NCBI GenBank assembly: GCA_964483115.1 | Contig: CAYZZF010000003.1 | Span: forward strand, 2,772 to 66,771 | DNA from: an uncultured Gammaproteobacteria bacterium | GTDB taxonomy: Bacteria > Patescibacteriota > Microgenomatia > Levybacterales > UBA12049 | DNA: 64,000 bases | Direction of reading: 5' to 3' | In this document: piece by piece, positions 1 to 64,000 of the stretch | How positions within the stretch are numbered: the stretch's first letter is position 1 | Layout of the letters: each line of letters begins with the position of its first letter | Position numbers and translations under genes: made by a program | Notes under the pieces: generated by a model | What the model was told of the DNA's origin: nothing | Seen by the model: the letters and a program-made list of their open reading frames with translations, nothing else | Database searches by the model: none

Positions 1-493
1 AACATGGGTAATAAAACCTACTTCTTTAATACCTTCAATAAGGGGAACATTAGCTGTTGAACCGGCGGCAATGATAAATTTCTTCCCTTGATATCTTTGA
101 CCATTAACTTCTATTTCGTTTGGAGAAACAAAAGATGCCTGTCCCTCTATATGGGTAACATTTTCAAGACTCTTTAATACTTTTTCGTATTTTTCTTCTC
201 TCAATCTTGCAACAAGATCAAGCCCATGCTGTACTACAGTTGTGAAGTCAAAGTTCTTTACTTCAATATCAATTCCAGGAATACCATGGTTTCTTGCTTG
301 GTGCATTATTTCACCTGCCCAAAGCAAAGTCTTTGAAGGCACGCAGCCAACATTGACACAAGTTCCACCGAGAGGTAAACCTTTGTTTACCATTAAGGTT
401 TTTGCTTTGAGGTCATTAGCTTTAATGGCGGCGGCAAAAGCTCCTGCACCACCACCAATAATTATTAAATCGAAATTATTATTCATACTTTAA
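1..493 (-). CDS. merA: Class I pyridine nucleotide-disulfide oxidoreductase, MerA-like. Partial: the N-terminal 164 aa are present and the C-terminus lies beyond the window start.
   Basis: Manual reverse translation from the ATG at 493 gives MNNNFDLIIIGGGAGAFAAAIKA...GGTCVNVGCVPSKTLL... It has a Rossmann FAD motif GGGxGA and the redox-active CxxxxC disulfide motif. Several blocks align with the mercuric reductase core. The ORF is open to position 1. Confidence 0.55.
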
Positions 494-537
494 CCGCAGT
501 TCGGACACATAATCTTCCACCTCCTTTAAGTTTATAA

Positions 538-864
538 CTATACGATGAAATCTTTTAAAGTTTTTGTAAAATCATTTTTGCTTAATGAGTAATAAACAGT
601 TTGCGATTCTTTTCTTTTCTGTACTAAATTTAATTCTAAAAGTTTTTTAACGCTATGGGAAACAACAGAAATGGAAGTATCTAAAATTTCTGCCATATCA
701 CTGACATTAAATTCAGGATAATGACAGAGAAGGTAACAAATCTTAAGTCTTGTAGTATCGCCCACAACTCCTAATTGGTGGGCACAGGCAACTAACTCTT
801 TTTTATCCTCCAATTCCTTTTTAATCTTCTGGTATTTATTCATGGTATTTGAATGATTATTCAA
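538..864 (-). CDS. ArsR/SmtB-family metal-sensing transcriptional regulator
   Basis: It has a winged-HTH typical of ArsR proteins (LKICYLLCHY...VSDMAEILDTSISVVSHSVKKLLELNLV) with a Cys pair in the alpha3 helix. It is divergent from the gene at 937 and directly upstream of the MerA-like gene. Confidence 0.6.
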   Translation of the reverse strand: MNNHSNTMNKYQKIKKELEDKKELVACAHQLGVVGDTTRLKICYLLCHYPEFNVSDMAEILDTSISVVSHSVKKLLELNLVQKRKESQTVYYSLSKNDFTKTLKDFIV

Positions 865-914
865 ATAATATACCTTCCTTAACCTTTAAGTCAAGAAGAA
901 AATTTATGCTCAGC

Positions 915-928
915 GAGATCTCGATCTC
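915..928. promoter_or_regulatory. Perfect palindrome GAGATCTCGATCTC in the divergent intergenic region; candidate ArsR operator
   Basis: 14-bp inverted repeat 49 bp upstream of the ArsR start. Duplicated TTGACA boxes follow at 938-958. Confidence 0.3.
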
Positions 929-987
929 AAAAAAACTTGACAAGTATTGACTTGACAAGAATCGTTAAATATGCAACGATAAATTGC

Positions 988-1560
988 ATGAAGAAGATAC
1001 TACTGTCCGTAACCTTCTTTGCAATTACTCCTATAATTTTAGCTTTAAGTCTAATTTATCTGTCATATTTTTCGTACGTGAATAAAGATAAAAGCAATGC
1101 ATTTGCTAATGTAAATAAAAAAATCGCTTTTGCAGCTATTCCAACTACCGAAAATGTGCTTAAAGACCAAATTCTTTCCCAAGACAAAAGGATTGAAAAC
1201 CTAAAACTTTTCTTTAATGAGTACAATTCACCTCTTGAACCATATGCTGAAAACATAGTAAACGTATCCGAAAAATACGGATTGGATTACCGCCTACTAC
1301 CAGCTATTGCCATGCAGGAAAGCAATCTTTGTAAAAAGGCACCAAAAGACTCGTATAACTGTTGGGGATTTGGGATATATGGTAAAAAAGTTACAAAATT
1401 CTCAAATTATGCCGATGCAATCGAAGAGATATCAGAAACCCTTGCCACGGAATATAAGGGAAATGGATTAATAACCCCTGAGGAAATTATGGGCAAGTAT
1501 GCACCCTCAAACAATGGTGCGTGGGCGAGTTCGGTCAATTTCTTCATAAATCAGCTTTAG
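988..1560 (+). CDS. Membrane-anchored putative peptidoglycan hydrolase (glucosaminidase/lytic-transglycosylase-like domain)
   Basis: N-terminal TM helix. C-terminal domain has AIAMQESNL...YNCWGFGIYG, which resembles the Glucosaminidase/SLT catalytic E-S motif. Paralogous to the protein at 1797..2354. Likely start is the internal Met (MKKILL). Confidence 0.4.
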   Translation: MKKILLSVTFFAITPIILALSLIYLSYFSYVNKDKSNAFANVNKKIAFAAIPTTENVLKDQILSQDKRIENLKLFFNEYNSPLEPYAENIVNVSEKYGLDYRLLPAIAMQESNLCKKAPKDSYNCWGFGIYGKKVTKFSNYADAIEEISETLATEYKGNGLITPEEIMGKYAPSNNGAWASSVNFFINQL

Positions 1561-1639
1561 TAGCTCTCCAGGAAGCTAAATCAAAATTAAATTGAGGCTA
1601 AATGCTTTAAAATCGAGGCTAAATCCTATAGTTTAGGAC

Positions 1640-1668
1640 TTGACAAACCTATAGTTAATTGATATAAT
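1640..1668 (+). promoter_or_regulatory. Sigma70 consensus promoter: TTGACA, 17-nt spacer, TATAAT
   Basis: -35 at 1640-1645 and -10 at 1663-1668 with exact 17-nt spacing. Preceded by three degenerate ~21-nt repeats (GCTAAAT...GAG) at 1575-1640. Drives the gene at 1797. Confidence 0.5.
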
Positions 1669-1796
1669 CTCTTTCAGATCCTAAGGTATGCTTTCCAAAT
1701 GCATACGTTAGGATTTTTTTATGACTTTGATCCTTTCAAAATTCTTCATAAACCCACTAAATTAAATCCCGCTTAGCAGATTGCGGATGTAAGACT

Positions 1797-2354
1797 ATGA
1801 AAACAAAATTATTTTATTTATTTATATTTCTTTTTATATTATTACAATTTCCCCCAAAGAGTGTTTTCGCACAGGAGAATTCATCTGCTTCATCAGCTAT
1901 ACTTACAAAAGCAGTTGGGGAATCTGTAAGAGATACTAGGGCTAAAGTCTTACAAAAATTTCTTGAATATTATGGTTCTCCGCTTGCTCCTTTTGCGCAA
2001 AATTTCGTAGACTATGCAGATAGGTACAATTTAGACTGGAAACTCGTTGCTGCAATATCAGGAGTCGAATCAACTTTTGGACAGGCTATCCCCAAAAATT
2101 CATATAATGGATGGGGTTGGGGAATCTACGGAAATAACGTAACTCGTTTTGCTTCGTGGGATGAAGGCATCAAAATAGTATCAAAAGAGCTTAGGGAGAT
2201 GTATATGGACAAGTGGGGAGCAAGAGACATTTTTGAAATAGGTGGTATGTATGCACAGTCTCCGACATGGGCTTACCATGTATTGTATTATATGAACCGA
2301 ATTGAAGACTTTAAACTCTCAGATCCTCAGTCGAGTCTTTCAATTACGCTATAA
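1797..2354 (+). CDS. Secreted paralog of the putative peptidoglycan hydrolase (signal peptide plus glucosaminidase/SLT-like domain)
   Basis: Signal peptide MKTKLFYLFIFLFILLQFPPKSVFAQE. AAISGVESTFG...YNGWGWGIYGNN matches the paralog at 988..1560. Confidence 0.4.
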   Translation: MKTKLFYLFIFLFILLQFPPKSVFAQENSSASSAILTKAVGESVRDTRAKVLQKFLEYYGSPLAPFAQNFVDYADRYNLDWKLVAAISGVESTFGQAIPKNSYNGWGWGIYGNNVTRFASWDEGIKIVSKELREMYMDKWGARDIFEIGGMYAQSPTWAYHVLYYMNRIEDFKLSDPQSSLSITL

Positions 2355-2375
2355 ACTCTGTATAATGAGGTGCTG

Positions 2376-2458
2376 CCCAGATGGCGGAATTGGCAGACGC
2401 GCTGGCTTTAGGAGCCAGTGCTCGTGAGAGCTTGAGAGTTCGACTCTCTCTCTGGGCA
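2376..2458 (+). tRNA. tRNA-Leu (anticodon TAG)
   Basis: Acceptor GCCCAGA/TCTGGGC. Anticodon stem CTGGC/GCCAG with loop TTTAGGA. Long variable arm. T-arm GAGAG-TTCGACT-CTCTC. Discriminator A. No encoded CCA. Confidence 0.75.
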
Positions 2459-2464
2459 CTAATT

Positions 2465-3292
2465 ATGGACTCTACTATTGAAAAACAAGAAGACGGGACA
2501 ATAAAACTTACTATTACCATACCTCTTATAAAAATCAAGAAGGCGAAAGAAGAGATTTTGGAAGAAATCGCAAAAGAGGCTAAGATTGCCGGTTTTAGAA
2601 AAGGCAAAGCGCCAAAAAAACTTGTTGAAAAGAAGTTAGACCAGGGAAAACTCCATGAAGAAAGCCTTAAAAAAATTCTGCCTATAGCATATTCTGAGGC
2701 GGTAAAAAAACATAATATTACTCCAATAATGAATCCTAAAATTCACGTAGAGGATCTTTCAGATGATAAAGATTGGAAATTTACTGCCTTAACGTGTGAA
2801 GCACCACAGATTGATCTTACTGAGTATAAAGACGCAATTAAAAAACTCACTGCAAAAAATAAAATTGTAATTCCTGGTAAAGAACAAACGCAAATCAAAC
2901 TTGAGGAGATAATAGATGAGCTTCTTAAAAACATTAAAGTAAAAATTCCAAAAATTATTATTGAGCAGGAAGCGCAAAAACTCCTTGCTCAAACTCTCGA
3001 TGAAATAAAAAGACTGGGTCTTACCCTTGACCAGTATCTTGCATCAACAAATAAAACTATCGAGAGCTTACAGTCAGAATACGCAACAAAGGCTGAAAAT
3101 GATATAAAGATTGAATTTGCTCTTCAAAAGATTGCAGATGAAGAAAACATAACAGTGACTAATGGCGAGATAGATGAAGCGATACAAAAAGCAAAAGATG
3201 AAACGGAACGAGAAAGATTAGAAGCGAATCGGTACCTTTTAGCAAGCATCATTCGTCAGCAAAAAACGCTTGATTTCCTTAAAAGTTTATGA
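2465..3292 (+). CDS. tig: Trigger factor (short form)
   Basis: N-terminal ribosome-binding signature GFRKGKAPKKLVEKK matches GFRPGKVPRKVV. Start moved to the ATG after the tRNA. Shorter than the canonical ~430 aa protein. Confidence 0.55.
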   Translation: MDSTIEKQEDGTIKLTITIPLIKIKKAKEEILEEIAKEAKIAGFRKGKAPKKLVEKKLDQGKLHEESLKKILPIAYSEAVKKHNITPIMNPKIHVEDLSDDKDWKFTALTCEAPQIDLTEYKDAIKKLTAKNKIVIPGKEQTQIKLEEIIDELLKNIKVKIPKIIIEQEAQKLLAQTLDEIKRLGLTLDQYLASTNKTIESLQSEYATKAENDIKIEFALQKIADEENITVTNGEIDEAIQKAKDETERERLEANRYLLASIIRQQKTLDFLKSL

Positions 3293-3298
3293 TAAGGT

Positions 3299-3964
3299 GT
3301 GCACATGAAATCTTTAAAAACAAAAACATCTAAATCAGGAACATTAGATTATATAGATCAAAATCCCATCGAGGCTTTCAAGGAAATAGGGACAGGAGCA
3401 GCGGATTCTCTTGTTAATGACGTAAGCAAACAAGGCGAAAGCGATTTGTGGGAAAAATTGCTCGGCGCAAAAGAAGACTTATCGGACAAATTTTCTGGAG
3501 AATTATCTGAAGGGCAAGAAATTAATTTCAAGAGTCTTAATAAAAAAAGAGCGGAAGAAAAAGACGATTTTGCAGATGTTGAACCTCTTATAGATTACAG
3601 AAGAGAAATTATTCAGGTAGAGCAACGGACTGGACATGAAAACACTAAAGTTATAAGAGCAAAGATTGAAGAAATACTAGTGGAGCTTAAAAAAATTGCA
3701 TCAACTTCTCAAGAAATTGCGATAGAATTCAAACAAATAGCAGTTGAGCAAAGAATAGAAAAACCAGGCGAGTATCATCTTACATTTTTCGAGTGGATGC
3801 TTTCATTAGTCCGCTCAGCTCGAGCAAAAATAGAAGATTCAAGTGCTTGGCTTTCAGTTATGGAAAGCAAAAAGACGCAGAGGACGTACTGGAATATGTT
3901 TGCAAAACACGGGACGACATTTGGACTATCAAACGAGCGAATAGTTGCTACACAAACAGGATAA
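3299..3964 (+). CDS. Hypothetical protein
   Basis: Complete 221-aa ORF, translationally coupled to tig. No recognisable motifs. Confidence 0.35.
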   Translation: MHMKSLKTKTSKSGTLDYIDQNPIEAFKEIGTGAADSLVNDVSKQGESDLWEKLLGAKEDLSDKFSGELSEGQEINFKSLNKKRAEEKDDFADVEPLIDYRREIIQVEQRTGHENTKVIRAKIEEILVELKKIASTSQEIAIEFKQIAVEQRIEKPGEYHLTFFEWMLSLVRSARAKIEDSSAWLSVMESKKTQRTYWNMFAKHGTTFGLSNERIVATQTG

Positions 3965-4068
3965 ACATGACAAATAGGTCTTTTTTACTCCTTAACATCA
4001 TTCTCCTCATTACGGAGAACTGATTGTTTGGGAGAAAAGGTCTCAAGACTAATAAAAGAATAGACATA

Positions 4069-4098
4069 ATCTCCCAAACAGGGAGATTTTTATATTTT
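4069..4098 (+). terminator. Rho-independent terminator (ATCTCCC-aaaca-GGGAGAT plus a T-run)
   Basis: 7-bp GC-rich stem followed by TTTTTATATTTT. It is nested inside a longer inverted repeat, GTTTGGGAGA (4026-4035) / TCTCCCAAAC (4070-4079). Confidence 0.5.
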
Positions 4099-4599
4099 AT
4101 GATAGAAATTATCACAAAGTCAGTAAAACCGCCAAAAGAATCGGTGCGTCCTACGATTGCTATAGAAGAAATTGATGACGTATCGGTTGGCCGCCAAATT
4201 CTTTCGGTAAGAACAATTATTTCGTGGATACCTAACGAAACTGTACTTTGTCTTATAGATACACTCAATCGCAACAATGCTCAATCGGAAAGAGCAAGAC
4301 ACAGTTTAACATTCTCATTAAACAACAATAGCCCAAACACAAACACTTTATACGGACACAATAGGGGACTCTCGGCATATTTTACTTATAATCCTAGTGA
4401 TGAAACAGTAATTGTTGAGTGGGGAACTATTGATCCAAGAGATGGAGTTGCCAAACTGCACACGCATCTTAATCGAGTAATCGATTTTAAAAATAGAAGT
4501 AAAATGGGAATGAAAATAAGCTTAGGATATATTACTCAAGTACAAAGCGGAGTTTGGTTAGCACTTATTGACAATTTGATTAGTTATCAGGAAGAATGA
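4099..4599 (+). CDS. Hypothetical protein
   Basis: The listed ORF 4024..4599 overlaps the terminator. The ATG at 4099 (MIEIITKSV...) sits just after it. Beta-rich, no known motif. Confidence 0.35.
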   Translation: MIEIITKSVKPPKESVRPTIAIEEIDDVSVGRQILSVRTIISWIPNETVLCLIDTLNRNNAQSERARHSLTFSLNNNSPNTNTLYGHNRGLSAYFTYNPSDETVIVEWGTIDPRDGVAKLHTHLNRVIDFKNRSKMGMKISLGYITQVQSGVWLALIDNLISYQEE

Positions 4600-4726
4600 G
4601 CGGAGTCGCCTATGGGAAAAGTTATAAATACTTTACATAGTTCTGGTTTTGTCCCTATAACAGCGGACGGATTTGTCAAGCTTCCCTCATTTTGCTAAAA
4701 TCGACTAGCGATCCATAAATGTGGAT

Positions 4727-4802
4727 GGGCAGTTAGCTCAGTTGGTAGAGCATTCGCTTGACGTGCGAAAGGTCACTGGTTCAAGTCCAGTACTGCCCAC
4801 CA
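4727..4802 (+). tRNA. tRNA-Val (anticodon GAC)
   Basis: GGGCAGT/ACTGCCC acceptor. D-arm AGCTCAGTTGGTAGAGC. Anticodon loop TTGACGT. T-arm GGTTCAAGTCC. Encoded CCA. Confidence 0.8.
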
Positions 4803-4985
4803 ACAATTGACTTTCGGGAATTTTACCCGCCCTCGCTTTCACCGCCGCCGAATTTCGTATTTTGCTTTGCAAAATGCACCGCAAAAGAAACCAAAGAAGG
4901 AATTGTGTTTGCCCCGCCCTTCCCGTGCGCCACAACAAATTTTTTGCTCCCTTTGTCGATAATGATGTTTTATGGTATTATCTGA

Positions 4986-5034
4986 ATAGTACTAAATCTT
5001 TGATGATACTGCAACATAATAGTACTATAAAGAT
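4986..5034 (+). promoter_or_regulatory. Two AATAGTACTA(A/T)A boxes upstream of the XRE gene; candidate operator
   Basis: AATAGTACTAAATCTTT (4986-5002) and AATAGTACTATAAAGAT (5018-5034). Each has a palindromic AGTACT core and their tails are inverted (ATCTTT / AAAGAT). Confidence 0.3.
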
Positions 5035-5039
5035 TACCT

Positions 5040-5255
5040 ATGGCAAAACAAGATTATCCACTTTCAAAAAATCTCAAGAAGCTAAGAGAAAAGAAAGGGC
5101 TTTCGCAAGATCGGCTCGCGAAGCTCGCCGATATCGCCAACAATACGATTATTAAAATTGAACAAGGTGAAAACATGAACCCTCGACTTGATACACTAAA
5201 AAAGATTGCGAAAGCCCTTGAGGTCAAGGTCGATGATTTGATAAATGACAGTTGA
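5040..5255 (+). CDS. XRE-family (Cro/CI-type) HTH transcriptional regulator
   Basis: LKKLREKKGLSQDRLAKLADIANNTIIKIEQGENMNPRLDTLKKIAKAL is a canonical XRE HTH. Confidence 0.7.
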   Translation: MAKQDYPLSKNLKKLREKKGLSQDRLAKLADIANNTIIKIEQGENMNPRLDTLKKIAKALEVKVDDLINDS

Positions 5256-5321
5256 TATTATGAAAAGTTTCGGGGGGTAAACTATAAGTAAGGTCGCGTT
5301 ATAATTAATTTTTTAAAATCT

Positions 5322-6590
5322 ATGGTTAATCAACAAATGTTTGATTACATCAAGCAACAGCTACAACAAGGAGTCAGCCGAGAACAAATCAAAAATTCTC
5401 TTATGGCTAACGGCTGGCAAGAAAATGATATAAACGAAGCTTTTAATATGTTTTCAAATAACCCTGTCCCGTCGCCGCAAGCACCCGCTCCACAAACCAT
5501 AACCGTCTTGCCGGGCGCAGCTGTTATTTTTGGTCAGGCATGGTCGCTCTATAAACAGAGACTAAGAACTTTTTTGGGGATAATGATAATCCCAGTGTTA
5601 GTTTTAATTGGTCTTATGGTGGTGCTTGCGGGCGGCGGATTTTTAGGCCTTACACTTCTTTCTTCAAAATTTGCCGTTGGAGGAATTGGACTTTTGATAA
5701 TTTTGGGAATTGTATTTTTCTTGGCTATTTTCATAAGTCAAGCGTGGGGCCAAACTGCTTTGCTTTATGCAATTAAAGATAGTCAGGAAGGCATAGGGGT
5801 TAGTGAAGCGTATCGCCGCGGTTGGCACAAAATACTTTCTTATTGGCAGGTTGGCCTTTTGGCAGGATTTATTACGATGGGCGGATTTTTATTGCTCGTC
5901 GTGCCCGGAATAATTTTCGCAACTTGGTTCAGCTTGGCTGTATTCGTTTTGATTGCCGAGGACTTGAAAGGAATGGATGCTTTGCTCAAAAGCCGCGAGT
6001 ATGTCAAAGGAAAATGGGTGGAAATTTTCTGGCGTTTCCTTTTCGTCAGTATTATTTCACTCATTATTTCATTAGTTTCAATTCTTATTTTCACCTTCCT
6101 GAAAATTCCGTTTGGCGCGCAAATTAGTCCCTTCGTAATCGGACTATTTTTGACGCCACTAGTAATGAGCTATTCATACTTGGTATACAACAATATCAAG
6201 GCAATCAAAGGCGAAATTGCTTTTGCGCCAACCGGCGGACAAAAAGCAACTTTCGTTATTCTAGGCATTCTTGGTTTATTGTTAATCCCCACGATACTTT
6301 TCTCTACCATTTTCTTGAGTCTTGGTTCTGCAAAGGAAAAAGCGAGAGATGTAAGAAGGCAAACCGATCTGAATCAAATTCGTGTGGGACTTGAATTATA
6401 TTACGACCAGTATAATGCCTATCCGTTCTCGCTGAACGAATTATCGCCTCAATTTTTGCCGACGACACCCGTTGATCCAAAAACAAATATGCCTTACCAA
6501 TATCAATTACAGCCAGACGGCAAAAATTATAAAGCTTGTGCAGAGTTTGAAGCTACTAAAACCGAGAAATGCGTTACTTCGCAGTTCTAA
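5322..6590 (+). CDS. Polytopic membrane protein with a C-terminal pseudopilin/GspG-like globular domain
   Basis: Small N-terminal soluble domain, a Pro-rich linker, then about 6 TM helices. The C-terminus ARDVRRQTDLNQIRVGLELYYDQYNAYP matches the RDxxRxxDLxQIxxALExYY...YP head-domain motif of the pilins at 27045 and 27524. Confidence 0.5.
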   Translation: MVNQQMFDYIKQQLQQGVSREQIKNSLMANGWQENDINEAFNMFSNNPVPSPQAPAPQTITVLPGAAVIFGQAWSLYKQRLRTFLGIMIIPVLVLIGLMVVLAGGGFLGLTLLSSKFAVGGIGLLIILGIVFFLAIFISQAWGQTALLYAIKDSQEGIGVSEAYRRGWHKILSYWQVGLLAGFITMGGFLLLVVPGIIFATWFSLAVFVLIAEDLKGMDALLKSREYVKGKWVEIFWRFLFVSIISLIISLVSILIFTFLKIPFGAQISPFVIGLFLTPLVMSYSYLVYNNIKAIKGEIAFAPTGGQKATFVILGILGLLLIPTILFSTIFLSLGSAKEKARDVRRQTDLNQIRVGLELYYDQYNAYPFSLNELSPQFLPTTPVDPKTNMPYQYQLQPDGKNYKACAEFEATKTEKCVTSQF

Positions 6591-6830
6591 TTGATTTGTG
6601 GTAAAGATATGGAAAAATATGAAGAAATAAAAAAACCCATTAAGCAAATATTTTTTGATAATTTTCTTGGAGGCATTGCCTGGGCACTTGGAGCAACATT
6701 TGGTCTTTCGCTCATAGTTACATTTCTAACTGTTATTTTAAAAAATATTGATTTTATACCTATTTTCGGAGGCTTTGTTTCAAAAATAACAAGTTATGTT
6801 TTACAAAATAACCCTCACTTGGTAAAATAA
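6591..6830 (+). CDS. Small membrane protein
   Basis: 79 aa with one or two hydrophobic helices. Abuts the preceding gene. Confidence 0.3.
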   Translation: MICGKDMEKYEEIKKPIKQIFFDNFLGGIAWALGATFGLSLIVTFLTVILKNIDFIPIFGGFVSKITSYVLQNNPHLVK

Positions 6831-6834
6831 GCAA

Positions 6835-8088
6835 ATGAATGACTCCAAAAGACCAATCAAATTGACAGAAAGTCACCAACAAATAGGACAAGAACAGGAT
6901 TTATTTACTTTTTCAGACCTTGTCGGCTCGGGTCTTCCACTTTTTACACCTAAGGGCGCAATACTTCGAAAAGTGCTTAATGACTATATAGATGAACTTT
7001 TAATAAAAGCAGGCTATCAATTTGTTTGGATTCCTCATATCGCAAGAAAAACGCTTTACCAAAAATCTGGCCATCTTGAAAAATTTTCGCAAGACATGTT
7101 TCCTGTTATGAAAGCAAAAGGACGGGAGTATATCTTAAAGCCTGCTAATTGCCCCCACCATATACAAATTTTTTTAAGAAAACCCTGGTCATACAGAGAA
7201 TTACCGCAAAGATATGCCGAAAGCTCAACCCAATATAGATCCGAACAATCGGGAGAACTTGAAGGACTGACGAGAGTTTTGGGAATGACGCTTGATGACT
7301 CACACGTTTTCGCCCGCCAAGATCAGATAAAAGAAGAGTTCAAAAAAGCACTCGAAATAAATAAACAAATGCTTTCTGATTTTGGCCTTTCCCACTGGAT
7401 AAGACTCTCTACCTGGAACGCCAAAGATAGAAAAAAATATTTGGGCGATGAAAAAACATGGGAAAACATGCAAAATCTTATGGAGGAAATTTTAAAGGAG
7501 CTTAAAGTTAAATATAAAAGGACTGAAGGCGAAGCTGCATTTTATGGGCCTAAGATGGATTTAATAGTAACTGATTCTCTTAAGAAGGAATGGCAATTAT
7601 CAACAATCCAAGTTGATTTTAATCTTCCGCAGCGTTTTAATCTTTCATACACAGACAAAACAGGAAAACAAAAAAGATTAGTAATGCTTCATAGGGCAAC
7701 TTTTGGATCTTACGAACGATTCTTGGCAATGATAATAGAACACTATCAAGGAATATTTCCTTTGTGGCTTTCGCCTGTTCAGATAGTTATACTTCCAATT
7801 GCAGATCGACATTTTGAGCTTGCAAAAAAGATTTACAAAATATTAATAGAAAATGGGGTCCGGGCAGAAGTTAATGACAAATCGCAAACCCTGCCTTCTA
7901 AAATCCGCGATGCTACTTTACAAAAAGTACCATATATGAGTATAATAGGAGATAGAGAAGTAGAAAAATCAAAACTTGAGGAAGAAAAAATCGTATCGGT
8001 TCGAACAAGAGGTGGAAAAGACTTGGGGCAAGTTAAACTTGTCCAATTTTTAAAAAGGCTACAAGAAGAAATTGATAAAAAGGTCTAA
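6835..8088 (+). CDS. thrS: Threonyl-tRNA synthetase (N-terminally truncated: catalytic core plus anticodon-binding domain only)
   Basis: Class II motifs ANCPHH and RVLGMTLDDSHVF, plus the C-terminal anticodon-binding fold. Lacks the TGS and editing domains. Confidence 0.8.
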   Translation: MNDSKRPIKLTESHQQIGQEQDLFTFSDLVGSGLPLFTPKGAILRKVLNDYIDELLIKAGYQFVWIPHIARKTLYQKSGHLEKFSQDMFPVMKAKGREYILKPANCPHHIQIFLRKPWSYRELPQRYAESSTQYRSEQSGELEGLTRVLGMTLDDSHVFARQDQIKEEFKKALEINKQMLSDFGLSHWIRLSTWNAKDRKKYLGDEKTWENMQNLMEEILKELKVKYKRTEGEAAFYGPKMDLIVTDSLKKEWQLSTIQVDFNLPQRFNLSYTDKTGKQKRLVMLHRATFGSYERFLAMIIEHYQGIFPLWLSPVQIVILPIADRHFELAKKIYKILIENGVRAEVNDKSQTLPSKIRDATLQKVPYMSIIGDREVEKSKLEEEKIVSVRTRGGKDLGQVKLVQFLKRLQEEIDKKV

Positions 8089-8653
8089 AAAACGCACAGA
8101 GCTAAAAAGGTTTCACCGAGTTAATCAAGGTATCTTTGCCCATACCTTAAGAGTGTTGGATAATGATGGGAAACAAATAGGAGTTCTTTCTAAGCTTCAA
8201 GCCCTAGAAAAAGCACAAGAACTTGGTCTTGATCTTGTAGAAATTGCTCCAAATGCTAAACCGCCTGTTGCTAAAATAATTGACTTTAAAAAATTTTTAT
8301 ACCAAGAGAAAAAAAAGAAAAAGGAAGAAAAAAGAAAATCAAAGATGTCCGAGACTAAAGAACTAAGGCTAGGACCTTTTACGAGCGGAAATGATCTTCA
8401 GGTTGTCATAAAAAGGGCCGGAGAATTTTTACAAAATGGCGACAAAGTAAAATTTGTAGTAAAATTCGCAGGAAGACAAATACAGCATCCGGAATTCGGA
8501 GAAAGGATTTTAGATAAGGTAGTCTTATCTCTTTCGGAGCTTTCTAAAGTTGAACGAGAAAGGCATTTTGAAGGACGACAGCTTATATTAATGTTGTCTC
8601 CTGAAAGAAAAAAAGAACATGATAAAGAAAAAAATAAAGAAATCAGTAAGTAA
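8072..8653 (+). CDS. infC: Translation initiation factor IF-3
   Basis: IRVLDNDGKQIGVLSKLQALEKAQELGLDLVEIAPNAKPPVAKIIDFKKF plus the C-terminal domain. Non-ATG start (TTG/ATA) as is usual for infC. Overlaps the end of thrS. Confidence 0.8.
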   Translation: MIKRSKKRTELKRFHRVNQGIFAHTLRVLDNDGKQIGVLSKLQALEKAQELGLDLVEIAPNAKPPVAKIIDFKKFLYQEKKKKKEEKRKSKMSETKELRLGPFTSGNDLQVVIKRAGEFLQNGDKVKFVVKFAGRQIQHPEFGERILDKVVLSLSELSKVERERHFEGRQLILMLSPERKKEHDKEKNKEISK

Positions 8654-8813
8654 AAGGTTTAAGGTCACTAAAAGTGGCAAGGTCCTTTTCTCCCATCAGT
8701 ATAAAAGCCACCTTAAGGCAGGGAAGTCAAAAAGAAGACAAAGAAGGCAAAAAGAACCGGGAATAATTAGGGGAACATTTGCTAAAAAAATTAAGAAAAT
8801 GTTGGGAGAATAG
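8619..8813 (+). CDS. rpmI: 50S ribosomal protein L35
   Basis: KKSVSKRFKVTKSGKVLFSHQYKSHL is the L35 signature. Confidence 0.8.
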   Translation: MIKKKIKKSVSKRFKVTKSGKVLFSHQYKSHLKAGKSKRRQRRQKEPGIIRGTFAKKIKKMLGE

Positions 8814-9005
8814 TTTTAAGAATAATCTTAAATGAAAAAACAAAGACCAAGAAAAAATATAAATTTTTGAGAAACCCATTCGGAGAGGTCGGAAACAAAC
8901 TCTTATAGAACGTTTAATAGATACATTAAGAACATAAAAATCAAATTAGTGAACATTAAGAATAAATAGTAAAAATAAAATATATTTGATATTTAAAATT
9001 TTATT

Positions 9006-9356
9006 ATGGCACGAGTTAAAAGGGGAACAGTATCCCGAAGAAAACACAACAAACTTCTTAAGCTTACAAAAGGATACAGAGGAACCAGAGGCAAACTTAT
9101 TAAAGTGGCTCGCGAGACAGAGCTTCACGCGAGAGCTTATTCTTATCATGGCAGAAAACTTAGAAAAAGAAATTTTAGAACTCTTTGGATTACGAGAATA
9201 GGGGAAGCGGTAAAAAAAGAAGGACTTTCCTACAATGCTTTTATTAATAAATTGAAGAAGGCAAAAATAGAATTGGATCGAAAAACTTTAAGCGATCTTG
9301 CTCTCAATGATCCTAGTGTATTTAACAAAGTAATTGACGCAGTTAAAAAAGTCTGA
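9006..9356 (+). CDS. rplT: 50S ribosomal protein L20
   Basis: MARVKRGTVSRRKHNKLLKLTKGYRGTRGKL...NRKMLSDLA-type sequence. Confidence 0.85.
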   Translation: MARVKRGTVSRRKHNKLLKLTKGYRGTRGKLIKVARETELHARAYSYHGRKLRKRNFRTLWITRIGEAVKKEGLSYNAFINKLKKAKIELDRKTLSDLALNDPSVFNKVIDAVKKV

Positions 9357-9453
9357 TATATTAAATAATAATGAAGCAATTTAGCAACCTAAAAATTTTT
9401 AATTTTTACTTTACCTTCGCTTAGGTGGAGGTTAAGATTATTATAAATTTTAG

Positions 9454-9497
9454 CCTCCGATGACGTGGTAGATAGCGTCAATAAGCGGAGGTTTTTT
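9454..9497 (+). terminator. Terminator/attenuator hairpin (CCTCCG...CGGAGG plus TTTTTT) between rplT and pheS
   Basis: The stem encloses an inner hairpin GACG-tggtagata-GCGTC. The upstream GGAGGTTAAG (9427-9436) can pair with the same CCTCC instead, giving alternative folds. Confidence 0.45.
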
Positions 9498-9730
9498 AGT
9501 ATAAAAGAAGTGTATTTCATGAGAAAGGAAGCTGGTATTGAAGATGGAGCACATGAAGCAGGAATTGTTATCACGATGAATGCATTAATAGATGCCAAAG
9601 AGTAGACCCGCAAGGTAAACGCCATAAAACGGTCTTAATAAGCCTTACCGAAATAATGGCAAATAGACCCGGTTCGATTGATATAGTATTAAAACTACAA
9701 AAGGATAGACAAGTATGATATTCTAATTTT

Positions 9731-10768
9731 ATGGAAGAAGAGTTAATCCAAATTAAGAATGCGGCAGTATCGTTAATTTTGGAAGCAAAAAATCAAGAAG
9801 AACTCGAAGAAATAAAGCTTCAGTTTCTGGGAAGAAGTGGAAAGCTGACACTTGCCATAAAAGAAATCCCTAAATTACCTATTGAGAAAAGGCCTGAAAT
9901 TGGAAAACTTGCAAATGAAGTTAAGAACACAATTGAGGAAACTTTAGAAAATCAAAAATCGAAAATCAAAAATCAAAAATTAGAAGCTGCAAAGATTGAG
10001 ATTGACAGGACAGAACCTGGGATAGAACCTGAAATAGGACACATTCATCCAATGTCCCAAGTCATTTATGAAGTTGTGGATATATTTAAAACTTTGGGAT
10101 TTCAAGCAGCAGACGGGCCCGAGATAGAAACTGATTACTACAATTTTGAAGTTTTAAATATCCCCAAGGATCACCCCGCACGAGATATCCAACAGACATT
10201 GTACTTAGACACAAGAAACAGTAAGGAAACGCCCGGAGAAATATTGCTTCGAACTCAGACGTCCAACATGCAAGCAAGAATCATGGAAAAAATTAAACCT
10301 CCATTTAGAGTTATAGTCCCAGGGAAGGTATTTAGATACGAGCAGGTAGATGTTTCTCACGGATTTGAGTTTCAACAATTTGAAGGATTCGCAGTTGATG
10401 AAAATATCAGATTAACAGATTTATTTGGAACTATCGAATATTTCTTTAAGAAATTCTTTGGTGAAAAAACTAAAGTCCGCTTTGTATGCCATAACTTTCC
10501 TTTTGTAGAGCCCGGGGCTGAAGCCTATATTAACTGTAATGCTTGTGGGGGAAAAGGCTGCGTCTTCTGTAAAAATTCCAGTTGGGTAGAGATATTAGGA
10601 GCAGGAATGATACATCCTAATGTTTTAAAAAGTGTTAATATTGATCCAAATAAATATCAAGGCTTTGCCTTTGGAGTTGGTTTGTCAAGACTTGCAACTT
10701 TAAAATATCAAATGGATGATTTACGGCTTCTGACAAACCCCGACTTAAGAATATTAAATCAGTTTTAA
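9731..10768 (+). CDS. pheS: Phenylalanyl-tRNA synthetase alpha subunit
   Basis: ILLRTQTSNMQAR, FRYEQVDVSHGFEFQQFEGFAVD, and class II motif 3. Confidence 0.85.
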   Translation: MEEELIQIKNAAVSLILEAKNQEELEEIKLQFLGRSGKLTLAIKEIPKLPIEKRPEIGKLANEVKNTIEETLENQKSKIKNQKLEAAKIEIDRTEPGIEPEIGHIHPMSQVIYEVVDIFKTLGFQAADGPEIETDYYNFEVLNIPKDHPARDIQQTLYLDTRNSKETPGEILLRTQTSNMQARIMEKIKPPFRVIVPGKVFRYEQVDVSHGFEFQQFEGFAVDENIRLTDLFGTIEYFFKKFFGEKTKVRFVCHNFPFVEPGAEAYINCNACGGKGCVFCKNSSWVEILGAGMIHPNVLKSVNIDPNKYQGFAFGVGLSRLATLKYQMDDLRLLTNPDLRILNQF

Positions 10769-10787
10769 TGAATATTAAATACTAAGT

Positions 10788-12683
10788 ATGTTGGCACCTT
10801 TATCTTGGCTTAAAGAATACGTCGATATAACTTTATCTCCAAAAGAGCTGGGAGAACGCTTAACTGAAGTTGGGCTAGGTACTGAAAAAATTACAAAAGT
10901 TGATAGTGATATAATTTTTGAACTTGAAATAACTCCAAATCGCCCGGATCTTTTATCGATAATAGGAATAGCTCGGGAAATTGCAGCGATCGAGAAAAAA
11001 AGAATTAAATTTCCAGGTGTAATCGTGACCCACCCCGAAGGTGTAATTGGAAAGCATAAGAAGATATTGCCTCTCGAAATTAAAACTGATTTTAAAATTA
11101 ACCCAAGATTTACTGGTATTATTATAGATAATGTAAAAATTGGAGAGTCTCCGAACTGGATTAAAGAAAGATTGGCGAAAATAGGACAACGACCCATCAA
11201 TAACATTGTAGATATTACTAATTATGTAATGTTTGAGCTTGGCAATCCACTTCATGCTTTCGATTATGACAAAATAAAAGGCCACGTTATGAAAGTTCAC
11301 AAGACACAGGGAGGAGAAAAGTTTAAGAGTGTCGATGAAATATCTTACCATTTGCCTAAGAACGCTGTAGTTATGTCCGATAGCGAAAGTATAATTGACC
11401 TTTGCGGAATAAAAGGAGCTTATAATAGCGGAACTTTTAAAGAAACAAAAACAATTTTTATACGAGTGCCCGTTGAAGTTGCAACTCTTATTCGAAAAAC
11501 ATCTCAGTCTTTAAATCTTCGTTCTGAGGCTTCAAGTATTTTCGAAAGAGGAGTAAATTCTGGCGGGACAATAGAAGCCTTGCAAAGATGCGTTGATTTA
11601 ATTTTAGAAATCGCAGGAGGCGAAATCGCAAGCGAAATTTATGATCTAAAAAAGGGTGATTTTTCTCCGTGGAATGTAAATTTAAATCTTCAAAGACTTA
11701 ATAAATTACTCGGAATTTCTATTGAAGAAAGGACCGTTTTGAACATTTTAAAAAGATTAAATCTTAATCCTAAAAAAATATCAAAAGATATAATCAAGGT
11801 AACTGTTCCAACCTACAGAAATGATTTAAAAATAGAGGAGGATATAGTTGAAGAAGTTTCAAGATTATACGGCTATAATAATTTTCCAAAAACATTGCCC
11901 GAAGGGAAAATACCTACGAAAACAGCACCTTACTTTAAAGATTATAGGCTTGAAGAAAGAATCAAAGGTACTCTTAAAAGCTGCGGATTTTCAGAAATTT
12001 ATACCTATAGTCTTATAAGCGATAAGGATCTCCTAAACTTTGGTATTGACCCTGATAAAGTGCTTCTAGTAGATAATCCTGTAAGCTTGGAATTTGAGTA
12101 TTTAAGACCAACGCTAAAAATAAATTTGATAAAGGCGCTTAGGGAAAATTTGCCGTATTTTGAGAAAATAAACTTATTTGAACTCGGAAAAGTCTATCTT
12201 GGGCAAAGTCTTGACAGTATAAAAGAAGACTATATGCTCTCTGGCATTTCCAATAGTAAAAATTTTTATGAAGTGAAAGGAATTTTGGAGAGATTACTTG
12301 AAGAGATCGGAGTTAAAATGGACCTGAGCAAAAATATTGAAGTGATAGGGGAGGGGATTTTGTTTGAGATTAACTTTACTGAAATTCTTGAAAAAATAAA
12401 TTTGCAAAAAAAATTTGTTCCCATACCTAAATATCCCCCGATAGTTGAAGACATCAGTCTAAAAATAAATCCAAAAATAAAATATGATGAAATTGTTAAT
12501 CTTATTAAAAAGCAAAGCGATCTTGTTACCAGTATTACTCTGATTGATGAATTTAAAGACAAAAAAACATTTAGAATAGTGTATCAGCATAAAGAACGAA
12601 ATCTTACAAATGAAGAAGTAGCAAAAATCAGGAAGAGAATAAGTAATGAGCTTAAAACCCAACTCAAAGCAGAAATTGTTTAA
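10788..12683 (+). CDS. pheT: Phenylalanyl-tRNA synthetase beta subunit (shortened)
   Basis: N-terminus MLAPLSWLKEYVDI...LTEVGLGTE and the B3/4 and B5 regions. 631 aa against about 800 canonical. Confidence 0.8.
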   Translation: MLAPLSWLKEYVDITLSPKELGERLTEVGLGTEKITKVDSDIIFELEITPNRPDLLSIIGIAREIAAIEKKRIKFPGVIVTHPEGVIGKHKKILPLEIKTDFKINPRFTGIIIDNVKIGESPNWIKERLAKIGQRPINNIVDITNYVMFELGNPLHAFDYDKIKGHVMKVHKTQGGEKFKSVDEISYHLPKNAVVMSDSESIIDLCGIKGAYNSGTFKETKTIFIRVPVEVATLIRKTSQSLNLRSEASSIFERGVNSGGTIEALQRCVDLILEIAGGEIASEIYDLKKGDFSPWNVNLNLQRLNKLLGISIEERTVLNILKRLNLNPKKISKDIIKVTVPTYRNDLKIEEDIVEEVSRLYGYNNFPKTLPEGKIPTKTAPYFKDYRLEERIKGTLKSCGFSEIYTYSLISDKDLLNFGIDPDKVLLVDNPVSLEFEYLRPTLKINLIKALRENLPYFEKINLFELGKVYLGQSLDSIKEDYMLSGISNSKNFYEVKGILERLLEEIGVKMDLSKNIEVIGEGILFEINFTEILEKINLQKKFVPIPKYPPIVEDISLKINPKIKYDEIVNLIKKQSDLVTSITLIDEFKDKKTFRIVYQHKERNLTNEEVAKIRKRISNELKTQLKAEIV

Positions 12684-12687
12684 TCCT

Positions 12688-12742
12688 CACGTGCAATCGA
12701 GATACACCCCGAAGGTGAATTTTCGGAAGGTGTAGTTTCGTG
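12688..12742. repeat. Nested hairpin element containing ACACCCCGAAGGTG; likely a bidirectional terminator between convergent pheT and the PBP gene
   Basis: CACG...CGTG outer stem, TACACC...GGTGTA middle stem and CCGAA...TTCGG inner stem. Shares a 13-mer with 16394-16408 and 11030-11045. Confidence 0.45.
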
Positions 12743-12762
12743 TAAGATTTTAAAAATGAGAA

Positions 12763-15186
12763 TTAAAGATTTGGAGTTGGTGTTGGAGTAACTTCAGGAG
12801 TTAAAGAAGGAGAAGGAGAAGGAGAAGGAGTTTGACTTGGACTAGGCTCATTTGAAGAACCACCCGATGACTCTTGGTAATCGGAAGTTTCCGTAGGCGG
12901 ATAATACTCTTGGTCAGCAGCTGAATATGTTTGCCTGAGCCAGGCATCAATTCCTTCCTGCCAACGATTTTTCCCATCGGTTGAAACAGGATCATTTTCA
13001 CGAAACACTATGTAATCTTTTGTATCATAGTCTCCGGCTTTTATCTCTGAATCGTTGGCCAGTTTTCCACTCTGACGTTTTGATAATTTTATTTTTTGAT
13101 AAATTGCACTAGGTCCTGTTGGTTCTGTTCCTTTAATAAAATATTCAGATCTCGTTGGCTGTCCTGAAACAGGCAGTCCTCCTCCTAATGCATCTATCTG
13201 CGTTGCTATAACGTCGTCTGGTTTTTGAGGAAATTCGTCAGGTTTTCCTTTTAAAACAAATGACATAATTCTATTCCAAATAGGCGATGCACCAGTAACA
13301 CCCGATGATATCGCCTGATTCATGGGGCTATTGTCATTATTTCCAACCCAAACGCCAACTACATATGAAGACGTATACCCAACTGTCCAATTATCTCTTT
13401 TTTCATCGGTTGTTCCAGTTTTAACCGAAACCGTTTTCCCCGGAATCACCAGCCAGGAATTCGGGCCAAACTCCATTTTTCTTGCATTATTATCCAAAAG
13501 TATATGGGAAATTAAAAAGGAGATTTCAGGCGAGAGAACTCTTTCTCCTTCATGCTTCTTGTTTTCAAACAGTACGTTTCCTTTACTGTCGGTTACCTTA
13601 AGAATGGCGACCGGATCCTGTTTTATCCCGCCATTTGCAAAAACTCCATAGGCTGTTACCTCAGAAAGAAGACTGGTCTCGCGCCCCCCCAAAACAAGAG
13701 ATAATCCAACATTTGCCATATTCTCAGAAGTAGGCTGCCAATTCTCTATTCCCATATTGTAGGCTTTTTGCATTACGTCTTTTATGCCAACCCGGGCAAG
13801 CATTTTAACAGCCGCGATATTTATTGAATTACCTAGCGCAAATCGCAGCTGTATTGGACCATGGTATTTTTCGTCGTAATTTATAGGAGTATAGATTGGA
13901 TTTTTTGGATCATTTGTTGGAAAATCAGTCTTAGCATCTACTATAAGAGTTGATGGAGTGTACCCTTTTTCAAACGCAACTGAATACATAATTGGTTTAA
14001 GAGATGAGCCGGGTTGGCGATCTGCCAGGGCTGCATTAAAATTTCCATCGTTTTTTGTATCAAAATAGTCTTTACTGCCAACCATAGCCAGAATTTCTCC
14101 GGTTTTTGGATCCGAAACTATCGAAGCTCCATTTCCAACATTATAACCTTTTAGCTTACCGATCTCATCTTTAACTATTTCCTCAGCTTTTTTCTCTATT
14201 GAGTAATCAAGACTTGTTGTAACTTGAAGGCCCCCGTTTTCAACGATATTCTCGCCAAACTGCTTTGCCAAAATCTGTTTTACATACATCACAAAATGTG
14301 GCGCTTTAATAGATGTGTCTTTTTGAGAAAAAGTCTTATCTTTTATTTCATTGAGTGCATCGGTTTTTTGTTCTTTGTTAATTACTTTTTCATTTACCAT
14401 TTGATTTAAGACCTCTTCGGTTCTTGTAATATAGTATTTTTTGCCAGAAAAAGGGGAGTAAGTGCTGGGAGCCTGAGGAAGACCTGCTAAAAATGCACTT
14501 TCTGCCAAATCAAGATCTTTAACTTTTTTCCCAAAATAGGATTCTGCTGCTGCCTCAACGCCAATATTTGCTCCCCCATAGGGAACATCATTTAAATACA
14601 TTTCTAGAATCTGATCTTTTGTATATTTTTTGTCTACTTGAATTGCAAGCATCAGCTCTTTAATTTTTCGAGGAATGGTTCGTTCGGGGGATAGCAGGAC
14701 ATTTTTTACCAACTGTTGAGTAATTGTGGAGCCGCCGGAAAGCTGTCTAAAGAACACGATATTCCTTATAGCTCGAAGATAACCAGTTAGAGAAAAACCT
14801 TGATTTTTGTAAAAATTTTTATCCTCAATCACAATAGTTGCATCCCGAAGAGTTTTGGGAGTGTCAGAAAGTTTTACGTAGGTTCTGTTTTGGGTTTGAT
14901 ATACTGAATAGAGCAATATACCATTTCGATCGTAAATTCTAGTTGACTGGGACAAAGGTGGTTCTATCAATTTTCCTGGAGTTGGCAATTCCCGTCCGTA
15001 CCAAAGAAAAAGCCCAAATGCTACAATAATCAACGCAATTAACCCAATAAAAGAATATTTTGCAAGGTTGCTATACAGGAAAATCTTGGAAGAATACCCC
15101 GATCTCCTTGCTCTTCTGCTTGCATAATCAACCATATCTTTTACTATACCAAATTTACGAAAACCCATCAAATATGCTATACTCAA
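12763..15186 (-). CDS. Class A penicillin-binding protein (bifunctional glycosyltransferase/transpeptidase)
   Basis: N-terminal TM helix. GT51 motifs EDKNFY and ITQQLVKN. Transpeptidase motifs SSLKP, SIN and KTGT. The Pro/Ser/Thr-rich C-terminal tail is encoded by (GGAGAA)n. Confidence 0.85.
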   Translation of the reverse strand: MSIAYLMGFRKFGIVKDMVDYASRRARRSGYSSKIFLYSNLAKYSFIGLIALIIVAFGLFLWYGRELPTPGKLIEPPLSQSTRIYDRNGILLYSVYQTQNRTYVKLSDTPKTLRDATIVIEDKNFYKNQGFSLTGYLRAIRNIVFFRQLSGGSTITQQLVKNVLLSPERTIPRKIKELMLAIQVDKKYTKDQILEMYLNDVPYGGANIGVEAAAESYFGKKVKDLDLAESAFLAGLPQAPSTYSPFSGKKYYITRTEEVLNQMVNEKVINKEQKTDALNEIKDKTFSQKDTSIKAPHFVMYVKQILAKQFGENIVENGGLQVTTSLDYSIEKKAEEIVKDEIGKLKGYNVGNGASIVSDPKTGEILAMVGSKDYFDTKNDGNFNAALADRQPGSSLKPIMYSVAFEKGYTPSTLIVDAKTDFPTNDPKNPIYTPINYDEKYHGPIQLRFALGNSINIAAVKMLARVGIKDVMQKAYNMGIENWQPTSENMANVGLSLVLGGRETSLLSEVTAYGVFANGGIKQDPVAILKVTDSKGNVLFENKKHEGERVLSPEISFLISHILLDNNARKMEFGPNSWLVIPGKTVSVKTGTTDEKRDNWTVGYTSSYVVGVWVGNNDNSPMNQAISSGVTGASPIWNRIMSFVLKGKPDEFPQKPDDVIATQIDALGGGLPVSGQPTRSEYFIKGTEPTGPSAIYQKIKLSKRQSGKLANDSEIKAGDYDTKDYIVFRENDPVSTDGKNRWQEGIDAWLRQTYSAADQEYYPPTETSDYQESSGGSSNEPSPSQTPSPSPSPSLTPEVTPTPTPNL

Positions 15187-15189
15187 TTT

Positions 15190-16377
15190 GTGGATAAAAT
15201 AGATAGAATTTTGACTCGGGGAGTTGCTAATATAATTCCAAAAAAAGACACACTAAAAAAAGCACTTCAAAGTGGTAGAAAGTTAAACATTTATTTAGGA
15301 ATTGACCCAACTTCACCAAGAATTCACTTAGGACATGCTGTTTCGCTTATAAAACTTGCAAAATTTTCTGAACTTAATCATAATGTCACTCTTCTTATCG
15401 GCGATTTTACGGCTCTTGTTAGCGACACATCAGACAAAGATTCCGAGCGGCCTATTTTGAAACCTGAAGAAATAGAAAAGAATTTTAAAACCTATAAAAA
15501 GCAAGCAGAAAAATTTTTGGATTTTTCAAAAGTCAAAATTCGTTACAATAGCGAATGGCTTTCAAAGCTAACTTTTAAAGATATTTTAAGTCTTGTTCAG
15601 AAATTCTCTCTCAATGATTTTATCACAAGAGAGCTCATAAAAAAAAGACTAACTGAAGGAACGCATGTGAGACTTGATGAAGTTTTATATCCTATTATGC
15701 AAGGTTATGATAGTTATTTTATGGATACTGATCTACAGATTGGAGGAACAGACCAAACTTTTAATATGCAGGCAGGACGAACACTGCAAAAAAGACTTCG
15801 AAACAAGAAGTCCTATATTTTAGCAACTGAATTTTTAATGGGAATAGACGGCAAAAAAATGAGTAAAACCTGGAATAATGCAATATGGATTGATGATAAC
15901 GCAGATAACATGTATGCAAAAATAATGTCAATAAGCGATGACTTGATAATTCAATATTTTACGCTGGCAACAAGGATTTCAAATGATGAAATTGAAGAAC
16001 TAAAAAAAGAGCTTGAACAAAGAAGAAACCCGATAAATGTTAAGAAAAGACTCGCGTTCGAGATTGTGAAAAATGTTCACGGAGAAAATAATGCAAAAAT
16101 CGCCCAGAAACATTTTGAAAAAACCGTGCAAAAACAGGAATTGCCAACAAGTATTCCAGTATACAAATATACCGGTGATAGAAGAGATAACATAATTGAC
16201 TTATTGGTTAAAACAGAGTTTTCTCAAAGCCGCGCTGAGGCAAAAAGATTGATCAAACAAGGAGGGGTTGAGATTGATGATGGAAAAATTACAAATCCTA
16301 ACTCAGAAATAGAAATAAAAAATGGTATGATAATAAGGATAGGAAAAAGAAAATTTTTAAAAATCAGGGTACTTTAG
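15190..16377 (+). CDS. tyrS: Tyrosyl-tRNA synthetase
   Basis: HIGH motif (RIHLGH), KMSKT, and a C-terminal S4 RNA-binding domain (RAEAKRLIKQGGVEIDDGKI). Confidence 0.8.
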   Translation: MDKIDRILTRGVANIIPKKDTLKKALQSGRKLNIYLGIDPTSPRIHLGHAVSLIKLAKFSELNHNVTLLIGDFTALVSDTSDKDSERPILKPEEIEKNFKTYKKQAEKFLDFSKVKIRYNSEWLSKLTFKDILSLVQKFSLNDFITRELIKKRLTEGTHVRLDEVLYPIMQGYDSYFMDTDLQIGGTDQTFNMQAGRTLQKRLRNKKSYILATEFLMGIDGKKMSKTWNNAIWIDDNADNMYAKIMSISDDLIIQYFTLATRISNDEIEELKKELEQRRNPINVKKRLAFEIVKNVHGENNAKIAQKHFEKTVQKQELPTSIPVYKYTGDRRDNIIDLLVKTEFSQSRAEAKRLIKQGGVEIDDGKITNPNSEIEIKNGMIIRIGKRKFLKIRVL

Positions 16378-16393
16378 CAAGTGTAAACGTAAC

Positions 16394-16408
16394 ACACCCC
16401 GAAGGTGT
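16394..16408. repeat. ACACC-CCGAA-GGTGT hairpin (REP-like), followed by GGTGTAAA/GGTGAA repeats
   Basis: Same 13-mer CACCCCGAAGGTG as at 12705-12717. Lies just downstream of the tyrS stop. Confidence 0.4.
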
Positions 16409-16440
16409 AAAGGTGAAGGTGTAAACCTGTAAACGAAATA

Positions 16441-16548
16441 TGGAGGTTTTTAGAAGGCATCAATGGATTTGGAAAATTATTGTAATTATTGCATCGCTTG
16501 CTCTTATTGCGGCGTCAGTTCTTCCAGCTCTTAGTCTTCACTAAAATA
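16441..16548 (+). CDS. Possible 35-aa membrane micro-protein
   Basis: MEVFRRHQWIWKIIVIIASLALIAASVLPALSLH has a single TM helix. Preceded by AAATATGGAGG. Below the size cut-off of the ORF track. Confidence 0.2.
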
Positions 16549-16567
16549 TGAACAAGCCTGACTTGTT

Positions 16568-18640
16568 ATGAATCTTAAAACTCCTATCCGTTTGGCAGGA
16601 AATATATTCACAAGATATGCAAACCGTCTTGAAAAACTTGGTATTAAAACCATAGATGATTTTCTCTATTATTTTCCATTTCGTTATGAAGATTATTCCG
16701 TCATTTCGAAAATCAGTCAGGTGCAAAGCGGGGAAGTGGTAACGATCCAGGGAGTCGTAGTTGATATTAAAAATGAATACACCAAAAAATGGAAAAAAAT
16801 TCAGAAAGCAAAGATTGCAGATGAAACAGGAGTAATCGACGTTATATGGTTTAATCAGCCATTTATTTTAAATATAATAAGAAAGAATGATAATGTATCT
16901 CTGTCTGGAAAAATAGGTTTGCATTTAAGTAAATTTGTTCTTGAATCTCCTGATTATGAAGTTATAAATGAACAGACACAAACAATCCATACTGGAAGAT
17001 TAATCCCAATCTATAGAGAAACCAACGGTATTTCGTCTAAATGGTTACGTCGCCAAATATATAAAATCATTAGGGAAAATAAACAAAATATACTCGAATA
17101 TCTTCCTGACTCAATTAAAAAAGATAATGATTTAATGATGTTAAGTGACGCAATTGAACAAATTCACTTTCCAAAATCATTAGAAGATGCTAAAAAAGCA
17201 AGATATCGACTAGCTTTCGATGAATTATTTATTCTCCAACTAACAGCGGCGAAAAGAAGATTTGAATGGAAGAAAAGCCTTACAACCCACCCCTTTTCTA
17301 TAGCAAGCTACAAAAAAAATATTGAGGATTTTTGGAAAAAGCTTCCCTTTGAACTAACAAATGCTCAAGAAAAGGCAGTTTCTGAAATTTTTAAAGATTT
17401 AGGCACAGAGAATCCAATGAACAGACTTTTGGAAGGAGACGTAGGAAGTGGAAAAACAGTCGTTGCAAGCATTGCTATGTATCTAGCTTTCTTAAATGGT
17501 TTCCAATCGGTTCTTATGGCACCAACTGAGATTCTTGCTCAGCAACATTTTAATACTATTTCGAATCTTTTATCTCCATTTAAAGTCAAAGTCAGCCTAA
17601 AAACAGGAAGTATTAAACATAAAGTATCAAGTATAAAGACCGAAAGTAAAAAAATACTCAATACTCAATACTCAATACTCAATACTAACATTTTAGTTGG
17701 GACTCATGCTGTACTTTCTGAAAAGATCAATTTTGAACGTTTGGGACTTGTTGTAATTGATGAACAACAGCGTTTTGGCGTAGAGCAACGGGCAATAATA
17801 AGAGAGAAAGGGGGAAATCCGCACTTTCTTACAATGACTGCAACTCCAATTCCCAGAACCGTTGCTTTAATTTTGTATGGAGACCTTGATCTTTCTTTTT
17901 TGGATGAAATGCCAAAAGGCAGAAAAAAAATTAAAACATGGCTTGTCCCTTCGGAAAAAAGAGATAGTGCCTATCGATGGCTCAAGTCTCAAATTTCAAC
18001 TTTCAAATCTCAGGCTTTTATCATTTGTCCTTTTATTGAAGAATCAGAAAGCATAACTACTGTTAAAGCCGCAACAAAAGAATACGAAAGACTAAAAAAG
18101 GAAATTTTTCCAAATCTCAAACTTGCTCTTCTTCATGGAAAGCTGAAGACCAAAGAGAAAGATTTAATATTGGAAGGTTTCAAAAATAGAAAAACTGACA
18201 TACTTGTCTCAACGCCTGTGGTTGAGGTAGGAATAGATATTCCTAACGCAACAATTATGATGATCGAGGCAGCAGAGCGTTTTGGACTTGCCCAGCTCCA
18301 TCAACTGCGAGGAAGGGTTGGTAGAAGAGAAAAACAATCATATTGTCTATTATTTACAGAGTCACAGCGTGAGAAAACAATTGAAAGGCTTAAAGCGATG
18401 GAAACAATGAGTATAGGCGTAGAACTTGCAGAACTTGATTTAAAACTTCGAGGACCAGGAGAAATATATGGCACAGCCCAACACGGGATTCCAATGCTTA
18501 AAATCGCATCATTTTCAGATATTGCTCTTATAGAAAAGACAAAAAGAGAAGCAAAAAAAATATTTTCAAACATTAAAAGCTATCCAAAACTTTTGGAAAA
18601 AATAGAAAAATCCACAACAAAACAAGTCTCCCCAGATTGA
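16568..18640 (+). CDS. recG: ATP-dependent DNA helicase RecG
   Basis: Wedge/OB domain. Helicase motifs GDVGSGKT and DEQQRFGV. C-terminal ...LHGKLKTKEKD...QLHQLRGRVGR. Confidence 0.85.
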   Translation: MNLKTPIRLAGNIFTRYANRLEKLGIKTIDDFLYYFPFRYEDYSVISKISQVQSGEVVTIQGVVVDIKNEYTKKWKKIQKAKIADETGVIDVIWFNQPFILNIIRKNDNVSLSGKIGLHLSKFVLESPDYEVINEQTQTIHTGRLIPIYRETNGISSKWLRRQIYKIIRENKQNILEYLPDSIKKDNDLMMLSDAIEQIHFPKSLEDAKKARYRLAFDELFILQLTAAKRRFEWKKSLTTHPFSIASYKKNIEDFWKKLPFELTNAQEKAVSEIFKDLGTENPMNRLLEGDVGSGKTVVASIAMYLAFLNGFQSVLMAPTEILAQQHFNTISNLLSPFKVKVSLKTGSIKHKVSSIKTESKKILNTQYSILNTNILVGTHAVLSEKINFERLGLVVIDEQQRFGVEQRAIIREKGGNPHFLTMTATPIPRTVALILYGDLDLSFLDEMPKGRKKIKTWLVPSEKRDSAYRWLKSQISTFKSQAFIICPFIEESESITTVKAATKEYERLKKEIFPNLKLALLHGKLKTKEKDLILEGFKNRKTDILVSTPVVEVGIDIPNATIMMIEAAERFGLAQLHQLRGRVGRREKQSYCLLFTESQREKTIERLKAMETMSIGVELAELDLKLRGPGEIYGTAQHGIPMLKIASFSDIALIEKTKREAKKIFSNIKSYPKLLEKIEKSTTKQVSPD

Positions 18641-18940
18641 AATTAAAAACTTATTCTGTTAAAATTTCATAAATGTCAAGACAAGAAGGACTCCACTCAG
18701 ACTTTTCCGAAATTTCTGATAAATTTGAAGGCGGAGAATTTAGCGGATTTCTACCTTTTTCTGATTTCAAAAGATGGATAGAGAAAGGCAGCTATAGCAG
18801 TCCAAAATGAGCGCATAGAAAGATAAACTCACGGAATTTATATTTATTATACTGATGTTTTAGAAGATAATCCTAATAAACAATTTACTAAAATCAGTTT
18901 CAGGATTGCAGGAAAGCTAAAAATAAAGTAAAATACAAAA

Positions 18941-19162
18941 ATGCCACAGGAACCAAAAAGAAGACATTCAAAACAAAGAAAAGGTAAAAGAAGAAAAAAC
19001 ATAAAACTTAATTCGCCACAAGGAATAATTTGTTCAAACTGTGGAAATATATCAATGCCGCATACTGTTTGCAAAAATTGCGGGTATTATAAAGGAAAGG
19101 AAGTACTAAAGTTAAAAGTCAAAAAACAATCAAAAGAAAAAGCAGATGAAAAATCCTCATGA
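18941..19162 (+). CDS. rpmF: 50S ribosomal protein L32 (zinc-ribbon type)
   Basis: Basic N-terminus KRRHSKQRKGKRR and a CxxC...CxxC pair (CSNCG...CKNCGYY). Confidence 0.7.
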   Translation: MPQEPKRRHSKQRKGKRRKNIKLNSPQGIICSNCGNISMPHTVCKNCGYYKGKEVLKLKVKKQSKEKADEKSS

Positions 19163-19517
19163 CGCGCGACATAAAAAAAGGCAAAGATTGGTCAAAGAAC
19201 TTTTTAAAGAAAGCTTTTATGACCAACCTATAAGTGCAAAGGCTTTAGATATTTTCTCTCAGATTAATTTTCTTAACAAAAATATACAAAAAGCAGCTCC
19301 TCAATTTCCTATAGAAAAAATCAATAAAATTGATTTAGCAGTCCTTCGACTTGCGGTCTATGAGCTTCTTATAGAAAAAAAACAACCGCCAAAAGTAATC
19401 GTTGATGAAGCAATAGAACTTGCTAAAGAATATGGAGGAGAAACAAGTCCTATGTTTGTTAACGGTGTGCTTGGAAACATTATTCAAAATATTTATGAGA
19501 AAACTTCCCAAATTTAA
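19146..19517 (+). CDS. nusB: Transcription antitermination factor NusB
   Basis: LAVLRLAVYELLIEKKQPPKVIVDEAIELAKEYGGETSPMFVNGVLG matches the NusB C-terminal half. Confidence 0.75.
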   Translation: MKNPHDARHKKRQRLVKELFKESFYDQPISAKALDIFSQINFLNKNIQKAAPQFPIEKINKIDLAVLRLAVYELLIEKKQPPKVIVDEAIELAKEYGGETSPMFVNGVLGNIIQNIYEKTSQI

Positions 19518-20157
19518 AAATATAAAACTTTTTGAACAGGCTTTTATACATAGATCATATCTTAATGAGGCAAGACAAAAGAATCTTTCTTCAAATGAAC
19601 GCCTTGAATTCCTAGGAGACAGCATCATATCATTTGTGGTTTCTCACAATCTTTACGATATATATCCAAATTTTGATGAAGGCAGACTAACCAATCTGCG
19701 CTCTATGCTTGTTAATACAAAACAACTGGCGCTTACAGCCAAAGAATTGGGATTTGGCAAACTTTTAAAACTTTCGAAAGGGGAAGAAGAATCAAAAGGA
19801 AGAGAAAATGTAAGTCTTCTTGCAGATAGTTTTGAGGCATTTATTGGTGCGCTTTTTCTAGATCAAGGCATCCAGGAGGTTTCAGACTTTTTAAATTCAA
19901 TATTACTGCCTAAAGCAGAAATTTTTGCTAATAAAACTCTAAAAGATCCAAAAAGTCTCTTGCAAGAACTTATTCAGGCCCAAAGACAACAATCTCCAGT
20001 TTATTCGGTTATTAAAGAAAAAGGGCCTCCTCACAACAAAATTTTCACGGTAAGTGTTTCTACAAACAATACTGTTCTAGGTGAAGGGAAAGGTAAATCA
20101 AAACAAGAAGCTGAGAAAAATGCAGCCAAACAAGCACTTGAAATCCTAAAGTCTTGA
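19495..20157 (+). CDS. rnc: Ribonuclease III
   Basis: Catalytic signature ERLEFLGDS, LADSFEAFIGALFLD, and a C-terminal dsRBD (GPPHNKIFTVSV...GKSKQEAEKNAAKQAL). The listed ORF was trimmed to the Met just before FIHRSY. Confidence 0.8.
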   Translation: MRKLPKFKNIKLFEQAFIHRSYLNEARQKNLSSNERLEFLGDSIISFVVSHNLYDIYPNFDEGRLTNLRSMLVNTKQLALTAKELGFGKLLKLSKGEEESKGRENVSLLADSFEAFIGALFLDQGIQEVSDFLNSILLPKAEIFANKTLKDPKSLLQELIQAQRQQSPVYSVIKEKGPPHNKIFTVSVSTNNTVLGEGKGKSKQEAEKNAAKQALEILKS

Positions 20158-20188
20158 GGGTATTGGCAAATTTTGCTAGAATTGTTTT

Positions 20189-20413
20189 ATGTCACTTGTT
20201 ATAAGATTAAGTAAAACTGGAAAAAAAGGAGAGGCAAAATACAGAATCGTCGTCAAGGAAAGACGAAGTAAAAGAGATGGAAAAGCAATCGAAATACTTG
20301 GATGGTATGAAAAAAGAGAGAGAAAAGTTTTAAAAAAAATAAATGAGAAAAGGTATAGATATTGGAAGTCTCTCGGCGCAAAGCCAAGTACAGCGGTTGA
20401 AAAAATAATTTAA
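20189..20413 (+). CDS. rpsP: 30S ribosomal protein S16
   Basis: MSLVIRLSKTGKKGEAKYRIVV is S16-like. Confidence 0.8.
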   Translation: MSLVIRLSKTGKKGEAKYRIVVKERRSKRDGKAIEILGWYEKRERKVLKKINEKRYRYWKSLGAKPSTAVEKII

Positions 20414-20415
20414 AT

Positions 20416-20655
20416 ATGAAGAAAATTCTCTTTTATATTATCTCCTCGATAGTTGAAAACCCAAAAAAGGTAGACATTCAGGAAGAAGATAATGGGCAAT
20501 TTGTAACTTTTAATGTAGCAGTTGATAAAAATGACATGGGGAAAATAATAGGTAAAAATGGAAGAATCATTCAGGCTATAAGAAATGTATTAAAAATTCC
20601 TGCAATTAAACAAAATAAAAAAATAAATATAGAGCTTTTGGAAAACCCCAATTAA
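20416..20655 (+). CDS. KH-domain RNA-binding protein (YlqC/UPF0109 family)
   Basis: GKIIGKNGRIIQAIRNVL has a GxxG KH motif. Conserved position between rpsP and trmD. Confidence 0.65.
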   Translation: MKKILFYIISSIVENPKKVDIQEEDNGQFVTFNVAVDKNDMGKIIGKNGRIIQAIRNVLKIPAIKQNKKINIELLENPN

Positions 20656-20691
20656 ACTATATCATCAATAATCCATCAAAAAAACTTTTAT

Positions 20692-21426
20692 ATGAGAATA
20701 ACAATCTTGACCCTTTTTAAAGAAATGTTTGGAGGACCCTTTGATTATTCAATCGTTAAAAATTCAATAGACAAAGGGGTAATTAATATTGATTATATAA
20801 ATATCAGGGATTTTGGCATAGGAAAGCACAAAATTGTAGACGACAAACCATACGGAGGAGGTAAGGGAATGGTAATAAGAGTCGATGTTTTAAATAAGGC
20901 AATAGAAGCGGCAAAGCAGAAATTCAAAGAAAAAGGCAAAAAAATGAGTCCGAAAAAACAAAAAGTTATTCTCCTTGATCCCGCTGGTTCCACCTTTAAC
21001 CAAAGAAAGGCAGTGGAATTATCGAAACTTTTGCATCTAATACTTCTCTGTGGTCATTATGAAGGAGTTGATGCAAGAATTAGAAGTTTTGTTGACGAAG
21101 TAATATCTATAGGCGATTTTATTCTAACAGGAGGAGAAATACCTGCTATGTTAATAGTTGACAGTGTTGTAAGGCTTGTACCCCATGTATTAACAAGTGA
21201 GGCAGTTAAAAAAGAATCTTTTTCTCCTTATCTTGAACACCCTCAATATACAAGACCGGAAACATATAAAAATCTTAAGGTTCCAAAGGTTTTAATGTCG
21301 GGAAACCACAAAAAAATAGAAGAATGGAGAAAAAAAGAATCCCTTAAAATAACTCTAAAAAATAGACCTGATTTAATTAAAAGGGGGACGCGGCTGAAGA
21401 CGCGGAAGGAGAGGAAGAAGAAGTAG
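20692..21426 (+). CDS. trmD: tRNA (guanine37-N1)-methyltransferase
   Basis: MRITILTLFKEMF...YGGGKGMV and a SPOUT fold. rimM and rplS are absent from the usual operon. Confidence 0.8.
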   Translation: MRITILTLFKEMFGGPFDYSIVKNSIDKGVINIDYINIRDFGIGKHKIVDDKPYGGGKGMVIRVDVLNKAIEAAKQKFKEKGKKMSPKKQKVILLDPAGSTFNQRKAVELSKLLHLILLCGHYEGVDARIRSFVDEVISIGDFILTGGEIPAMLIVDSVVRLVPHVLTSEAVKKESFSPYLEHPQYTRPETYKNLKVPKVLMSGNHKKIEEWRKKESLKITLKNRPDLIKRGTRLKTRKERKKK

Positions 21427-22099
21427 CTATAATACTTGGCGTCAGGTTGGAGTTCCAAAAAGAAAGTTCTGAGATAAGTTTAAGCCCCTCTGAGGAAATA
21501 GTAGTTATAGGCTCATCATTTTTTAATCCAGCTCTCCTCATTGGTTTATAATAAAATAATATTGTAATTGATGAAAAATTATTGCTTTCACTAATAGTTA
21601 TAACTTCTGATAGGGGAAGTGTTTTGTAAAGTTCATTTAGAAAAGAAACAGTCTTTTTTGGATCTGCTTTAATATTCAAAGACAACTTGAGGAAAGGAAA
21701 ACCCGAAACATTAATAGAGGTTTGTGATAAATCGCCCACTTGAAAATCGTAATCTGAAAGCGAAACACCAGATTTAATTGCTGCAAGCGATATGGCATTA
21801 AGAATTCCTTCAAAATCTTTACCAGCGGGTAGAGCAGAGGACACAAGATTAAACTGCGAATCAAGAGTAGAATCAGATAGATTAGAAAGGAAATTTAGAT
21901 TATTTTGAAGAGTTATAAGCCTTTTATTTTCGCTTTTTGCGTTTTTGCTAAGCACCACCAACTCACGAATTCTTGGTATAATTACAGTCAAAAAAAGAAT
22001 TAAACAAACTAAAATTATAAATATAAATAAAATGTGCTCCCTATACTTAGCATAGATAATTTTGAGTGTATTAATATCTACGTTTAATTTTTCATTCAT
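21377..22099 (-). CDS. pilO: Type IV pilus assembly protein PilO-like
   Basis: Single TM helix then a periplasmic domain. Last gene of the pilM-N-O arrangement. Confidence 0.45.
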   Translation of the reverse strand: MNEKLNVDINTLKIIYAKYREHILFIFIILVCLILFLTVIIPRIRELVVLSKNAKSENKRLITLQNNLNFLSNLSDSTLDSQFNLVSSALPAGKDFEGILNAISLAAIKSGVSLSDYDFQVGDLSQTSINVSGFPFLKLSLNIKADPKKTVSFLNELYKTLPLSEVITISESNNFSSITILFYYKPMRRAGLKNDEPITTISSEGLKLISELSFWNSNLTPSIIATSSSSPSASSAASPF

Positions 22100-22632
22100 A
22101 ATATATCGGTAGTTACAGAAAGAGAGTAAGTGCCATTTTGCACATTAGCCGTGAGAGTATCAACTGTAATATCTTTGATTATTTGTTTTTTTTTTGCCAT
22201 ATCTATTAAATTGTTTAAGAAATTGTTTATCAAAAGCAGAGAGTTTGAAGAAACAACAAGTGTAACTTTACTTTTGTCAATAGATATAGAATTTATTGAA
22301 ACTCCGTCTGGCACCTTCTTAAGAAAAGTGTTTATTGTGATATCATAATTTTGCCTATTCTTTATAATTTCTGAAATACCATCTAGTCTATCTTTTATAA
22401 TAGCCAGTTTTGCTTGTTTCTGTTGTAAAAATGACATATTATAAAACAGTTCATTTTCCTTCTTCTTAATTCGGGCTGGGGACAGTTGCTCACTTAAAAA
22501 AAATAAGAGAATTGATATGACTAAAACAGCTGTAAGAGAACTTAGCGCTAATGTCTTCAGAATTTTTAGCGTTCCTAAAGATTTTTCAGTATCGATCTGG
22601 GCAGGCGGAAGAAGATTTATATCATTTTTCAT
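22096..22632 (-). CDS. pilN: Type IV pilus assembly protein PilN
   Basis: N-terminal INLLP motif followed by a TM helix, the PilN hallmark. Confidence 0.6.
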   Translation of the reverse strand: MKNDINLLPPAQIDTEKSLGTLKILKTLALSSLTAVLVISILLFFLSEQLSPARIKKKENELFYNMSFLQQKQAKLAIIKDRLDGISEIIKNRQNYDITINTFLKKVPDGVSINSISIDKSKVTLVVSSNSLLLINNFLNNLIDMAKKKQIIKDITVDTLTANVQNGTYSLSVTTDIL

Positions 22633-23662
22633 AATCCCTCATCGCCAGTCCTACGGCGATAGTATACTCTGGTGCGTCATCAAGAATCTCTCTAGGTAAT
22701 TCTTGATTTCTAAGTATTTTCCATGGATTAGCAATAACAGTCTCGATATTTACTTTATTTGTAAAAAACAAATCTATTCCAGGAAGTTTTGCTGTTCCTC
22801 CCGAAAGGATTATCTGTCTTATCGGTTTATCTCCTTTATATTTTTCAGAATAAAATGCCAGTGCTTTCCTAACCTCGGCTAATATAGAATCAAGGATTGG
22901 CTCTGTAGCCTTTCCAATTTTCCCTCCAAATATCCCCGTAGAAACTCCGTAACTTTTTTTATATTCTTCGGCCTGTTTTTGCGTAAGTCCAAAATCTGCT
23001 TCAATCGCTCGGTTAATGGCAGAACCTCCGACAGGAATTGAATAGATAAAAATCATAACATTATCCCTTACAATCGCAAGTGCCGTACTGGCTGATCCAA
23101 TATTGACAATAAGAGACGTAGGAAAATTGTCACTTGTGACCAATGCTCTTATAGTTGCCAATATCTGAGTTTCTATTGCATTTATTGTAAGTCCGGCCAT
23201 CGACAAAATTTTCTGATATTTATTTATAAGAAGGGTTGGTGACCCAACTATCAAAATCTGCATTTTTTCTTCCATTATGGCTTGCGGCGGTCTTTTTAGC
23301 ACACTCCAAGCTAGTTTAACTGATGACAGAGGTACAGGAATATGTCGTTCAGCTTCCCAATAGATAGCAGAGGAAAGTTCTTTATCGGATAATACCGGCA
23401 TTTCTATAACATTTGTATATACCTGGTTCTCCGCAAGAGCAATGTTTACATACTTTGTGGTAATCTTGGCTTCATCAATACTTCTTACCAAAGCTCTGGC
23501 CATTTCTTCTTCATCAAGAGGAGACTCTGATAACATCCCTTTTGGAGGAGCTGGGGTGATAAGAGATGCATCAAGTATAAATTCCTCCTTTTGATAAGAT
23601 AACCAAACAATTTTGATAGTTGATACACCGATATCAAGGCCGAAAGGTCTTTTATTCATCAT
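22622..23662 (-). CDS. pilM: Type IV pilus assembly protein PilM (actin-like ATPase fold)
   Basis: GLDIGVSTIKIV and an FtsA/PilM-like fold. Adjacent to pilN. Confidence 0.7.
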   Translation of the reverse strand: MMNKRPFGLDIGVSTIKIVWLSYQKEEFILDASLITPAPPKGMLSESPLDEEEMARALVRSIDEAKITTKYVNIALAENQVYTNVIEMPVLSDKELSSAIYWEAERHIPVPLSSVKLAWSVLKRPPQAIMEEKMQILIVGSPTLLINKYQKILSMAGLTINAIETQILATIRALVTSDNFPTSLIVNIGSASTALAIVRDNVMIFIYSIPVGGSAINRAIEADFGLTQKQAEEYKKSYGVSTGIFGGKIGKATEPILDSILAEVRKALAFYSEKYKGDKPIRQIILSGGTAKLPGIDLFFTNKVNIETVIANPWKILRNQELPREILDDAPEYTIAVGLAMRDYEK

Positions 23663-23667
23663 GAGCT

Positions 23668-24498
23668 TTATCTTGGCGAAAAAATTCCGTATGTAAAATA
23701 CTCGGCAGGAAGCTGAGGAAAGCTTTGAAAAACATTAACCTTACGCGTTACAATATTGCCTGATGTACCAGATGTCCCGATTGATGAAATCATAGAACCC
23801 TGAGAATAAAAAGCTGTAGTAGTACTGCTTGCTCCTATATAAGTATTCGTGTATATAGGAATAACCCTTGCAATTAAACCCGAAGTGACGCTAATTGTTG
23901 CTGAATAGGGGAAACTTTTGCCACCTGCAGTTCCGCTTCCCGAAGTTGAGCTAAAACGATTAGAATTTGCTCTTGTAATGCAGGGATCATATGCATACCG
24001 GGTAAGTGTCTGCGAGGTTTGTGTTCCTGAGATAACTATTATCTCCAAAGCTGCAGGCACATTATTAGGATTATTACAATTGCCCGAAGTATTTCCCCAA
24101 TAGATAGTTAAATTACTTGGACCACTAGGGGACCATGGTTTAGTATAATCGGGGTTATTGCCATTATGCGGAACAAGCCACAAGTCAACGCCTTCATCTT
24201 GCGGTACGAGATTGCCTCCATTTAGTAAGATGCTTGTGCCGCCAACCGCAGCTATATCTGTAGTGTAGCTCGTATTATTAGAGAATGTGCTGCTGAGTCC
24301 TGTACTTGATTGAAGTTGTCGTTGAATTCCAGCTTCGGCAGCAGACAGAGCTTTTGCGGAATCTGCCTCCTCTGTTGATATTTTAAGATTAGTTATACTT
24401 CTGGAGATTACCGATAAACCAACTGTAAGAGAAACAACCATTATCAAAACAACTATCAGAAGGATTTGTCCTTTTTGCTTATATTTCATACTATCCAT
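23668..24498 (-). CDS. PilX-like minor pilin / pilus-associated protein
   Basis: N-terminal GQILLIVVLIMVVSLTVGLSVISRS...EEADSAKALSAAEAGI resembles PilX_N. Ser/Thr/Gly-rich C-terminus. Confidence 0.4.
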   Translation of the reverse strand: MDSMKYKQKGQILLIVVLIMVVSLTVGLSVISRSITNLKISTEEADSAKALSAAEAGIQRQLQSSTGLSSTFSNNTSYTTDIAAVGGTSILLNGGNLVPQDEGVDLWLVPHNGNNPDYTKPWSPSGPSNLTIYWGNTSGNCNNPNNVPAALEIIVISGTQTSQTLTRYAYDPCITRANSNRFSSTSGSGTAGGKSFPYSATISVTSGLIARVIPIYTNTYIGASSTTTAFYSQGSMISSIGTSGTSGNIVTRKVNVFQSFPQLPAEYFTYGIFSPR

Positions 24499-24572
24499 TA
24501 TAATTTTAGCGTATCAATCATTTTTACTGGTGTCAACCCCGTTTGATGAGTGCAATCCCATGTAGCGTCGGG

Positions 24573-26078
24573 TTAAAAATTTCTCATAGTCACTGACGTT
24601 TGAAATGGGATAGATGCTTTTTTCTCGAAAAAATTACTTGAGGTCTTACTAGAAAGAGTAAAATTTATCCCAATTATTGGAGGGGAAACAATATTATCTT
24701 GAGAACAAGTAAAAAAACAGGAATCAACAGAAACAGAATTATTAGTATCTACGAGATTGGCTCCGTTTGATGCAATTTGGCCATTGGGAGAACGCTGAGA
24801 AGAATCTAAGCAGGAAAAGATTGTAGTTCCTCTGTCAAAAGAAGTTATTTTTACATAATTGTATTGAATTAGAGGCGGGGTTGGAGTAGGGGATGGAGCT
24901 GGAGTAGGAGATGGGGTTGGACCAGGCGTAAAAGTAGCGGTTGGTGTGGGTGTGGGGGCCGCAGGGTTTATTGAAACTCCTCCAATTGCCCAATAGCGAG
25001 AGAATGAAAATGTCCATGACATTGTTACAGAATCTGCTCCAGGTTTTGTACTAGAGGCTCCTAATTCAACGCTACTGGCTACCGTGTTCCATAATTGAGT
25101 TTGACCAGAACCAACAGTAGGAGAACTAGAACTGTAAGCTGCAAGATTATCCTCAACTACTGCTCCTGTTTTACTTACAACATTAACAGAGGGATTTTTA
25201 CTATAACCAGAGGCAGTTGTATAGTTACTAAGAGGGGCTGTTTGATCAACTCCTGACCAGCTTGTAGCTCCTCCCACAGGATAGACGTAAGTTGAAAAGT
25301 TTACTTTAATTGTAGCGGTGCCGCTTGTGGGATTAATAAGATACCACATTTCTGATTGGTCTTGATTGATATCCTTTATCCCACCTATTCTTGTAAGAGA
25401 TGCTGTTCCATAAGTTATACTAGTTATGGAAGTGGAACTTCCATAAAAGGAGACACTAACCAAGAGAAGCCTATTGCTGTTCGAACCTACTGTATGGTTC
25501 CAGCTAAGAGATTTTGCATATGAACCAGCCGTATAAGATTTTGCATCAAGAGTTGGAGAAGCAGCTGCAACAGCTTCTTTTATTGGCGATTTTTCAAACT
25601 TAGGAATTAAGTCTTCTAACTTTGAAAATAAACTTGACGTTTTTTCTTTGCCTAGGCTGACAAATCCCTGAATAAACTCAGCAATTTTCGAAAAAAAACT
25701 TTCTTTTTTGCGAATGATAATAGGTGAATAAGAAAGAGGATAACTGCAATCTGCAGTGTAGTTAACTCCGTCAGTGCTTACTCCGTCAAAGTTTTGGGCA
25801 TATTGTATCATCTTTCCCATTTGTGAAATCGCACTATTACCATTTCTTCTAACAATATCTATAGTATTTGTTTTACTTGTTCCACGAAGAGAGGAAACTA
25901 AAATAGCTGAGACAACCGCACCTACAGTAAGGATGACAAACATCACAACCAAAAGCTCGATTAAGGTGAATCCTGCTCGCCGCCGGCTCGAGTTTAAAGT
26001 TAAAAGTTTAAAGTTAAAAGTTAATAAAGAAGGGGGACTAAAATTTTTAATTTTGGATTTTAATTTTGAGTTTTGCAT
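24573..26078 (-). CDS. Large type IV pilin-like protein (501 aa) with a Pro/Thr-rich tract
   Basis: Prepilin cleavage/methylation motif RRRAG|FTLIELLVVM. PAAPTPTPTATFTPGPTPSPTPAPSPTPTPP linker. The leader peptide is encoded by AT-rich heptamer repeats. Confidence 0.6.
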   Translation of the reverse strand: MQNSKLKSKIKNFSPPSLLTFNFKLLTLNSSRRRAGFTLIELLVVMFVILTVGAVVSAILVSSLRGTSKTNTIDIVRRNGNSAISQMGKMIQYAQNFDGVSTDGVNYTADCSYPLSYSPIIIRKKESFFSKIAEFIQGFVSLGKEKTSSLFSKLEDLIPKFEKSPIKEAVAAASPTLDAKSYTAGSYAKSLSWNHTVGSNSNRLLLVSVSFYGSSTSITSITYGTASLTRIGGIKDINQDQSEMWYLINPTSGTATIKVNFSTYVYPVGGATSWSGVDQTAPLSNYTTASGYSKNPSVNVVSKTGAVVEDNLAAYSSSSPTVGSGQTQLWNTVASSVELGASSTKPGADSVTMSWTFSFSRYWAIGGVSINPAAPTPTPTATFTPGPTPSPTPAPSPTPTPPLIQYNYVKITSFDRGTTIFSCLDSSQRSPNGQIASNGANLVDTNNSVSVDSCFFTCSQDNIVSPPIIGINFTLSSKTSSNFFEKKASIPFQTSVTMRNF

Positions 26079-26093
26079 TTTAAATTTTGAATT

Positions 26094-26573
26094 TTATGGC
26101 GCTGTCACACTTGAATTATTGTTAACACAAGAAACAATTTTTATCTGGTGACAAAATGGATTTGAAACGCTTGTGCATTTGGTGTCTGACCAAGACACCA
26201 ATGCTGTTATTAATGCCCCAGTACTTGAACAGTCCATAGATTTTTGTGAAATATCAATTTCTCTTACGAAAAGATTATCAATATTTGTACCGCAGCTAAT
26301 TCCTTTCTGAGTAAGGTCTCTATTTTTATCAAGACAATAATAAGTATTATCGTAGGTTGAAAAATCTGCCCAATTAGATTGAGCAAGTTTTCTAATTATC
26401 TCTATTCCTTCCTGAGCGTATTGTGTAGCCACGTTTTGATTCTTGCTAAATTGGACATTGGTGAGAGATGACATGACAATAATTACTATTGCAGCAATTA
26501 TAACTGTGGCTGTCCCCAATGCTATCAAAACCTCAATCAATGTCTGTCCAATTTGTGAGCTGTTCTTTTTCAT
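26094..26573 (-). CDS. Type IV pilin/pseudopilin
   Basis: G|QTLIEVLIALGTATVIIAAI is a class III signal peptide. Confidence 0.6.
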   Translation of the reverse strand: MKKNSSQIGQTLIEVLIALGTATVIIAAIVIIVMSSLTNVQFSKNQNVATQYAQEGIEIIRKLAQSNWADFSTYDNTYYCLDKNRDLTQKGISCGTNIDNLFVREIDISQKSMDCSSTGALITALVSWSDTKCTSVSNPFCHQIKIVSCVNNNSSVTAP

Positions 26574-27064
26574 CGAATATTCCCTGATGGATCAACTGTT
26601 ATATTGCTTGTATAACCATACCCTGTTACGCTAATTGTAATACCTGAAGATGGAGAAACTCCACCGGTAATAACATTAAAAAAAATAGTCGTTGGTAGTT
26701 GTATTGGATTAGTTATGCTAACATTTGGAGGAAGATTTACGGTTGAAGCTGGATATTTACCTATTGAGGAAACAGCATCTAGTTCATAACTGGTAGATGA
26801 TAATATAACTACTTGATATCCATTAAGCACGCAGGTGGGTACAGACGCGCACTGACTTGGTTTAACTTGATTTGAAGCACGGGATTTTGCAAGACTTAAC
26901 ATAGTTGCTAAATTATTTGCAGCAGAATTAACAGTTTGTAAACGATTGTAATTTACAAATGAGGCAATTCCGACAATTGATAAAATCGCAATAACAGAAA
27001 TGACAACGATCAGTTCGATAAAAGTAAATCCTTCTGAAGACTTTTTATGGATTAGTAAGAACAT
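26570..27064 (-). CDS. Type IV pilin-like protein
   Basis: EG|FTFIELIVVISVIAIL. The listed ORF was shortened to an internal Met to limit overlap with the upstream pilin. Confidence 0.5.
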   Translation of the reverse strand: MFLLIHKKSSEGFTFIELIVVISVIAILSIVGIASFVNYNRLQTVNSAANNLATMLSLAKSRASNQVKPSQCASVPTCVLNGYQVVILSSTSYELDAVSSIGKYPASTVNLPPNVSITNPIQLPTTIFFNVITGGVSPSSGITISVTGYGYTSNITVDPSGNIR

Positions 27065-27527
27065 AATAATAGTTACTATTGCATCCTGTTCCGCTTCCGT
27101 CCGGAGACGTAGTTGTGCCTTGAGAATCATTGGTGTTTTCAAGACACGCGCCTAGAATATAAGTTATGCCATCATTGCTTGAGTAATAGTACATACCGCT
27201 ATTATAATAAGAACTTCCGTTGGGATCACAAGGAATTTTTTGCATATAAGTGGTGGGTGGACTTCCGGCAGTCATAGCAGATCCACAGGCAGGTAGCGAT
27301 GATGGATAGCTTCCCTCATCCGCTCTGTAAAATTCCAGTGCTGACTGTATCTGACGAAGGTCAGACTTTCTTTGACTATCTCTTGCTCTCTGCCGAACGC
27401 CAATAAAATTTACAAAAAGAATACTCGCCAAAACTCCGATAATTGCAATAACAACCAAAAGCTCAATTAGAGTGAATCCTCCGTTGAGATTTGAGATTTG
27501 AGATTTGAGATTTGAGATTTTCTTCAT
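27045..27527 (-). CDS. Type IV pilin
   Basis: GG|FTLIELLVVIAIIGVLA, then RARDSQRKSDLRQIQSALEFY. The leader carries (TGAGATT)x4 heptamer repeats. Confidence 0.7.
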   Translation of the reverse strand: MKKISNLKSQISNLNGGFTLIELLVVIAIIGVLASILFVNFIGVRQRARDSQRKSDLRQIQSALEFYRADEGSYPSSLPACGSAMTAGSPPTTYMQKIPCDPNGSSYYNSGMYYYSSNDGITYILGACLENTNDSQGTTTSPDGSGTGCNSNYYYVLTNP

Positions 27528-28138
27528 GGTGTTACATTTGAACTTGTTGCTCCATAATTACAAATATAACTCGAGGAGGATCCACAGTAAACACCGACTG
27601 GAACATTAGTACATTGTGCTCCTTGATTGCACGCCTGAGGATCTTGTGCGCCTCGCTCTAAAGATGTATAAAGATAGTATGATTGCGCTCCTGTTGTAGG
27701 AGAGGAGTAATACACGTAATTTTGTGAAGAAAGTGGATCATTGGGAACAGAATTTATGTATGGACTAAAATTAGTGGTAGAAAGAGTTGATCCCCAAACT
27801 ACACAATTTCCATCCAACCTTTTTATTCTAAAATCAGTAGCTGTACACTGAGGAGGATAATACCCAAAATCGTTGTAGTATGTCTCTAATGCCCTTTGAA
27901 TTTGCGCCAGATCTGATTTTCGCTGAGCATCTCTTGCTTTCATCAATTGCCCCACTGGGTTTATAATTGTAAACAAAAAGACTGCCATAATCCCCAGTAT
28001 CGCTATTACCAATAACAGCTCAACTAGGGTAAAACCATAAAAATTATTTTTTCTGAAAGAAAGTAGCTTAAAAAGGTTCCAAGAGCCAAAAATGGGCCGA
28101 AAGGAATTGTTGCGATTTTTAACCTCTTTTTCTTCCAC
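27524..28138 (-). CDS. Type IV pilin
   Basis: YG|FTLVELLLVIAILGIMA, then ARDAQRKSDLAQIQRALETYY. Long leader. Overlaps the 3' end of pilD, so the true start may be internal or non-ATG. Confidence 0.6.
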   Translation of the reverse strand: MEEKEVKNRNNSFRPIFGSWNLFKLLSFRKNNFYGFTLVELLLVIAILGIMAVFLFTIINPVGQLMKARDAQRKSDLAQIQRALETYYNDFGYYPPQCTATDFRIKRLDGNCVVWGSTLSTTNFSPYINSVPNDPLSSQNYVYYSSPTTGAQSYYLYTSLERGAQDPQACNQGAQCTNVPVGVYCGSSSSYICNYGATSSNVTP

Positions 28139-28818
28139 ATAATTAGTATGAGGCCAGCAACTGCTCCTGTCAAGAAGGCTATATATAAAGCTATGATAAT
28201 CTTTGGAAATCCTAGCAGCAATCCCAAAAAAAAGACAAGTTTAACATCTCCTAAACCCATCCCTCTACCTTTGGTAATAAAGTATAAAAATAAAAAGAAT
28301 AGAAACACACCAATTGAGGAGACAATATTAGATATCAAGATATTAGAATGTAAGAATATTAAGTAAAGAAAGGAGATCGCAATTGCTGGGTAAACAATTT
28401 TATCTGGGATAATGCCATATTTAAGATCGGTAAAAAAAATTACTATCAAAGAGGAAACAATAAACCAATAATACAGGGCATCAATCATATACTTGATAGT
28501 TAACACTTGATACCCAATACTTATTTGGGGTAATAGATAAACAGCCGATATAAATAAAACTGCCGTTATTAATTCGACAATGGGATAATAAACGGAGATA
28601 GAAGAGTGACAAAGCCTACATTTACCTCTTAGAAGAAAAAATGAAAGAATGGGAATCATATCAAACCAGACAAGTTTTTTTCTGCACTTGTCACAATACG
28701 ATCTTCCTTTAAAAGGGGACTCATCATTCGGAAGACGATCAATAAGAACATTTAAAAAGCTCCCTACTGCAAGACCTAGAATGAATGATAAAGAAATGAA
28801 TGATAAAGAAAACAACAC
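28024..28818 (-). CDS. pilD: Prepilin peptidase (A24 family)
   Basis: N-terminal CxxC...CxxC zinc motif (CDKCRKK...CRLCH) and polytopic peptidase_A24 helices. Confidence 0.75.
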   Translation of the reverse strand: MLFSLSFISLSFILGLAVGSFLNVLIDRLPNDESPFKGRSYCDKCRKKLVWFDMIPILSFFLLRGKCRLCHSSISVYYPIVELITAVLFISAVYLLPQISIGYQVLTIKYMIDALYYWFIVSSLIVIFFTDLKYGIIPDKIVYPAIAISFLYLIFLHSNILISNIVSSIGVFLFFLFLYFITKGRGMGLGDVKLVFFLGLLLGFPKIIIALYIAFLTGAVAGLILIMWKKKRLKIATIPFGPFLALGTFLSYFLSEKIIFMVLP

Positions 28819-28918
28819 TATTTATAGAATAGCATAAAACAATACAGTCAAAACAAAAACAGCTTAAATAATATGAATACTATAATATGAGTACTATAGT
28901 GTACTATTATATTTTTGA

Positions 28919-28977
28919 ATGTAGCGAGTCTGTTTCACCTTAGTCTGTTTCACCTTCCAAGTGAAATAGCTTCGCTA
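28919..28977. repeat. REP-like structured repeat left of the RAYT gene
   Basis: GTAGCGAG...CTTCGCTAC outer stem enclosing two GTCTGTTTCACCTT copies and a CACCTTCCAAGTGAAA hairpin. Confidence 0.5.
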
Positions 28978-28998
28978 CCTGTTACTATCTTAAGAAAC

Positions 28999-29664
28999 TT
29001 ACTCTAAAACTAGATGTTTTATTTCTTCTAATCTTCTTCCGTAATCAATATTATCCAAAAGAAATTCCTTATAATCATCTAATGTTTTGAATTGCTCAAG
29101 GATTGTATCAGCTAGAACCAAACCAGATCTTCCTGCTAAAAAATCTGGTAATGATGACCATGAATAAGATAATAAATCCTGCTCATCAACGACGGTTGAA
29201 ACAACTGGGTTCAAATGAATATACCGGGAAACATGCAATAATTGCTCATTGGATTCTATATGAGAGGATTTAAATACACCTTGAAATACAGGTCCAATTC
29301 TATTGTATTTAGTATTGAAATATTTAGTATAGCTATTCGTAAATTTACTAAGAAATGTAGAGATTCCTTTGTCTTTAGTTTGTCTTAGAAGAAAATGGAA
29401 ATGATTCGGCATAAAAACAAAAGAAATTATTTCAACAAATTTTTCGCTTTTTTCCATATCCGAAATTATTCGATTGCGTTCTTCTTGAGAAAACTTCTTA
29501 AATCTCGAAAGCCTCACAGGCGGAGAAATAAAACGGTAATAGGATAGTGTTAGAAGAGCTTGTTTATAATCATTTTTGTTTAAAAATGTCGGTTGACGCG
29601 CAACTCCACGATTAAAAATATGATAATATTCTTCATTTACTAAAGGGGTAGATCTGTAAGACAC
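28999..29664 (-). mobile_element. IS200/IS605-family Y1 (HuH) transposase, REP-associated tyrosine transposase (RAYT)-like
   Basis: YHIFNRGV, HuH motif MPNHFHFLL, catalytic-Tyr region SRYIHLNPV, and C-terminal YSWSS. Matches the TnpA_REP/RAYT pattern. Flanked by REP-like hairpins. Confidence 0.7.
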
Positions 29665-29710
29665 ATTCTAAAATTAGCAGAATATTAAGATTGTGTCAAC
29701 AGGTGACGAG

Positions 29711-29752
29711 GCTGTTTCACCTTCCAGGTGTAATAAATCAGGTGTAATAAAT
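29711..29752. repeat. REP-like repeat right of the RAYT gene
   Basis: GCTGTTTCACCTTCCAGGTG has a CACC-TTCCA-GGTG hairpin and is a near-copy of the left-flank core. Followed by a CAGGTGTAATAAAT direct repeat. Confidence 0.5.
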
Positions 29753-29939
29753 GGAATAAAGAGATTCTTGCCGAATTATCTCTAGATCAGATTTTACAAT
29801 TTCAAGAAGATTTATAAGGTCGGGCCTCGTTGACTTCTGTTCTGGACGATGAAAATAAAAAATTAAAAGATTATTTTAATAAAGTAAAACCTTCGGGGGG
29901 GGTCGTAAAACTGAAACAGAGATTTTACAACAAGTATAT

Positions 29940-30557
29940 TTATGGAGTAAAAGGCCCTTCCGACATAGTTCCGCTAACAGGATTAGTTCCTGCACCCACA
30001 GCGCTCATGCATGCTACCTGCACTAAACCTTTTGATGAATCAAAGTAAACTATACCTTGGCTTTTCGAACAAGGTGTCCCTGTACCGGTTGCTTTTAATA
30101 ATTCGTTGTTTGATTCAACTGTGGTCCAAATTGCAAATTTAGTAGGAGTAGCACTATCAACTGCATAGCAGATATTTACTTGAACATCACTTGTTAAGGT
30201 TCCACCAGCACAAGGTGTCCCCCCTGTTATGTCTGGCAAGGATACGACATTAGTTATATCCTTTGAAGCCGTTAAAACATTTTGCCAAGTACCTGGAGTA
30301 GCGGTACCGTCAACTACAGGAATAACCGAATTGTTTGAAGTTACATAATTAGACATACTCTTTCCCAGACCTTCCACAGCAGAAATTCTATTTGCGTCTC
30401 TTCCTCGAGCTAATTGTTCCACAGGGTTAATAGCTAGAAGGACAATTGCTGCAAGAACCCCTATGACCGCGATAACCACTAGAAGTTCTATCAACGTAAA
30501 ACCTTTTTTTGAAGTTAAAAGTAAAAGATTAAATAATTTCTTAAAAGAACTTTTCAT
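29940..30557 (-). CDS. Type IV pilin (candidate major pilin)
   Basis: KKG|FTLIELLVVIAVIGVLAAIV. Has its own near-consensus promoter. Lies adjacent to pilC/T/B. Confidence 0.7.
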   Translation of the reverse strand: MKSSFKKLFNLLLLTSKKGFTLIELLVVIAVIGVLAAIVLLAINPVEQLARGRDANRISAVEGLGKSMSNYVTSNNSVIPVVDGTATPGTWQNVLTASKDITNVVSLPDITGGTPCAGGTLTSDVQVNICYAVDSATPTKFAIWTTVESNNELLKATGTGTPCSKSQGIVYFDSSKGLVQVACMSAVGAGTNPVSGTMSEGPFTP

Positions 30558-30573
30558 TTTTTTGTATATATTT

Positions 30574-30603
30574 AGTATAGGCAGATAATTTTAGACTTGT
30601 CAA
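30574..30603 (-). promoter_or_regulatory. Sigma70-like promoter (TTGACA, 18-nt spacer, TATACT) for the pilin gene
   Basis: Minus-strand read: cTTGACAagtctaaaattatctgccTATACTaaatatatacaaaaaATG. Confidence 0.5.
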
Positions 30604-30646
30604 GGAGGTAAAATAAGGCTAATCTTCGTAAAAGTCAGCAGTAAAT

Positions 30647-31852
30647 TTAGCGAATCGACGATATCAAACTATAAATTGGGACAATAACTGATATGAGCAA
30701 AAATGCAACCCCAACACCTAAAACCACTATTATAATAGGTTCAAGAGCAGTTGTTAATGTTTTAATTATTTGATCCGTCTCTCTTTCAAAATATTCAGAG
30801 GCTTTCATTAATGTTTCATCAAGTTTTCCTGTTTCTTCTCCGATTTTTATTAATTGAATAAGAAGAGGGGGGAAAATAGGATATGCGGATATTGCTTCTC
30901 CTATTTTTACTCCGTTCTCTACCTTCTTTGCTATATCCTTCACTGCATCTTTATAATGTATATTTCCTAAAGTATCAGCAGTTTCAAGAAGAGAATCCAC
31001 AACTAAACTGCCACTTCCCACCAAAAGACCAAAAGTTCTTGAAAATTCAGTAAGTATCAATTTTTTGTTAAGGTTACCAAAGACTGGTAATTTTAATAAA
31101 AAATTATCTATCAAAAGCTGTCCAGCTTCTGTCTTATGCCATCTCCTGTAAAAAAAGATAGACAATATAACAATTCCTAAAAGTAAAGGCCAAAAAACTA
31201 TAGTAAATCTTGAAATACCAATAATAATCTGGGTGGGCAATGGGATCGAAACGTTAAGACTTTTATAAAGAGTTGAAAGCTGAGGAATAACAACAGTCAT
31301 CATAATAACCACAACCCCAACCATTAAAATTACAACTATGATTGGGTAAGTTAAAGCCCCTTTAACTGTATTTCTTAATTTCTCCTGCTTTTCTAAATTA
31401 TCTGCAAGTCTTGCAAGAGCTTTATCCAAAAGCCCTGCTGATTCCGCGGATTTGATGATAGCCACATAAATATTAGAAAAAACATTTGGATATTTAGCAA
31501 TTGCCGAAGATAAATTTTTTCCTTCCTCTATATCAGTAATTATGCTATTTACTACCTCAAGCATTGTCTGATTTTCTAGTTGTTCCTTAATTATTTCTAA
31601 AGAACGAATCAATGTAAGCCCTGAAGCAAGCATCGATGAAAGTTGCCGTGTAAAAACGACCACATCCAAATGTCCAATTTTATTATAAAATGGCAGCAGT
31701 TTTAAAAAAGAACTATCGCTTTGTCTTGCTATACGAATAGGGAATAGGTTTTTGCTTCGTAAATATGAAGCTGCTTCGCTAACATCGTTTGCATCAATTA
31801 ATCCCTGGATTATTCTATTATCTGTTGTTACTGCCCTATATTTAAGTTTCAT
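30647..31852 (-). CDS. pilC: Type IV pilus platform protein PilC (GspF family)
   Basis: Two T2SS_F repeats, three TM helices, and PilC-like conserved loops. Confidence 0.75.
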   Translation of the reverse strand: MKLKYRAVTTDNRIIQGLIDANDVSEAASYLRSKNLFPIRIARQSDSSFLKLLPFYNKIGHLDVVVFTRQLSSMLASGLTLIRSLEIIKEQLENQTMLEVVNSIITDIEEGKNLSSAIAKYPNVFSNIYVAIIKSAESAGLLDKALARLADNLEKQEKLRNTVKGALTYPIIVVILMVGVVVIMMTVVIPQLSTLYKSLNVSIPLPTQIIIGISRFTIVFWPLLLGIVILSIFFYRRWHKTEAGQLLIDNFLLKLPVFGNLNKKLILTEFSRTFGLLVGSGSLVVDSLLETADTLGNIHYKDAVKDIAKKVENGVKIGEAISAYPIFPPLLIQLIKIGEETGKLDETLMKASEYFERETDQIIKTLTTALEPIIIVVLGVGVAFLLISVIVPIYSLISSIR

Positions 31853-31855
31853 AAC

Positions 31856-32920
31856 TTATCCTATTAATCTAAATAATTCTTCTTGCCTTACGGCGTAGCT
31901 TTTTGCTGTTTCTAGGCTGATTGAGCCTGAAAGGACTAGAGCAGCCAAAGAGGACTCAAGCGGAATCATTCCCATCTCTTGAGAGTTCTGTATTATTGAA
32001 TCTATAAGATGTGTCTTTCCTTCTCTTATATTACTTGCAACTGCAGGTGTACCAATAAGAACTTCAGCAGCCGGTATCCTCCCACCGTTAATTTGCGGCA
32101 ATAGGCGCTGGGAGACAATCCCTTTTAGGGTTGCGGCAAGCTGAACTTTTATTTGATTTTGTTGAGTTGCGGAAAATGCATCGATGATTCTGTCTATGCT
32201 TTGTGCGGCTGAATTTGTATGAAGAGTTGAGAAAACTAGATGACCGGTCTCTGCAATTGTAATAGCCGATGCAATCGTCTCAGGATCTCTCATCTCTCCA
32301 ACCAAAACTACATCGGGATCTTCTCTAAGAGCCGACCGGAGGGCTGCCGCCCAAGAATTACTATCAAGGCCCATTTCTCGTTGCGATATAATACTTTTTT
32401 CTTTAGGATAAACATATTCAATGGGATCCTCAATTGCTAAAATATGCAAAGACTTATTTAAATTTATCTCATTTATAATCGCCGCAAGGGTGGTCGATTT
32501 ACCATGACCAGTAGGTCCTGTAACCAAAATAAAGCCTTGTTTTAAAGCTGAAAAATTATGGAGAATTTTTGGTAAATGGAGCTCTTCTATTGTCCTTATC
32601 TTTGGCTCAAGAAATCTAAATTCAGCACTTACGTATCCCTTTTGGTAATAAACATTTACTCTAAATCTACCTAGTTCTTCGCCTTCTCTTCCAAAACCAA
32701 AAGAAAAATCAAGTTCCTTATCGGCAAGAAACCGATCTCTCTGGTATTGATTGAGAAGTGAAAAAACCATTGTTGAAACTACATCAGCTGTCAATACAGA
32801 ATAATTCGAGAGATAAGTTAAGACCCCGTCTATACGAAGCGCTGGTGGAATACCAGGGATTAAATGCAGATCCGACGCCTTATTCTCAACTGTTAAACGT
32901 AATAAGTCCTGAATATCCAT
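31856..32920 (-). CDS. pilT: Twitching-motility retraction ATPase PilT
   Basis: Walker A GPTGHGKSTT, Asp box, Walker B, His box. About 350 aa, which is PilT-sized. Confidence 0.8.
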   Translation of the reverse strand: MDIQDLLRLTVENKASDLHLIPGIPPALRIDGVLTYLSNYSVLTADVVSTMVFSLLNQYQRDRFLADKELDFSFGFGREGEELGRFRVNVYYQKGYVSAEFRFLEPKIRTIEELHLPKILHNFSALKQGFILVTGPTGHGKSTTLAAIINEINLNKSLHILAIEDPIEYVYPKEKSIISQREMGLDSNSWAAALRSALREDPDVVLVGEMRDPETIASAITIAETGHLVFSTLHTNSAAQSIDRIIDAFSATQQNQIKVQLAATLKGIVSQRLLPQINGGRIPAAEVLIGTPAVASNIREGKTHLIDSIIQNSQEMGMIPLESSLAALVLSGSISLETAKSYAVRQEELFRLIG

Positions 32921-32997
32921 AGACTCCCTTCGGTCATAATAAACAAATACTTCAAATATTAAAATATTTGTTTATGGTAGTATTGGTATTATTTTCA

Positions 32998-34731
32998 TTA
33001 TTCTTGTGCTACCCTTATAACTTCTTCTGGTGTTGTAATACCTTGAAGAACCTTAAGATATCCATCTTGTTTCATGGTTATCATTCCTTCTAAAATTGCC
33101 TCCTTTTCAAGTGCGCTACTATTGGGGTGTTCTAATATTAAGTTAGCAATCTTGATAGACACTGGCAGAACCTCGAAAATTCCAATTCTTCCAAAATAAC
33201 CTGAATTCCCACACTTGTCGCACCCTCTTCCTCTGTAAAGTTTTATTTCAGTATCAGTATTAATAGGGAATAATCTTCCAAGTACAGTTTTCATTTCCGA
33301 AATTATTTGGTTCGGTGGCACATACGACTCCCTACAATAATGACAGACTCTTCGAACAATTCGCTGCCCTACTATTGCATTCATTGTCGAGGAAAGCAAG
33401 AATGGCTCTGCTTTTAGATCAATTAGACGAGGTAACGCACCCGCAGCATCTGAAGTGTGAAGAGTTGAAAAAACTAGATGACCGGTTAACGACGCTTGAA
33501 TAGCAAGTTCGGTTGTCTCGCCATCTCTTATCTCGCCAACCAGTATGATGTTTGGGTCTTGGCGAAGAAAAGACCTAAGCCCCATTGCAAAAGTAAGACC
33601 CACAGCTGGATTAATCTGGACTTGATTAATCCCTGCCATCTGATACTCAATTGGATCCTCAAGCGTCATTATATTAACCCTTGTTGTATTTAATTTTTCC
33701 AAAACCGAGTATAGAGTAGTGGTTTTACCACTTCCGGTTGGTCCGCAAACAATTATAATTCCATGGGGCCTAAGGATTGCGGTCTCCAGATTCTTTAGAG
33801 ATGCTCCGTTTAAACCAAGTTCCTGAAGAGTCGGGATAGCTCCTGATTTTTTAAGAAGCCTAATCACAATTTTTTCTCCAAAAGTGGTAGGCATAACAGA
33901 AATACGAAGATCAACCTCATTTTTCTCGACCTTAAAATTAAAACGGCCATCTTGAGGAATACGATGCTCATCAATCTTCATGTTTGAAAGAATTTTTATT
34001 CGTGAGATAACTGCTTCCTGCACAGTTTTGGGTAAACTCAACTTATCGTACAGAATGCCATCGATTCTATACCTTACTCTAATTCTATCTTCCTGCGGTT
34101 CTATATGAACGTCAGAGGCTCGGCTTGAAACAGCATATTCCAAAATTGTTGAAACAATCTTGGCAATAGGCGCTTCTTTTATAATCTCTGCTATTTGTCT
34201 GCTATCAATAGTTCGCGGCTTATTGTACTCTTCTGATTCCTTTAATGCCTCGCCAACTTCTCCAACAATTTCTCGATGATATTGCTGCTCTATAGCACTT
34301 CTAACATCGTTTTCTGGGGCTGCAAAAGATTTTATATTAAGTCCTGTTTTTTGCCTAACGAACTGCAGCGCTTCTAAATCAGTGGGGTGGGCCATTGCCA
34401 CCGAAAGAGTCCTTGTCTTTTCCTCATAAAAAAATGGGATTAGAAGAAATCTTTCGGCAACCGCACGAGGAATAAGATTAAGAGCAACAGGGGAAAAAGA
34501 AGTCATGGAAAGCAAAATAAATGGCACTCCAAGTAATCTTGCTTTTGCTTCTGTAATTTTTTCTGGAGCAACGATATTAAAAGAGGCAACAATATCCTCA
34601 TAAGACTTGCCCTGACTTGCGCTTTTTACTTTTATGTCCTCATATTGAGCAGGGGTCAATAAATGCTCAGAAAGCAAAATATCAAGTATGTTTTTGTTCT
34701 CTGGTGTTGTAGTAAAATCACGGGCAGGCAT
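32998..34731 (-). CDS. pilB: Type IV pilus extension ATPase PilB (GspE family)
   Basis: N-terminal GSPII domain. Walker A GPTGSGKTTT. Tetracysteine zinc motif CHYC...CDKC. Confidence 0.8.
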   Translation of the reverse strand: MPARDFTTTPENKNILDILLSEHLLTPAQYEDIKVKSASQGKSYEDIVASFNIVAPEKITEAKARLLGVPFILLSMTSFSPVALNLIPRAVAERFLLIPFFYEEKTRTLSVAMAHPTDLEALQFVRQKTGLNIKSFAAPENDVRSAIEQQYHREIVGEVGEALKESEEYNKPRTIDSRQIAEIIKEAPIAKIVSTILEYAVSSRASDVHIEPQEDRIRVRYRIDGILYDKLSLPKTVQEAVISRIKILSNMKIDEHRIPQDGRFNFKVEKNEVDLRISVMPTTFGEKIVIRLLKKSGAIPTLQELGLNGASLKNLETAILRPHGIIIVCGPTGSGKTTTLYSVLEKLNTTRVNIMTLEDPIEYQMAGINQVQINPAVGLTFAMGLRSFLRQDPNIILVGEIRDGETTELAIQASLTGHLVFSTLHTSDAAGALPRLIDLKAEPFLLSSTMNAIVGQRIVRRVCHYCRESYVPPNQIISEMKTVLGRLFPINTDTEIKLYRGRGCDKCGNSGYFGRIGIFEVLPVSIKIANLILEHPNSSALEKEAILEGMITMKQDGYLKVLQGITTPEEVIRVAQE

Positions 34732-34871
34732 TACTTCTATAGTAAGGAAAAATCAGTTATAATGTCAAGGAGCGGAGACGACACAGACCCGTCAAAAATC
34801 CAAGTATGAGCCGTATTAAAATAGAATTAAAAAGACAAATGCTAAGGTTTGACGGGTCAACACCTTAATTT

Positions 34872-35555
34872 ATGCAGTCAATTCTAATCACATCAAAAAA
34901 CAAAAAAAACTCACATAAACACGCGGCATGGATAGCAAGTAATAACAAAATCGATAATTTAGATATTGATATTGTGAGTTTTGAAAAAATAATAGGCATT
35001 GAGGATATAAGAGCTCTACAAAAGAGACTTTTTCTAAAACCAATAAAAGGTAATGTAAAAGCAGCTATTATAGAAGCGTATGAAGGACTAACGATTGAAG
35101 CTCAAAATGCGCTCTTAAAGGTACTGGAAGAGCCGCCTGAAAATACTATTATAATAGTAACAATTCCAAACAAAAACCTTCTCTTGCCAACAATCCTCTC
35201 AAGATGCAAAATAATTGAACTTAAAGAGGAGTTTAAAGAGCCCACAGAAAAAGAAATATCTCAATATCTTAATATTTTAATATCTTTACCAAAAAGTAGT
35301 ATGGGGGAGAAACTTAAACTTGCTCAAGATTTTGGAAAAAGCAGAGAGGACGCAATAATTTGGCTTGAGCAAATGTCAGTTGTTGTTCGTAAAAGTTTAA
35401 TTAATTCTATAAAAAATAATTCCTCAATAAGGCAGGAATTTTCAGCTTCAGGGTATTTAAATATTTTAAAACTCCTAGAAGAAACTTATACTGCTATTAA
35501 AACTACTAATGTAAACCAACGCTTTGCCCTAGAAAATCTTTTTCTATCACTTTAA
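34872..35555 (+). CDS. holB: DNA polymerase III delta'-like protein (HolB-like, no Walker A)
   Basis: EAQNALLKVLEEPP and LLPTILSRC sensor motifs of clamp-loader delta'. The N-terminal ATP-binding region is not evident. Confidence 0.5.
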   Translation: MQSILITSKNKKNSHKHAAWIASNNKIDNLDIDIVSFEKIIGIEDIRALQKRLFLKPIKGNVKAAIIEAYEGLTIEAQNALLKVLEEPPENTIIIVTIPNKNLLLPTILSRCKIIELKEEFKEPTEKEISQYLNILISLPKSSMGEKLKLAQDFGKSREDAIIWLEQMSVVVRKSLINSIKNNSSIRQEFSASGYLNILKLLEETYTAIKTTNVNQRFALENLFLSL

Positions 35556-35557
35556 TT

Positions 35558-36829
35558 ATGATAATTAAAATTAAAAAACTGTTTTATTTCCCATTGGCTT
35601 ATTATTTTAGATTCTTTGCAAAAATTAGACTAAACCGATGGAAACCAAGAGTTATTATAATTACCGGCTCGAGTGGAAAAACAACCCTTTTAAATCTTGT
35701 GGAATCTCAAATAGAGAGTAGAGCAAAATACAGCCACCATACCAATAGCAGCTATGGAATTCCATTTAATATTTTGGGACTTGAAAGGAGAACTCTATCT
35801 TTAAGCGAATGGCCCTTTCTGTTTCTGTTTGCTCCTATAAAAATATTTACTCCGGTGCCGAAGAAAAAATTTTACATTGTTGAGGCTGATTGCGATAGGC
35901 CGAATGAAGGCAGGTTTCTAACAGCTCTGCTTAAACCCGAAGTCACCCTTTGGACCAATTCGACAAGAAGTCATAGCATGAATTTTGACCCGCAGGTAAA
36001 AAATGGAAAATTTAAGAGTGTCGAAAAAGCTATAGGATATGAATATGGTTATTTTATAGAAAATACATCTAAATTAGTGGTAACAAACGGCGACTCTGTA
36101 ATTATCAAAGGAGAACTTTCAAGAACTAAAGCAAAAGTAGTGTCTATCACAATAAAAAATCTTCAAAATTATAAGATATCACATGAAGGCACCGAATTCA
36201 AAAGCCAAGGAAAGATTTTTAGATTTAGACAACTTTTGCCAAAAGAAAATTTCTACACCTTAGAAATGTGTTTAAATCTTTTATCTTATCTGAGAATCCC
36301 GTCAGATGAATCATTCAGTAAATTTATTCTTCCCCCAGGAAGAAGTAGTTTGCTAAGTGGCATTAAAAATACCAAAATTATCGATAGCAGTTATAATGCC
36401 AATCTCGACTCTATGGCTGCAATTTTGGACATGTTTGATAAAATTCCAGCTGAAAAAAAATGGGCGATACTCGGAGACATGCTTGAGCAAGGACAAGAAG
36501 AAAAAGAAGAACATGAAAAACTGGCAAAGATAATATCCAGAATGCTATTTGACAGAATTATACTTATAGGTCCGCGGGTTTCCCGATACACTTATCCGGA
36601 ATTAAAAAAAATACTCAATAGAAAAGTCAAGATAGAAAAATTCGAAAAACCAAAAGAAGTACTTAATTATCTAAGATCAAATATCAAAGGCGGAGAGTTC
36701 TTACTCTTCAAAGGCGCACGATTTCTTGAGGGAGTAATAGAAAATTTACTTGTCGATAAAAAAGATGTCTTAAAACTGGCGAGGCGCGAAGAAGCCTGGG
36801 AGAAAAGAAGAAAGTCTTGGGGATTATGA
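35558..36829 (+). CDS. murF: Mur ligase family protein, MurF-like (UDP-MurNAc-tripeptide--D-Ala-D-Ala ligase)
   Basis: ATP-binding P-loop VIIITGSSGKTT. IDSSYNANLDSM matches the MurF DDSYNANP motif. Confidence 0.55.
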   Translation: MIIKIKKLFYFPLAYYFRFFAKIRLNRWKPRVIIITGSSGKTTLLNLVESQIESRAKYSHHTNSSYGIPFNILGLERRTLSLSEWPFLFLFAPIKIFTPVPKKKFYIVEADCDRPNEGRFLTALLKPEVTLWTNSTRSHSMNFDPQVKNGKFKSVEKAIGYEYGYFIENTSKLVVTNGDSVIIKGELSRTKAKVVSITIKNLQNYKISHEGTEFKSQGKIFRFRQLLPKENFYTLEMCLNLLSYLRIPSDESFSKFILPPGRSSLLSGIKNTKIIDSSYNANLDSMAAILDMFDKIPAEKKWAILGDMLEQGQEEKEEHEKLAKIISRMLFDRIILIGPRVSRYTYPELKKILNRKVKIEKFEKPKEVLNYLRSNIKGGEFLLFKGARFLEGVIENLLVDKKDVLKLARREEAWEKRRKSWGL

Positions 36830-37569
36830 ACAAAACGGCAAATGGCAAACGGCAAATGACAAATGACAAACTGAAAGTTTTTATTCTACACGGTTGGGCT
36901 TACTCAAAAGAAAAATGGAACCCTTTCCTATCTCTTTTAAAGTCGGGGGGCTTAAACCCCTATTTGCTTTCAATTCCAGGACTTACAGAAAAAAACGATA
37001 AAGTTTGGAATATAGATAATTATGTCAAGTGGCTTTATAAAATTTTAGAAAAAGAGAAAGGGAAGATTGTTCTTTTAGGACACTCAAATGGAGGGAGAAT
37101 AGCTCTTGCCTTTACGATAAAATATCCCCAAAAACTATCAAAACTAATTCTAATTGATAGCGCCGGAGTTTATCACAATGATTTACCTATAAAAATAAAA
37201 CGCGGCATATTTAAAATAACGGCTAAAGTTGGCAAGAAAATCTTTCCTCTTGAGCAGGCAAGAAATTTATTGTATGCAATAGCACGAGAAAATGACTACA
37301 AAAATGCTGACCCAATCATGAAAAGGACTATGATTAATCTTATTAACTCTGATAAGAGTCTTACTATTGATAAAATAAAAGTCTCTACTATTATAATATG
37401 GGGAGAAATAGATAAAATAATTCCTGTGTCTGATGCAAAAATATTAAACCAAAAAATAGTCAATAGTAAATTATATATAATTAATAACTCCAGACATTCA
37501 CCTCAATTTACTCATTCAGAAGAGGTGGCAGACATAATAATTCAGCAATTAAATCGTGCAGTAATTTAG
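36817..37569 (+). CDS. Alpha/beta-fold hydrolase
   Basis: Nucleophile elbow GHSNGG. The N-terminus (MNKTANGKRQMTNDK) is encoded by GGCAAAT/GACAAAT heptamer repeats. Confidence 0.55.
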   Translation: MGIMNKTANGKRQMTNDKLKVFILHGWAYSKEKWNPFLSLLKSGGLNPYLLSIPGLTEKNDKVWNIDNYVKWLYKILEKEKGKIVLLGHSNGGRIALAFTIKYPQKLSKLILIDSAGVYHNDLPIKIKRGIFKITAKVGKKIFPLEQARNLLYAIARENDYKNADPIMKRTMINLINSDKSLTIDKIKVSTIIIWGEIDKIIPVSDAKILNQKIVNSKLYIINNSRHSPQFTHSEEVADIIIQQLNRAVI

Positions 37570-37574
37570 TAAAT

Positions 37575-38774
37575 TTGTATATGAGCATTTTTAATTCCTT
37601 GGGATCAAACTACGATTTAAGTTTTGCATTTAAAGCATTATTTGCATCTGGCAAAAATAACCTTAAAAAATTTCTAGAAAATAAATATAACGGGCAAGTG
37701 ATTATGTTGTTTAAGGCAAGACAGGCAATTACTCTTTCTTTAAAAATCTTAAATCTTCCCAAAGCTTCAAGTGTCGCCATAAATGGATTTACCTGTTATG
37801 TGGTTTATCGGGGAATTGAGGAGGCAGGTCTTAAGCCTTTGTTGATCGATATTCCAAAAGATAACTTTAATTTTACGGCAAAAAAACTAAAAAAAGCATT
37901 AGAAGGAAATCCTAATATCAAAGCAGTAATAATTCAAAATACATTGGGTTATCCATGCGAAATTGAAGAAATTTCTGCTATTCTAAAAGCCAAAAATATT
38001 CCCCTTATTGAAGATCTTGCACATAGCACCGGAACAATTTATAAAAATGGCAAAGAAGCCGGAACAGTCGGGGACATGACAATTTTGTCTTTCAGTCAGG
38101 ATAAAATTGTTGATGCAGTCTCGGGCGGAGCTTTAATCATAAGAAACAAAAAATACCAAAAGGTTAAAATTGACTATTTTCAAAACTCGCCATTTAGAAA
38201 GATAGTGACTGACAGATTTTATCCGATATTTACTCTTATAATAAGGGGGGCTTATGAAATCGGACTTGGCAAATTTATTCATTTTGTATTGAAAAACATA
38301 GGGCTTTTGTCTACCCCGATGGTTGATAATTTATACAAAATGACAATGCTTCCAGAGCGGTATAGAAATCTCGCCGCATATGCTTTTAAAAATCTTAAAG
38401 AAGATTTGAAGCACAGAAAAAAAATCGCCAAAGTTTATGTAAAAAATTTAGATAAAAATTTATTGATAGGTCCAATAGTAAAGGACATTGATTTATCAAC
38501 AAACCTTCGCTTTCCTGTTCTTGTTGAAAACAGAAAAAAACTTATAAATTACTTAAAAAAATACGATATTTATATTTCCGATGTCTGGTATGATGCTCCA
38601 ATTGCGCCGCGAAGGTTTTTCAACAAAATGAATTTAAATTCTATTTGTCCTAATTCAGAGAAATTATCATCTCTTATTTTAAATCTTCCTACTCATAAAA
38701 ATATATCAGAAAAAGACGCAAATATTATTTCAAAAAGGATAAATACATGGCTAAAAACTAGAATTATGAATTAA
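37575..38774 (+). CDS. DegT/DnrJ/EryC1/StrS-family PLP-dependent aminotransferase (probable)
   Basis: Fold-type I layout with a candidate PLP-Lys in SFSQDKIVD. Sits in a cell-wall context next to a FemAB gene. Confidence 0.4.
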   Translation: MYMSIFNSLGSNYDLSFAFKALFASGKNNLKKFLENKYNGQVIMLFKARQAITLSLKILNLPKASSVAINGFTCYVVYRGIEEAGLKPLLIDIPKDNFNFTAKKLKKALEGNPNIKAVIIQNTLGYPCEIEEISAILKAKNIPLIEDLAHSTGTIYKNGKEAGTVGDMTILSFSQDKIVDAVSGGALIIRNKKYQKVKIDYFQNSPFRKIVTDRFYPIFTLIIRGAYEIGLGKFIHFVLKNIGLLSTPMVDNLYKMTMLPERYRNLAAYAFKNLKEDLKHRKKIAKVYVKNLDKNLLIGPIVKDIDLSTNLRFPVLVENRKKLINYLKKYDIYISDVWYDAPIAPRRFFNKMNLNSICPNSEKLSSLILNLPTHKNISEKDANIISKRINTWLKTRIMN

Positions 38775-38839
38775 GAATTAGAAATCAAGAACTAAGCGGA
38801 ACTACAATTATGATTAATACCTCAATAATTCTTTAAATT

Positions 38840-39865
38840 ATGTCAAACATTATAACAAAACCAGTTGAAAACGGACTAGAATGGGAAACTTTTTTACGTA
38901 AGAGAACGGAGGCGAATTTTCTCCAATCTTGGTATTGGGGAGAGTTTCATAAAAACTTAGGCAAAACTATCAGAAGAACCGGCTTTTACAGTAAGGGCAA
39001 ATTAATTGGAGTAATGCTTTCAGTTGTTGAAAATGCAAAAAGAGGGAAGTATTTAACAGTCCCGGCAGGACCGATTTTTGACTTTAGAAATACATCTCTT
39101 ATTAAAGCTTTTATTGTTGAACTTAGAGAAATTGCTATGTTAAACAACTGCGCTTTTGTAAGAGTCCGCCCACAACTTATTTCAGATAATTTTTCCAAGA
39201 AAATTTTTAAAGAAAACGGTTTTATAAATGCGCCGATGCATCTTCATGCTGAATTGACAAATCAGCTTGATATTACAAAATCAGAAAGTGAGCTTCTTGA
39301 AAATATGAGAAAAACAACAAGATATGAAATAAAAAGAGGAGAAAGGGAAGAAATAAAAATATCTGAGACTTCTGATCCTTCGGAAATTAAAGATTTTTAT
39401 AAATTACAAATTCAGACTTCAAAAAGACAAAAATTTGTACCTTTTCCTTATGAATATTTATATGAACAATTTAAAGTATTTGCACAGAACAACATGGCTC
39501 TCTTGTACAATGCATCTTATAGGAAAAAACTGTTGGCGCAGGCTTTTGTTATTTTCTACACAACTGAAGCGGTTTATCACTATGGCGCGTCAGCAGAGGA
39601 GGGAAGAAAATATCCCGGAGCATATATTATTCAATGGAAGGCAATTTTGGAGGCAAAAAAACGAGGGATGTTACGATACAATTTCTGGGGCGTATCACCA
39701 GAAAATGATACAAACCACAGGTTCTATGGACTCTCTCTTTTTAAACGTGGGTTTGGCGGAGAAGATATTGAATATCTCCATGCCCAAGACTTAATAATAA
39801 ATTATCCAAGATATGCCATAAATTTCATAGTTGAGACAATCCGAAAAATCAGGAGAAATGTTTAG
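38840..39865 (+). CDS. FemAB-family peptidoglycan bridge-forming aminoacyltransferase
   Basis: YHYGASAEEGRKYPGAYIIQWKAILEAKKRGMLRYNFWGV matches the conserved FemAB/MurM C-terminal block. Confidence 0.6.
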   Translation: MSNIITKPVENGLEWETFLRKRTEANFLQSWYWGEFHKNLGKTIRRTGFYSKGKLIGVMLSVVENAKRGKYLTVPAGPIFDFRNTSLIKAFIVELREIAMLNNCAFVRVRPQLISDNFSKKIFKENGFINAPMHLHAELTNQLDITKSESELLENMRKTTRYEIKRGEREEIKISETSDPSEIKDFYKLQIQTSKRQKFVPFPYEYLYEQFKVFAQNNMALLYNASYRKKLLAQAFVIFYTTEAVYHYGASAEEGRKYPGAYIIQWKAILEAKKRGMLRYNFWGVSPENDTNHRFYGLSLFKRGFGGEDIEYLHAQDLIINYPRYAINFIVETIRKIRRNV

Positions 39866-40261
39866 CCTTCTATCCTTAGATCTACCACATCGTCATATCT
39901 TTACCGATCCCGTATCGGAAAAACCAAAAAGAACCAAATGGAATCTAAAAATTAGTTTTTAGGTGTCTTTTTGTCCGACAACCGATATATGCTCAAATGG
40001 CATACCGTCACTAAAGTCTGAGTCAACTATCTGCGTAGTAAACAATAAAGTGTCTGTTCTCTCCAACAAATTTCTCATTAAATAGATCAAAAAAGGAAAT
40101 CTCTAATCGGCGAATTTATTTCAACCGGTTTCATCTCAAATCTTGTAATACCCTTTTGCGCATACATATTAGGAAGGGCTATACAGCAAGAATCTTCCAA
40201 GTTCAATCACCTTTGTTAATATGTCCCTTTGAGGGTAGAAATCTATCTGTCTATTTGATAA

Positions 40262-42286
<2,025 letters not shown>

Positions 42287-42288
42287 TT

Positions 42289-42870
42289 ATGATTACAGAT
42301 TCAGGAGAAATTCAACGTGAGCCAGAACCGCAAACACCTAGCATCAAACCATTTTTGTATGGCATAGAAAAAGATGAACCTTCATGGAGAACAGAAGGTT
42401 GCGAGATTTGGAAAAGTTCAGATATTGGAGTTAAAAGTTTGGGAATGGTTCAGGCATTTATTTTAACCCCAAGAGACGAACAGGCATTTGAAGAAAGTCC
42501 CGAATTTGCAAGAAACAGACCGGTTTACGTAGTAGATACAACAGGGGAGGTCAAGGACGGCTTATCTCAAGATTATTTCTTAAAAGATTATGGAGCTTTA
42601 CGGATAAGCCTTCGGCCCCCAGAAAAAATTTCCCATGAATTATATGAGCAAAAAGATTTATCTGGAAAAAAAATTCCTAAGGTGAACGTCGGAATCATTG
42701 TTTGGATTTCTGAAGAAAAAAAGTTTAAATCTTCAATAAAAAATATTCTAATTGAAGGTTCAGCATATGAATACAGATTAATAGATAAAACAGGCAGGTT
42801 GCAAACAAAAAAACCTTTACTTGTTCGTTTAGATGAAGATCTTTTAAGAAAAATAAATATTTCCTTTTAA
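42289..42870 (+). CDS. Hypothetical protein, translationally coupled to gyrB
   Basis: ATG is 2 nt after the gyrB stop. 193 aa with no recognisable motif. Confidence 0.35.
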   Translation: MITDSGEIQREPEPQTPSIKPFLYGIEKDEPSWRTEGCEIWKSSDIGVKSLGMVQAFILTPRDEQAFEESPEFARNRPVYVVDTTGEVKDGLSQDYFLKDYGALRISLRPPEKISHELYEQKDLSGKKIPKVNVGIIVWISEEKKFKSSIKNILIEGSAYEYRLIDKTGRLQTKKPLLVRLDEDLLRKINISF

Positions 42871-42892
42871 ACTCCAAGAGGAATACTAAACA

Positions 42893-43408
42893 ATGACTAT
42901 TAAAAATCTAAAAGTTGGTAAAAATCCGCCGGAGGAAATAAATGTTTTTATAGAAATACCGCAGGGTGTTTCGGTTAAATATGAACTTGATAAAAATTCA
43001 GGCGTTATTTTTGTGGACAGATTTCTTTATACCGAAATGGAATATCCTTTTAATTACGGGTTTATTCCAAATACTTTGTATGACGATGGAGATCCGGTTG
43101 ATGTTCTTGTGCTTGCGAGCAAACCCGTCGCGCCCGGCGTGGTTATTCCATCCCATCCAATAGGAATGCTTGAGATGGAAGATGAAGCAGGAACTGATAA
43201 CAAAATAATCGCAGTGCCGCTTGCAAAGGTTGATCCGAAATTTAAAGATTATAACGATATCTCAGATATCCCAGAAAAAACAAAAAATGAAATTAAATAT
43301 TTTTTTGAGAATTACAAAAAAACCGAGCCGGGTAAGTGGGTAAGACTTAAAGACTGGAAAGGGAAAAAAGAAGCATTAGAAGAGATCAGACGGTCAATTA
43401 AACCCTGA
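42893..43408 (+). CDS. ppa: Inorganic pyrophosphatase (family I)
   Basis: [10 protein letters not shown] and the EIPQG...YELDK signature. Confidence 0.85.
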
Positions 43409-43534
43409 CTCCAAAATTACAAATTCCAAATAAATTACATTTTCTAAATTCTAATTTCTAAAATTTTGAGTTTTGGTTATTTGAATTTAGATATTATTTG
43501 AAATTTGGTGCTTTGAATTTGGAATTTTTTATTT
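43409..43534. repeat. AT-rich imperfect palindromic element of the heptamer-repeat family (copy 1)
   Basis: Left arm AAATTCCAAATAAATTACATTTTCTAAATTCTAA. Right arm TTTGAAATTTGGTGCTTTGAATTTGGAATTT, with near-copies at 57331-57362 (reverse complement) and 63343-63378. Confidence 0.55.
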
Positions 43535-46066
43535 ATGGTTGACATTGGTAAAGTAAATAAAGCTGAGATAACCAGAGAGATGAAGAAGGCGTATCTTGAT
43601 TACGCGATGTCGGTTATCGTAGCTCGCGCTCTCCCTGATGTCCGCGATGGATTAAAACCAGTACACCGAAGGATCCTTTATGCAATGCACGAGATGGGGC
43701 TACAACACAGTGCAAAATATGCAAAATCAGCAAAAATTGTTGGAGAGGTTATGGGAAAATACCACCCTCATGGAGATATGCCTATTTATGATGCATTAGT
43801 CCGTCTTGCACAGGATTTTTCCATGAGATATCCATTGGTTGACGGACAAGGAAATTTTGGCTCGATGGACGGAGACCCACCGGCTGCAATGAGATACACA
43901 GAAGCACGCTTGGCTTCGATAACAGCAGAGATGCTTTATGATCTTGATAAAGAAACCGTTGACTATCTTGATAATTTTGACGCAACTCTTAAAGAACCTG
44001 TCTTTCTGCCAGCAAAACTTCCAAACCTTCTCCTTATGGGTTCTGAAGGAATCGCGGTTGGAATGGCAACTAAAATTCCACCCCATAATCTAGGAGAAGT
44101 TATAGACGCAATTATCTTCATAATTGATAAAACAAAAGTATCACCAGGAGAAAAGGCGCCAAATGGAGAGACTAAAACAAAAACTTACGATACGTTTGAT
44201 ACTTCCAATACTTTTTCTACTTTTACCAATAACGTTACTATTGATGAACTTTTGGAATTTATAAAAGGTCCTGATTTCCCAACAGGAGGAGCTATTTATG
44301 ATATGAGCGAGATAAAGAACGTATACGCAACCGGCAAGGGGCGCATATTAATTCGCGGTAAGGCAGAAATTGAAGATATAGGACAGGGAAAATCCGCAAT
44401 TATAGTTACAGAATTGCCTTATCAGATAAATAAAGCCCTGCTCGTTGCACGAATTGCAGATCTTGCAAAAGAAAAAAAGATAGAAGGAATTTCCGATCTT
44501 AGAGATGAATCAGACAGACATGGCATTCGAGTAGTTATTGAACTTAAAAGGGATGCGGCTCCCAGAAAAGTCTTAAATAATTTATACAAACATACCGGTC
44601 TTCAGACTGTTTTTCCGGCAAACATAGTAGCCCTTATCGATGGGACACCACAAACTCTTAATCTTAAAACGATTCTTGAGGAGTATTTGAAACATAGATT
44701 CCTAGTTATAAATAGGAGATCGGAGTTTGAGTTAAGACAGGCAAAAGCAAGGCTACATATTTTGGAAGGTCTGAGAATTGCAGTAGATAATATTGACACT
44801 GTAATTGAAACCATCAAAAAATCCCGCGATCAGGAAGATGCCAAAAACAACTTAATTACCAGATTTAAACTAACAGAAATTCAGGCAACCGCAATTTTGG
44901 ATATGCAACTTAGAAGATTGGCGGCACTTGAGCGGCAAAAAATTGAGGATGAATACATAATGGTTAGAGAAGATATTGCCTATCTAGAAGATCTTCTTGC
45001 AAATCCTAAAAAAATTCTTATAGTGATTAAGGACGAAATTTTAAAAGTAAAAGAAAGGTATGCTGACCCAAGACGAACCAAGGTGTTTAAAAGCAAAGTC
45101 GGAGAATTTTCAGACGAAGATCTTATCCCCAATGAACCAACTGTTATAACTTTGACAGAGACAGGCTATATAAAAAGGCAAAGTCTTGCCTCATTTAAGA
45201 CTCAACAGAGAGGAGGAAAAGGCGTAAAAGGAATGACTACAAAAGAGGAGGATAGCATTGTTTCTATCCGTTACGCAGAAGCTCATGACAACATTTTGTT
45301 CTTTACAAATCGAGGAAAAGTTTACCAGCTTAAAGCTTATGACATAAACGAATCGACAAGAACAAGTAAGGGCACTGCAATTGTTAATCTTTTAAATATA
45401 GAACAGGAAGAAAAAGTAGAGTCATTTATAAATTATGGAAAAACCGATAAAGGAGAGTATATATTTTTAACGACCAGAAAAGGTACTGTCAAAAAATCTA
45501 AAATTTCTGAATTTGAAAATATTAGAAGAAATGGAATTGTTGCAATCAAGCTTGATAAAGGAGACGAGCTGGCTTGGAGCAAGCTTACTAATGGACAAAA
45601 TGATATTATTCTTGCGACAAGAAATGGAAAGGCGATTAGATTTTCCGAAAAAAGTGTCCGGCCCACAGGCAGAGCTACAATGGGGGTGCGTGGAATAAAA
45701 CTTGACGGCGATGATATGGTTATTGGCATGGACATTATTGACAAAAGAGATACAGAAACGGATCTTCTGACAATTATGGAGAGTGGTCTTGGCAAAAAAA
45801 CAGCTTGCAAACTCTTTAGAGGGCAATCAAGGGGAGGAAAAGGTGTAAAAGTAGCAAAAGTCACTGCGAAAACTGGAAAAGTAGTTCTGGCCCAAGTAAT
45901 TCCTGCAAGTTCTAAGGAAATTATAATAACATCCAAAAGGGGACAGGTGGTAAAACTTGAAATTTCGTCAATCCCCAGACTTTCCCGTAACACTCAGGGG
46001 GTAATCTTAATGCGCTTCTCAAATCTAAGTGATTGCGTAGCCTCTGCAACTTTTGTCGAGAAATAA
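43535..46066 (+). CDS. gyrA: DNA gyrase subunit A
   Basis: Active-site region [10 protein letters not shown]. GyrA-box and beta-pinwheel C-terminal domain. Has an insertion near residue 200. Confidence 0.9.
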
Positions 46067-46070
46067 TAGA

Positions 46071-46940
46071 ATGAAAATTGATGGAAAGATTATCGCACAA
46101 CAAATTTTAGAAGATTTAAAAAACAAAACTAAGGAGCTTAAAAAGGGGGGGGTAGTACCTCATCTTCATGTAATTACGTTGACTTCTGATGCGACTTCAA
46201 ATGCTTACGTTTCGCAAAAGAAAATAAGGGGGGAGGAGATTGACGCAAAAATCACTGTTGAAAATTTAAGTTCGGGAACTCAAATAGAGATTCTTCTTAA
46301 AAAAATAAAAAAATTAAACAATGATTCGAAAGTTCACGGAATAATTGTCCAAAGACCTTTACCTTCGCAGATTGATGAAACTAAAATTGCAAAAGCTATA
46401 AATCCTAGAAAGGATGTGGATGGTTTTCATCCTAATTCTAAATTAACTCCGCCAGTAGCTCTTGCTGTCTTAAAAATTCTTCAAAAAATTCACGACTTAA
46501 TAACCGGTGAGTCTGCCCGGCCAAGAGTCATTGCACGAAAATATAAAAATTTTGATGAATGGTTAAGATCAAAAAAAATAACAGTAATCGGTAGGGGTAT
46601 AACAGCTGGCAAACCAATCATTAATGGTCTAAAAAAATTAGGGATTGAACCCTTAATTATTAGCAGCAAGACGAAAAATTCTAAAGACATCTTAAAAAAC
46701 TCAGATGTAGTAATTTCTGCAGTCGGAAAACCCATTGTTAAAAAAAATGAATTAAAAAATGGCGTGGTTTTAATTGGAGTAGGGATGTTTAAAGACAAAA
46801 ACGGTAGATTCAAAAGCGACTATGATGAAGATGAAATAAAAGATGTTGCTTCTTTTTATACTCCAACACCAGGAGGAGTCGGTCCTATCAACGTCGCCAT
46901 GCTCTTGAAAAATTTAATCACAGCGTCAGAAAGATCTTGA
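46071..46940 (+). CDS. folD: Bifunctional methylenetetrahydrofolate dehydrogenase/cyclohydrolase
   Basis: MKIDGKIIAQQI..., VIGRGITAGKPI, PTPGGVGPINVAMLLKN. The ATG at 46071 is preferred over the TTG-initiated ORF at 46053. Confidence 0.8.
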   Translation: MKIDGKIIAQQILEDLKNKTKELKKGGVVPHLHVITLTSDATSNAYVSQKKIRGEEIDAKITVENLSSGTQIEILLKKIKKLNNDSKVHGIIVQRPLPSQIDETKIAKAINPRKDVDGFHPNSKLTPPVALAVLKILQKIHDLITGESARPRVIARKYKNFDEWLRSKKITVIGRGITAGKPIINGLKKLGIEPLIISSKTKNSKDILKNSDVVISAVGKPIVKKNELKNGVVLIGVGMFKDKNGRFKSDYDEDEIKDVASFYTPTPGGVGPINVAMLLKNLITASERS

Positions 46941-47069
46941 CTTGACGGGACTACCGGATTCTGCTAATCTTAATTCTAGAACTCAAAAAGTTCTAGGTTT
47001 TTTATGCGGAAAAGGAGTCTCTGGTAAAATTAGAAGATTCTGAATCCAAACATAATAATCTATAATAAA

Positions 47070-47822
47070 ATGATGAATAAACTGCAGAATAAATTTATTT
47101 TTCTCATAATTCAGTGTTTTATAACATTTTTTATTTTAATCCTGGGCATTTTTATTTATGGTAAAATTTTTGGTCCAATTTCTATTTCCATAAATGAACA
47201 AGTTCCAAAAAGAACATTTGAAGTAGAAGGAACAGGGAAAACTACGGTTGTTCCAAATGTTTTCCAAATAGAGTTCTCGGTAAATGAAACTGGCAGTACC
47301 CAGAAAGAGGCACAAAATAAAGGAAACGATAAATTAGATAAGGCAATTTCAGAGCTTATATCAATTGGTATTTCTAAAAAAGATATTCAAACAATAGGTT
47401 ATTATGTAAATCCGAATTATGATTTTACGGAAGGCAGGAGGATTACGGGCTATTCCATTAATATAAATACGAGTGTTAAATCAAAAAATATAGATAAAAT
47501 AAATAAGTCGCTTGACAAATTAATAGAACTGGGTATAAATGTTGGCGGAATAAATTACACGGTCGAAGATGAAGAAAGCTATAAATCGAAAGCAAGACAG
47601 CTTGCTGTTGACGATGCAAGAAAAAAAGCACAGGATTTTGCCAAAGCTACTGGTTTTAAATTAGGTAAAATAGCATCTATCAAAGAAGTAACGGAGCCAA
47701 GAATTTTACCGACTTTAGCCAAATCCACCATATCCCAAGTAGAGGGTGGAGGAACCAACATCCAACCCGGATCAACAGACATTACTTCAAAAATAACCAT
47801 CTCTTATTATATTGAAGACTAG
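47070..47822 (+). CDS. SIMPL-domain (DUF541) secreted/periplasmic protein
   Basis: N-terminal TM helix or signal. VEGTGKTTVVPNVFQIEFSV...ARQLAVDDARKKAQDFAKATGFKLGKI is typical of SIMPL/26-kDa periplasmic proteins. Confidence 0.55.
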   Translation: MMNKLQNKFIFLIIQCFITFFILILGIFIYGKIFGPISISINEQVPKRTFEVEGTGKTTVVPNVFQIEFSVNETGSTQKEAQNKGNDKLDKAISELISIGISKKDIQTIGYYVNPNYDFTEGRRITGYSININTSVKSKNIDKINKSLDKLIELGINVGGINYTVEDEESYKSKARQLAVDDARKKAQDFAKATGFKLGKIASIKEVTEPRILPTLAKSTISQVEGGGTNIQPGSTDITSKITISYYIED

Positions 47823-47879
47823 ATTATTTATACCCACTGTAGAAGACTTCGTGGACCATTCAGTAAACTTCGGCTAAAC

Positions 47880-48809
47880 TCACTTGTTGCCAGAATGAAA
47901 GGCCTCGTGCACATCTCTTAGTTGTTTATTTGTTACGTGTGTATAAATTTGTGTGGTTGAGATATTTTTGTGACCCAACATTTCCTGGACAGAGCGAAGA
48001 TCTGCTCCATTTGTTAACAAATCGGTCGCAAAAGAATGGCGAAGTGTATGAACTGTAGCATCAACTGGAAGACGAGCTGCTCTTACATATTTTTTTACAA
48101 TTCTTTCAATACTTCTTGCTGTAAGTCTCATTTTTTCACCGCGGTTTTCGGGAATTTCCCTGCCTGAATATCTAATAAAAAGAGGGTTGTAGATATCCTC
48201 GCGCGTATGTAGATATTCCGAAAGCCATTTTGCCGCGCGATCTGATATGAAGACAACTCTTGCCCGCCCTCCTTTGCCAATTATACCAAATTCCCGCCTT
48301 TCCAAATTTATTTTATCTCGATTCAAAGAAATAAGTTCTGATACGCGAAGACCGGTAGAGAAGAGAAGTTCTAAAATTGCTCTATCTCTTTTCCCTTCAA
48401 TTGAATCTGTATCAATCGAAATCACCAGTCTATCAACTTGATCCTTGTCTAAAAACTTAAGCGAGCGACTTTCTGTTTTTGGCAAATCAATTTTTGACGG
48501 CTCAAGAGTTTCATGGTCATTTTTAATTAAGTATCTCAAAAAAGAACGCAAAGCAATTATATAGTAATTTTGAGTCACTCTTTTTAGACTCAACCCCTTT
48601 TCATCAACTCTATTTGATAAAAAAACTCGATATTTTCTTATAATTGATAAATTTAAATTCTCTATGCTTTTTCCAGATTGAGTAGAAGAGAACCAGTCTT
48701 TAAAAACATCAAGGTAATGTCGATAGTCTCTTATAGTAAGTTTTGAACAGTTTCTCTCAACCTCAAGATATTCAAGAAACTCACCAATAAGCTCAGGCAG
48801 TTGTTTCAT
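47880..48809 (-). CDS. Tyrosine site-specific recombinase XerC/XerD
   Basis: C-terminal catalytic block ATVHTLRHSFATDLLTNGADLRSVQEMLGHKNISTTQIYTHV, i.e. the R-H-R-Y motif. Confidence 0.8.
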   Translation of the reverse strand: MKQLPELIGEFLEYLEVERNCSKLTIRDYRHYLDVFKDWFSSTQSGKSIENLNLSIIRKYRVFLSNRVDEKGLSLKRVTQNYYIIALRSFLRYLIKNDHETLEPSKIDLPKTESRSLKFLDKDQVDRLVISIDTDSIEGKRDRAILELLFSTGLRVSELISLNRDKINLERREFGIIGKGGRARVVFISDRAAKWLSEYLHTREDIYNPLFIRYSGREIPENRGEKMRLTARSIERIVKKYVRAARLPVDATVHTLRHSFATDLLTNGADLRSVQEMLGHKNISTTQIYTHVTNKQLRDVHEAFHSGNK

Positions 48810-49007
48810 TATTAAATTATAGTATAGTAAGTTTCTTTAAAAAAGTCCATTATACGACGCTAGTAGCCCCACAATGGAAGCATAATTGTGCGACGGAAGA
48901 ATTCTATTGTCAACTTCTCGCAAACTAACGAAAAGCGAACTAGCGATATAACTAACTAACTCCGTCGTCTTGACAAATTTCTAATATAGACTAATACTAA
49001 ATATATC

Positions 49008-50444
49008 ATGCAAAACTTGGGCCTTATCCCTGTTGTTTTCCAAAAAAATAAATCAGGAAAATTTAAAAGAAATTATGAATTAGAATATAAAGATTGCCTT
49101 AACTATATAGATTCTTATTGGAAGAAAATTATTTATAAACCTGTAAGAAAAAAAATAAACCACAATTTTCTGACTATTCCTTATAATTTTGTTACGCCCA
49201 ATGATAAAAAATTTTCCTATATATTTTACTGGGACACTTTTTTTATATTTCGAGGTCTTATGGGCACTAAAAGAGAATGGATTATAAAAGATATGGTAGA
49301 AAACTTTGCTTATATTTTCCAAAAATATGGTATAATTCCGAATTTTAATTCCCAAGCTTCAATTGGTAGATCTCAGCCGCCTTTTCTATCCTCAATGATT
49401 CTTGACGCTTACAGAACCTTTAATAACGGTAACGGCACTTTGCCTAAAATGACTTTCGTAAAAAAGTTTCTACTTAATCCTATAGAAACTTTCGGACACA
49501 TAAATTGGTTAAGAGAGAAGACTGAAATCGCAAGAAAAGAATATGACCACGTTTGGAATAATTCCGCTTTATATAATCATTTTGTAAAAAAATATGCTCT
49601 AAACAGATACGGAGATAGAGATATTGGCTATGCTCAGTCTTCAGAACTTGAGTCGGGATGGGACTTTACTTCAAGATTCTACAGCAGATGTAATGAGTTT
49701 TTGCCGATTGACCTTAACTGCTATCTTTATAAATATGAAAAAGATTTTGAGATAGTAGCATCGCTTTTGGGTAAAAGGGATGAGGCGGATTATTGGGTAA
49801 ACGTCTTAAGAAAACGAAAAAATGCGATAAATAGACTTATGTGGAACGAAGAAAAAGGCTTTTTCTTTGATTATGGATATGCTAAAAAGAGTCAAAGTAA
49901 ATTTTATTCATTGGCTGGGTTTACGCCTCTTTGGGTAGGAATAGCATCGTATGATCAGGCAAAAAAAATGCTTGATAACCTGAAATATTTTGAAGGTGAA
50001 TATGGTCTTTTTGTAACTTCCAAAAAGTCTTCACCTCCTAAGATTAATATGAAAAGAATTCCCGTCAGACTAAGATACACAATTGAAGAAGTTATAAAAC
50101 CAAAGCAATGGGACTATCCAAACATTTGGCCTCCTTTAGAATATCTTACGGTTATTGGGCTTTTAAACTATGGGTTTATAGAAGATGCAAAACGTATTAT
50201 GCAAAAATCTCTCAAGGCGCATGCGCAGATTTTTCGAAAATATAAAACATTTTTTGAAAGAATAGATGGGATAAAATGCGAGAAACCACAAGATTCAGAA
50301 TATCCAGTTCAGGAAGGCTTTGGCTGGACAAACGCTATTTTTTATCGCTTCGTCAAAATTCTTCAGGCGCTTGAGGATGGAGTAGATATCTACAGTTTTC
50401 CCAAAAATGAAATTCCCCCCCATGATCTTGCAATACTATATTGA
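49008..50444 (+). CDS. Trehalase (GH37 family)
   Basis: Trehalase signature 2 QWDYPNIWPP. The ESGWDFTSRF and YIFYWDTFF blocks. Confidence 0.65.
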   Translation: MQNLGLIPVVFQKNKSGKFKRNYELEYKDCLNYIDSYWKKIIYKPVRKKINHNFLTIPYNFVTPNDKKFSYIFYWDTFFIFRGLMGTKREWIIKDMVENFAYIFQKYGIIPNFNSQASIGRSQPPFLSSMILDAYRTFNNGNGTLPKMTFVKKFLLNPIETFGHINWLREKTEIARKEYDHVWNNSALYNHFVKKYALNRYGDRDIGYAQSSELESGWDFTSRFYSRCNEFLPIDLNCYLYKYEKDFEIVASLLGKRDEADYWVNVLRKRKNAINRLMWNEEKGFFFDYGYAKKSQSKFYSLAGFTPLWVGIASYDQAKKMLDNLKYFEGEYGLFVTSKKSSPPKINMKRIPVRLRYTIEEVIKPKQWDYPNIWPPLEYLTVIGLLNYGFIEDAKRIMQKSLKAHAQIFRKYKTFFERIDGIKCEKPQDSEYPVQEGFGWTNAIFYRFVKILQALEDGVDIYSFPKNEIPPHDLAILY

Positions 50445-50476
50445 CAAATTATATCTATATTTATTAATATGATTTT

Positions 50477-51100
50477 ATGAGAGAACAAAAAAGTGATTTG
50501 CTAAAATCTAGGGTATCTCGCAGGACCTTTTTGCGTGGCGCTGTCATAGCAGGAGGAGCAGCAGTCGCAACGGGAACAGCTATCATTGCGGTAGGCGAAG
50601 GGAATGGTTTAAGAATTCTCCGTGCAATAGAAGAAAGTTTTGCAGGTCCGAGAAATACAGCTTACGGAAAATATCTAACTCGTCAGGAGGATGGAACATT
50701 TACGATAACTCAAACTCCTCAAGTTGAAAGGGTAAGCTATGTGCCTCTTTTTGATCCAAACATTGAGTACGGGAACGAGAGAAAAATCCTTATTCACCGC
50801 GATCCTTGGATTGGCAGCGCAGGTAATCCAGGAAAATATGTTTTGCCAAATGAAATAAAAACACCGTATGCAGTAAGAATTGCTGGCGGCACATATATTT
50901 CATCAACAGGTGCAGGAGAAGTTAAGATCCGCTATGAAGGGAAGGATCGAATCATAGGTGAGTGGTTTGCGCCCTCCAATGAGCAAGGAACTCCACTTAA
51001 TTTAAATGGTGAACCATTACAAGAAGGTGAAAAACCATACTATATTGCAGCAAACTTTGTTACTGTTGAAAAATCCATGTATCCATCTACACAAAAATAA
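50477..51100 (+). CDS. Hypothetical secreted protein with a Tat-type signal peptide
   Basis: SRRTFLRGAVIAGGAAVATGTA has a twin-arginine motif plus a hydrophobic region with an AxA site. GC content is noticeably above the window average. Confidence 0.45.
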   Translation: MREQKSDLLKSRVSRRTFLRGAVIAGGAAVATGTAIIAVGEGNGLRILRAIEESFAGPRNTAYGKYLTRQEDGTFTITQTPQVERVSYVPLFDPNIEYGNERKILIHRDPWIGSAGNPGKYVLPNEIKTPYAVRIAGGTYISSTGAGEVKIRYEGKDRIIGEWFAPSNEQGTPLNLNGEPLQEGEKPYYIAANFVTVEKSMYPSTQK

Positions 51101-51325
51101 ATTCCCTAAGTCAGGATATAATGGTCCCCATCCTTCCTCTATACCTTGAAAATGTCCTGCATTTTAACAAATCATTTATAGGATTCACGAAGGACTTGTC
51201 ACAAGTAGTGCAAGTATTCATAGAATTATAGCCGGATTTTTGTCTTATAAATTAAAAGCCAGAAAACCAATTATATGCTTGGGGTACTTTAATGGTAGCC
51301 TCGTAGAGCAGTTTTAAAAAATTTT

Positions 51326-52327
51326 TTAAGATTTTTCTTTAGGTCTTACTAAATTTCGGCCTTTTAAATTTGCAAATGCAAGTCCCCGAATAACCCTATC
51401 AATTTCAACATAAGGAAAGAAATACTCTATTGGATGATCAATTTTTCTTCTATAAGAAGGTTCTCGTAGAGCGTTTATGAACGCATAAGTCATAAAAGGC
51501 AATATACTAGCCCATGCAATATTATATTCATTAAGTCCGCCAATAACCAACCATAGAGGTGGCACCGAGCCATGAATAACAGACAAAGTCAGGTCGGATA
51601 TAAAATGGGGATTTTTTTCAGAAGTTAATTTTTCTCTGATTATTATTTCAGAAAATGCAGCCCTTAAACAGCTGTTAACCCTTTTAATAAATCTTCTATC
51701 AAGAGGTTTTTGGCTCCTTTGTCTTACAAGGCCGTCCAAAATTTCTTGTCCCGCAATTTCGATTCGCCAGCCTTCAGGAATTGGTTTTACCAAAGCTTCC
51801 GGGCTTCTTTCATCTTCTAATTTTTCTCCCCAAAATAATCCTTTTCGTCCTGTAACTGAGCCATCAGAATTGACACCTGTAATTGAATACCTCCTATCGA
51901 TAGGCAAATCAGTCATTATAATTTTCCCTTCAATCCCTGCAACTTTTATTAATCTTTCTGCATTATTCCTATTTAACTGCATCTGTGCAGCAAATGGTCC
52001 GCCATAAAGATTTACAAATTTCTGTTGCGACGGCTCTGGTTCATCCAAAAAAGGCACCCGGCCATTTTGCCCAAGTTTCCGGTCTTGACCTTTTGATCTC
52101 CTGTTAAAAATCGTAAATTCTTTCATTGACACTGCTTCTTGAGTTGACTCTTGTCTTAAACCAGCAGAAAATTCCTTATCAGTCATCCTTTTCTCAGGAG
52201 CTCCAAATGACCTAAAAGCAGAATACCCTGATTCTTCTAAAGAGAAAGTTCTATGATTTGTTTCCTTGTTCATTTTGCCTCCAATTATAACACAATATTT
52301 TGAAAAATTAAAAACAATAAATCCCAT
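51326..52327 (-). CDS. Hypothetical protein
   Basis: 333-aa ORF with no recognisable motifs. Confidence 0.3.
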   Translation of the reverse strand: MGFIVFNFSKYCVIIGGKMNKETNHRTFSLEESGYSAFRSFGAPEKRMTDKEFSAGLRQESTQEAVSMKEFTIFNRRSKGQDRKLGQNGRVPFLDEPEPSQQKFVNLYGGPFAAQMQLNRNNAERLIKVAGIEGKIIMTDLPIDRRYSITGVNSDGSVTGRKGLFWGEKLEDERSPEALVKPIPEGWRIEIAGQEILDGLVRQRSQKPLDRRFIKRVNSCLRAAFSEIIIREKLTSEKNPHFISDLTLSVIHGSVPPLWLVIGGLNEYNIAWASILPFMTYAFINALREPSYRRKIDHPIEYFFPYVEIDRVIRGLAFANLKGRNLVRPKEKS

Positions 52328-53068
52328 AGTAGGGGATTGAGTAAAATAAAAATTAAAAGAGAAAATATAAAAAAGAGAATAGATAATTTAGAATAATAAA
52401 ATAAAAATATTTTATTTTTTATATTTTATTTTATATTTTAAGTACTTCTCCGAGAAGTCCTACCTGAGTGGTGTCGTAAAAGTATTATTGTACGACATAA
52501 TCATTCACGCTTCCCGTGCTCTAGGATATCAGAAATTTTTCCTAAAGCATACTTGGGGAGAAATAGGATAAAGAAATCTATCAAGAGGTTAATTCTTTAC
52601 TTTCCTCTATAAAAATTGTAATTAAATTTAACTTAATAAATCTAATAATTCTTTCTCTTTTCCGCGACTGTCAACTAGTATTCAATTTAGATTGAAAAAG
52701 CAATCTAAATGTTAATTTTTAGCCTCAGAAATTATAAAAAAATTATGTAAGAAATCTTACAAAGAGAAACGTTAGGAGGAGCCCGTTCGTATTTTGTTAT
52801 AAGTTTTTTATCCTTCTGATATGGGATTGATATATAATAGATATGGCAAAACGGGAAAGTCTGTGAAAATTGAGCCAATAAATTGTGAAAATTAAATATA
52901 AGTTCATAAAGTTATAAAAGTTATCCACATCCGCCAGCTTGACTAATATCCTATAATATTTTTTAATTAGTATATCAAACTATATCACTTGTTCGTCTCT
53001 AAAATTATTTGAATATCCCATGACAATTACACTCTCCCCTTTCCCCTTTTCCGTCTTATCTATTTTTT

Positions 53069-53896
53069 TTATCCTGTCCACGAGGTAAATAAAATTAACG
53101 AAATAAGTACAATGCTACCTACCCAAATATATTCCCACATTATACTTTTAAAGAGCCTCTTCTCAAGCCAAGTCTGACAGAGCCCAACTATAATATAAAA
53201 TACCCCTGTTAGAAAAATAGCAAGAATAGTTGGGGTACTTGGCCAAAACCATAAAATAGCCGCAACCTCAAGAAGGCATAATGATAAACCCGACACCCAA
53301 TCGATCTTTGAAAATATTTTTTTCTCAAGTGTGTATGTCCAAATTGCATAAAGAACAAGAGGAAAAGAAAAAACAAAAAATAAAACCAGAAACAAAAATA
53401 TATTAAGGTGTAATGAGAAAAGGACGTTTAAGAGAAAAAAGTATGATAAAAGTGTAATCACAAATGAGACAGTTCTAGCAGAGGACAAAAGTGCGATTGT
53501 GCGAATTGAAGAAACTGTAAAAATATTCTCACTTAAAAAGAGTGAATAAAGACCTATAGCATATAAAGAAGTCGTAATAATTCTTGTAATAAGTCGGGCT
53601 GGAACCAAGAAATAAAATAATCCGAAAGATAAACTTGAAAAAAAGGGTAAAATAAAAACCTGGTAGTAAAAATTTTCTTCAAGATCTTTGTATAAAGCCA
53701 AAAACAAAAATATATCAGTTAAAATTGCAAGCGTAAAAGCAATGTAGATTCCGGTTTTTCCCAATAAATATTGCGAGGTGAATAAACCGACAGATAAAAT
53801 TACAACACCTATTATAAAACGCTGTCTTTTTGTCAAAGAGGATAGTATTGTTAAAAATTTTTTCCTTTGTAATCGTGATTTTCTTTTTAAACTCAT
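53069..53896 (-). CDS. Polytopic integral membrane protein (unknown function)
   Basis: About 8 hydrophobic helices. Very Leu/Phe-rich. Confidence 0.4.
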   Translation of the reverse strand: MSLKRKSRLQRKKFLTILSSLTKRQRFIIGVVILSVGLFTSQYLLGKTGIYIAFTLAILTDIFLFLALYKDLEENFYYQVFILPFFSSLSFGLFYFLVPARLITRIITTSLYAIGLYSLFLSENIFTVSSIRTIALLSSARTVSFVITLLSYFFLLNVLFSLHLNIFLFLVLFFVFSFPLVLYAIWTYTLEKKIFSKIDWVSGLSLCLLEVAAILWFWPSTPTILAIFLTGVFYIIVGLCQTWLEKRLFKSIMWEYIWVGSIVLISLILFTSWTG

Positions 53897-53929
53897 AAAA
53901 TCTACTTATATTGTATAAATTTCTTATAC

Positions 53930-54682
53930 CTATTTTAGAGAATCCAATAGATTATCCTGTATATCAAAATTCGCATAGACACGGATAACATCATCTAGTT
54001 CGTCTAGTTTATCGATCAGGGCAAGTACTTTCTTTGCAGTCTCAGAATCTTCCACTTTAACTATTGTCATTGGAGTTTTATAAAGCTCTGCGCTTTGAAT
54101 TTTTAAACCTTTTTCTATTAAAAAATTTTTAACTTTATATAATTCGTCAGGTTTTGTATAAACTTCTACCAATCCATCTGATTCTTTAACATCTTCAGCC
54201 CCGCTATCAACGCTTGTTTCGAAAACTTCATCAAAGCTTTTGCCGTCTTTGGCAACAACTATCAAACCCTTGTCTTCAAACATCCAAGATACAGACCCAA
54301 CAGCTGTAAAAGTCCCTCCATTTCTTTCAATTATACCTTTTACTTCAGAAGTTGTACGGTTCCTGCTGTCAGTTATTGCTCGAACAATTATCGCAACACC
54401 CCCGGGAGCAAATCCTTCATAAGTCACTTCCTCTAACTCTCCCACCTCTTTTCTGACTGCCCGCTGAATTGCTCGCTGGATGTTTTCTTTTGGCATATTC
54501 GCCGCTTTTGCAGCGTCAACTGCAAGCCGCAGTCTAAAATTCTGATTTACCTCCCCTATTCCCCCACTCTGCCTTACTGCAATAGCTATAGCATTGGCAA
54601 GTTTTGTAAAAACAACACCTCTTTTAATATCTGCTTTTTCTTTTTGTCTTTTAATTTGTGCCCATTTAGAATGTCCAGACAT
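53930..54682 (-). CDS. YebC/PmpR-family DNA-binding regulatory protein
   Basis: MSGHSKWAQIKRQKEKADIKRGVVFTKL...RLAVDAAKAANMPKENIQRAI is the canonical YebC N-terminus. Confidence 0.85.
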   Translation of the reverse strand: MSGHSKWAQIKRQKEKADIKRGVVFTKLANAIAIAVRQSGGIGEVNQNFRLRLAVDAAKAANMPKENIQRAIQRAVRKEVGELEEVTYEGFAPGGVAIIVRAITDSRNRTTSEVKGIIERNGGTFTAVGSVSWMFEDKGLIVVAKDGKSFDEVFETSVDSGAEDVKESDGLVEVYTKPDELYKVKNFLIEKGLKIQSAELYKTPMTIVKVEDSETAKKVLALIDKLDELDDVIRVYANFDIQDNLLDSLK

Positions 54683-54794
54683 ATTAAACTCGTTAACCAG
54701 TTAACGCGCTAACGTGTTAACAATTATACGTTTCTATCTTGACTTTTGCAATAAATTGGAGTAGAATTTTTGAAAATTTTAAAAACAATTTTTA

Positions 54795-55517
54795 ATGACA
54801 TCGCTTAAAGACCAAGCTATTTACACTGCACTCAACGGAGAATGGGGAAAGGCAATATCCTTAAATAAATCCCTCATTAAAGAAAACCCCGAAGATGTCA
54901 ACGCTCTTAACCGCCTGGCATTTGCTTTAAGCATTCTGGGTAAGACAAAAGATGCAAAATCTACATATCAAAAAGTTTTAAAAATAGATTCCCTTAACCC
55001 ACTTGCTCTAAGAAACTTAAAGCAAATCTCAAAGGGTAAAAAATTTAAAAATAGCGTAAGAAGGGATGCAGTATGTACTCAGGTTAACAATACTTTTCTT
55101 GAAGAGTCAGGAAAAACTAAAGTTGTAGGGCTCGTAAATATTGCTCAACCGCAGATTATCAATAGCCTTTGTGCCGGCCAATTACTTACCCTCTCTGTAA
55201 AAAGACTGAAGATATTTTTACTAACAGAGCAAACCCAATATATAGGGATGCTACCTGATAATATCGGTAAAAGGCTCATTAAGTTTTTAAAAGCTGGGAA
55301 TGAATACCAAGCTTTTGTAAAATCAGCCTCTGATCGCCATCTTAGTGTTTTTATAAAAGAGGTGAAGAGGATATCTCGATTCAAAGACCAGCCCTCGTTT
55401 GTATTGGGAGAGACCAAGGGACTTAGACTTGACAAAAAAATAAACTATCGGTATGCAAACAGCGGCAAACGCGAAGAAGATAATTATGACGGGGATGATG
55501 AAGATGAAGAAGACTGA
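54795..55517 (+). CDS. TPR-like repeat protein with an acidic C-terminal tail
   Basis: N-terminal TPR-like helices (EWGKAISLNKSLIKENPEDVNALNRLAFAL...). C-terminus DNYDGDDEDEED. Confidence 0.35.
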   Translation: MTSLKDQAIYTALNGEWGKAISLNKSLIKENPEDVNALNRLAFALSILGKTKDAKSTYQKVLKIDSLNPLALRNLKQISKGKKFKNSVRRDAVCTQVNNTFLEESGKTKVVGLVNIAQPQIINSLCAGQLLTLSVKRLKIFLLTEQTQYIGMLPDNIGKRLIKFLKAGNEYQAFVKSASDRHLSVFIKEVKRISRFKDQPSFVLGETKGLRLDKKINYRYANSGKREEDNYDGDDEDEED

Positions 55518-55662
55518 TCTTTTTGATAAAGCACTCTTCCCTTCAAAAGTTCTTTTGATGCCTTTTTAATTTCGGATTTATTGTTAAGATTTCTTAAAGA
55601 CAATAAAGATAATATAACTGATAATACTGCTATAATAATTATCGCCGCTATAAACATAACAT

Positions 55663-56475
55663 TTAATACCTGATACTTGTACCGTCTTCCCCAATTATAA
55701 TTATAACATCTCCTATAGATTTAGTTGTACCTTTTATTGTAGGAAATCCTAAAATTTCGGTCAGTCTTTCAAGAGTGTATGTTCTTTTATTTGAGTAATA
55801 AATCACGGATTTGCGCTTTGGATCTAGCGCTGTTGAAACAAGAACCACATTTCCTCCCATATTGGTGATAAGTCTTGCTATTCTATTCCCCAACCCGTAG
55901 ATATTGGTAGTATTAACTATCTGAACTCTTACATTTTCACCCAATATTGTGTCATCTGAAAAAAGAGAAGATGAAATTTTATCTCGGGCTACTTCATCCT
56001 CATTGACTGATAACCTCGTTTCATAAATATTAGAAGGCAACACATTTTTTGTAAACAATAAAAGTCTTAGAAGATCTACAATAGTAAGGTCTCCTCGGGT
56101 GTTTCTTGAACTAAAAAAAAGACTTGAAAGCAAAGATGACACGCCACTTTTAGTCGAGGCGAAAGAGTTCGAGACGACCTGTGCATCGATAGGGACTTCC
56201 AAAAGTCTATAAATATTTAAATTATTTGTCTCTCCCTCTAAGTTGAGTATTGATATTGAGCGAGAACTTGGTGAAAAAGATATAACTTGAACATCTTTTG
56301 AGGCAGCCGTTTTATTAAAAACCGCTATCGTAAAACGGTGATAATTATCAAAATGACTCTGGGCAATCACATTTATCAATTTAAAAATTAAGGACGAAAA
56401 AATTATAAAAAAAAATAAAACAAAAAAAATAACCGCAAGTTTTGTGTTGCTTGACTTGCCTTTTTTCCTTCTCAT
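55663..56475 (-). CDS. LytR/CpsA/Psr (LCP)-family-like cell-envelope protein with a LytR_C domain
   Basis: N-terminal TM helix. C-terminal VRVQIVNTTNIYGLGNRIARLITNMGGNVV...VIIIIGEDG matches the LytR C-terminal domain pattern. Confidence 0.4.
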   Translation of the reverse strand: MRRKKGKSSNTKLAVIFFVLFFFIIFSSLIFKLINVIAQSHFDNYHRFTIAVFNKTAASKDVQVISFSPSSRSISILNLEGETNNLNIYRLLEVPIDAQVVSNSFASTKSGVSSLLSSLFFSSRNTRGDLTIVDLLRLLLFTKNVLPSNIYETRLSVNEDEVARDKISSSLFSDDTILGENVRVQIVNTTNIYGLGNRIARLITNMGGNVVLVSTALDPKRKSVIYYSNKRTYTLERLTEILGFPTIKGTTKSIGDVIIIIGEDGTSIRY

Positions 56476-56481
56476 ATTAAG

Positions 56482-56631
56482 TTATTCGTGCTTTTTCTTT
56501 TTTGGAATAATCTTAGGTAGAACAAGAGCTGAAGAAAAGACAGAATTGCCTTGAGGACTTGAAATATTTTTAGATACGACTTTTTTCTTCTTTTTCTTTT
56601 CTCCTTTATAATATCCGCCATAGCTCCCCAT
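56482..56631 (-). CDS. Small basic protein (49 aa), hypothetical
   Basis: MGSYGGYYKGEKKKKKKVV... is preceded by a strong SD (GGAAGGGGTGA, 6-nt spacer). Trimmed from the listed ORF 56482..56691. Confidence 0.3.
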   Translation of the reverse strand: MGSYGGYYKGEKKKKKKVVSKNISSPQGNSVFSSALVLPKIIPKKKKHE

Positions 56632-56762
56632 AATATTCACCCCTTCCAATAAACTAGAATAATAAAAATATAGTATAGTAATTAGATACAAAAATCAAAC
56701 ATTCTATAAGTTATCAGATTAATTTTCCATACCATCTCGGGAATTATTCAAATATTTCAATC

Positions 56763-57548
56763 TTAATATTTCAACCTTAAAAGAAAATCACTAAGGTCTT
56801 TTGGGAGAGAAGATTTGATCTGTAAAGTTTTATTATTAACTGGATGGACAAAAGAGATTTCTGAGGCGTGGAGGAAAAGACGGGACAAAAGTTTTCTGTC
56901 CTTCCTTGCGACTTTTCGACCCGCATAAAGATTATCTGCAAAAACAGGATGGCCAAAATATTTAAGATGTACTCTTATCTGATGAGTTCTTCCCGTCTGC
57001 GGATATAGTTCGATCAAACTCAAAGCCTCTTTTTCCTCTCCTGATACATAATATTTAATATTTAATATTTTATACATTGTCGTCGCTTCTCTACCACCTG
57101 CAACAATCCCAAATCTCTTTCTATTCCAAGGTGTTCTTCCAACCGGCACATCTATTTCTCCTTTAGAAGGCGTAACTTTTCCATGAACCAAAGCGATATA
57201 AGTCTTTTTAACCTTCCTCTCTTTGAATTGTTTTTGAAGATTCAAAAAACAATCGAGGGTTTTGCCAATAAGAAGAACTCCCGAAGTCTCCTTATCAAGT
57301 CTATGAACAATCCCAGCCCTGCTGGTAAATTCTAAATCTAAAGCACCAAATTCCAATTTTTTTTTATCATTTGAATTTTGTAATTTATTTGTGATTTGTG
57401 ATTTGTGATTTGTGATTTCAAGATACTCTTCTACCCAGTCCTGTACTGTTTCCTCCTCTTTCGTGGTTTCCGAACGATTTACCGTAACCCCAGACGGTTT
57501 ATCTATAACCAAAAGGCATTCGTCCTCATATATTATTTTCATATCCAT
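56763..57548 (-). CDS. RluA-family pseudouridine synthase (RluD-like, no S4 domain) with an in-frame repeat-derived insertion
   Basis: Catalytic GIVHRLDKETSGVLL and HQIRVHL. A 30-aa insertion (EITNHKSQITNKLQNSNDKKKLEFGALDLEF) is encoded by the heptamer-repeat element at 57331-57418. Confidence 0.7.
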   Translation of the reverse strand: MDMKIIYEDECLLVIDKPSGVTVNRSETTKEEETVQDWVEEYLEITNHKSQITNKLQNSNDKKKLEFGALDLEFTSRAGIVHRLDKETSGVLLIGKTLDCFLNLQKQFKERKVKKTYIALVHGKVTPSKGEIDVPVGRTPWNRKRFGIVAGGREATTMYKILNIKYYVSGEEKEALSLIELYPQTGRTHQIRVHLKYFGHPVFADNLYAGRKVARKDRKLLSRLFLHASEISFVHPVNNKTLQIKSSLPKDLSDFLLRLKY

Positions 57549-58252
57549 AACTTGGGGCGGGACTTAATAATCCTAATAAGTTTTTCATGCTTTACAAGAA
57601 GAACAAGCGGAATTAAAAACATACCTAAAAATATAAGATTTTCAGGGTCTTTTAAAAATAAAAATCCTTTAAACTTATCTATGATACTAAAAATAATTGA
57701 TATCAAGGAAAGGGAGATCAGAAATAGAAGTCCAACTGTGCCATCCTTAAGTTTTCCTTTCTGAATAAGACCAAAAAGAAATTTAAAAAAAATGAAGAAT
57801 AATATAATATAAATAAAAATTAAGGCAATCGGAGAAGGCCTTAAAAGCTTTTCGCCAGATAACCAAAAGTAACCCAGTGTCCCTATTGGCAATGCGGCCA
57901 AAAATGAAATAGAGAAAAAGTCAAATATTCTACCCACTGGAATATTTTTAGTCTTTGAATAAATCAGCATAAATACGCTCGCGCCAAGTACTCCACCTCC
58001 AAGAGACAATCCTGGAAAATAAGGAAAAAGTATAAATACAAAAGGATTTTTGAGGATAGAAAGGTTGTAAAAAATTACATAGAAAAACCGTGCAAAGAAA
58101 ATACCAACTATGAAATCTATAAAACTTAGGTTGAATATTTTTTCTATCATTATATCTTTTTGCAAAAATACAAGGTCATCACGGGACAAAAAGTAAATAC
58201 AAAAAAGAAATATAAATAAACCCACCAAAAGAATGAGAATAAAAAAGTTCAT
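57539..58252 (-). CDS. lgt: Prolipoprotein diacylglyceryl transferase-like membrane protein
   Basis: ARFFYVIFYN...GLSLGGGVLGASVFML and PVGRIFDFF...LPIGTLGYFW align with Lgt blocks (GRLGYVLFYN...GGMSFHGGLLG; GRLGNF). Confidence 0.45.
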   Translation of the reverse strand: MNFFILILLVGLFIFLFCIYFLSRDDLVFLQKDIMIEKIFNLSFIDFIVGIFFARFFYVIFYNLSILKNPFVFILFPYFPGLSLGGGVLGASVFMLIYSKTKNIPVGRIFDFFSISFLAALPIGTLGYFWLSGEKLLRPSPIALIFIYIILFFIFFKFLFGLIQKGKLKDGTVGLLFLISLSLISIIFSIIDKFKGFLFLKDPENLIFLGMFLIPLVLLVKHEKLIRIIKSRPKLWI

Positions 58253-58257
58253 AAGGT

Positions 58258-59583
58258 CTAGTTAAAAATTAAGAAAAGAAAACCCATAATAATCATAGCA
58301 ATACCAGAACCTATTATAACCGTTGTAAGTCCAAAAAGATCCGAAAGACCTCCTGCTATAATTACCGGAAAAAATGAAACAGCTCCAATTAAGGCGTTTA
58401 AAAAACCATATACTCTTCCCCTCATTAATTCATTTGTTTCCATCTGTATAGTCGTGTTAGAAGGTATAAATACAAGAGAGATCGCAAACCCTATAATAAC
58501 TGCTAAGACAATAACAATATTTAGAATTGTAATATTAAGTGAGTAAGGAAGATAGGAATTAATTGTTTTTATAAAATTGTCTGATGTAACTCTATTTCCA
58601 AACGTAAATAAAATAAAGACAAAGCCTGAAAGTATAAAACCTATACAGCTTAGTAATTTGCGATCAAATTTTTTCCCAATGCTTCCCAAAAGTACTGCCC
58701 CAAACCCCATTCCTATCGCCGCAGGGGCTATAATAATCCATGATAAGCTTTCTAATTGAATTTTTAAAATTGTTGTTGCGTAACCCGGAGCAATTACGGC
58801 AAATGTAAAAATTATAGCTTGAGCGATAGTTAACATAATCAAAGCATGCATAACTTTTCTAGCTTTTCTCATAAATATAAATATTTCCCGTGCTTCATGA
58901 GCCAGGGATGGGACAGTCTGCGATAACAAATCCGTATTTTTTCTTTTTTTAGGAAGAGTTATTAAGAGAATAAAAAAAGTGCTTAAGAAGAACAAAACTG
59001 AGAGGAAAAAAAATGTAGTTGTTCTGCCAAATAAAAGAATAATAGGACCTGAAAATATGTAGCCTAGAAGCATTGTCCCGTAAATACCCAATGAAAAAAC
59101 AGCATTTGCAGCAAGAAGAAGATTTTTTGGCACAAGACTTGGGATAATTGCTCCCTCTGCGGGTAGGAAAAACTGCGTAGTAACTGCAATCAAAAATGTC
59201 AGTGTATATATTAAACTTACATGAAGATTTCTAATTAAAAAAGGTAAAATAAGAAGACCGCGAATGAGATTTGTGTAAAACAGAACACTTTTTTTATTCC
59301 ATCTGTCCACATACATACCAGAGACTAAGCTAAAAAGAAGAGCCGGAATTGTAAATGAAAGAATAATTCCCGAAACCGCAGTATTTGATTTGGTAAGTTC
59401 GAAGACCACAAATATCAAAACGAAGTGCTGCATATTAAATGCGAGCTGGGAAAAAAATTCGGAAATCATCATAAAGGAAAACGAACGAATGCGAAGGGCG
59501 GCGAACATATCATTTGTGGTAATAGTTTTTTTGATGAAGCCCATTTTATACTTTCTCGCTGTACTCCCCAGTTCTTGTATCAA
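58258..59583 (-). CDS. MFS-type transporter
   Basis: About 12 TM helices and an MFS-like loop motif. The start may be internal, since the 3' region overlaps efp by 38 nt. Confidence 0.55.
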   Translation of the reverse strand: MIQELGSTARKYKMGFIKKTITTNDMFAALRIRSFSFMMISEFFSQLAFNMQHFVLIFVVFELTKSNTAVSGIILSFTIPALLFSLVSGMYVDRWNKKSVLFYTNLIRGLLILPFLIRNLHVSLIYTLTFLIAVTTQFFLPAEGAIIPSLVPKNLLLAANAVFSLGIYGTMLLGYIFSGPIILLFGRTTTFFFLSVLFFLSTFFILLITLPKKRKNTDLLSQTVPSLAHEAREIFIFMRKARKVMHALIMLTIAQAIIFTFAVIAPGYATTILKIQLESLSWIIIAPAAIGMGFGAVLLGSIGKKFDRKLLSCIGFILSGFVFILFTFGNRVTSDNFIKTINSYLPYSLNITILNIVIVLAVIIGFAISLVFIPSNTTIQMETNELMRGRVYGFLNALIGAVSFFPVIIAGGLSDLFGLTTVIIGSGIAMIIMGFLFLIFN

Positions 59584-60100
59584 GACTTATGCTGTCTCCT
59601 ACTTTTATAAAAAGTGGCACTTTGGTTTTTATACCATTTTCTAAAACTGCGTCTTTGAAGACATTTGTTGCGCTGTTACCTTTTATAGATGCACCTGTTT
59701 CTATTACTTTAAATTTCATCTTAGGTGGCAGATCCAAAGACAAAGCTTCGTCCCCAAAAAAACTTATATTAAAATTTTCGCCCTCCTTTAGATATTCGTA
59801 ATATTGAAACTTAATAAGAGAAATAGAGATCTGCTCAAACGTCAAAGGGTTCATAAAATAAGCGTTCTGTCTATCTTTATAGAGAAACTGGAGTTCTTTT
59901 TTTTCAAGTCTTATATCATTAACTCTTGCCCCACTTATAAAACTTTTGTTTGTTAATGCACCATTTCGCAAATTTCTAACTTTGACTTTAATATTAGCAC
60001 TTCCCCGCCCCATCTTTATATGCTCATAGGAAAGGACCTGGAAAATTTGTCCCTCAGCTTCAAATGTTGCACCAGCTCTAAGTTCTGTTACAGAAACCAT
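59546..60100 (-). CDS. efp: Elongation factor P
   Basis: N-terminal KOW-like domain with the conserved Gly-rich loop KMGRGSANIKVKVRNL, plus OB domains. Confidence 0.8.
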   Translation of the reverse strand: MVSVTELRAGATFEAEGQIFQVLSYEHIKMGRGSANIKVKVRNLRNGALTNKSFISGARVNDIRLEKKELQFLYKDRQNAYFMNPLTFEQISISLIKFQYYEYLKEGENFNISFFGDEALSLDLPPKMKFKVIETGASIKGNSATNVFKDAVLENGIKTKVPLFIKVGDSISLDTRTGEYSEKV

Positions 60101-60213
60101 AATTTAAAAATTAAAACTCAAAGCTCAAAATGAAAAACTACAACGCCAATCGTAAATCTTTTAAAAATTTGTGAAGTTTTGAGATTCAAAGATGTAAATT
60201 TGACATTTGAGAT
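60101..60213. repeat. AT-rich heptamer-repeat palindromic element (copy 2)
   Basis: AAAACTCAAAGCTCAAAATGAAAAACT ... TTTTGAGATTCAAAGATGTAAATTTGACATTTGAGATTTAAGTTTTCAGATTC. Arms are related by reverse complement. Confidence 0.45.
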
Positions 60214-61182
60214 TTAAGTTTTCAGATTCTTTATTCTCTTAACTCGTATTAATCCCGAACACGGAACTATTACTATCCCCTTCTTTTCCAATTGATCCAG
60301 AAATATATTTGCCCCAATTGAATCCGACGCCATATGTCCTGTATTAATAACATTAATATGAAGTTTTTTAATCTCCTGTAAAGCCTCTTCGGGAATATGC
60401 ATATCAATGACAGTACCAATTCCTGCTTTTGCCATTTCCACATAAAGTTCTTTAGATGGATTCGTACCTCCTGTAAATGAGATAAAAATTTTACCAGCCC
60501 TTGAGTTTTCAGAACCCGACAAAATCATAGGACCTGCTTTTCCTCTTCTTGCTTCTATAAATTCTGGAAGTTTATTTATTTCATCGACTATTTCCCCTAC
60601 TCTGTCAAATTTTTTCTTCGAAAGATAATCATTCATAAACTTGTTCCCAAGATTGTCCCAAATAGTATGGAGAGCAAGAAATGGAATATTTAAAAGTCTT
60701 GCTGCATCAATATCTTGTCCATGATTTCTTGGGTCTATTCTCCTTCTCACAGTGCCTTTCCTTTCTTCAAAAAGAGCATGTGCAACATTGGCGGGAATTC
60801 CTGCCTCTTCAAACATATCAACCTGGACATCCATTACCTCATGAAGACTTGCTAGTGCATAGCCTGTTGGATGATGAGAAATAAGAAGGTCTATTTTCTC
60901 TCCTTTTTGGTTTAATCTATCCAAAAGCAAAAGGTCCGCAACCCCGGCGTCAATTCCTGCCATAAGCTTTTTCACTTTTGCCTTAGGATCTCCGTACAAA
61001 ATTCTTGAGTCAGAATATGGATTTTTTAAAGATTCCTTATCAAAAAACTCTTTCTTTCCTGCTGGTAATTCTTCGTATTCTTTTCTAGTTTTTTCTAAAA
61101 ATTTTTTAACTCTGGCTACACCGCGGGGATCCGATTTTATGGCCATCTCAATTCCTAAATCGTAAATTTGTTGAAGTGTCAT
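60214..61182 (-). CDS. Nif3-family (YqfO/YbgI-like) dinuclear metal-centre protein
   Basis: LLISHHP and C-terminal NTGHMASD match the Nif3 metal-binding His clusters. Confidence 0.45.
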   Translation of the reverse strand: MTLQQIYDLGIEMAIKSDPRGVARVKKFLEKTRKEYEELPAGKKEFFDKESLKNPYSDSRILYGDPKAKVKKLMAGIDAGVADLLLLDRLNQKGEKIDLLISHHPTGYALASLHEVMDVQVDMFEEAGIPANVAHALFEERKGTVRRRIDPRNHGQDIDAARLLNIPFLALHTIWDNLGNKFMNDYLSKKKFDRVGEIVDEINKLPEFIEARRGKAGPMILSGSENSRAGKIFISFTGGTNPSKELYVEMAKAGIGTVIDMHIPEEALQEIKKLHINVINTGHMASDSIGANIFLDQLEKKGIVIVPCSGLIRVKRIKNLKT

Positions 61183-61311
61183 AAAGGAAAGTATATAATA
61201 ATAAAGTTAAAAATGCAAAACAAATCACTAATCTGGAATTAGGAATCATGGTCGTTAAATCATAAGTTTTACCTAATTCTTGGTTCGTAATTCATGCTTC
61301 CAAAAAATGCT

Positions 61312-61394
61312 GGCGCGGTGGTGAAATGGTAGACACGCTGCTCTCAAAAAGCAGTGAAGGCAACTTCATGAGAGTTCGACTCTCTCCCGCGCCA
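61312..61394 (+). tRNA. tRNA-Leu (anticodon CAA)
   Basis: Acceptor GGCGCGG/CCGCGCC. Anticodon stem CTGCT/AGCAG with loop CTCAAAA. Long variable arm. T-arm GAGAG-TTCGACT-CTCTC. No encoded CCA. Confidence 0.7.
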
Positions 61395-61562
61395 CTAAAT
61401 GGGGGGCCCGCAAAGGTCTAATAAAGAATCTGCTCCGACCACAACACCGACAAATTTCCTCTGCAAAAAAGAGATTGGCCCAATTTCCATATTTTCTCTA
61501 GCAATCTTATATCACTCCAACTTCGACTTCCTTCGGAACTACCAAATAAAGGTTCTTTTTTT

Positions 61563-61778
61563 CTAGACGCCGATTTTGGCTGCAATTGTAGCCAATTTTT
61601 CCTCAATTCGCTCTAGAGCTGCTAAAATCTGCTCATGAGGTGGTCCCTCTGGCCCTCCTCCCATTAGCCCGCCTGTTGGTGGGGGCGGTGGGGGCGGCAT
61701 ACCTCCCATAGAAGGTGGGACGTCTCCTCCTGGCATCGTCGGCTCTCCTGGTTGATTTTGATTTAGCGGATCATCCAT
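61563..61778 (-). CDS. Small Pro/Gly-rich protein (71 aa) with an amphipathic C-terminus
   Basis: Strong SD AAAGGGGGTGA 8 nt upstream of the ATG. MDDPLNQNQPGEPTMPGGDVPPSMGGMPPPPPPPTGGLMGGGPEGPP...ILAALERIEEKLATIAAKIGV. Locally GC-rich. Confidence 0.4.
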   Translation of the reverse strand: MDDPLNQNQPGEPTMPGGDVPPSMGGMPPPPPPPTGGLMGGGPEGPPHEQILAALERIEEKLATIAAKIGV

Positions 61779-61794
61779 TACTTATCACCCCCTT

Positions 61795-61935
61795 TAAAAA
61801 ATTCCAAATTAAAAATTTTAAATCCTAAATAAATTACATTTCTCAAAATATTAAAATATAAACCGTTTTGGATTTAGGTTTTGTGATTTTGATATTGTTT
61901 AGAATTTATAAATTAGTGCTTAGAATTTTATCTTG
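61795..61935. repeat. AT-rich heptamer-repeat palindromic element (copy 3)
   Basis: AAAAATTCCAAATTAAAAATTTTAAATCCTAAATAAATTACATTTCTCAAAAT ... GTTTTGGATTTAGGTTTTGTGATTTTGATATT. Confidence 0.5.
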
Positions 61936-63255
61936 TTATTCTTCGTGTTTTTTCTCTATATTATAAAATCTTATCCTATCTCCTCTGAAAAGTAAATCTA
62001 TTTCGCCAGTTGGTCCGTTTCTATGCTTGGCAATCAAAAGCTTTGTCGGTATTACATTACCAACTGCCTCTTCTGTTCTATATAAAAACATCACCACATC
62101 CGCATCCTGCTCTATTGCGCCACTTTCTCTAAGGTCTGCAAGTTGAGGTTTTTTCTCTCCTCTATGCTCGACCGCACGTGAGAGTTGAGAAACCGCAAGA
62201 ACAGGAATTTTAAGTTCTCTTGCCAAATTCTTAAGAGATTGCGAAATAACTGAAACTTCCTGGACTCTATTGTCATAATGTCTTCCCGGATCAACAAGCT
62301 GAAGATAATCAACAATAAGAAGCGCAATATTATGTTCAAGCTGAAGCCTTCGGGCTCTTGTTCTTATTTCTGAAACTGATGCTCCCGGTGTATCATCTAT
62401 AAAAATTGCCGCATCTGCCAAAAGCCCCATTGCCTCTGATAATTTTGGGAAATCTGATTCCGAAAGTCTGCCTGTTTTAAGTCTCCATGCATCCACATCC
62501 GCCTGACCTATCAAAAGCCTGTCAACCATTTCTTCTTGACTCATCTCTAAAGAGAATATTCCAACTGGCAATTTTTCTGAGACAGCGATAAACTGAGCTA
62601 TGTTTGCAACCATTGCTGTTTTACCCTGTCCAGGACGCGCTGCAAGTATAAGTAAATTTGAAGCCTGCATTCCAGACAAAGTGTTATCAACATCAACAAA
62701 TCCAGTCTTAATTCCTCTAAAACCTGCTCCTCTTTTATGCAACTCATCTATTCTATCAAAGCTTTCAGCCAACATCTCCTTAAGAGCAATAAATCCTCTT
62801 ATTCCATGCCCTTTGGATATAGAAAATATAGATGATTCAGCCTTGTCCAATAATTCATCTGCAGACTTCTCTTCTGTAAAACCCATTTCTGCAATTTGCC
62901 CACCTGCTGTGATAAGCGCCCTTTTTGTAGAGTCCTCTTTAATAATTTTTGTGTAATATTCTACGTTTGCTGCCGTTGGAACAGCATTTACAAGATCTGA
63001 TATATAAACAGGATCAACTGCATCTTTCTTCTTTTTCTTTTTAAGCTCTGAGGTTAAGGTTAAAATGTCAATAGGCTTTTGCTCCTCAAATAAAGAAAGC
63101 ATGACAGAATAAATAATTCCATTTACGTTGTTGTAGAAATCAGAAGATTTGATAATTTCAGAAACAATGCTTATCGCACTATTGTCGATAAGAATTGCTC
63201 CTAATATGCTCTGTTCTGCTTCTTCATTGTGAGGAGGGACTTTTACATTTGCCAT
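61936..63255 (-). CDS. dnaB: Replicative DNA helicase DnaB
   Basis: N-terminal PPHNEEAEQSILGAIL. Walker A ARPGQGKTA. RecA-like C-terminal domain. Confidence 0.9.
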   Translation of the reverse strand: MANVKVPPHNEEAEQSILGAILIDNSAISIVSEIIKSSDFYNNVNGIIYSVMLSLFEEQKPIDILTLTSELKKKKKKDAVDPVYISDLVNAVPTAANVEYYTKIIKEDSTKRALITAGGQIAEMGFTEEKSADELLDKAESSIFSISKGHGIRGFIALKEMLAESFDRIDELHKRGAGFRGIKTGFVDVDNTLSGMQASNLLILAARPGQGKTAMVANIAQFIAVSEKLPVGIFSLEMSQEEMVDRLLIGQADVDAWRLKTGRLSESDFPKLSEAMGLLADAAIFIDDTPGASVSEIRTRARRLQLEHNIALLIVDYLQLVDPGRHYDNRVQEVSVISQSLKNLARELKIPVLAVSQLSRAVEHRGEKKPQLADLRESGAIEQDADVVMFLYRTEEAVGNVIPTKLLIAKHRNGPTGEIDLLFRGDRIRFYNIEKKHEE

Positions 63256-63382
63256 AACTTATAAAAATTCCAAATTCCAAATAAATTTAAATGTTCAAAA
63301 TTCTAAATTCGAAATTGCTCCTGTATTTTGGTAATTCGAATTTTGATATTATTTTGGAATTTGATGCTTTGGATTTTGAATT
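63256..63382. repeat. AT-rich heptamer-repeat palindromic element (copy 4)
   Basis: AAATTCCAAATTCCAAATAAATTTAAATGTTCAAAATTCTAAATTCGAAATT ... TTTGGAATTTGATGCTTTGGATTTTGAATTTT. Confidence 0.55.
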
Positions 63383-63901
63383 TTAACCCAGCACGACAAC
63401 TTCCATTTCTTCTGGTAATTTTTCTGAGACAGAGAATTTTTGAAGAGACGTGATTTCTTTTCCAAATTCTTTTGCCAACACCGATGCCATTTCCCCATAC
63501 AAAATAACTACACTAGACTCAAATGAACTAATAATAGATTGATCAATCTCTAAGTCTGAATTTAAAATAAGTATCTTATAAGCTTTTCCATTCTGGGTTT
63601 TGCCTAGTGCGCTTAAATTTCCTAGAAGAACTCCTATGCTGCCAATATCCAGACTATATATAAGTTTATCTGCCAAGGCCTGAGTCGTAATTCTAATGCC
63701 CCCTATTTCGTATTCCCCAGGCCCCTCTATTAAAACCCGAAAGCCTTCGACTTTTGATGCATCAATATCTCCATTGCTTTTAAGAGACAAAATTCCGTCT
63801 GCATTTGTTTTTTTCATTTGCCCTGTTGGGTCAACCACAAGACTTGCGTTTTTAGCCTTAATTTTAATTGAATTTTTTAAAAGAAGCGTTACGTCCATCA
63901 A
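63383..63901 (-). CDS. Hypothetical protein (not L9, despite sitting in the usual rplI position upstream of dnaB)
   Basis: 172-aa ORF with no L9 signature and no recognisable motifs. Confidence 0.3.
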   Translation of the reverse strand: MMDVTLLLKNSIKIKAKNASLVVDPTGQMKKTNADGILSLKSNGDIDASKVEGFRVLIEGPGEYEIGGIRITTQALADKLIYSLDIGSIGVLLGNLSALGKTQNGKAYKILILNSDLEIDQSIISSFESSVVILYGEMASVLAKEFGKEITSLQKFSVSEKLPEEMEVVVLG

Positions 63902-64000
63902 CCCATCCTATCACAGTAAATTTTTCTTGACAAGAGGATTTTTTTATCTTATTATTCATTGTATCAAAAATGAAAAGAGAAAAAGTTCTACTCTCGTTTA

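Follow-up and report, generated by a model that had tools for sequence, protein, structure and literature searches.

The window, by which we mean the whole 64-kb stretch of DNA that was analysed, carries a pilus locus in which pilB, pilT, pilC, a pilin gene, a Y1/HUH gene and pilD follow one another on the same strand. The Y1/HUH gene lies in the gap between the pilin gene and pilD and is bordered on both sides by short hairpin repeats. The features discussed below are as follows (coordinates within the window):

28024..28818, minus strand: prepilin peptidase gene pilD (A24_N_bact and Peptidase_A24 domains), from ORF and domain search
28916..28978, no strand assigned: 'double-foot' palindrome 5'-GTAGCGA...TCGCTAC-3' (palindrome 28921-28978), from inverted-repeat search, partial matches to the covariance model R1 and DNA folding
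28942..28983 (core 28951-28981), minus strand: downstream inverted repeat (R1, 42.6 bits, E 1.5e-12)
28999..29664, minus strand: Y1/HUH gene, an ORF of 221 aa with a GTG start
29671..29699, minus strand: putative promoter-like site of the Y1 gene, read from the sequence
29698..29739 (core 29700-29730), plus strand: upstream inverted repeat (R1, 49.9 bits, E 5.5e-15)
29724..29752, plus strand: 14-nt tandem duplication CAGGTGTAATAAAT x2, covering the hairpin 3' arm and tail at the outer edge of the upstream repeat
28779-28808, 28868-28895, 28926-28955 and 29724-29751: the four tandem duplications near the Y1 gene, from a tandem-repeat scan
29940..30557, minus strand: pilin gene (N_methyl domain), from ORF and domain search

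The Y1/HUH gene and its pilus neighbourhood

The Y1 gene is present once in the window. Its coding sequence and the three motifs that a sequence-only reading of this DNA had reported were all located: MPNHFHFLL at residues 85-93, SRYIHLNPV at 146-154 and YSWSS at 167-171, the WSS tail occupying residues 169-171. The histidines of the metal-binding HuH motif (H88-F-H90) and the single predicted catalytic tyrosine, in the YIHLNP motif on the helix that follows (Y148), are invariant among 30 homologues. The protein matches the Pfam family PF01797 (Y1_Tnp) over residues 43-150 with 36.8 bits (gathering score 23); nothing else in Pfam is matched at E <= 1, and so there is no match to Bac_DnaA_C, HTH_23 or HTH_28. 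An AF2 model computed from a 30-sequence alignment reaches a pLDDT of 87, and the C-terminal 60 residues are helical in this model.

Both neighbours named in the sequence-only reading, pilD and a promoter-driven pilin gene, were found, the latter with a strong promoter-like site (TTGACA-18-TATACT, 30603-30574 on the minus strand, 11/12 consensus matches) just upstream. The pilin gene, the Y1 gene and pilD are co-directional, with the Y1 gene downstream of the pilin gene, and no intrinsic terminator was predicted between the three. A second promoter-like site suggests that the Y1 gene has a promoter of its own: a -35 TTGACA box (29699-29694) is followed after 14 nt by TGC-TAATTT (29679-29671), with the start codon 6 nt further on. 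This site was not called by a generic promoter scan because its -10 hexamer matches the consensus at only 3/6 positions. The resulting mRNA would probably be leaderless, for which a GTG start without a Shine-Dalgarno sequence is a weak combination. The TTGACA box overlaps the upstream repeat (29698-29739) by 2 nt; it is present in 7/9 aligned upstream regions and missing from downstream and solo copies of the repeat. With a promoter abutting the upstream repeat, autoregulation of the Y1 gene would be possible. An effect of the Y1 unit on pilin expression is speculative.

The content of the pilin-pilD gap varies between relatives (comparison loci carry L numbers here). In L108, glycosyltransferase genes are found there instead, while the gap of L110 (Levyibacteriota; 5980-7120) is occupied by another Y1 gene, which encodes a protein of 216 aa, is 36% identical and lies on the opposite strand. 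A palindrome of its own, CAAGGTCGGACCTTG, accompanies that gene and is present in four exact copies within ~1 kb; the gap also carries a solo copy of the window's motif (6060-6101). One exact and one near-exact copy of the L110 palindrome lie in frame within the ORF. As an element of the window, CAAGGTCGGACCTTG was rejected, its one match there having three mismatches and not being significant. Pilus loci free of the Y1 gene were seen in relatives (L108 and L109) and contain no copy of the repeat. An empty pilin-pilD site that would define the ends of the element, sought via PilD homologues, was not found, the gap being filled by the L108 glycosyltransferase genes or the different Y1 gene of L110. 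Given this variable gap, and since most members of the Y1 family lie elsewhere, the family as a whole has no conserved association with the pilus genes.

Some further features of these spacers were seen in passing. The AT-rich spacer between the pilin gene and the upstream repeat holds a G8/C8 homopolymer (29895-29902), and the spacers on either side of the Y1 gene of L003 and L007 also have G/C runs, though only of 4-7 nt. In L007 (10720-11700), the downstream repeat and pilD are separated by an inserted HepT/MNT toxin-antitoxin pair, on the near side of which lies a duplicate of part of the pilD 5' end.

Flanking inverted repeats, solo copies and tandem duplications

The core sequence CTGTTTCACCTTCCARGTG has just two exact copies in the window, one at 28945-28963 and the other at 29712-29730, each on the plus strand, and 100 shuffled sequences gave no match to it. 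The near-identical cores of the sequence-only reading are thus real, with the left coordinates to be shifted by one base, as the left copy including its leading T/G spans 28944-28963. Because the core is palindromic in itself, the flanks can be aligned either way; the inverted alignment is the longer one (36 nt, 75% complementarity), and the two flanks, which had been described by their shared core, are better aligned as inverted repeats. Read in gene orientation, they are two copies of one motif with the 31-nt consensus CAGGTAGCGAGGCTGTTTCACCTTTCAGGTG, whole repeats measuring about 31-42 nt. Each has a GTAG-containing head on the gene side and an outer hairpin of 5-6 bp with a 3-nt loop (CACCT-TTC-AGGTG; generally CACCT-N3-AGGTG).

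The upstream copy points its head CAGGTGACGA toward the gene, has the outer hairpin CACCT-TCC-AGGTG and stops 35 nt short of the start codon. The downstream copy, also with its head on the gene side, begins 17 nt past the stop codon. The CACC..GGTG pairing previously ascribed to both hairpins applies to the right one, while the left hairpin pairs TTTCAC with GTGAAA. The larger left stem-loop, GTAGCGAG...CTTCGCTAC, was confirmed: its 18-nt arms (28921-28938 and 28961-28978) are 83% complementary and, folded as single-stranded DNA, it reaches z = -3.6. The fold of the upstream copy is weak (centroid energy -3.5 kcal/mol, z about -1.4 to -2.1). The double-foot palindrome combines the downstream repeat with a mirrored half-copy and is enlarged by a 15-nt tandem duplication (28926-28955); R1 matches it partially at two plus-strand sites, 28942-28972 with 27.8 bits and 28916-28941 with 14.2 bits.

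With R1, a covariance model built from the 42-nt motif, the inverted pair was found complete in all 14 loci with full flanks, whatever the neighbourhood (the window, L003, L007, L027, L011, L019, L024, L016, L102, L103, L105, L106, L093 and L059). The upstream motif is kept in nine aligned genomes while the surrounding intergenic DNA diverges, and the repeat sequence is preserved across proteins of only 50-80% identity. A GT[AG]G head is present in 21/26 motif copies, 10 nt 5' of the short hairpin; it stands at the hairpin foot only in the double-foot form. Hairpin positions are paired in 92.9% of cases, with a few compensatory changes, and a search of Rfam with the repeats found no matching family. 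Conservation of sequence and arrangement supports the reading of the flanking hairpin repeats as putative cognate sites of the Y1 gene.

A dispersed REP core, one of the two outcomes named in the sequence-only reading, was not found in the window. An R1 scan of the 64-kb window with filters off gave nothing at E < 0.2 beyond the copies at the gene, a 720-kb contig of the L003 genome holds one exact core, and GTDB genomes hold at most three exact cores each. The repeat is low-copy, with 0-3 extra exact copies where tested, and is not an abundant REP. Among 68 metagenome matches, ~22 are true copies, more than half of these in loci without a Y1 gene. Such solo copies can be clustered: a Levyibacteriota contig (L028) has five to six same-strand copies in 8 kb, about one per intergenic gap, L014 has four and L095 three, and a Daviesbacteria contig (L024) has extra copies adjoining the gene. 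Solo copies are mostly intergenic and often have a stop codon no more than about 25 nt away, with no strict orientation rule relative to the neighbouring genes. The genes around them are accessory or toxin/antitoxin genes (e.g. AbiEii, PIN, Phd/YefM, Ntox33, GNAT and HAD). This solo and clustered pattern in other Microgenomates would fit a repeat that the enzyme occasionally helps to spread. It is REP-like apart from the low copy number, a behaviour also described for some TIRYT repeat families (PMC3733652). A 1.78-kb presence/absence difference between two contigs that are 99.9% identical (L079 6182-7956 versus L053), with one 435-aa ORF inside, was considered as a repeat-driven event and rejected: its start coincides with a tRNA 3' end and lies at a distance of 37 nt from a solo repeat, and it is probably unrelated.

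The units are also marked by small tandem duplications (two copies of a unit of about 10-28 nt). The window has eight. Four of them fall in a stretch of about 1 kb that includes the Y1 gene, and one of the four lies within the 5' end of pilD, where it keeps the reading frame. Other genomes have comparable duplications of independent origin, and across 11 independent loci their density is 1.07 per kb in the repeat-gene-repeat unit +/- 150 nt versus 0.13 per kb outside (p = 2e-7), an enrichment of about 8-fold. A duplication covering the loop and 3' arm is found in 11/50 motif copies versus 2.75% of control windows; nine of these 11 are gene-flanking copies, and the duplicated sequences vary between genomes. 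Hairpin-induced slippage and cut-and-rejoin footprints of the enzyme are both possible origins.

Class of the Y1 protein and known relatives

The only NCBIfam match of the Y1 protein is REP_Tyr_transpos (NF047646, an equivalog model), at 49.9 bits and thus below the cutoff of 80; the same search gave no match to transpos_IS200. Within the family, the RAYT model REP_Tyr_transpos is matched by 30/30 members (E <= 0.01) and the IS200 model by 5/30, weakly. A single-sequence search of the PDB returned marginal matches only, and a profile search does not discriminate between ISDra2 (E 0.011) and TnpAREP (E 0.072), so a fold search was required to separate the two. In that search with the AF2 model, the top match is E. 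coli TnpAREP with its REP hairpin (4er8_A; E 5.5e-6, TM 0.70, 192 columns), followed by the transposases of IS608, ISDra2 and IS200 at E >= 3e-3 (IS608 2vjv: E 3e-3). The model has a TnpAREP-like monomer fold, which also fits the solved Y1 transposases.

The motifs point the same way. Invariant in the family are NHFH, FQG (PVFQG in the protein studied here), YIHLNP and WSS. In Table 1 of Quentin et al. 2018 (PMC6006769), subclass 2.1 of the TnpAY1 proteins has NH[YF]H, FQ, Y[IV]HLNP and an SS tail with a median length of 238 aa, whereas IS200/IS605 TnpA (subclass 1.1) has DH[VI]H and Y[IV]ENQ and is core-only, at ~152 aa. The signature of the Y1 protein (NHFH, PVFQG, YIHLNP and WSS; 221 aa) agrees with subclass 2.1, and that of subclass 1.1 is absent in Y motif, HuH motif and length. 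The evidence supports an HUH/Y1 protein of the RAYT-like class and not an IS200-like one, which, as placed by its motif signature, fits TnpAY1 class 2 and most closely subclass 2.1. Against an IS200 identity stand the Y---NP motif, NHFH, the length of 221 aa and the lack of an NCBIfam IS200 match. The HMM search that the sequence-only reading had proposed favours its RAYT-like assignment, with Y1_Tnp above the gathering score and IS200 unmatched, over the ordinary IS200 copy that it had named as the alternative.

Subclass 2.1 has been described with a C-terminal HTH-like domain (Bac_DnaA_C, HTH_23 or HTH_28; PMC6006769). It was mapped by Quentin 2018 (PMC6006769) to RAYT group 1 of Bertels et al. 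2017 (PMC5581495), and its correspondence with the TIRYT/TIRtron systems of Di Nocera et al. 2013 (PMC3733652) is a suggestion of the same authors (PMC6006769). The Y1 unit resembles TIRYT/TIRtron (PMC3733652; subclass 2.1, PMC6006769) in its motifs, in a length near 238 aa and in its low copy number. In both, terminal inverted repeats flank the gene and there is no abundant REP family. TIRYT repeats may hold self-complementary tracts and form small dimer or cluster families, described as moderately abundant (PMC3733652), and clusters are found in relatives here. Unlike subclass 2.1, the Y1 protein has no Bac_DnaA_C or HTH match at its C-terminus; unlike TIRYT, its repeat is unrelated to the GGGGWSAS consensus, has a GT[AG]G head and a small hairpin, and is kept across proteins only 50-80% identical. 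The host belongs to the Patescibacteria (Microgenomates), which are not named among TIRYT or RAYT hosts in the literature searched.

Canonical RAYT/TnpAREP proteins (E. coli YafM of the REPtron, 4ER8; group 2 and 3 RAYTs of Pseudomonas) share with the Y1 protein the HUH motif, the single tyrosine and Y---NP, and provide its top structural match. Single-copy occurrence, vertical inheritance and purifying selection are likewise common to both, as are flanking palindromes in inverted orientation that have a GT[AG]G head, and the downstream double-foot palindrome resembles those of subclass 2.4 (PMC6006769). Unlike canonical REPs, which number tens to hundreds of copies, the repeat has 0-3 extra exact copies where tested, and 10 nt separate its GT[AG]G head from a short hairpin; the NCBIfam score is under the cutoff, and the protein is ~55 aa longer than E. 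coli TnpAREP. The 'RAYT/REP' label of the sequence-only reading therefore holds for the class of the enzyme but not as a strict REP system: wherever its copy number could be assessed, the repeat was not abundant, and TIRYT/TIRtron is the better fit.

With IS200/IS605 TnpA (IS200, IS608 and ISDra2), the unit shares the HUH/Y1 fold, a length of ~0.8 kb, hairpins near both ends and no evident target-site duplication. It differs in having Y---NP instead of Y---Q, NHFH instead of DH[VI]H and 221 instead of about 150 aa. Furthermore, it has no tnpB gene, it is single-copy in the window and syntenic across species, and its end repeats extend as inverted and not as direct repeats.

Residence of the unit and its interpretation

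The gene order pilB-pilT-pilC-pilin-Y1-pilD on one strand is common to the window, L003, L007 and L027. In these three relatives the Y1 protein is about 80%, 76% and 77% identical, respectively, to that of the window; full-length identities are 79-81% for PilB, 77-81% for PilT, 70% for PilC, 54% for PilD and 38-58% for the pilins. Conservation of the Y1 protein is on par with that of PilB and PilT and higher than that of PilC, PilD and the pilins. Pairwise dN/dS of the Y1 gene is 0.10-0.13 (about 0.12) at dS 0.45-1.3, and each protein variant is found in a single context across all contigs bearing it. Judged from this divergence, the Y1 gene is a long-term resident under strong purifying selection and not a recent insertion, contrary to the recent event implied when it was first read as 'inserted'. 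It is a stable, single-copy resident of the pilus locus in the window, and its presence does not indicate a recent disruption.

Nor is such a gene unusual in CPR genomes, as had been supposed: the Y1 protein has >6,100 homologues, the named ones coming from Levy-, Davies- and Gottesmanbacteria or the 'Patescibacteria group', and 'transposase' is the sole name they bear in the source records. Clustering at 50% identity gave 340 clusters with E <= 1e-30. No description of RAYT-like genes in CPR was found in the literature searched. Homologues at 50-68% identity lie in unrelated contexts (e.g. prfA-ftsE, rpsG-fusA, eno, maf and toxin cassettes), so over longer time the unit moved or was moved. 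In L102 (2570-8231), the Y1 unit and two opposite-strand genes sit between rpsG and fusA, breaking the usual rpsL-rpsG-fusA order. Altered copies were also seen. In L016 (3659-4022; the same as L041 7898-8261), the Y1 gene is internally deleted, with ~29 N-terminal and 33 C-terminal residues left between two intact repeats; this remnant has a MITE-like look and adjoins a tRNA gene. L019 has a partial N-terminal duplicate of the Y1 gene. L024 has a second downstream palindrome together with the last ~45 nt of the gene at 6554-6650 (90% identical to 2299-2395), and the two such copies (2284-6650) bracket the Y1 gene and Ntox33, DUF4279 and DUF6984 cassettes split by solo repeats.

Taken as a whole, the locus is probably explained by a single-domain, RAYT-like HUH/Y1 endonuclease that has a cognate inverted-repeat pair, is a fixed, single-copy resident and is accompanied by a low-copy repeat; we hold this explanation with reasonable though incomplete confidence. 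By analogy with E. coli TnpAREP and IS608 TnpA, the Y1 protein would bind single-stranded DNA at its folded hairpin and would then cut and rejoin nearby DNA via an HUH-bound metal and Tyr148. In the lineage of the window, the unit does not act as a jumping insertion sequence; it is fixed between the pilin gene and pilD, and the putative promoter next to the upstream repeat may let the enzyme regulate its own gene.

A still-autonomous, IS200-like insertion sequence, in which the 0.8-kb repeat-gene-repeat moves as a whole at a low rate and is single-copy here by chance, is the strongest competitor, and we consider it unlikely. It would account for the unit with both repeats in unrelated contexts across lineages (rpsG-fusA, eno, maf, prfA and toxin cassettes), for decay products such as the L016 internal deletion, the L019 partial duplicate and the duplicated 3' end and repeat of L024, and it agrees with the description of RAYT group 1 among the more IS-like RAYT groups (PMC5581495). 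However, the position in the pilus locus is shared by genomes near synonymous saturation at a dN/dS of about 0.12, each protein variant keeps to a single context with one copy in the window, and the protein has Y---NP and 221 aa instead of Y---Q and about 152 aa. Viral contigs are without close relatives of the gene: they yielded only distant Y1 proteins (23-29% identity) and chance matches to the core, with no sign of a phage vector.

That the hairpins serve to regulate the pilus operon, for instance as terminators or mRNA stabilisers, and lie beside the Y1 gene by coincidence is very improbable. They do occupy intergenic DNA of a co-directional operon, the transcript could include them given that no intrinsic terminator is predicted from the pilin gene to pilD, and REPs influence mRNA stability in other bacteria (PMC3733652), but the repeat pair also flanks the Y1 gene at 10 non-pilus loci, has neither a T tract nor an Rfam match, and is absent from the Y1-free pilus loci L108 and L109. 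Least credible, with a probability close to nil, is a chance or low-complexity similarity of the flanks, which could appeal to stems that are short (5-6 bp) and individually weak, as in the upstream fold, and which is rejected by the absence of the 19-mer from all 100 shuffles, by R1 E-values of 1e-12 to 1e-15 and by conservation across many genomes.

A more far-reaching extension of the RAYT-like explanation, which we regard as a distinctly long shot, is that the Y1 protein and its repeat form a host-retained system in Microgenomates that edits single-stranded DNA in situ and shuffles accessory cassettes between co-oriented repeats. Compatible with it are the same-strand repeat arrays by toxin, antitoxin and polymorphic-toxin genes (L028, L024, L095 and L103), as are the independent duplications enriched 8-fold at the repeat edges, which could be cut-and-rejoin footprints. 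If true, such a system would be an HUH-driven analogue of integron cassette arrays.

The housekeeping-like conservation of RAYT-like 'domesticated' transposases is a long-standing puzzle, as they are not known to bring a benefit to their hosts. The Y1 gene belongs to this known kind of domesticated transposase, which is common in CPR, and the 'transposase' label that such genes carry overstates their mobility. The family is large in CPR/Microgenomates, its cognate repeat is well conserved and low-copy, and the genomes are very small; it could therefore be a simple system for asking what RAYT-like enzymes do, with a small protein and a defined 31-42-nt repeat substrate that suit in-vitro cleavage tests.

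Follow-up and report, generated by a model that had tools for sequence, protein, structure and literature searches.

A dispersed palindromic heptamer element in a Levybacterales contig and its relatives in spacers, reading frames and 23S rRNA genes of several phyla

Background

In enterobacteria, ERIC and REP elements have cis-acting roles in operons, and REPs favour the 3′ ends of genes and convergent spacers. REP, ERIC, MITEs and Rickettsia palindromic elements (RPEs) are normally limited to a genus or a family, whereas the heptamer element described here crosses phyla. A census that grouped sequences at 95% identity found 97.4% of MITEs limited to a single genus (PMC11602168). ERIC (IRU) sequences have been reviewed (PMC10969869). 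In 23S rRNA, intervening sequences (IVSs) take the place of the tetraloops at helices 9, 25 and 45; RNase III removes them, and mobility has been suspected. Their origin has been unclear since 1990 and their function is unknown (PMC4990558). Heptamer repeats are over-represented in bacteria, with slippage proposed as the cause (PMC4692102), and one kind, STRR, is placed inside the RNase P RNA gene as well by the title of Vioque (1997).

The present analysis concerns a stretch of 64,000 nucleotides (the window) from contig CAYZZF010000003.1 of assembly GCA_964483115.1, assigned to the Levybacterales. A preliminary description, made from the letters alone, had pointed to at least five AT-rich intergenic blocks of one architecture, built from heptamers in two arms that are approximate reverse complements, and had suggested a mobile, MITE-like element or a structured small-RNA gene family. 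Searching the literature by keyword and by sequence string brought up no account of the element family treated here.

Results

Copies in the window

Three of the five blocks, here called A, B and C (Table 1), are homologous and all stand in the + orientation. Their local alignments exceed those of dinucleotide shuffles with z = 24 (A-C), 11 (A-B) and 8 (B-C), and nhmmer E-values among the three range from 1e-28 to 1e-31. A family profile matches copy A at 43391-43540 with 93 bits, copy C with 83.6 bits and the more diverged copy B with 64.7 bits. The two conserved cores that had been proposed recur more often than by chance, TGRTGCTTTRRATTTNGAATTT in the right arm three times against 0.00 expected and CAAATAAATTACA in the left arm three times against 0.35 expected, at positions 2-10 nt away from those first given. 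The reverse-complement core noticed near 57331 belongs to a genuine fourth copy, F, which was significant with nhmmer (E 4e-6) and more so with the family profile (4e-11). Altogether, five copies lie within about 72 kb of the source genome. The genes named as neighbours were also found in place: copy A is situated between ppa and gyrA, B and C stand on either side of dnaB, and pilin-like genes adjoin block E.

The common architecture did not extend to the other two blocks. Block D has no significant similarity to any of the three (z about 1) and folds no better than its shuffles as RNA or as DNA; it is a heptamer palindrome built from other units, outside the sequence family of A, B and C. Block E is not palindromic, as both of its halves are C-free direct arrays; its similarity to A, B and C is weak (z 3-5), its fold has a z of +0.4, and it falls within the general heptamer class, outside this family.

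Table 1. Coordinates of the copies, related blocks and neighbouring genes in the window
Feature	Coordinates	Strand	Remarks
Copy A, full element	43409..43534	+	fills the whole spacer between the ppa stop codon and the gyrA ATG
Copy A, parts			left arm 43409-43467, G-free; apex AAAATTTT about 43460-43467; right arm 43468-43534
Copy A, landmarks			CAAATAA 43427-43433; GATATTATTT 43490-43499; GGTGCTT 43507-43513
Copy B, full element, more diverged	61795..61935	+	between the dnaB stop (61936) and the SD and ATG of a small ORF, 61563..61778
Copy B, landmarks			TAAATAA 61826-61832; GATATTGTTT 61891-61900; AGTGCTT 61915-61921
Copy C, full element	63256..63382	+	fills the spacer from the stop of ORF 63383..63901 to the dnaB ATG (63255)
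Copy C, landmarks			CAAATAA 63278-63284; GATATTATTT 63345-63354; GATGCTT 63363-63369
Copy F, shortened	57326..57423	-	(AAATCAC)4, CAAATAA, A-run, GGAATTTGGTGCTTTAGATTTAGAATTT; in RluA-family ORF
Block D	60101..60213		heptamer palindrome, other unit family (AAAACTC/AAAGCTC ... GAGCTTT/GAGTTTT), NIF3-efp spacer
Block E and left neighbour	25990..26095		direct arrays (AGTTAAA)n 25991-26024 and (AATTTTG)n 26042-26095, upstream of pilin-like gene
ppa, inorganic pyrophosphatase gene	42893..43408	+	stop codon abuts copy A
gyrA	43535..46066	+	ATG directly 3′ of copy A; no GGAGG-type SD
dnaB	61936..63255	-	copy C at start, copy B at stop
RluA-family pseudouridine synthase gene	56763..57548	-	carries copy F in frame

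Anatomy and folding

In a full copy, about eight diverged heptamers make up each of two mutually inverted arrays, one with units of the form AAATNNN and the other with NNNATTT, so that terminal inverted repeats are present in the sense that the whole element is made of two inverted arms. Read from the outer end inwards, the landmarks begin with an AAGCACC/GGTGCTT unit, followed by a phase spacer of 4 nt (CAAAYAA/TTRTTTG), a unit of AATGNYC/GGTCATT type and, at the apex, AAAAC/GTTTT, and this order is preserved in 28 of 29 and in 10 of 10 arms. The unit GGTCATT is a rotation of the STRR2 unit TTGGTCA. As first described, the arms are roughly reverse complements of one another, the left arms being free of G and the right arms nearly free of C. 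The outer heptamers differ in number and type even between near-identical copies, and the ends of the element are not fixed. Within the arms there are no internal palindromes; they are AT-rich 7-mer arrays, and the GC-rich REP unit with its GTAG/CGTC head is absent. As to the arrangement of arms, 85 pairs have their inner ends facing at a gap below 60 nt, about 30 arms stand alone, and almost no other arrangement was seen; the palindrome is the unit of the family.

As RNA and as DNA, copies A and C out-fold every shuffle (RNA z -3.8 and -3.6, DNA z -4.0 and -2.9). Copy B does so on the minus strand only (z -3.85), and copy F has lost its hairpin potential.

The heptamer periodicity of the preliminary description was borne out by TRF and by a lag scan of the window, in which period 7 is the sole short period with strong self-similarity (6 segments vs 0-1 at lags 4-15). 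The period-7 repeats comprise many different units, some of them inside ORFs, and true single-unit heptamer arrays are present elsewhere in the window. This over-representation would suit a convergent local growth, in which heptamer microsatellites expanded in place by slippage and the likeness of the copies is a convergence of low-complexity sequence; the variation of unit number and type among copies, and the blocks D and E, which are of this general kind, agree with it. However, the non-repetitive landmarks stand in fixed order, the A-C similarity (z = 24) is far above shuffles, the family remains significant after the search pattern is masked, and near-identical copies occur within genomes. 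Nor are A, B and C single-unit tandem arrays of the STRR type, being composed of diverged, ordered units with a 4-nt phase spacer. AT-rich copies in contigs of 61-70% GC and in conserved rRNA loops, described below, could not have arisen by local slippage. For A, B, C and F, local growth is for the most part refuted, and we give it a small chance.

Distribution across phyla

A 22-nt core pattern was matched in more than 117 genome contigs, compared with about 2-20 expected, whereas 2.9 million viral contigs yielded only four matches, all of them chance matches in coding sequence. The matches span Patescibacteria, Planctomycetota (61-65% GC), Bacteroidota, Desulfobacterales, Thermodesulfovibrio and others, and they carry the same ordered arm landmarks. 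With the search pattern masked, a profile of the window copies only still detected the family in Planctomycetota (E 2.6e-9), Binatia (1.4e-10), Aminicenantes (5e-7) and Aequorivita (1.7e-6). In contigs of 61-70% GC the copies are sharp AT-rich blocks; in one contig of 70% GC the block opens with TAAATCCTAAA and closes with TTTAGGATTTA. Near-identical copies occur within single genomes, and the element is carried inside a 280-bp MITE with at least six copies of 97-99% identity. In collections of plasmids and phages BLAST returned no match, where the low-complexity filter may mask matches.

The ordered arm is retained in hosts from 28% to 70% GC. This is more than would be predicted for a purely selfish, neutrally decaying element, and may indicate frequent transfer or a partner that is itself conserved.

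Turnover at orthologous sites and gene context

Orthologous spacers were compared among relatives with DnaB proteins 81-89% identical. Upstream of dnaB, the window, L120 and L130 carry a copy; L126 retains a relic of 50 nt, and in nine relatives the spacer measures 27 nt and is empty. Downstream of dnaB, a copy is present in the window as well as in L162 and L167; four relatives have no spacer, and five have other palindromes. The NIF3-efp spacer, which holds block D in the window, contains either a D-type or an A/B/C-type element among the relatives, the latter in L167, L178 and L128. The family is dispersed and multi-copy, with filled and empty orthologous sites, as is usual for MITEs. Together with the copies in 23S loops and in GC-rich contigs, this upholds in substance the mobile, MITE-like element of the preliminary description, but the formal marks of a MITE (target-site duplication, autonomous form and fixed ends) are lacking.

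In 80 copies, the longest word common to both flanks had a mean of 4.24 nt against 4.15 nt for mismatched flanks, which gives no sign of target-site duplication, with fuzzy boundaries from which duplications of TA size may escape. Across loci totalling about 1.3 Mb, no arm pair brackets a gene, as an autonomous form would. An all-against-all BLAST of 1211 flanking ORFs revealed no linked transposase or recurrent neighbour, and no RAYT was seen near copies in loci of up to 8-12 kb and in the 64-kb window. Unfixed ends and varying outer heptamers fit recombination and slippage better than cut-and-paste transposition.

By crude longest-ORF gene calls, on which all context statistics rest, the element occupies 2 of 71 convergent, 15 of 84 divergent and 54 of 340 tandem spacers. 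In tandem spacers the median distance is 2 nt from the upstream stop codon to the element and 13.5 nt from the element to the following start codon. Its orientation relative to genes is random (16 vs 13). The avoidance of convergent spacers is unexpected of a neutral hairpin.

Copies are also found inside genes. Copy F is translated in frame as EITNHKSQITNKLQNSNDKKKLEFGALDLEF, which forms part of a variable linker of an RluA-family pseudouridine synthase; it adds about 27-30 residues to this linker in comparison with solved homologues, and the segment is variable among orthologues. A solo arm in the LigT/ThpR gene of L045 is likewise an in-frame copy. The idea that solo arms are 5′ UTR modules was dropped, as the orientation of the arms is inconsistent. 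Nesting at the tip of a larger palindrome is clear in L016, L077, the CAZLZN01 MITE and AUK048, but a rule that copies are always nested in this way is not general (p = 0.05 in the GC-rich subset and 0.68 otherwise).

Copies within 23S rRNA genes

Five copies lie within 23S rRNA genes, three in one Moranbacteria gene, one in Thermodesulfovibrio and one in a Gammaproteobacteria MAG, while the window copies themselves are outside rRNA. Four of the five replace the terminal loops of helices 9, 25 and 63, with helix names assigned from positions of the LSU model, and the copy of the Gammaproteobacteria MAG sits inside a larger 23S insertion. In L082, 150 nt stand in place of a 4-nt loop at model position ~143 (helix 9), and about 142 nt in the loop at ~583 (helix 25). 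In L077, 147 nt take the place of a 6-nt loop at ~1762 (helix 63). IVSs of 23S helices 9, 25 and 45 are extended stem-loops in the place of a terminal loop, and the copies in L082 and L077 have this form. In four of the five embedded copies, folding in the rRNA sense is more stable than in antisense, and in L077 the G-U pairs number 14 vs 2.

Small RNA, operon element or binding site

The second proposal of the preliminary description, a structured small-RNA gene family, has to be weighed against the folding of the whole family. For an sRNA gene family, or for a riboswitch-like leader with its own promoter, one can name the long hairpins of A and C (z about -3.7) and the position of copies upstream of genes. 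However, RNAalifold on 50 copies gave no consensus structure (-1.03 kcal/mol, 11 pairs), and the sole covariation is one subfamily-linked pair, T/A vs C/G. Arm identity is 77.5% within elements vs 77.4% between elements, a signature of neutral decay, and native hairpins are just 1-3 kcal/mol better than chimeric ones (p = 0.13 in the AT-rich subset). Sense and antisense folding are equal among intergenic copies (23 vs 27), gene orientation is random, and the copies fill co-directional spacers and are translated within ORFs. Rfam, at the gathering threshold for the window and 17 loci and permissively for copy A, returned only tRNAs and sub-threshold noise, and promoter and terminator scans of A, B and C showed nothing above shuffled expectation and no consensus. 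These results contradict the proposal, and we consider a small RNA or leader of this kind very improbable.

An extended -10 motif, TGATATTAT, occurs in one subfamily; since it faces away from the downstream gene in B and C, an internal promoter was dropped. By eye, the element also recalls boxA, CIRCE, the CodY box, sigma-54 promoters and anti-SD pairing, but none of these likenesses was retained, since its orientation relative to transcription is not fixed. In relatives, a separate canonical promoter (TTGACC-N17-TATATT) is present outside the arrays.

Selection could also act on the element as a host cis-acting part of operons that binds a conserved factor or structures polycistronic mRNA, be it as an RNase III/E processing site, as an exonuclease barrier or as a fold joining a stop codon to the next start. 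Conservation of the ordered arm across phyla, including genomes of 61-70% GC, argues for such a role, as do the tight placement in tandem spacers, the avoidance of convergent ones and the favoured rRNA-sense fold of embedded copies. On the other hand, the element is dispensable, as relatives have an empty 27-nt spacer, no spacer or an unrelated palindrome. There is no compensatory change between the arms, and intergenic copies show no bias between sense and antisense or in orientation. Divergent spacers, ORFs and rRNA are occupied too, and an operon role is inapplicable there. An operon element is in our opinion possible, but unlikely.

Alternatively, the arms might be inverted arrays of duplex-DNA binding sites for a conserved protein, such as a nucleoid protein, gyrase or a replication factor. 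Each arm agrees with the consensus of the family while the two arms do not co-vary, A-tracts recur at a regular phase of 7 bp, conservation is independent of genome GC, and the length of about 130 bp resembles gyrase-binding repeats such as BIMEs. However, copies are dispensable among relatives, solo arms lack consistent placement, and copies in rRNA loops and ORFs are unexpected for a chromosomal organiser. We rate such arrays as quite improbable.

Discussion

On balance we lean towards the view that A, B, C and F are a dispersed, non-coding insertion element, an imperfect palindrome that is small, selfish, effective at the level of DNA and tolerated where its hairpin is harmless. In character it is best read as closest to IVSs, ERIC and MITEs, and not as an sRNA family. 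This view draws on the homology of the copies, their spread across phyla, their gain, loss and replacement at orthologous sites and their insertion into rRNA loops and ORFs, and on the lack of compensatory evolution, strand bias, promoter and terminator.

Such an element would be copied into new sites in either orientation as a small selfish DNA insertion, and would persist wherever the extruded hairpin does no harm. Tolerated sites may be short co-directional spacers between a stop codon and the next start, linkers at protein surfaces where the reading frame is preserved by the length, the centre of other palindromic repeats, and terminal loops of 23S helices, where the element would in effect be an intervening sequence. 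Slippage in steps of 7 nt could then alter the number and identity of units. By analogy with rRNA IVSs, a transcribed copy may fold into a long imperfect hairpin and be cut by RNase III; in operons, the element could serve as a processing site or simply be tolerated. A putative trans-acting enzyme or recombination between copies may account for the spread.

A more far-reaching interpretation, which we hold only tentatively and think less probable, is that of an undescribed cross-phylum repeat class with one conserved ordered arm, in which at least some 23S IVSs would have their dispersed source. Its conservation in genomes of 28% to 70% GC would come about through recognition by a conserved cellular machine or by a hairpin-specific mobilising enzyme, and not by mere selfish drift.

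One recognisable element is met in three settings: in operon spacers and protein linkers of Levybacteria, in 23S loops (helices 9, 25 and 63) of other phyla, and as AT-rich islands in planctomycete contigs of 61-65% GC. This gives a concrete link, open to test, between dispersed genomic repeats and rRNA intervening sequences. Since some hosts (Aequorivita, Salinimicrobium) are cultivable, the family is a tractable case of the cross-phylum spread or constraint of a non-coding sequence of 130 bp. There are practical effects as well, as such elements break assemblies, lengthen ORF calls and add low-complexity segments to proteins of candidate phyla.

Regarding the insertion element favoured here, several described systems are comparable. 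ERIC (IRU) is likewise an imperfect palindrome of about 127 bp, situated in transcribed spacers in either orientation, variably present, with internally deleted short forms and no known transposase. There is no sequence relation, however, and ERIC has no heptamer periodicity and is limited to Enterobacteriaceae and Vibrionaceae, whereas the heptamer family crosses phyla. Rickettsia palindromic elements are also palindromic repeats that stand in frame in genes and are translated as extra surface segments, as observed here for RluA and LigT. They are confined to Rickettsia-type genomes and are not heptameric; as they are unrelated in sequence, the likeness is one of analogy and not of membership. 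MITEs such as Correia/NEMIS are small, non-coding, bounded by inverted repeats, multi-copy, polymorphic in insertion and often near gene starts. The heptamer family differs from them by its lack of target-site duplications, fixed termini and a parent IS, and in contrast to the genus-bound MITEs of the census it is recognisable across phyla. Unlike REPs, it avoids convergent spacers (2/71).

REPINs and REP-BIMEs (PMC3116915) have several traits in common with the family: what replicates is an inverted doublet, which forms a hairpin of about 100 nt, single units look like decayed remnants, and the location is intergenic. REP units, however, have 20-40 nt, are GC-rich with a GTAG/CGTC head and are linked to a RAYT, whereas the heptamer arms are AT-rich and not internally palindromic. 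Heptanucleotide repeats, such as cyanobacterial STRR, (GGGAATC)n of Xanthomonas and (GGGGAYT)n of Nostoc, are equally intergenic, variable in length, sometimes arranged as inverted pairs and of unknown function (PMC4692102). They are near-perfect single-unit arrays specific for a lineage, whereas the present family is diverged, ordered, organised as one palindrome and common to several phyla; the Xanthomonas repeats are moreover under-represented between divergent genes (PMC4692102), which does not apply here (15/84). The 23S IVSs, finally, have the same length of 100-150 nt, are AT-rich relative to their host, replace the loops of helices 9 and 25 with an extended imperfect stem-loop, and show a sporadic distribution that suggests transfer (PMC4990558). 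Classical IVSs have been described only from rRNA genes and are specific for a lineage, whereas the heptamer family is mainly found between genes and in ORFs, occurs in many phyla and has also entered the loop of helix 63.

Heptamer blocks in the window

The window is densely packed with genes, has short spacers and a GC content of about 35%, and contigs with an identical DnaB were found in two groundwater-type sequencing runs. An identical RluA protein, like its near relatives, carries the name Candidatus Levybacteria in its source. Among short periods, 7 alone gives strong self-similarity across the window, so heptamers are a general habit here and blocks A, B and C are one ordered family among them. 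The preliminary description had assigned at least five intergenic blocks to a single architecture, and for A, B and C this holds beyond chance: local alignment against dinucleotide shuffles (+ orientation only) gave z = 24 (A-C), 11 (A-B) and 8 (B-C), the joint profile recovered each of the three with E 1e-28 to 1e-31 and also found a shortened fourth copy, F, and the two cores proposed earlier occur three times each versus 0.00 and 0.35 expected. In all three, the left half is without G, the right half is almost without C, and both halves show 7-nt phasing. The folds of A and C beat all 200 shuffles, both as RNA and as DNA, and that of B beats all shuffles on the minus strand only. By contrast, block D has no similarity to A, B and C (z ~1) and no significant fold, and block E consists of two direct arrays and is not palindromic, so these two fall outside the family.

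Coordinates of the blocks and of other features mentioned in the text
Feature	Contig	Position	Strand	Description
Block A	window	43409-43534		Entirely fills the spacer from the inorganic pyrophosphatase stop codon to the gyrA ATG
Block B	window	61795-61935		Flanked by the dnaB stop and by the Shine-Dalgarno sequence of the small Pro/Gly-rich ORF
Block C	window	63256-63382		Entirely fills the spacer from the stop of an unnamed ORF to the dnaB ATG
Copy F	window	57326-57423	minus	Profile of A, B, C
Block D	window	60101-60213
Block E	window	26026-26094
RluA-family ORF	window	56763..57548		261 aa, Pfam PF00849
In-frame arrays	window	9944-9989; 17642-17696; 27476-27528		Near-perfect heptamers
Prepilin gene	window	27045..27527	minus
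Gene-end arrays	window	36833-36870; 38760-38796
Pro/Gly-rich ORF	window	61563-61778	minus	71 aa, long Shine-Dalgarno sequence (GGGGGTGAT)
Non-coding stretch	window	52328-53068		741 bp, 27% GC, 119-nt C-free run, overlapping A/T palindromes
23S gene	L082	1983-5704		Complete, 3722 nt
Group I intron	L082	5209-5406		Within the 23S gene
Composite palindrome	L016	5874-6110		~215 nt
Tandem arrangement	L033	5750-6030

The small Pro/Gly-rich ORF lies directly after dnaB and is conserved in relatives, with no match in Pfam. The AT-rich non-coding stretch adjoins the region (~47-53 kb) where cumulative GC skew turns and the genes change from the plus to the minus strand, and may represent a replication terminus or origin region.

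Range across phyla

The right-arm pattern TGRTGCTTTRRATTTNGAATTT was scanned in one genome per species. It was present in more than 117 contigs among the matches listed, compared with about 2-20 predicted from composition by our own estimate; the phylogenetic range of these listed matches is a lower bound and is biased towards copies keeping one exact core. Four matches in 2.9 million viral contigs are all chance hits in coding sequence, as are about 10 of the genome matches, and the remaining listed matches have the whole architecture, with many copies in each of several genomes. By record title, the element occurs in many Patescibacteria classes, Planctomycetota (Pirellulales, Phycisphaerae, Brocadiaceae), Bacteroidota including the cultured Aequorivita and Salinimicrobium, Desulfobacterales, Thermodesulfovibrio, Aminicenantes, Binatia, Armatimonadota, several Gammaproteobacteria MAGs and one Halobacteria-labelled contig. 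The consensus from the iterated profile is AAATTCCAAATTCAAAATTCCAAATTCCAAATAAATTCAAATTTCCAAATTCCAAAATTCAAAAC-TG-TTTTGGATTTTGGTATTTTGAATTTTGAATTTGTTTGGAATTTGGTGCTTTGAATTTGGAATTT.

With the pattern masked, a profile of the window copies alone still matches planctomycete, Binatia, Aminicenantes and Aequorivita loci (E 1e-6 to 1e-10), so the similarity across phyla is not made by the search pattern. Nor is the spread explicable by mis-binned Patescibacteria contigs, because the elements are AT-rich and sharp-edged within planctomycete loci of 61-65% GC and a Halobacteria-labelled locus of 70%; a 28% GC 'Lysobacteraceae' locus is probably mis-binned. From the outer end of the arm to the apex, the non-repetitive landmarks follow the order GCAC unit, CAAAYAA spacer, AATGNYC unit and AAAAC apex, which is kept in 28/29, 10/10, 9/9 and 13/13 cases. 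Conservation of an ordered arm across phyla speaks for the main rival to the explanation that we prefer, namely a host cis-element or protein-binding array kept by selection.

On a planctomycete contig of 62% GC (L016), the element caps an outer stem that is rich in GC (AATCCGAAGCCGC ... GCGGCTTCGGATT); the genes on either side are convergent, and element and stem together form the composite palindrome. The cultured flavobacterium Salinimicrobium sp. TH3 (L033) has a variant architecture, in which left-arm-type units (AAATTCCAAGCACCAAATTCC) are followed by an array of 14-nt period, (GGTTAATTGGGGAT)n, the whole arrangement being present twice in tandem.

Structured RNA, promoter and MITE

The blocks had been proposed to be small-RNA genes or a MITE-like element. 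A structured RNA family is contradicted by a weak consensus fold, arms that do not covary and the lack of a strand or orientation rule. RNAalifold on 50 diverse copies delivered -1.0 kcal/mol with 11 pairs, and instead of compensatory changes only one two-sided change was detected, a subfamily-linked T/A versus C/G at the spacer. Complementarity of arms is 77.5% within an element and 77.4% between different elements, and native hairpins are marginally better than chimeric ones. The more stable strand in 50 tandem contexts is the sense strand in 23 and the antisense strand in 27, and elements with clear polarity lie along the gene direction in 16 cases and against it in 13; the absence of such a rule also weighs against a selected cis-element. 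Rfam does not contain the element, and no promoter or intrinsic terminator was found by consensus.

The MITE-like reading holds in substance, in that orthologous spacers are filled or empty. It does not satisfy the formal definition of a MITE: no target-site duplication, no recurrent neighbouring gene and no arms bracketing a gene were found. In 85 arm pairs the inner ends face each other, and since arms are almost always paired in this way, the unit is the palindrome. In the gammaproteobacterial MAG CAZLZN01 (L022, L032, L064, L090, L093, L112) the element is central in a conventional MITE of ~280 bp, whose terminal inverted repeats are 16 bp long (GTAAsTGCTCACTGG) and which has at least 6 copies of 97-99% identity.

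Gene context and turnover among relatives

Occupied spacers amount to 54/340 in tandem, 15/84 in divergent and 2/71 in convergent contexts (Fisher p = 0.0035 and 0.0019), counts which rest on crude longest-ORF gene calls. In tandem contexts, the median distance is 2 nt from the upstream stop to the element and 13.5 nt from its end to the start that follows. The spacer habit of REP elements is opposite to this avoidance of convergent spacers. While the spacer bias is a further point for a cis-element kept by selection, the element is dispensable among close relatives.

This can be seen among 69 related loci from a DnaB-based metagenome scan. The window, L120 and L130 have the element upstream of dnaB; L126 retains the two outer ends only (50 nt), as if after internal deletion, and in nine relatives whose DnaB identity is similar the spacer is unrelated and ~27 nt long. 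Downstream of dnaB, the window, L162 and L167 contain it, four relatives lack a spacer altogether, and others carry unrelated palindromes. Unrelated palindromic inserts were observed in this same spacer in L120, L129, L130, L175 and L124; one comprises a gggacgaaaattttc...gaaaattttgtccc hairpin and then AATGGTC/AATGGTA heptamers, and that of L124 is built from CTAGTTG/CTAATCG heptamers. The NIF3-efp spacer contains a D-type palindrome in the window and L165; in L167, L178 and L128 the same gene ends enclose an A/B/C-type copy. Genome AUK048 has larger palindromes whose outer layers likewise consist of D-type units (TTGTAGT, TTTGAGC), and this together with the spacer swaps indicates several heptamer-palindrome families replacing one another. 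Upstream of the NIF3-family gene, L165, L167, L133, L124 and L130 have a canonical sigma-70 promoter (TTGACC, 17 nt, TATATT) just outside the heptamer arrays and downstream of a tRNA-like 3' end; ordinary promoters thus exist there, distinct from the arrays.

Copies within protein and 23S rRNA genes

Copy F lies inside the RluA-family ORF and is translated as EITNHKSQITNKLQNSNDKKKLEFGALDLEF within the linker that precedes the RAGIVHRLD motif, and this linker has 47 residues versus 20 in solved homologues; by folding, its hairpin is no longer formed. The segment is variable among Levybacteria orthologues (IPNPKSQIPNKSQIQN...LELGALDLEF), and other orthologues have longer unrelated inserts or a short form itself encoded by heptamers (FNFQFSI). 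A solo arm of 23 residues is in frame in a LigT/ThpR phosphoesterase gene of a Gottesmanbacteria contig. Heptamer arrays are likewise read in frame within real genes of the window, with (AAAATCA)n in the linker joining two PheS domains, (AATACTC)n within RecG and (GAGATTT)n as the leader peptide of the prepilin, and two more lie at gene ends. An LPRRQAG insert breaks the translated copy in the RluA orthologue P0019, and small GC-rich hairpins (e.g. CTCCGCCAAAGGCGGA, CACTGGGATCCCTGTACCAGGGA) are nested within heptamer arms in L083, L013 and L072, which points to nested inserts of another class that is smaller.

In a Thermodesulfovibrio MAG, a copy flanked by 23S rRNA (LSU model, 1350 bits) takes up 147 nt in place of a 6-nt terminal loop at model position ~1762. 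The 23S gene of a Candidatus Moranbacteria contig (L082), which also has a group I intron, harbours three full copies: the first replaces a 4-nt loop at ~143, the second lies in the terminal loop at ~583, and the third shares its flanks with the Thermodesulfovibrio copy. From the model positions, we take these sites to be helices 9, 25 and 63. A fifth copy is located within a ~500-nt insertion breaking a gammaproteobacterial 23S gene at model position 2526/2527. The rRNA-sense fold is the more stable in 4/5 embedded copies, for example with -73.3 versus -49.9 kcal/mol and 14 versus 2 G-U pairs, and a GC-rich adaptor stem with G-U pairs is common to the Moranbacteria helix 9 and helix 25 copies. 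Classical intervening sequences occupy helices 9, 25 and 45, where an extended stem-loop in place of the tetraloop is removed by RNase III; where they come from is considered unknown, and they are possibly mobile (PMC4990558). By analogy with their behaviour, transcribed copies of the element would fold and be cut by RNase III, which may render operon copies harmless or make them processing sites.

Origin and comparison with known systems

Our observations agree with a small selfish insertion whose sites are filtered by tolerance of a hairpin. This explanation is based on the homologous copies, the sharp AT-rich blocks in GC-rich genomes, the replaced rRNA tetraloops, the in-frame copies in protein linkers, both orientations, a neutral-looking decay of the arms and orthologous spacers that are filled, empty or otherwise filled. 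The outer units are mosaic, copies are replaced between fixed gene ends and length changes come in heptamer steps, all of which suggests that copying may occur by recombination between copies and slippage at least as much as by transposition.

No description of the element was found in the searchable literature, a scope outside which most subscription journals lie. Its nearest kinds are 23S intervening sequences, ERIC, REPINs, MITEs, Rickettsia palindromic elements and heptanucleotide repeats (STRR, GGGAATC repeats; PMC4692102); it has behaviour in common with each of them and is by sequence a member of none. In a census clustered at 95% identity, 97.4% of prokaryotic MITEs were genus-specific (PMC11602168). 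What appears to be new is that an ordered palindrome built of heptamers ranges across phyla, and that one element fills operon spacers, is inserted in proteins and serves as an rRNA intervening sequence.

Follow-up and report, generated by a model that had tools for sequence, protein, structure and literature searches.

In a Levybacteria genome, the gene for an RluA-family pseudouridine synthase carries within its reading frame a copy, roughly 90 nt long, of a palindromic repeat whose relatives fill spacers between genes. Comparison with orthologous genes shows that this copy is old, that it has stayed at one and the same site, and that it has been conserved as nucleotides rather than as protein. 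The explanation we favor, and hold to be moderately probable, is that of a vertically inherited in-frame palindrome in a permissive linker of the enzyme, which was kept up at the DNA level and has decayed to a fossil in the genome studied here. Throughout, the window means the whole 64-kb stretch of DNA that was analyzed. The host gene and the parts of interest within it are as follows.

56763 to 57548, minus strand: the rluA host gene, an ORF of 261 aa encoding the catalytic module only, without an S4 domain.
57391 to 57418, minus strand: left arm of the element, a perfect (AAATCAC)x4 heptamer array, translated ITNHKSQITN.
57357 to 57390, minus strand: loop region, made of the family core AAATAAATTACA plus AAATTCAAATGA and then an A-run, translated KLQNSNDKKK.
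57327 to 57356, minus strand: right arm TTGGAATTTGGTGCTTTAGATTTAGAATTT, translated LEFGALDLEF.
57049 to 57074, minus strand: a second, independent heptamer array in rluA, (AAATATT)x3.7, encoding KILNIKYYV, another variable loop.

The 261-aa protein is an RluA-family pseudouridine synthase. It contains the PseudoU_synth_2 catalytic domain (PF00849 in Pfam, E=1e-30), with the catalytic Asp motif HRLD(K/R)xTSG read as GIVHRLDKETSG, and it scores 216 bits against TIGR00005 (rluA_subfam, NCBIfam; cut-off 192.7), matching profile positions 72-295 of 298 with no S4 domain. The best Foldseek matches of its predicted structure are RluD catalytic modules, at a TM of 0.73-0.74. A closer assignment is not obtained from the NCBIfam equivalogs for RluD, RluC, RluA and TruC, since the protein falls far under each cut-off; for RluD, the 23S rRNA pseudouridine 1911/1915/1917 synthase, NF008385 gives 131 bits against a cut-off of 351. 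The nearest protein matches are annotated as Candidatus Levybacteria, and it is these names that place the genome in the group. The start codon of rluA overlaps the stop codon of an upstream lgt-like gene, and the gene order efp-MFS-lgt-rluA-LytR_C is kept in the eight contigs compared.

Read on the minus strand from 57418, the element is (AAATCAC)x4-AAATAAATTACAAAATTCAAATGAT-A(8)-TTGGAATTTGGTGCTTTAGATTTAGAATTT, in agreement with the string quoted in the first-pass annotation. The coordinates given there, 57331-57418, have the correct start but end 4 nt short, as the string runs to 57327 and its terminal 30-mer occupies 57327-57356. TRF places the perfect 7-mer array at 57387-57418. The element encodes ...EITNHKSQITNKLQNSNDKKKLEFGALDLEF... 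followed by TSRAGIVHRLDKETSG, and both its frame and its position between the N-terminal region and the catalytic motif are as the annotation had them. It adds about 25-27 residues between the helix "QDWVEEYLEI" and the catalytic "RAGIVHRLD". Alignments to the solved RluD/RluC/RluA chains in the PDB split exactly at the element, where residues 25-71 of the query (47 aa) stand against about 20 aa, so the excess is absent from the solved homologues. In an AlphaFold model built on a 30-sequence alignment (mean pLDDT 80), the catalytic core is confident, while residues 44-61 are of low confidence, with pLDDT <50 at 50-59. The right-arm peptide, residues 62-76, is modelled as a moderately confident helix (pLDDT 62-86) that leads into the catalytic strand. 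The predicted structure is thus consistent with the surface loop that had been anticipated, in that the insert appears as a peripheral, mostly disordered excursion. At the second array, 57049 to 57074, the PDB alignments also show extra residues, and one relative (L163) has (AAATTCG)x4 at the equivalent place.

Relatives of the element are found in the spacers of the window, each of which is filled by its copy.

43405 to 43532, plus strand: intergenic member e43, filling the ppa/gyrA spacer; a long AT-rich hairpin, then TTTTTTATTT and the gyrA start; MFE -26.3, z=-3.6.
63262 to 63388, minus strand: intergenic member e63, in the spacer upstream of dnaB, where the genes are on the minus strand; hairpin, TTTTTAT, dnaB start; z=-2.1.
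61797 to 61935, minus strand: intergenic member e61, on the downstream side of dnaB, ahead of the following gene; hairpin, TTTTTT, RBS; z=-3.2.
60096 to 60212, minus strand: possible degenerate member e60, in the spacer before efp; weak nhmmer match, E=0.14; z=+0.33.

The members of this family match themselves on the opposite strand, that is, they are palindromes, built from a left arm that is a run of NNNAAAT heptamers and a right arm that is a complementary run of ATTTNNN. The membership of the rluA segment, which had been proposed from the sequence at first reading, is confirmed by shared cores and by significant profile matches. In the alignment, both cores of the rluA element are common to e43, e61 and e63, namely the loop core AAATAAATTACA and the right arm TTGGAATTTGGTGCTTT.GATTT.GAATTT. 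A profile that was built from these three intergenic copies alone, with all rluA copies left out, finds the rluA copy of the window at E=6e-5 and the rluA inserts of relatives at 3e-10 (L081), 2e-9 (L102), 1e-7 (L161), 8e-7 (L084), 6e-5 (L164), 1.5e-4 (L163) and 5e-4 (L090), with no spurious match among about 0.5 Mb of AT-rich DNA. At <=3 mismatches, the window has two occurrences of the 30-mer core where 0 are expected; the second copy of this right arm, with 3 mismatches, lies at 63354-63383.

These shared features bear on a purely local origin, in which slippage would have enlarged a seed AAAATC...GATTTT (codons K-I ... D-F) within rluA, and the likeness to the intergenic hairpins would be convergent, the product of the same mutational process throughout an AT-rich genome. 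The outermost stem pairs are indeed ancestral codons, the AAAAT(C) of 'KI' being complementary to the GA(T/A)TTT of 'DF/EF'; other lineages show only short arrays of unrelated units at the site, and the window has many other in-frame arrays besides, including a heptamer periodicity in pheS that involves no indel. However, the cores AAATAAATTACA and GGTGCTTT, which the rluA copy shares with the intergenic copies, are specific and non-periodic, and the profile matches are specific as well as significant. We therefore consider a local origin with convergence improbable.

The intergenic copies have the anatomy of terminator-like hairpins, and this may be their role. By reading, the hairpin of each of the four is followed directly, on the transcribed strand, by 5-6 consecutive T, ahead of the RBS or start codon of the following gene, whereas the rluA copy has only TTT after its hairpin. 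Three of the four (e43, e61 and e63, not e60) fold significantly better than their shuffles. A scan for canonical, consensus terminators calls none of the elements, because their stems are long and AT-rich and have large loops. The intergenic copies occupy conserved positions between genomes: orthologous copies of e63 were found in L161 and L162, and the L161 spacer orthologous to that of e60 holds a well-folded element (z=-4.0). Two copies in relatives reach fold z values of -4.0 and -4.1.

The rluA insert has a wide but bounded distribution. Of the 120 Levybacteria orthologues closest in sequence (57-74% identity), the majority have a related segment at exactly this site, with peptides such as IPNPKSQIPNKSQIQNSNTQTNLELGALDLEF and IRNPKSEIRNKSQIQNSNDQNGFEFRDSNFEF. 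The distance from KPxG to HRLD ranges from 47 to 96 aa among the 120 best orthologues and is 65 in the window protein, whereas relatives from other CPR lineages have 40-42 aa between these anchors and no insert. In some of the latter, the site holds short arrays of unrelated heptamers: (AATTTCA)3, (AAGTTCA)4, (AAATATC)4 or (AATTTCC)3. The full inserts are 111 or 117 nt long in 13 of 13 cases and align almost without gaps, at a mean column identity of 78%, with the loop core AAATTCAAATGA in the same orientation in all of them. Between the rluA copy of the window and the intergenic paralogues of its own genome, identity is no more than 53-59%. Since the rluA copies are more alike between genomes than they are to paralogues in the same genome, and since they share both site and synteny, the insert is orthologous and old. 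Though derived, the trait is of long standing in a Levybacteria clade, and the insert is neither recent nor private. The ancestral origin that had been named as the refuting alternative is thus half right, as related Levybacteria orthologues do have the segment at the same site while relatives outside the clade are without it.

Within the clade, the insert is far from uniform. The left-arm columns hold other units in orthologues (CCC, CTC, CCG, TCG, GCAC), and a smaller share of the orthologues has a remodelled or shortened version. In these variants the right arm may be replaced, for example by NNNYEEQSKLDF, or small GC-rich insertions may be nested in the element, and there are forms of 65 aa and short forms of 18 aa; the short and scrambled variants are common among close relatives. 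In a rough NJ tree, which is too crude for event counts, degenerate variants are interspersed among full forms, and this points to repeated remodelling. Targeting by a diversity-generating retroelement was considered as a source of variation and dropped, the variable positions not being adenine-specific.

Age and position also decide against the way in which the element had been understood at first, as a mobile MITE/REP-like element inserted recently or recurrently, either with preservation of frame or at a specific site. The palindromic architecture and the dispersed family would fit such an element, as would the interspersion of long and short forms in the rough tree. The hallmarks of MITEs are missing: no target-site duplications flank the 10 copies inspected, though the arms are inverted repeats; no transposase was seen beside the copies; and near-identical copies are not seen in the window, where the copies are 53-80% identical to one another. 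A recent arrival is also at odds with the orthology of the rluA copies and with the conserved positions of the intergenic ones. Moreover, the profile matches no ORF but rluA in the 64-kb window, in 45 related loci, or in L161-L164. A recent insertion is in our judgment very unlikely, and already largely refuted. The related suggestion that these elements are selected to be translatable, or insert so as to preserve the frame, is not supported either. In the intergenic copies, almost every frame is interrupted by 1-6 stop codons, and none but the frame in use is open in the rluA copies; purifying selection on rluA alone is sufficient to explain the open frame.

The most telling feature of the insert comes from a codon alignment of 12 complete orthologous rluA genes. 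Identity at codon positions 1, 2 and 3 is 0.75, 0.72 and 0.67 in the insert, against 0.71, 0.82 and 0.44 in the rest of the gene, while amino-acid identity is 0.52 in the insert and 0.66 elsewhere. In a sliding-window comparison, third-position identity rises above amino-acid identity in the insert and nowhere else. Identical codons are also in excess, 0.756 observed against 0.528 expected per amino acid, and the excess is present in every amino acid; this per-amino-acid control rules out an artefact of the K/N/Q/E/F composition. Codon choice in the insert follows the repeat: Arg is CGA in 15 of 18 cases, against 20 of 196 elsewhere, and Gln is CAA in 22 of 23, against 40 of 80. From the flat codon-position profile and the surviving excess of codon identity, it follows that the insert is conserved as a nucleotide pattern of which the peptide is a by-product.

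Such a profile is the opposite of what would be expected from selection on a peptide, and it weighs against a lineage-specific functional role in which the added helix or linker helps an S4-less enzyme to bind its rRNA or tRNA substrate. It is true that the enzyme is without the S4 RNA-binding domain, that the length of the full inserts is tightly kept, and that the right-arm peptide is predicted to be helical where it abuts the catalytic strand. Yet the residues are less conserved than those of the enzyme around them while their synonymous sites are more so, and close relatives do with 18-aa or scrambled versions. A functional peptide seems to us quite improbable.

The palindrome itself has left a clear mark on the orthologous inserts. 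In a single ungapped register, i+j=113, 75% of the cells are paired, against 57% and 48% when the register is slid by one column; this paired fraction is reached by none of 500 shuffles, and the covariation score by 2 of them. The arms co-vary through C-G to G-C double changes, which in each of the four heptamers fall at one and the same phase and affect one more pair besides. These double changes amount to a small number of independent events, in essence the split between a CC/GG-type and a CG-type clade. The window, L161 and L162 have GTGC at columns 86-89, which pairs exactly with the GCAC found at columns 24-27 in L084, L090 and L102; an ancestral GCAC/GTGC pair, of which each clade has kept one side, can be seen in them. 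The nhmmer strand of the best match had raised the possibility of opposite orientations of the element in two clades, which is ruled out by the loop core AAATTCAAATGA pointing the same way everywhere. Fold z values are -2.2 to -3.4 in 7 of 13 rluA inserts (L161, L165, L081, L166, L164, L163 and L084) and -1.0 to -1.5 in 5 of 13. The insert of the window has no excess structure (z=+0.51). The perfect (AAATCAC)x4 left arm is present in the window and in its closest relative, L162. In the genome of the window the right arm TTGGAATTTGGTGCTTTAGATTTAGAATTT has drifted and is only weakly complementary to the left. The stable hairpin, a feature of the family, has been lost in this copy.

The main rival to our explanation takes the hairpin, as RNA or DNA, for a functional cis-acting element within the ORF: a pause, attenuator or processing site in the efp-MFS-lgt-rluA operon, or else a protein-binding site, of the same functional class as the terminator-like hairpins between genes. 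Much of the evidence above would agree with it, since constraint on synonymous sites is confined to the insert, the arms have stayed complementary through coordinated changes, and the fold is significant in about half of the lineages. The rluA copy is also kept more widely than the intergenic copies: within the 12-20 kb available per locus, the profile gives no intergenic match in L164, and L164, L167 and L168 have no heptamer array resembling the element outside rluA. It lies some 130 nt from the rluA start codon, which overlaps the stop codon of the preceding gene. On the other hand, the structure has been lost in the copy of the window and in several others (z +0.5 to -1.5), many orthologues have nested insertions or a replaced right arm, which would not be expected of a required structure, and most genomes have no T-run after the rluA hairpin. 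A signature of the RNA strand is also absent: among mismatches, G-U and A-C are balanced (36 against 45), so nothing is specific to pairing in the sense transcript. Rfam 15 has no match at E<=1 in 57200-57560, and in the whole window it gives only three tRNAs. With this record, a cis-acting element is a possibility that we take seriously but find doubtful. A sigma-70 promoter in the right arm (TTGGAA-N16-TAGAAT) was rejected as a candidate: promoter-like matches number 35 against 30.8 in shuffles, the putative promoter is not conserved in CG-type orthologues, and its equivalents in e61 and e63 are on the non-transcribed strand.

The explanation we prefer, an old palindrome carried as a passenger, would run as follows. 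A palindromic repeat specific to Levybacteria, with two tandem-heptamer arms around an A/T-rich loop, would have given rise to the rluA copy, by insertion or by growth in situ, in the ancestor of a large Levybacteria clade. The site would be a naturally variable linker of RluA/RluD-type synthases, between the helix 'QDWVEKYLKI' and the catalytic strand 'RAGIVHRLD', where the encoded peptide could be tolerated as a passenger that has little order, varies more than the rest of the enzyme and has been remodelled again and again. Replication slippage may homogenize the units within an arm, and quasi-palindrome template switching may carry a change in either arm over to its partner; weak selection for the hairpin may contribute as well. 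Selection on rluA would only enforce the open frame. In the genome of the window, the left arm would have been homogenized to (AAATCAC)x4 and the hairpin lost, leaving what is essentially a fossil.

The upkeep puts this explanation under strain. Synonymous sites elsewhere in rluA have nearly reached saturation, but third positions in the insert are still 67% identical, which counts against upkeep by slippage or template switching. Nor do these processes obviously keep the AAAT/ATTT phase and the loop core, across lineages, for which a real cis-acting function or gene conversion from constrained paralogues may be needed. A further-reaching proposal, which we regard as speculative and rather doubtful, is that Levybacteria keep heptamer hairpins as functional cis-elements and that the one in rluA has been in dual use since the origin of the clade, both as a dispensable loop of the protein and as a conserved signal in DNA or RNA (a pause, an attenuator, a processing site or a protein-binding site), with a mechanism of the lineage that writes and maintains 7-nt periodicity in coding and non-coding DNA alike.

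Several known systems resemble parts of this picture. The STRR heptanucleotide tandem repeats of cyanobacteria have been described mainly as intergenic arrays. They share with the present element the 7-nt unit, the tandem arrangement, a lineage-specific abundance, and units that vary between genomes at a kept position; unlike it, they are not paired complementary arms that form a palindrome inside a gene. Quasipalindrome template-switch mutagenesis (the Ripley/Lovett model) is known from E. coli and phage T4 as a source of mutations. It is alike in that non-selective copying from arm to arm mimics compensatory evolution, but it is a mechanism rather than a family of elements, and one that we can only infer to have acted on the rluA insert.

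The closest parallel is found in the Rickettsia palindromic elements (RPEs), reportedly described by Ogata and co-workers in 2000. These elements sit at fold-tolerant places, are common to the orthologues of related species, and decay with time, as the rluA copy seems to do. The rluA element resembles them in being a palindromic repeat in frame at what the structural model suggests is a fold-compatible, peripheral position. RPEs are likewise palindromic repeats, of about 100-150 bp, that occur both between genes and in frame within unrelated housekeeping ORFs (PMC10969869). The differences are that in some RPE families about half of the copies are within ORFs, with a conserved peptide as product, whereas here rluA alone carries the full element in the sequence examined; that the Levybacteria peptide is less conserved than its DNA, and the arms are tandem heptamers; and that the host is a CPR bacterium instead of an intracellular alphaproteobacterium. 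MITE/REP-type elements such as SPRITE, Correia and ERIC (PMC10969869) are also dispersed, small, non-autonomous-looking palindromes that lie between genes and form stable folds; among them are some with a likeness to Rho-independent terminators, and cases of in-frame fusion with ORFs have been described. Apart from lacking the terminal-repeat and target-duplication signature, near-identical copies and a partner transposase, the Levybacteria copies differ from them in being positionally conserved between genomes, and current mobility is not indicated. The rluA element thus works like an RPE-type passenger but belongs to neither the RPE nor the MITE families. Tolerance of such an element in a housekeeping enzyme, which was at first thought unusual, has precedent in the RPEs: according to a 2024 review, in-frame fusions of MITEs with ORFs are not unusual, and RPEs form them at high frequency (PMC10969869). 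A literature search found no paper on heptanucleotide repeats in the Candidate Phyla Radiation, and one on repeats and hairpins of Patescibacteria gave only an unrelated system.

The "selfish palindrome inside a housekeeping gene", known from Rickettsia and from some MITEs, has a counterpart in the Candidate Phyla Radiation, with the twist that its arms are tandem heptamers and that the coding copy is more conserved at synonymous sites than the enzyme around it. This makes it a clean test case for separating constraint at the nucleotide level from constraint at the protein level in ultra-small genomes, and the nucleotide-level conservation of the insert is the part worth following up. It also carries a warning to annotators and structure predictors, namely that loops of this kind in CPR proteins may be repeat-derived passengers and not functional domains.

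It is worth noting that heptamer periodicity is a habit of this lineage and goes beyond the palindromic family. In-frame heptamer arrays are present in the window in pheS, in recG, in two pilin-like leaders, at the N-terminus of another ORF, and at the second site in rluA. The orthologues of PheS have different heptamer-coded peptides at one site while its length stays constant, from which it follows that coding DNA under weak constraint can acquire a 7-nt periodicity without insertion. A process acting throughout the lineage could possibly generate such periodicity inside genes, as in rluA, pheS, recG and the pilin leaders. The sequence at hand covers only about 20 kb per relative (12-20 kb per locus) and gives a poor census of the family copies per genome. 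Within these stretches, there are hints of a genome-wide homogenization of heptamer "flavor": L163 has CG-type units at three sites and L162 has CAC at two, while the window uses many units.

Tandem arrays lie inside several other genes of the window, and their positions, strands and host genes are as follows.
9946-9980, plus strand: (AAAATCA)x4.7, within pheS (9731-10768)
17653-17686, plus strand: (AATACTC)x4.9, perfect and in frame, in the recG-like helicase ORF 16568-18640
27484-27520 and 25991-26095, both minus strand: heptamer arrays in type IV pilin-like genes, within the leader peptides
35255-35286, plus strand: (AATATCTT)x4, an 8-nt tandem repeat, in frame in ORF 34872-35555
36833-36870, plus strand: (AAATGGC/AAATGAC)x5, at the N-terminus of ORF 36817-37569

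The pheS array is translated as ENQKSKIKNQK, and many PheS orthologues have different heptamer-coded peptides at its position, for example ESQKSKAKSQK and ESQELRIRNQESK. The segment carrying it is nevertheless constant in length (40 aa in 51 of the 52 orthologues in which both anchors were found), and thus the 7-nt periodicity at this site arises without indel. The pilin-like leader arrays directly precede the G|FTLIELL cleavage motif (MKKISNLKSQISNLNGGFTLIELL; ...LLTFNFKLLTLNSSRRRAGFTLI). Since the gain or loss of one unit there would shift the frame, both are candidates for phase variation. The 7-nt period is not universal among the in-gene arrays of this genome, as the 8-nt repeat indicates. 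The array in ORF 36817-37569 encodes MNKTANGKRQMTNDK; in other Levybacteria (P0071 and P0115) this unit also occurs at the rluA site, and is translated there as SQMANGKWQM. A looser AAGTATA-type array (17608-17638) lies upstream of the perfect one in the recG-like ORF.

The rluA gene itself carries two further features outside the insert.
57049-57074, minus strand: (AAATATT)x3.7, a second heptamer array in another variable loop, encoding KILNIKYYV
57313-57325, minus strand: small GC hairpin CCAGCAGGGCTGG, directly after the insert

In the related Levybacteria locus L163, the counterpart of the second array is (AAATTCG)x4 on the opposite strand (10493-10527). The GC hairpin recurs in orthologues as CCCGCAGGG and encodes the conserved SRAG/RRAG residues; this may be a coincidence. 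The start of rluA is overlapped by the stop of the lgt-like gene (57539-57548; ATGGATATGA), which suggests translational coupling inside an efp-MFS-lgt-rluA operon that Levybacteria share.

GC-rich mini-hairpins also appear to be nested within AT-rich elements, in the rluA insert as well as between genes.
L163 19855-20020: intergenic, in the ppa|gyrA spacer
Orthologues P0014, P0019, P0020, P0044, P0045, P0053 and P0065: within the rluA insert

In the insert they encode peptides such as SLPRRQAGQ, PPKADHPLAE and SPSADG, a hint of a second, GC-rich family of small repeats in Levybacteria. In three rluA orthologues of 294-305 aa (P0037, P0043 and P0074) the insert is 65 aa long (…SEVAHVAQDARSDFSKNQS…KTQTAFSSFANGQ…), and all that is left of its right arm is the terminal DLxLEF; the element there has been replaced or invaded by a larger sequence.
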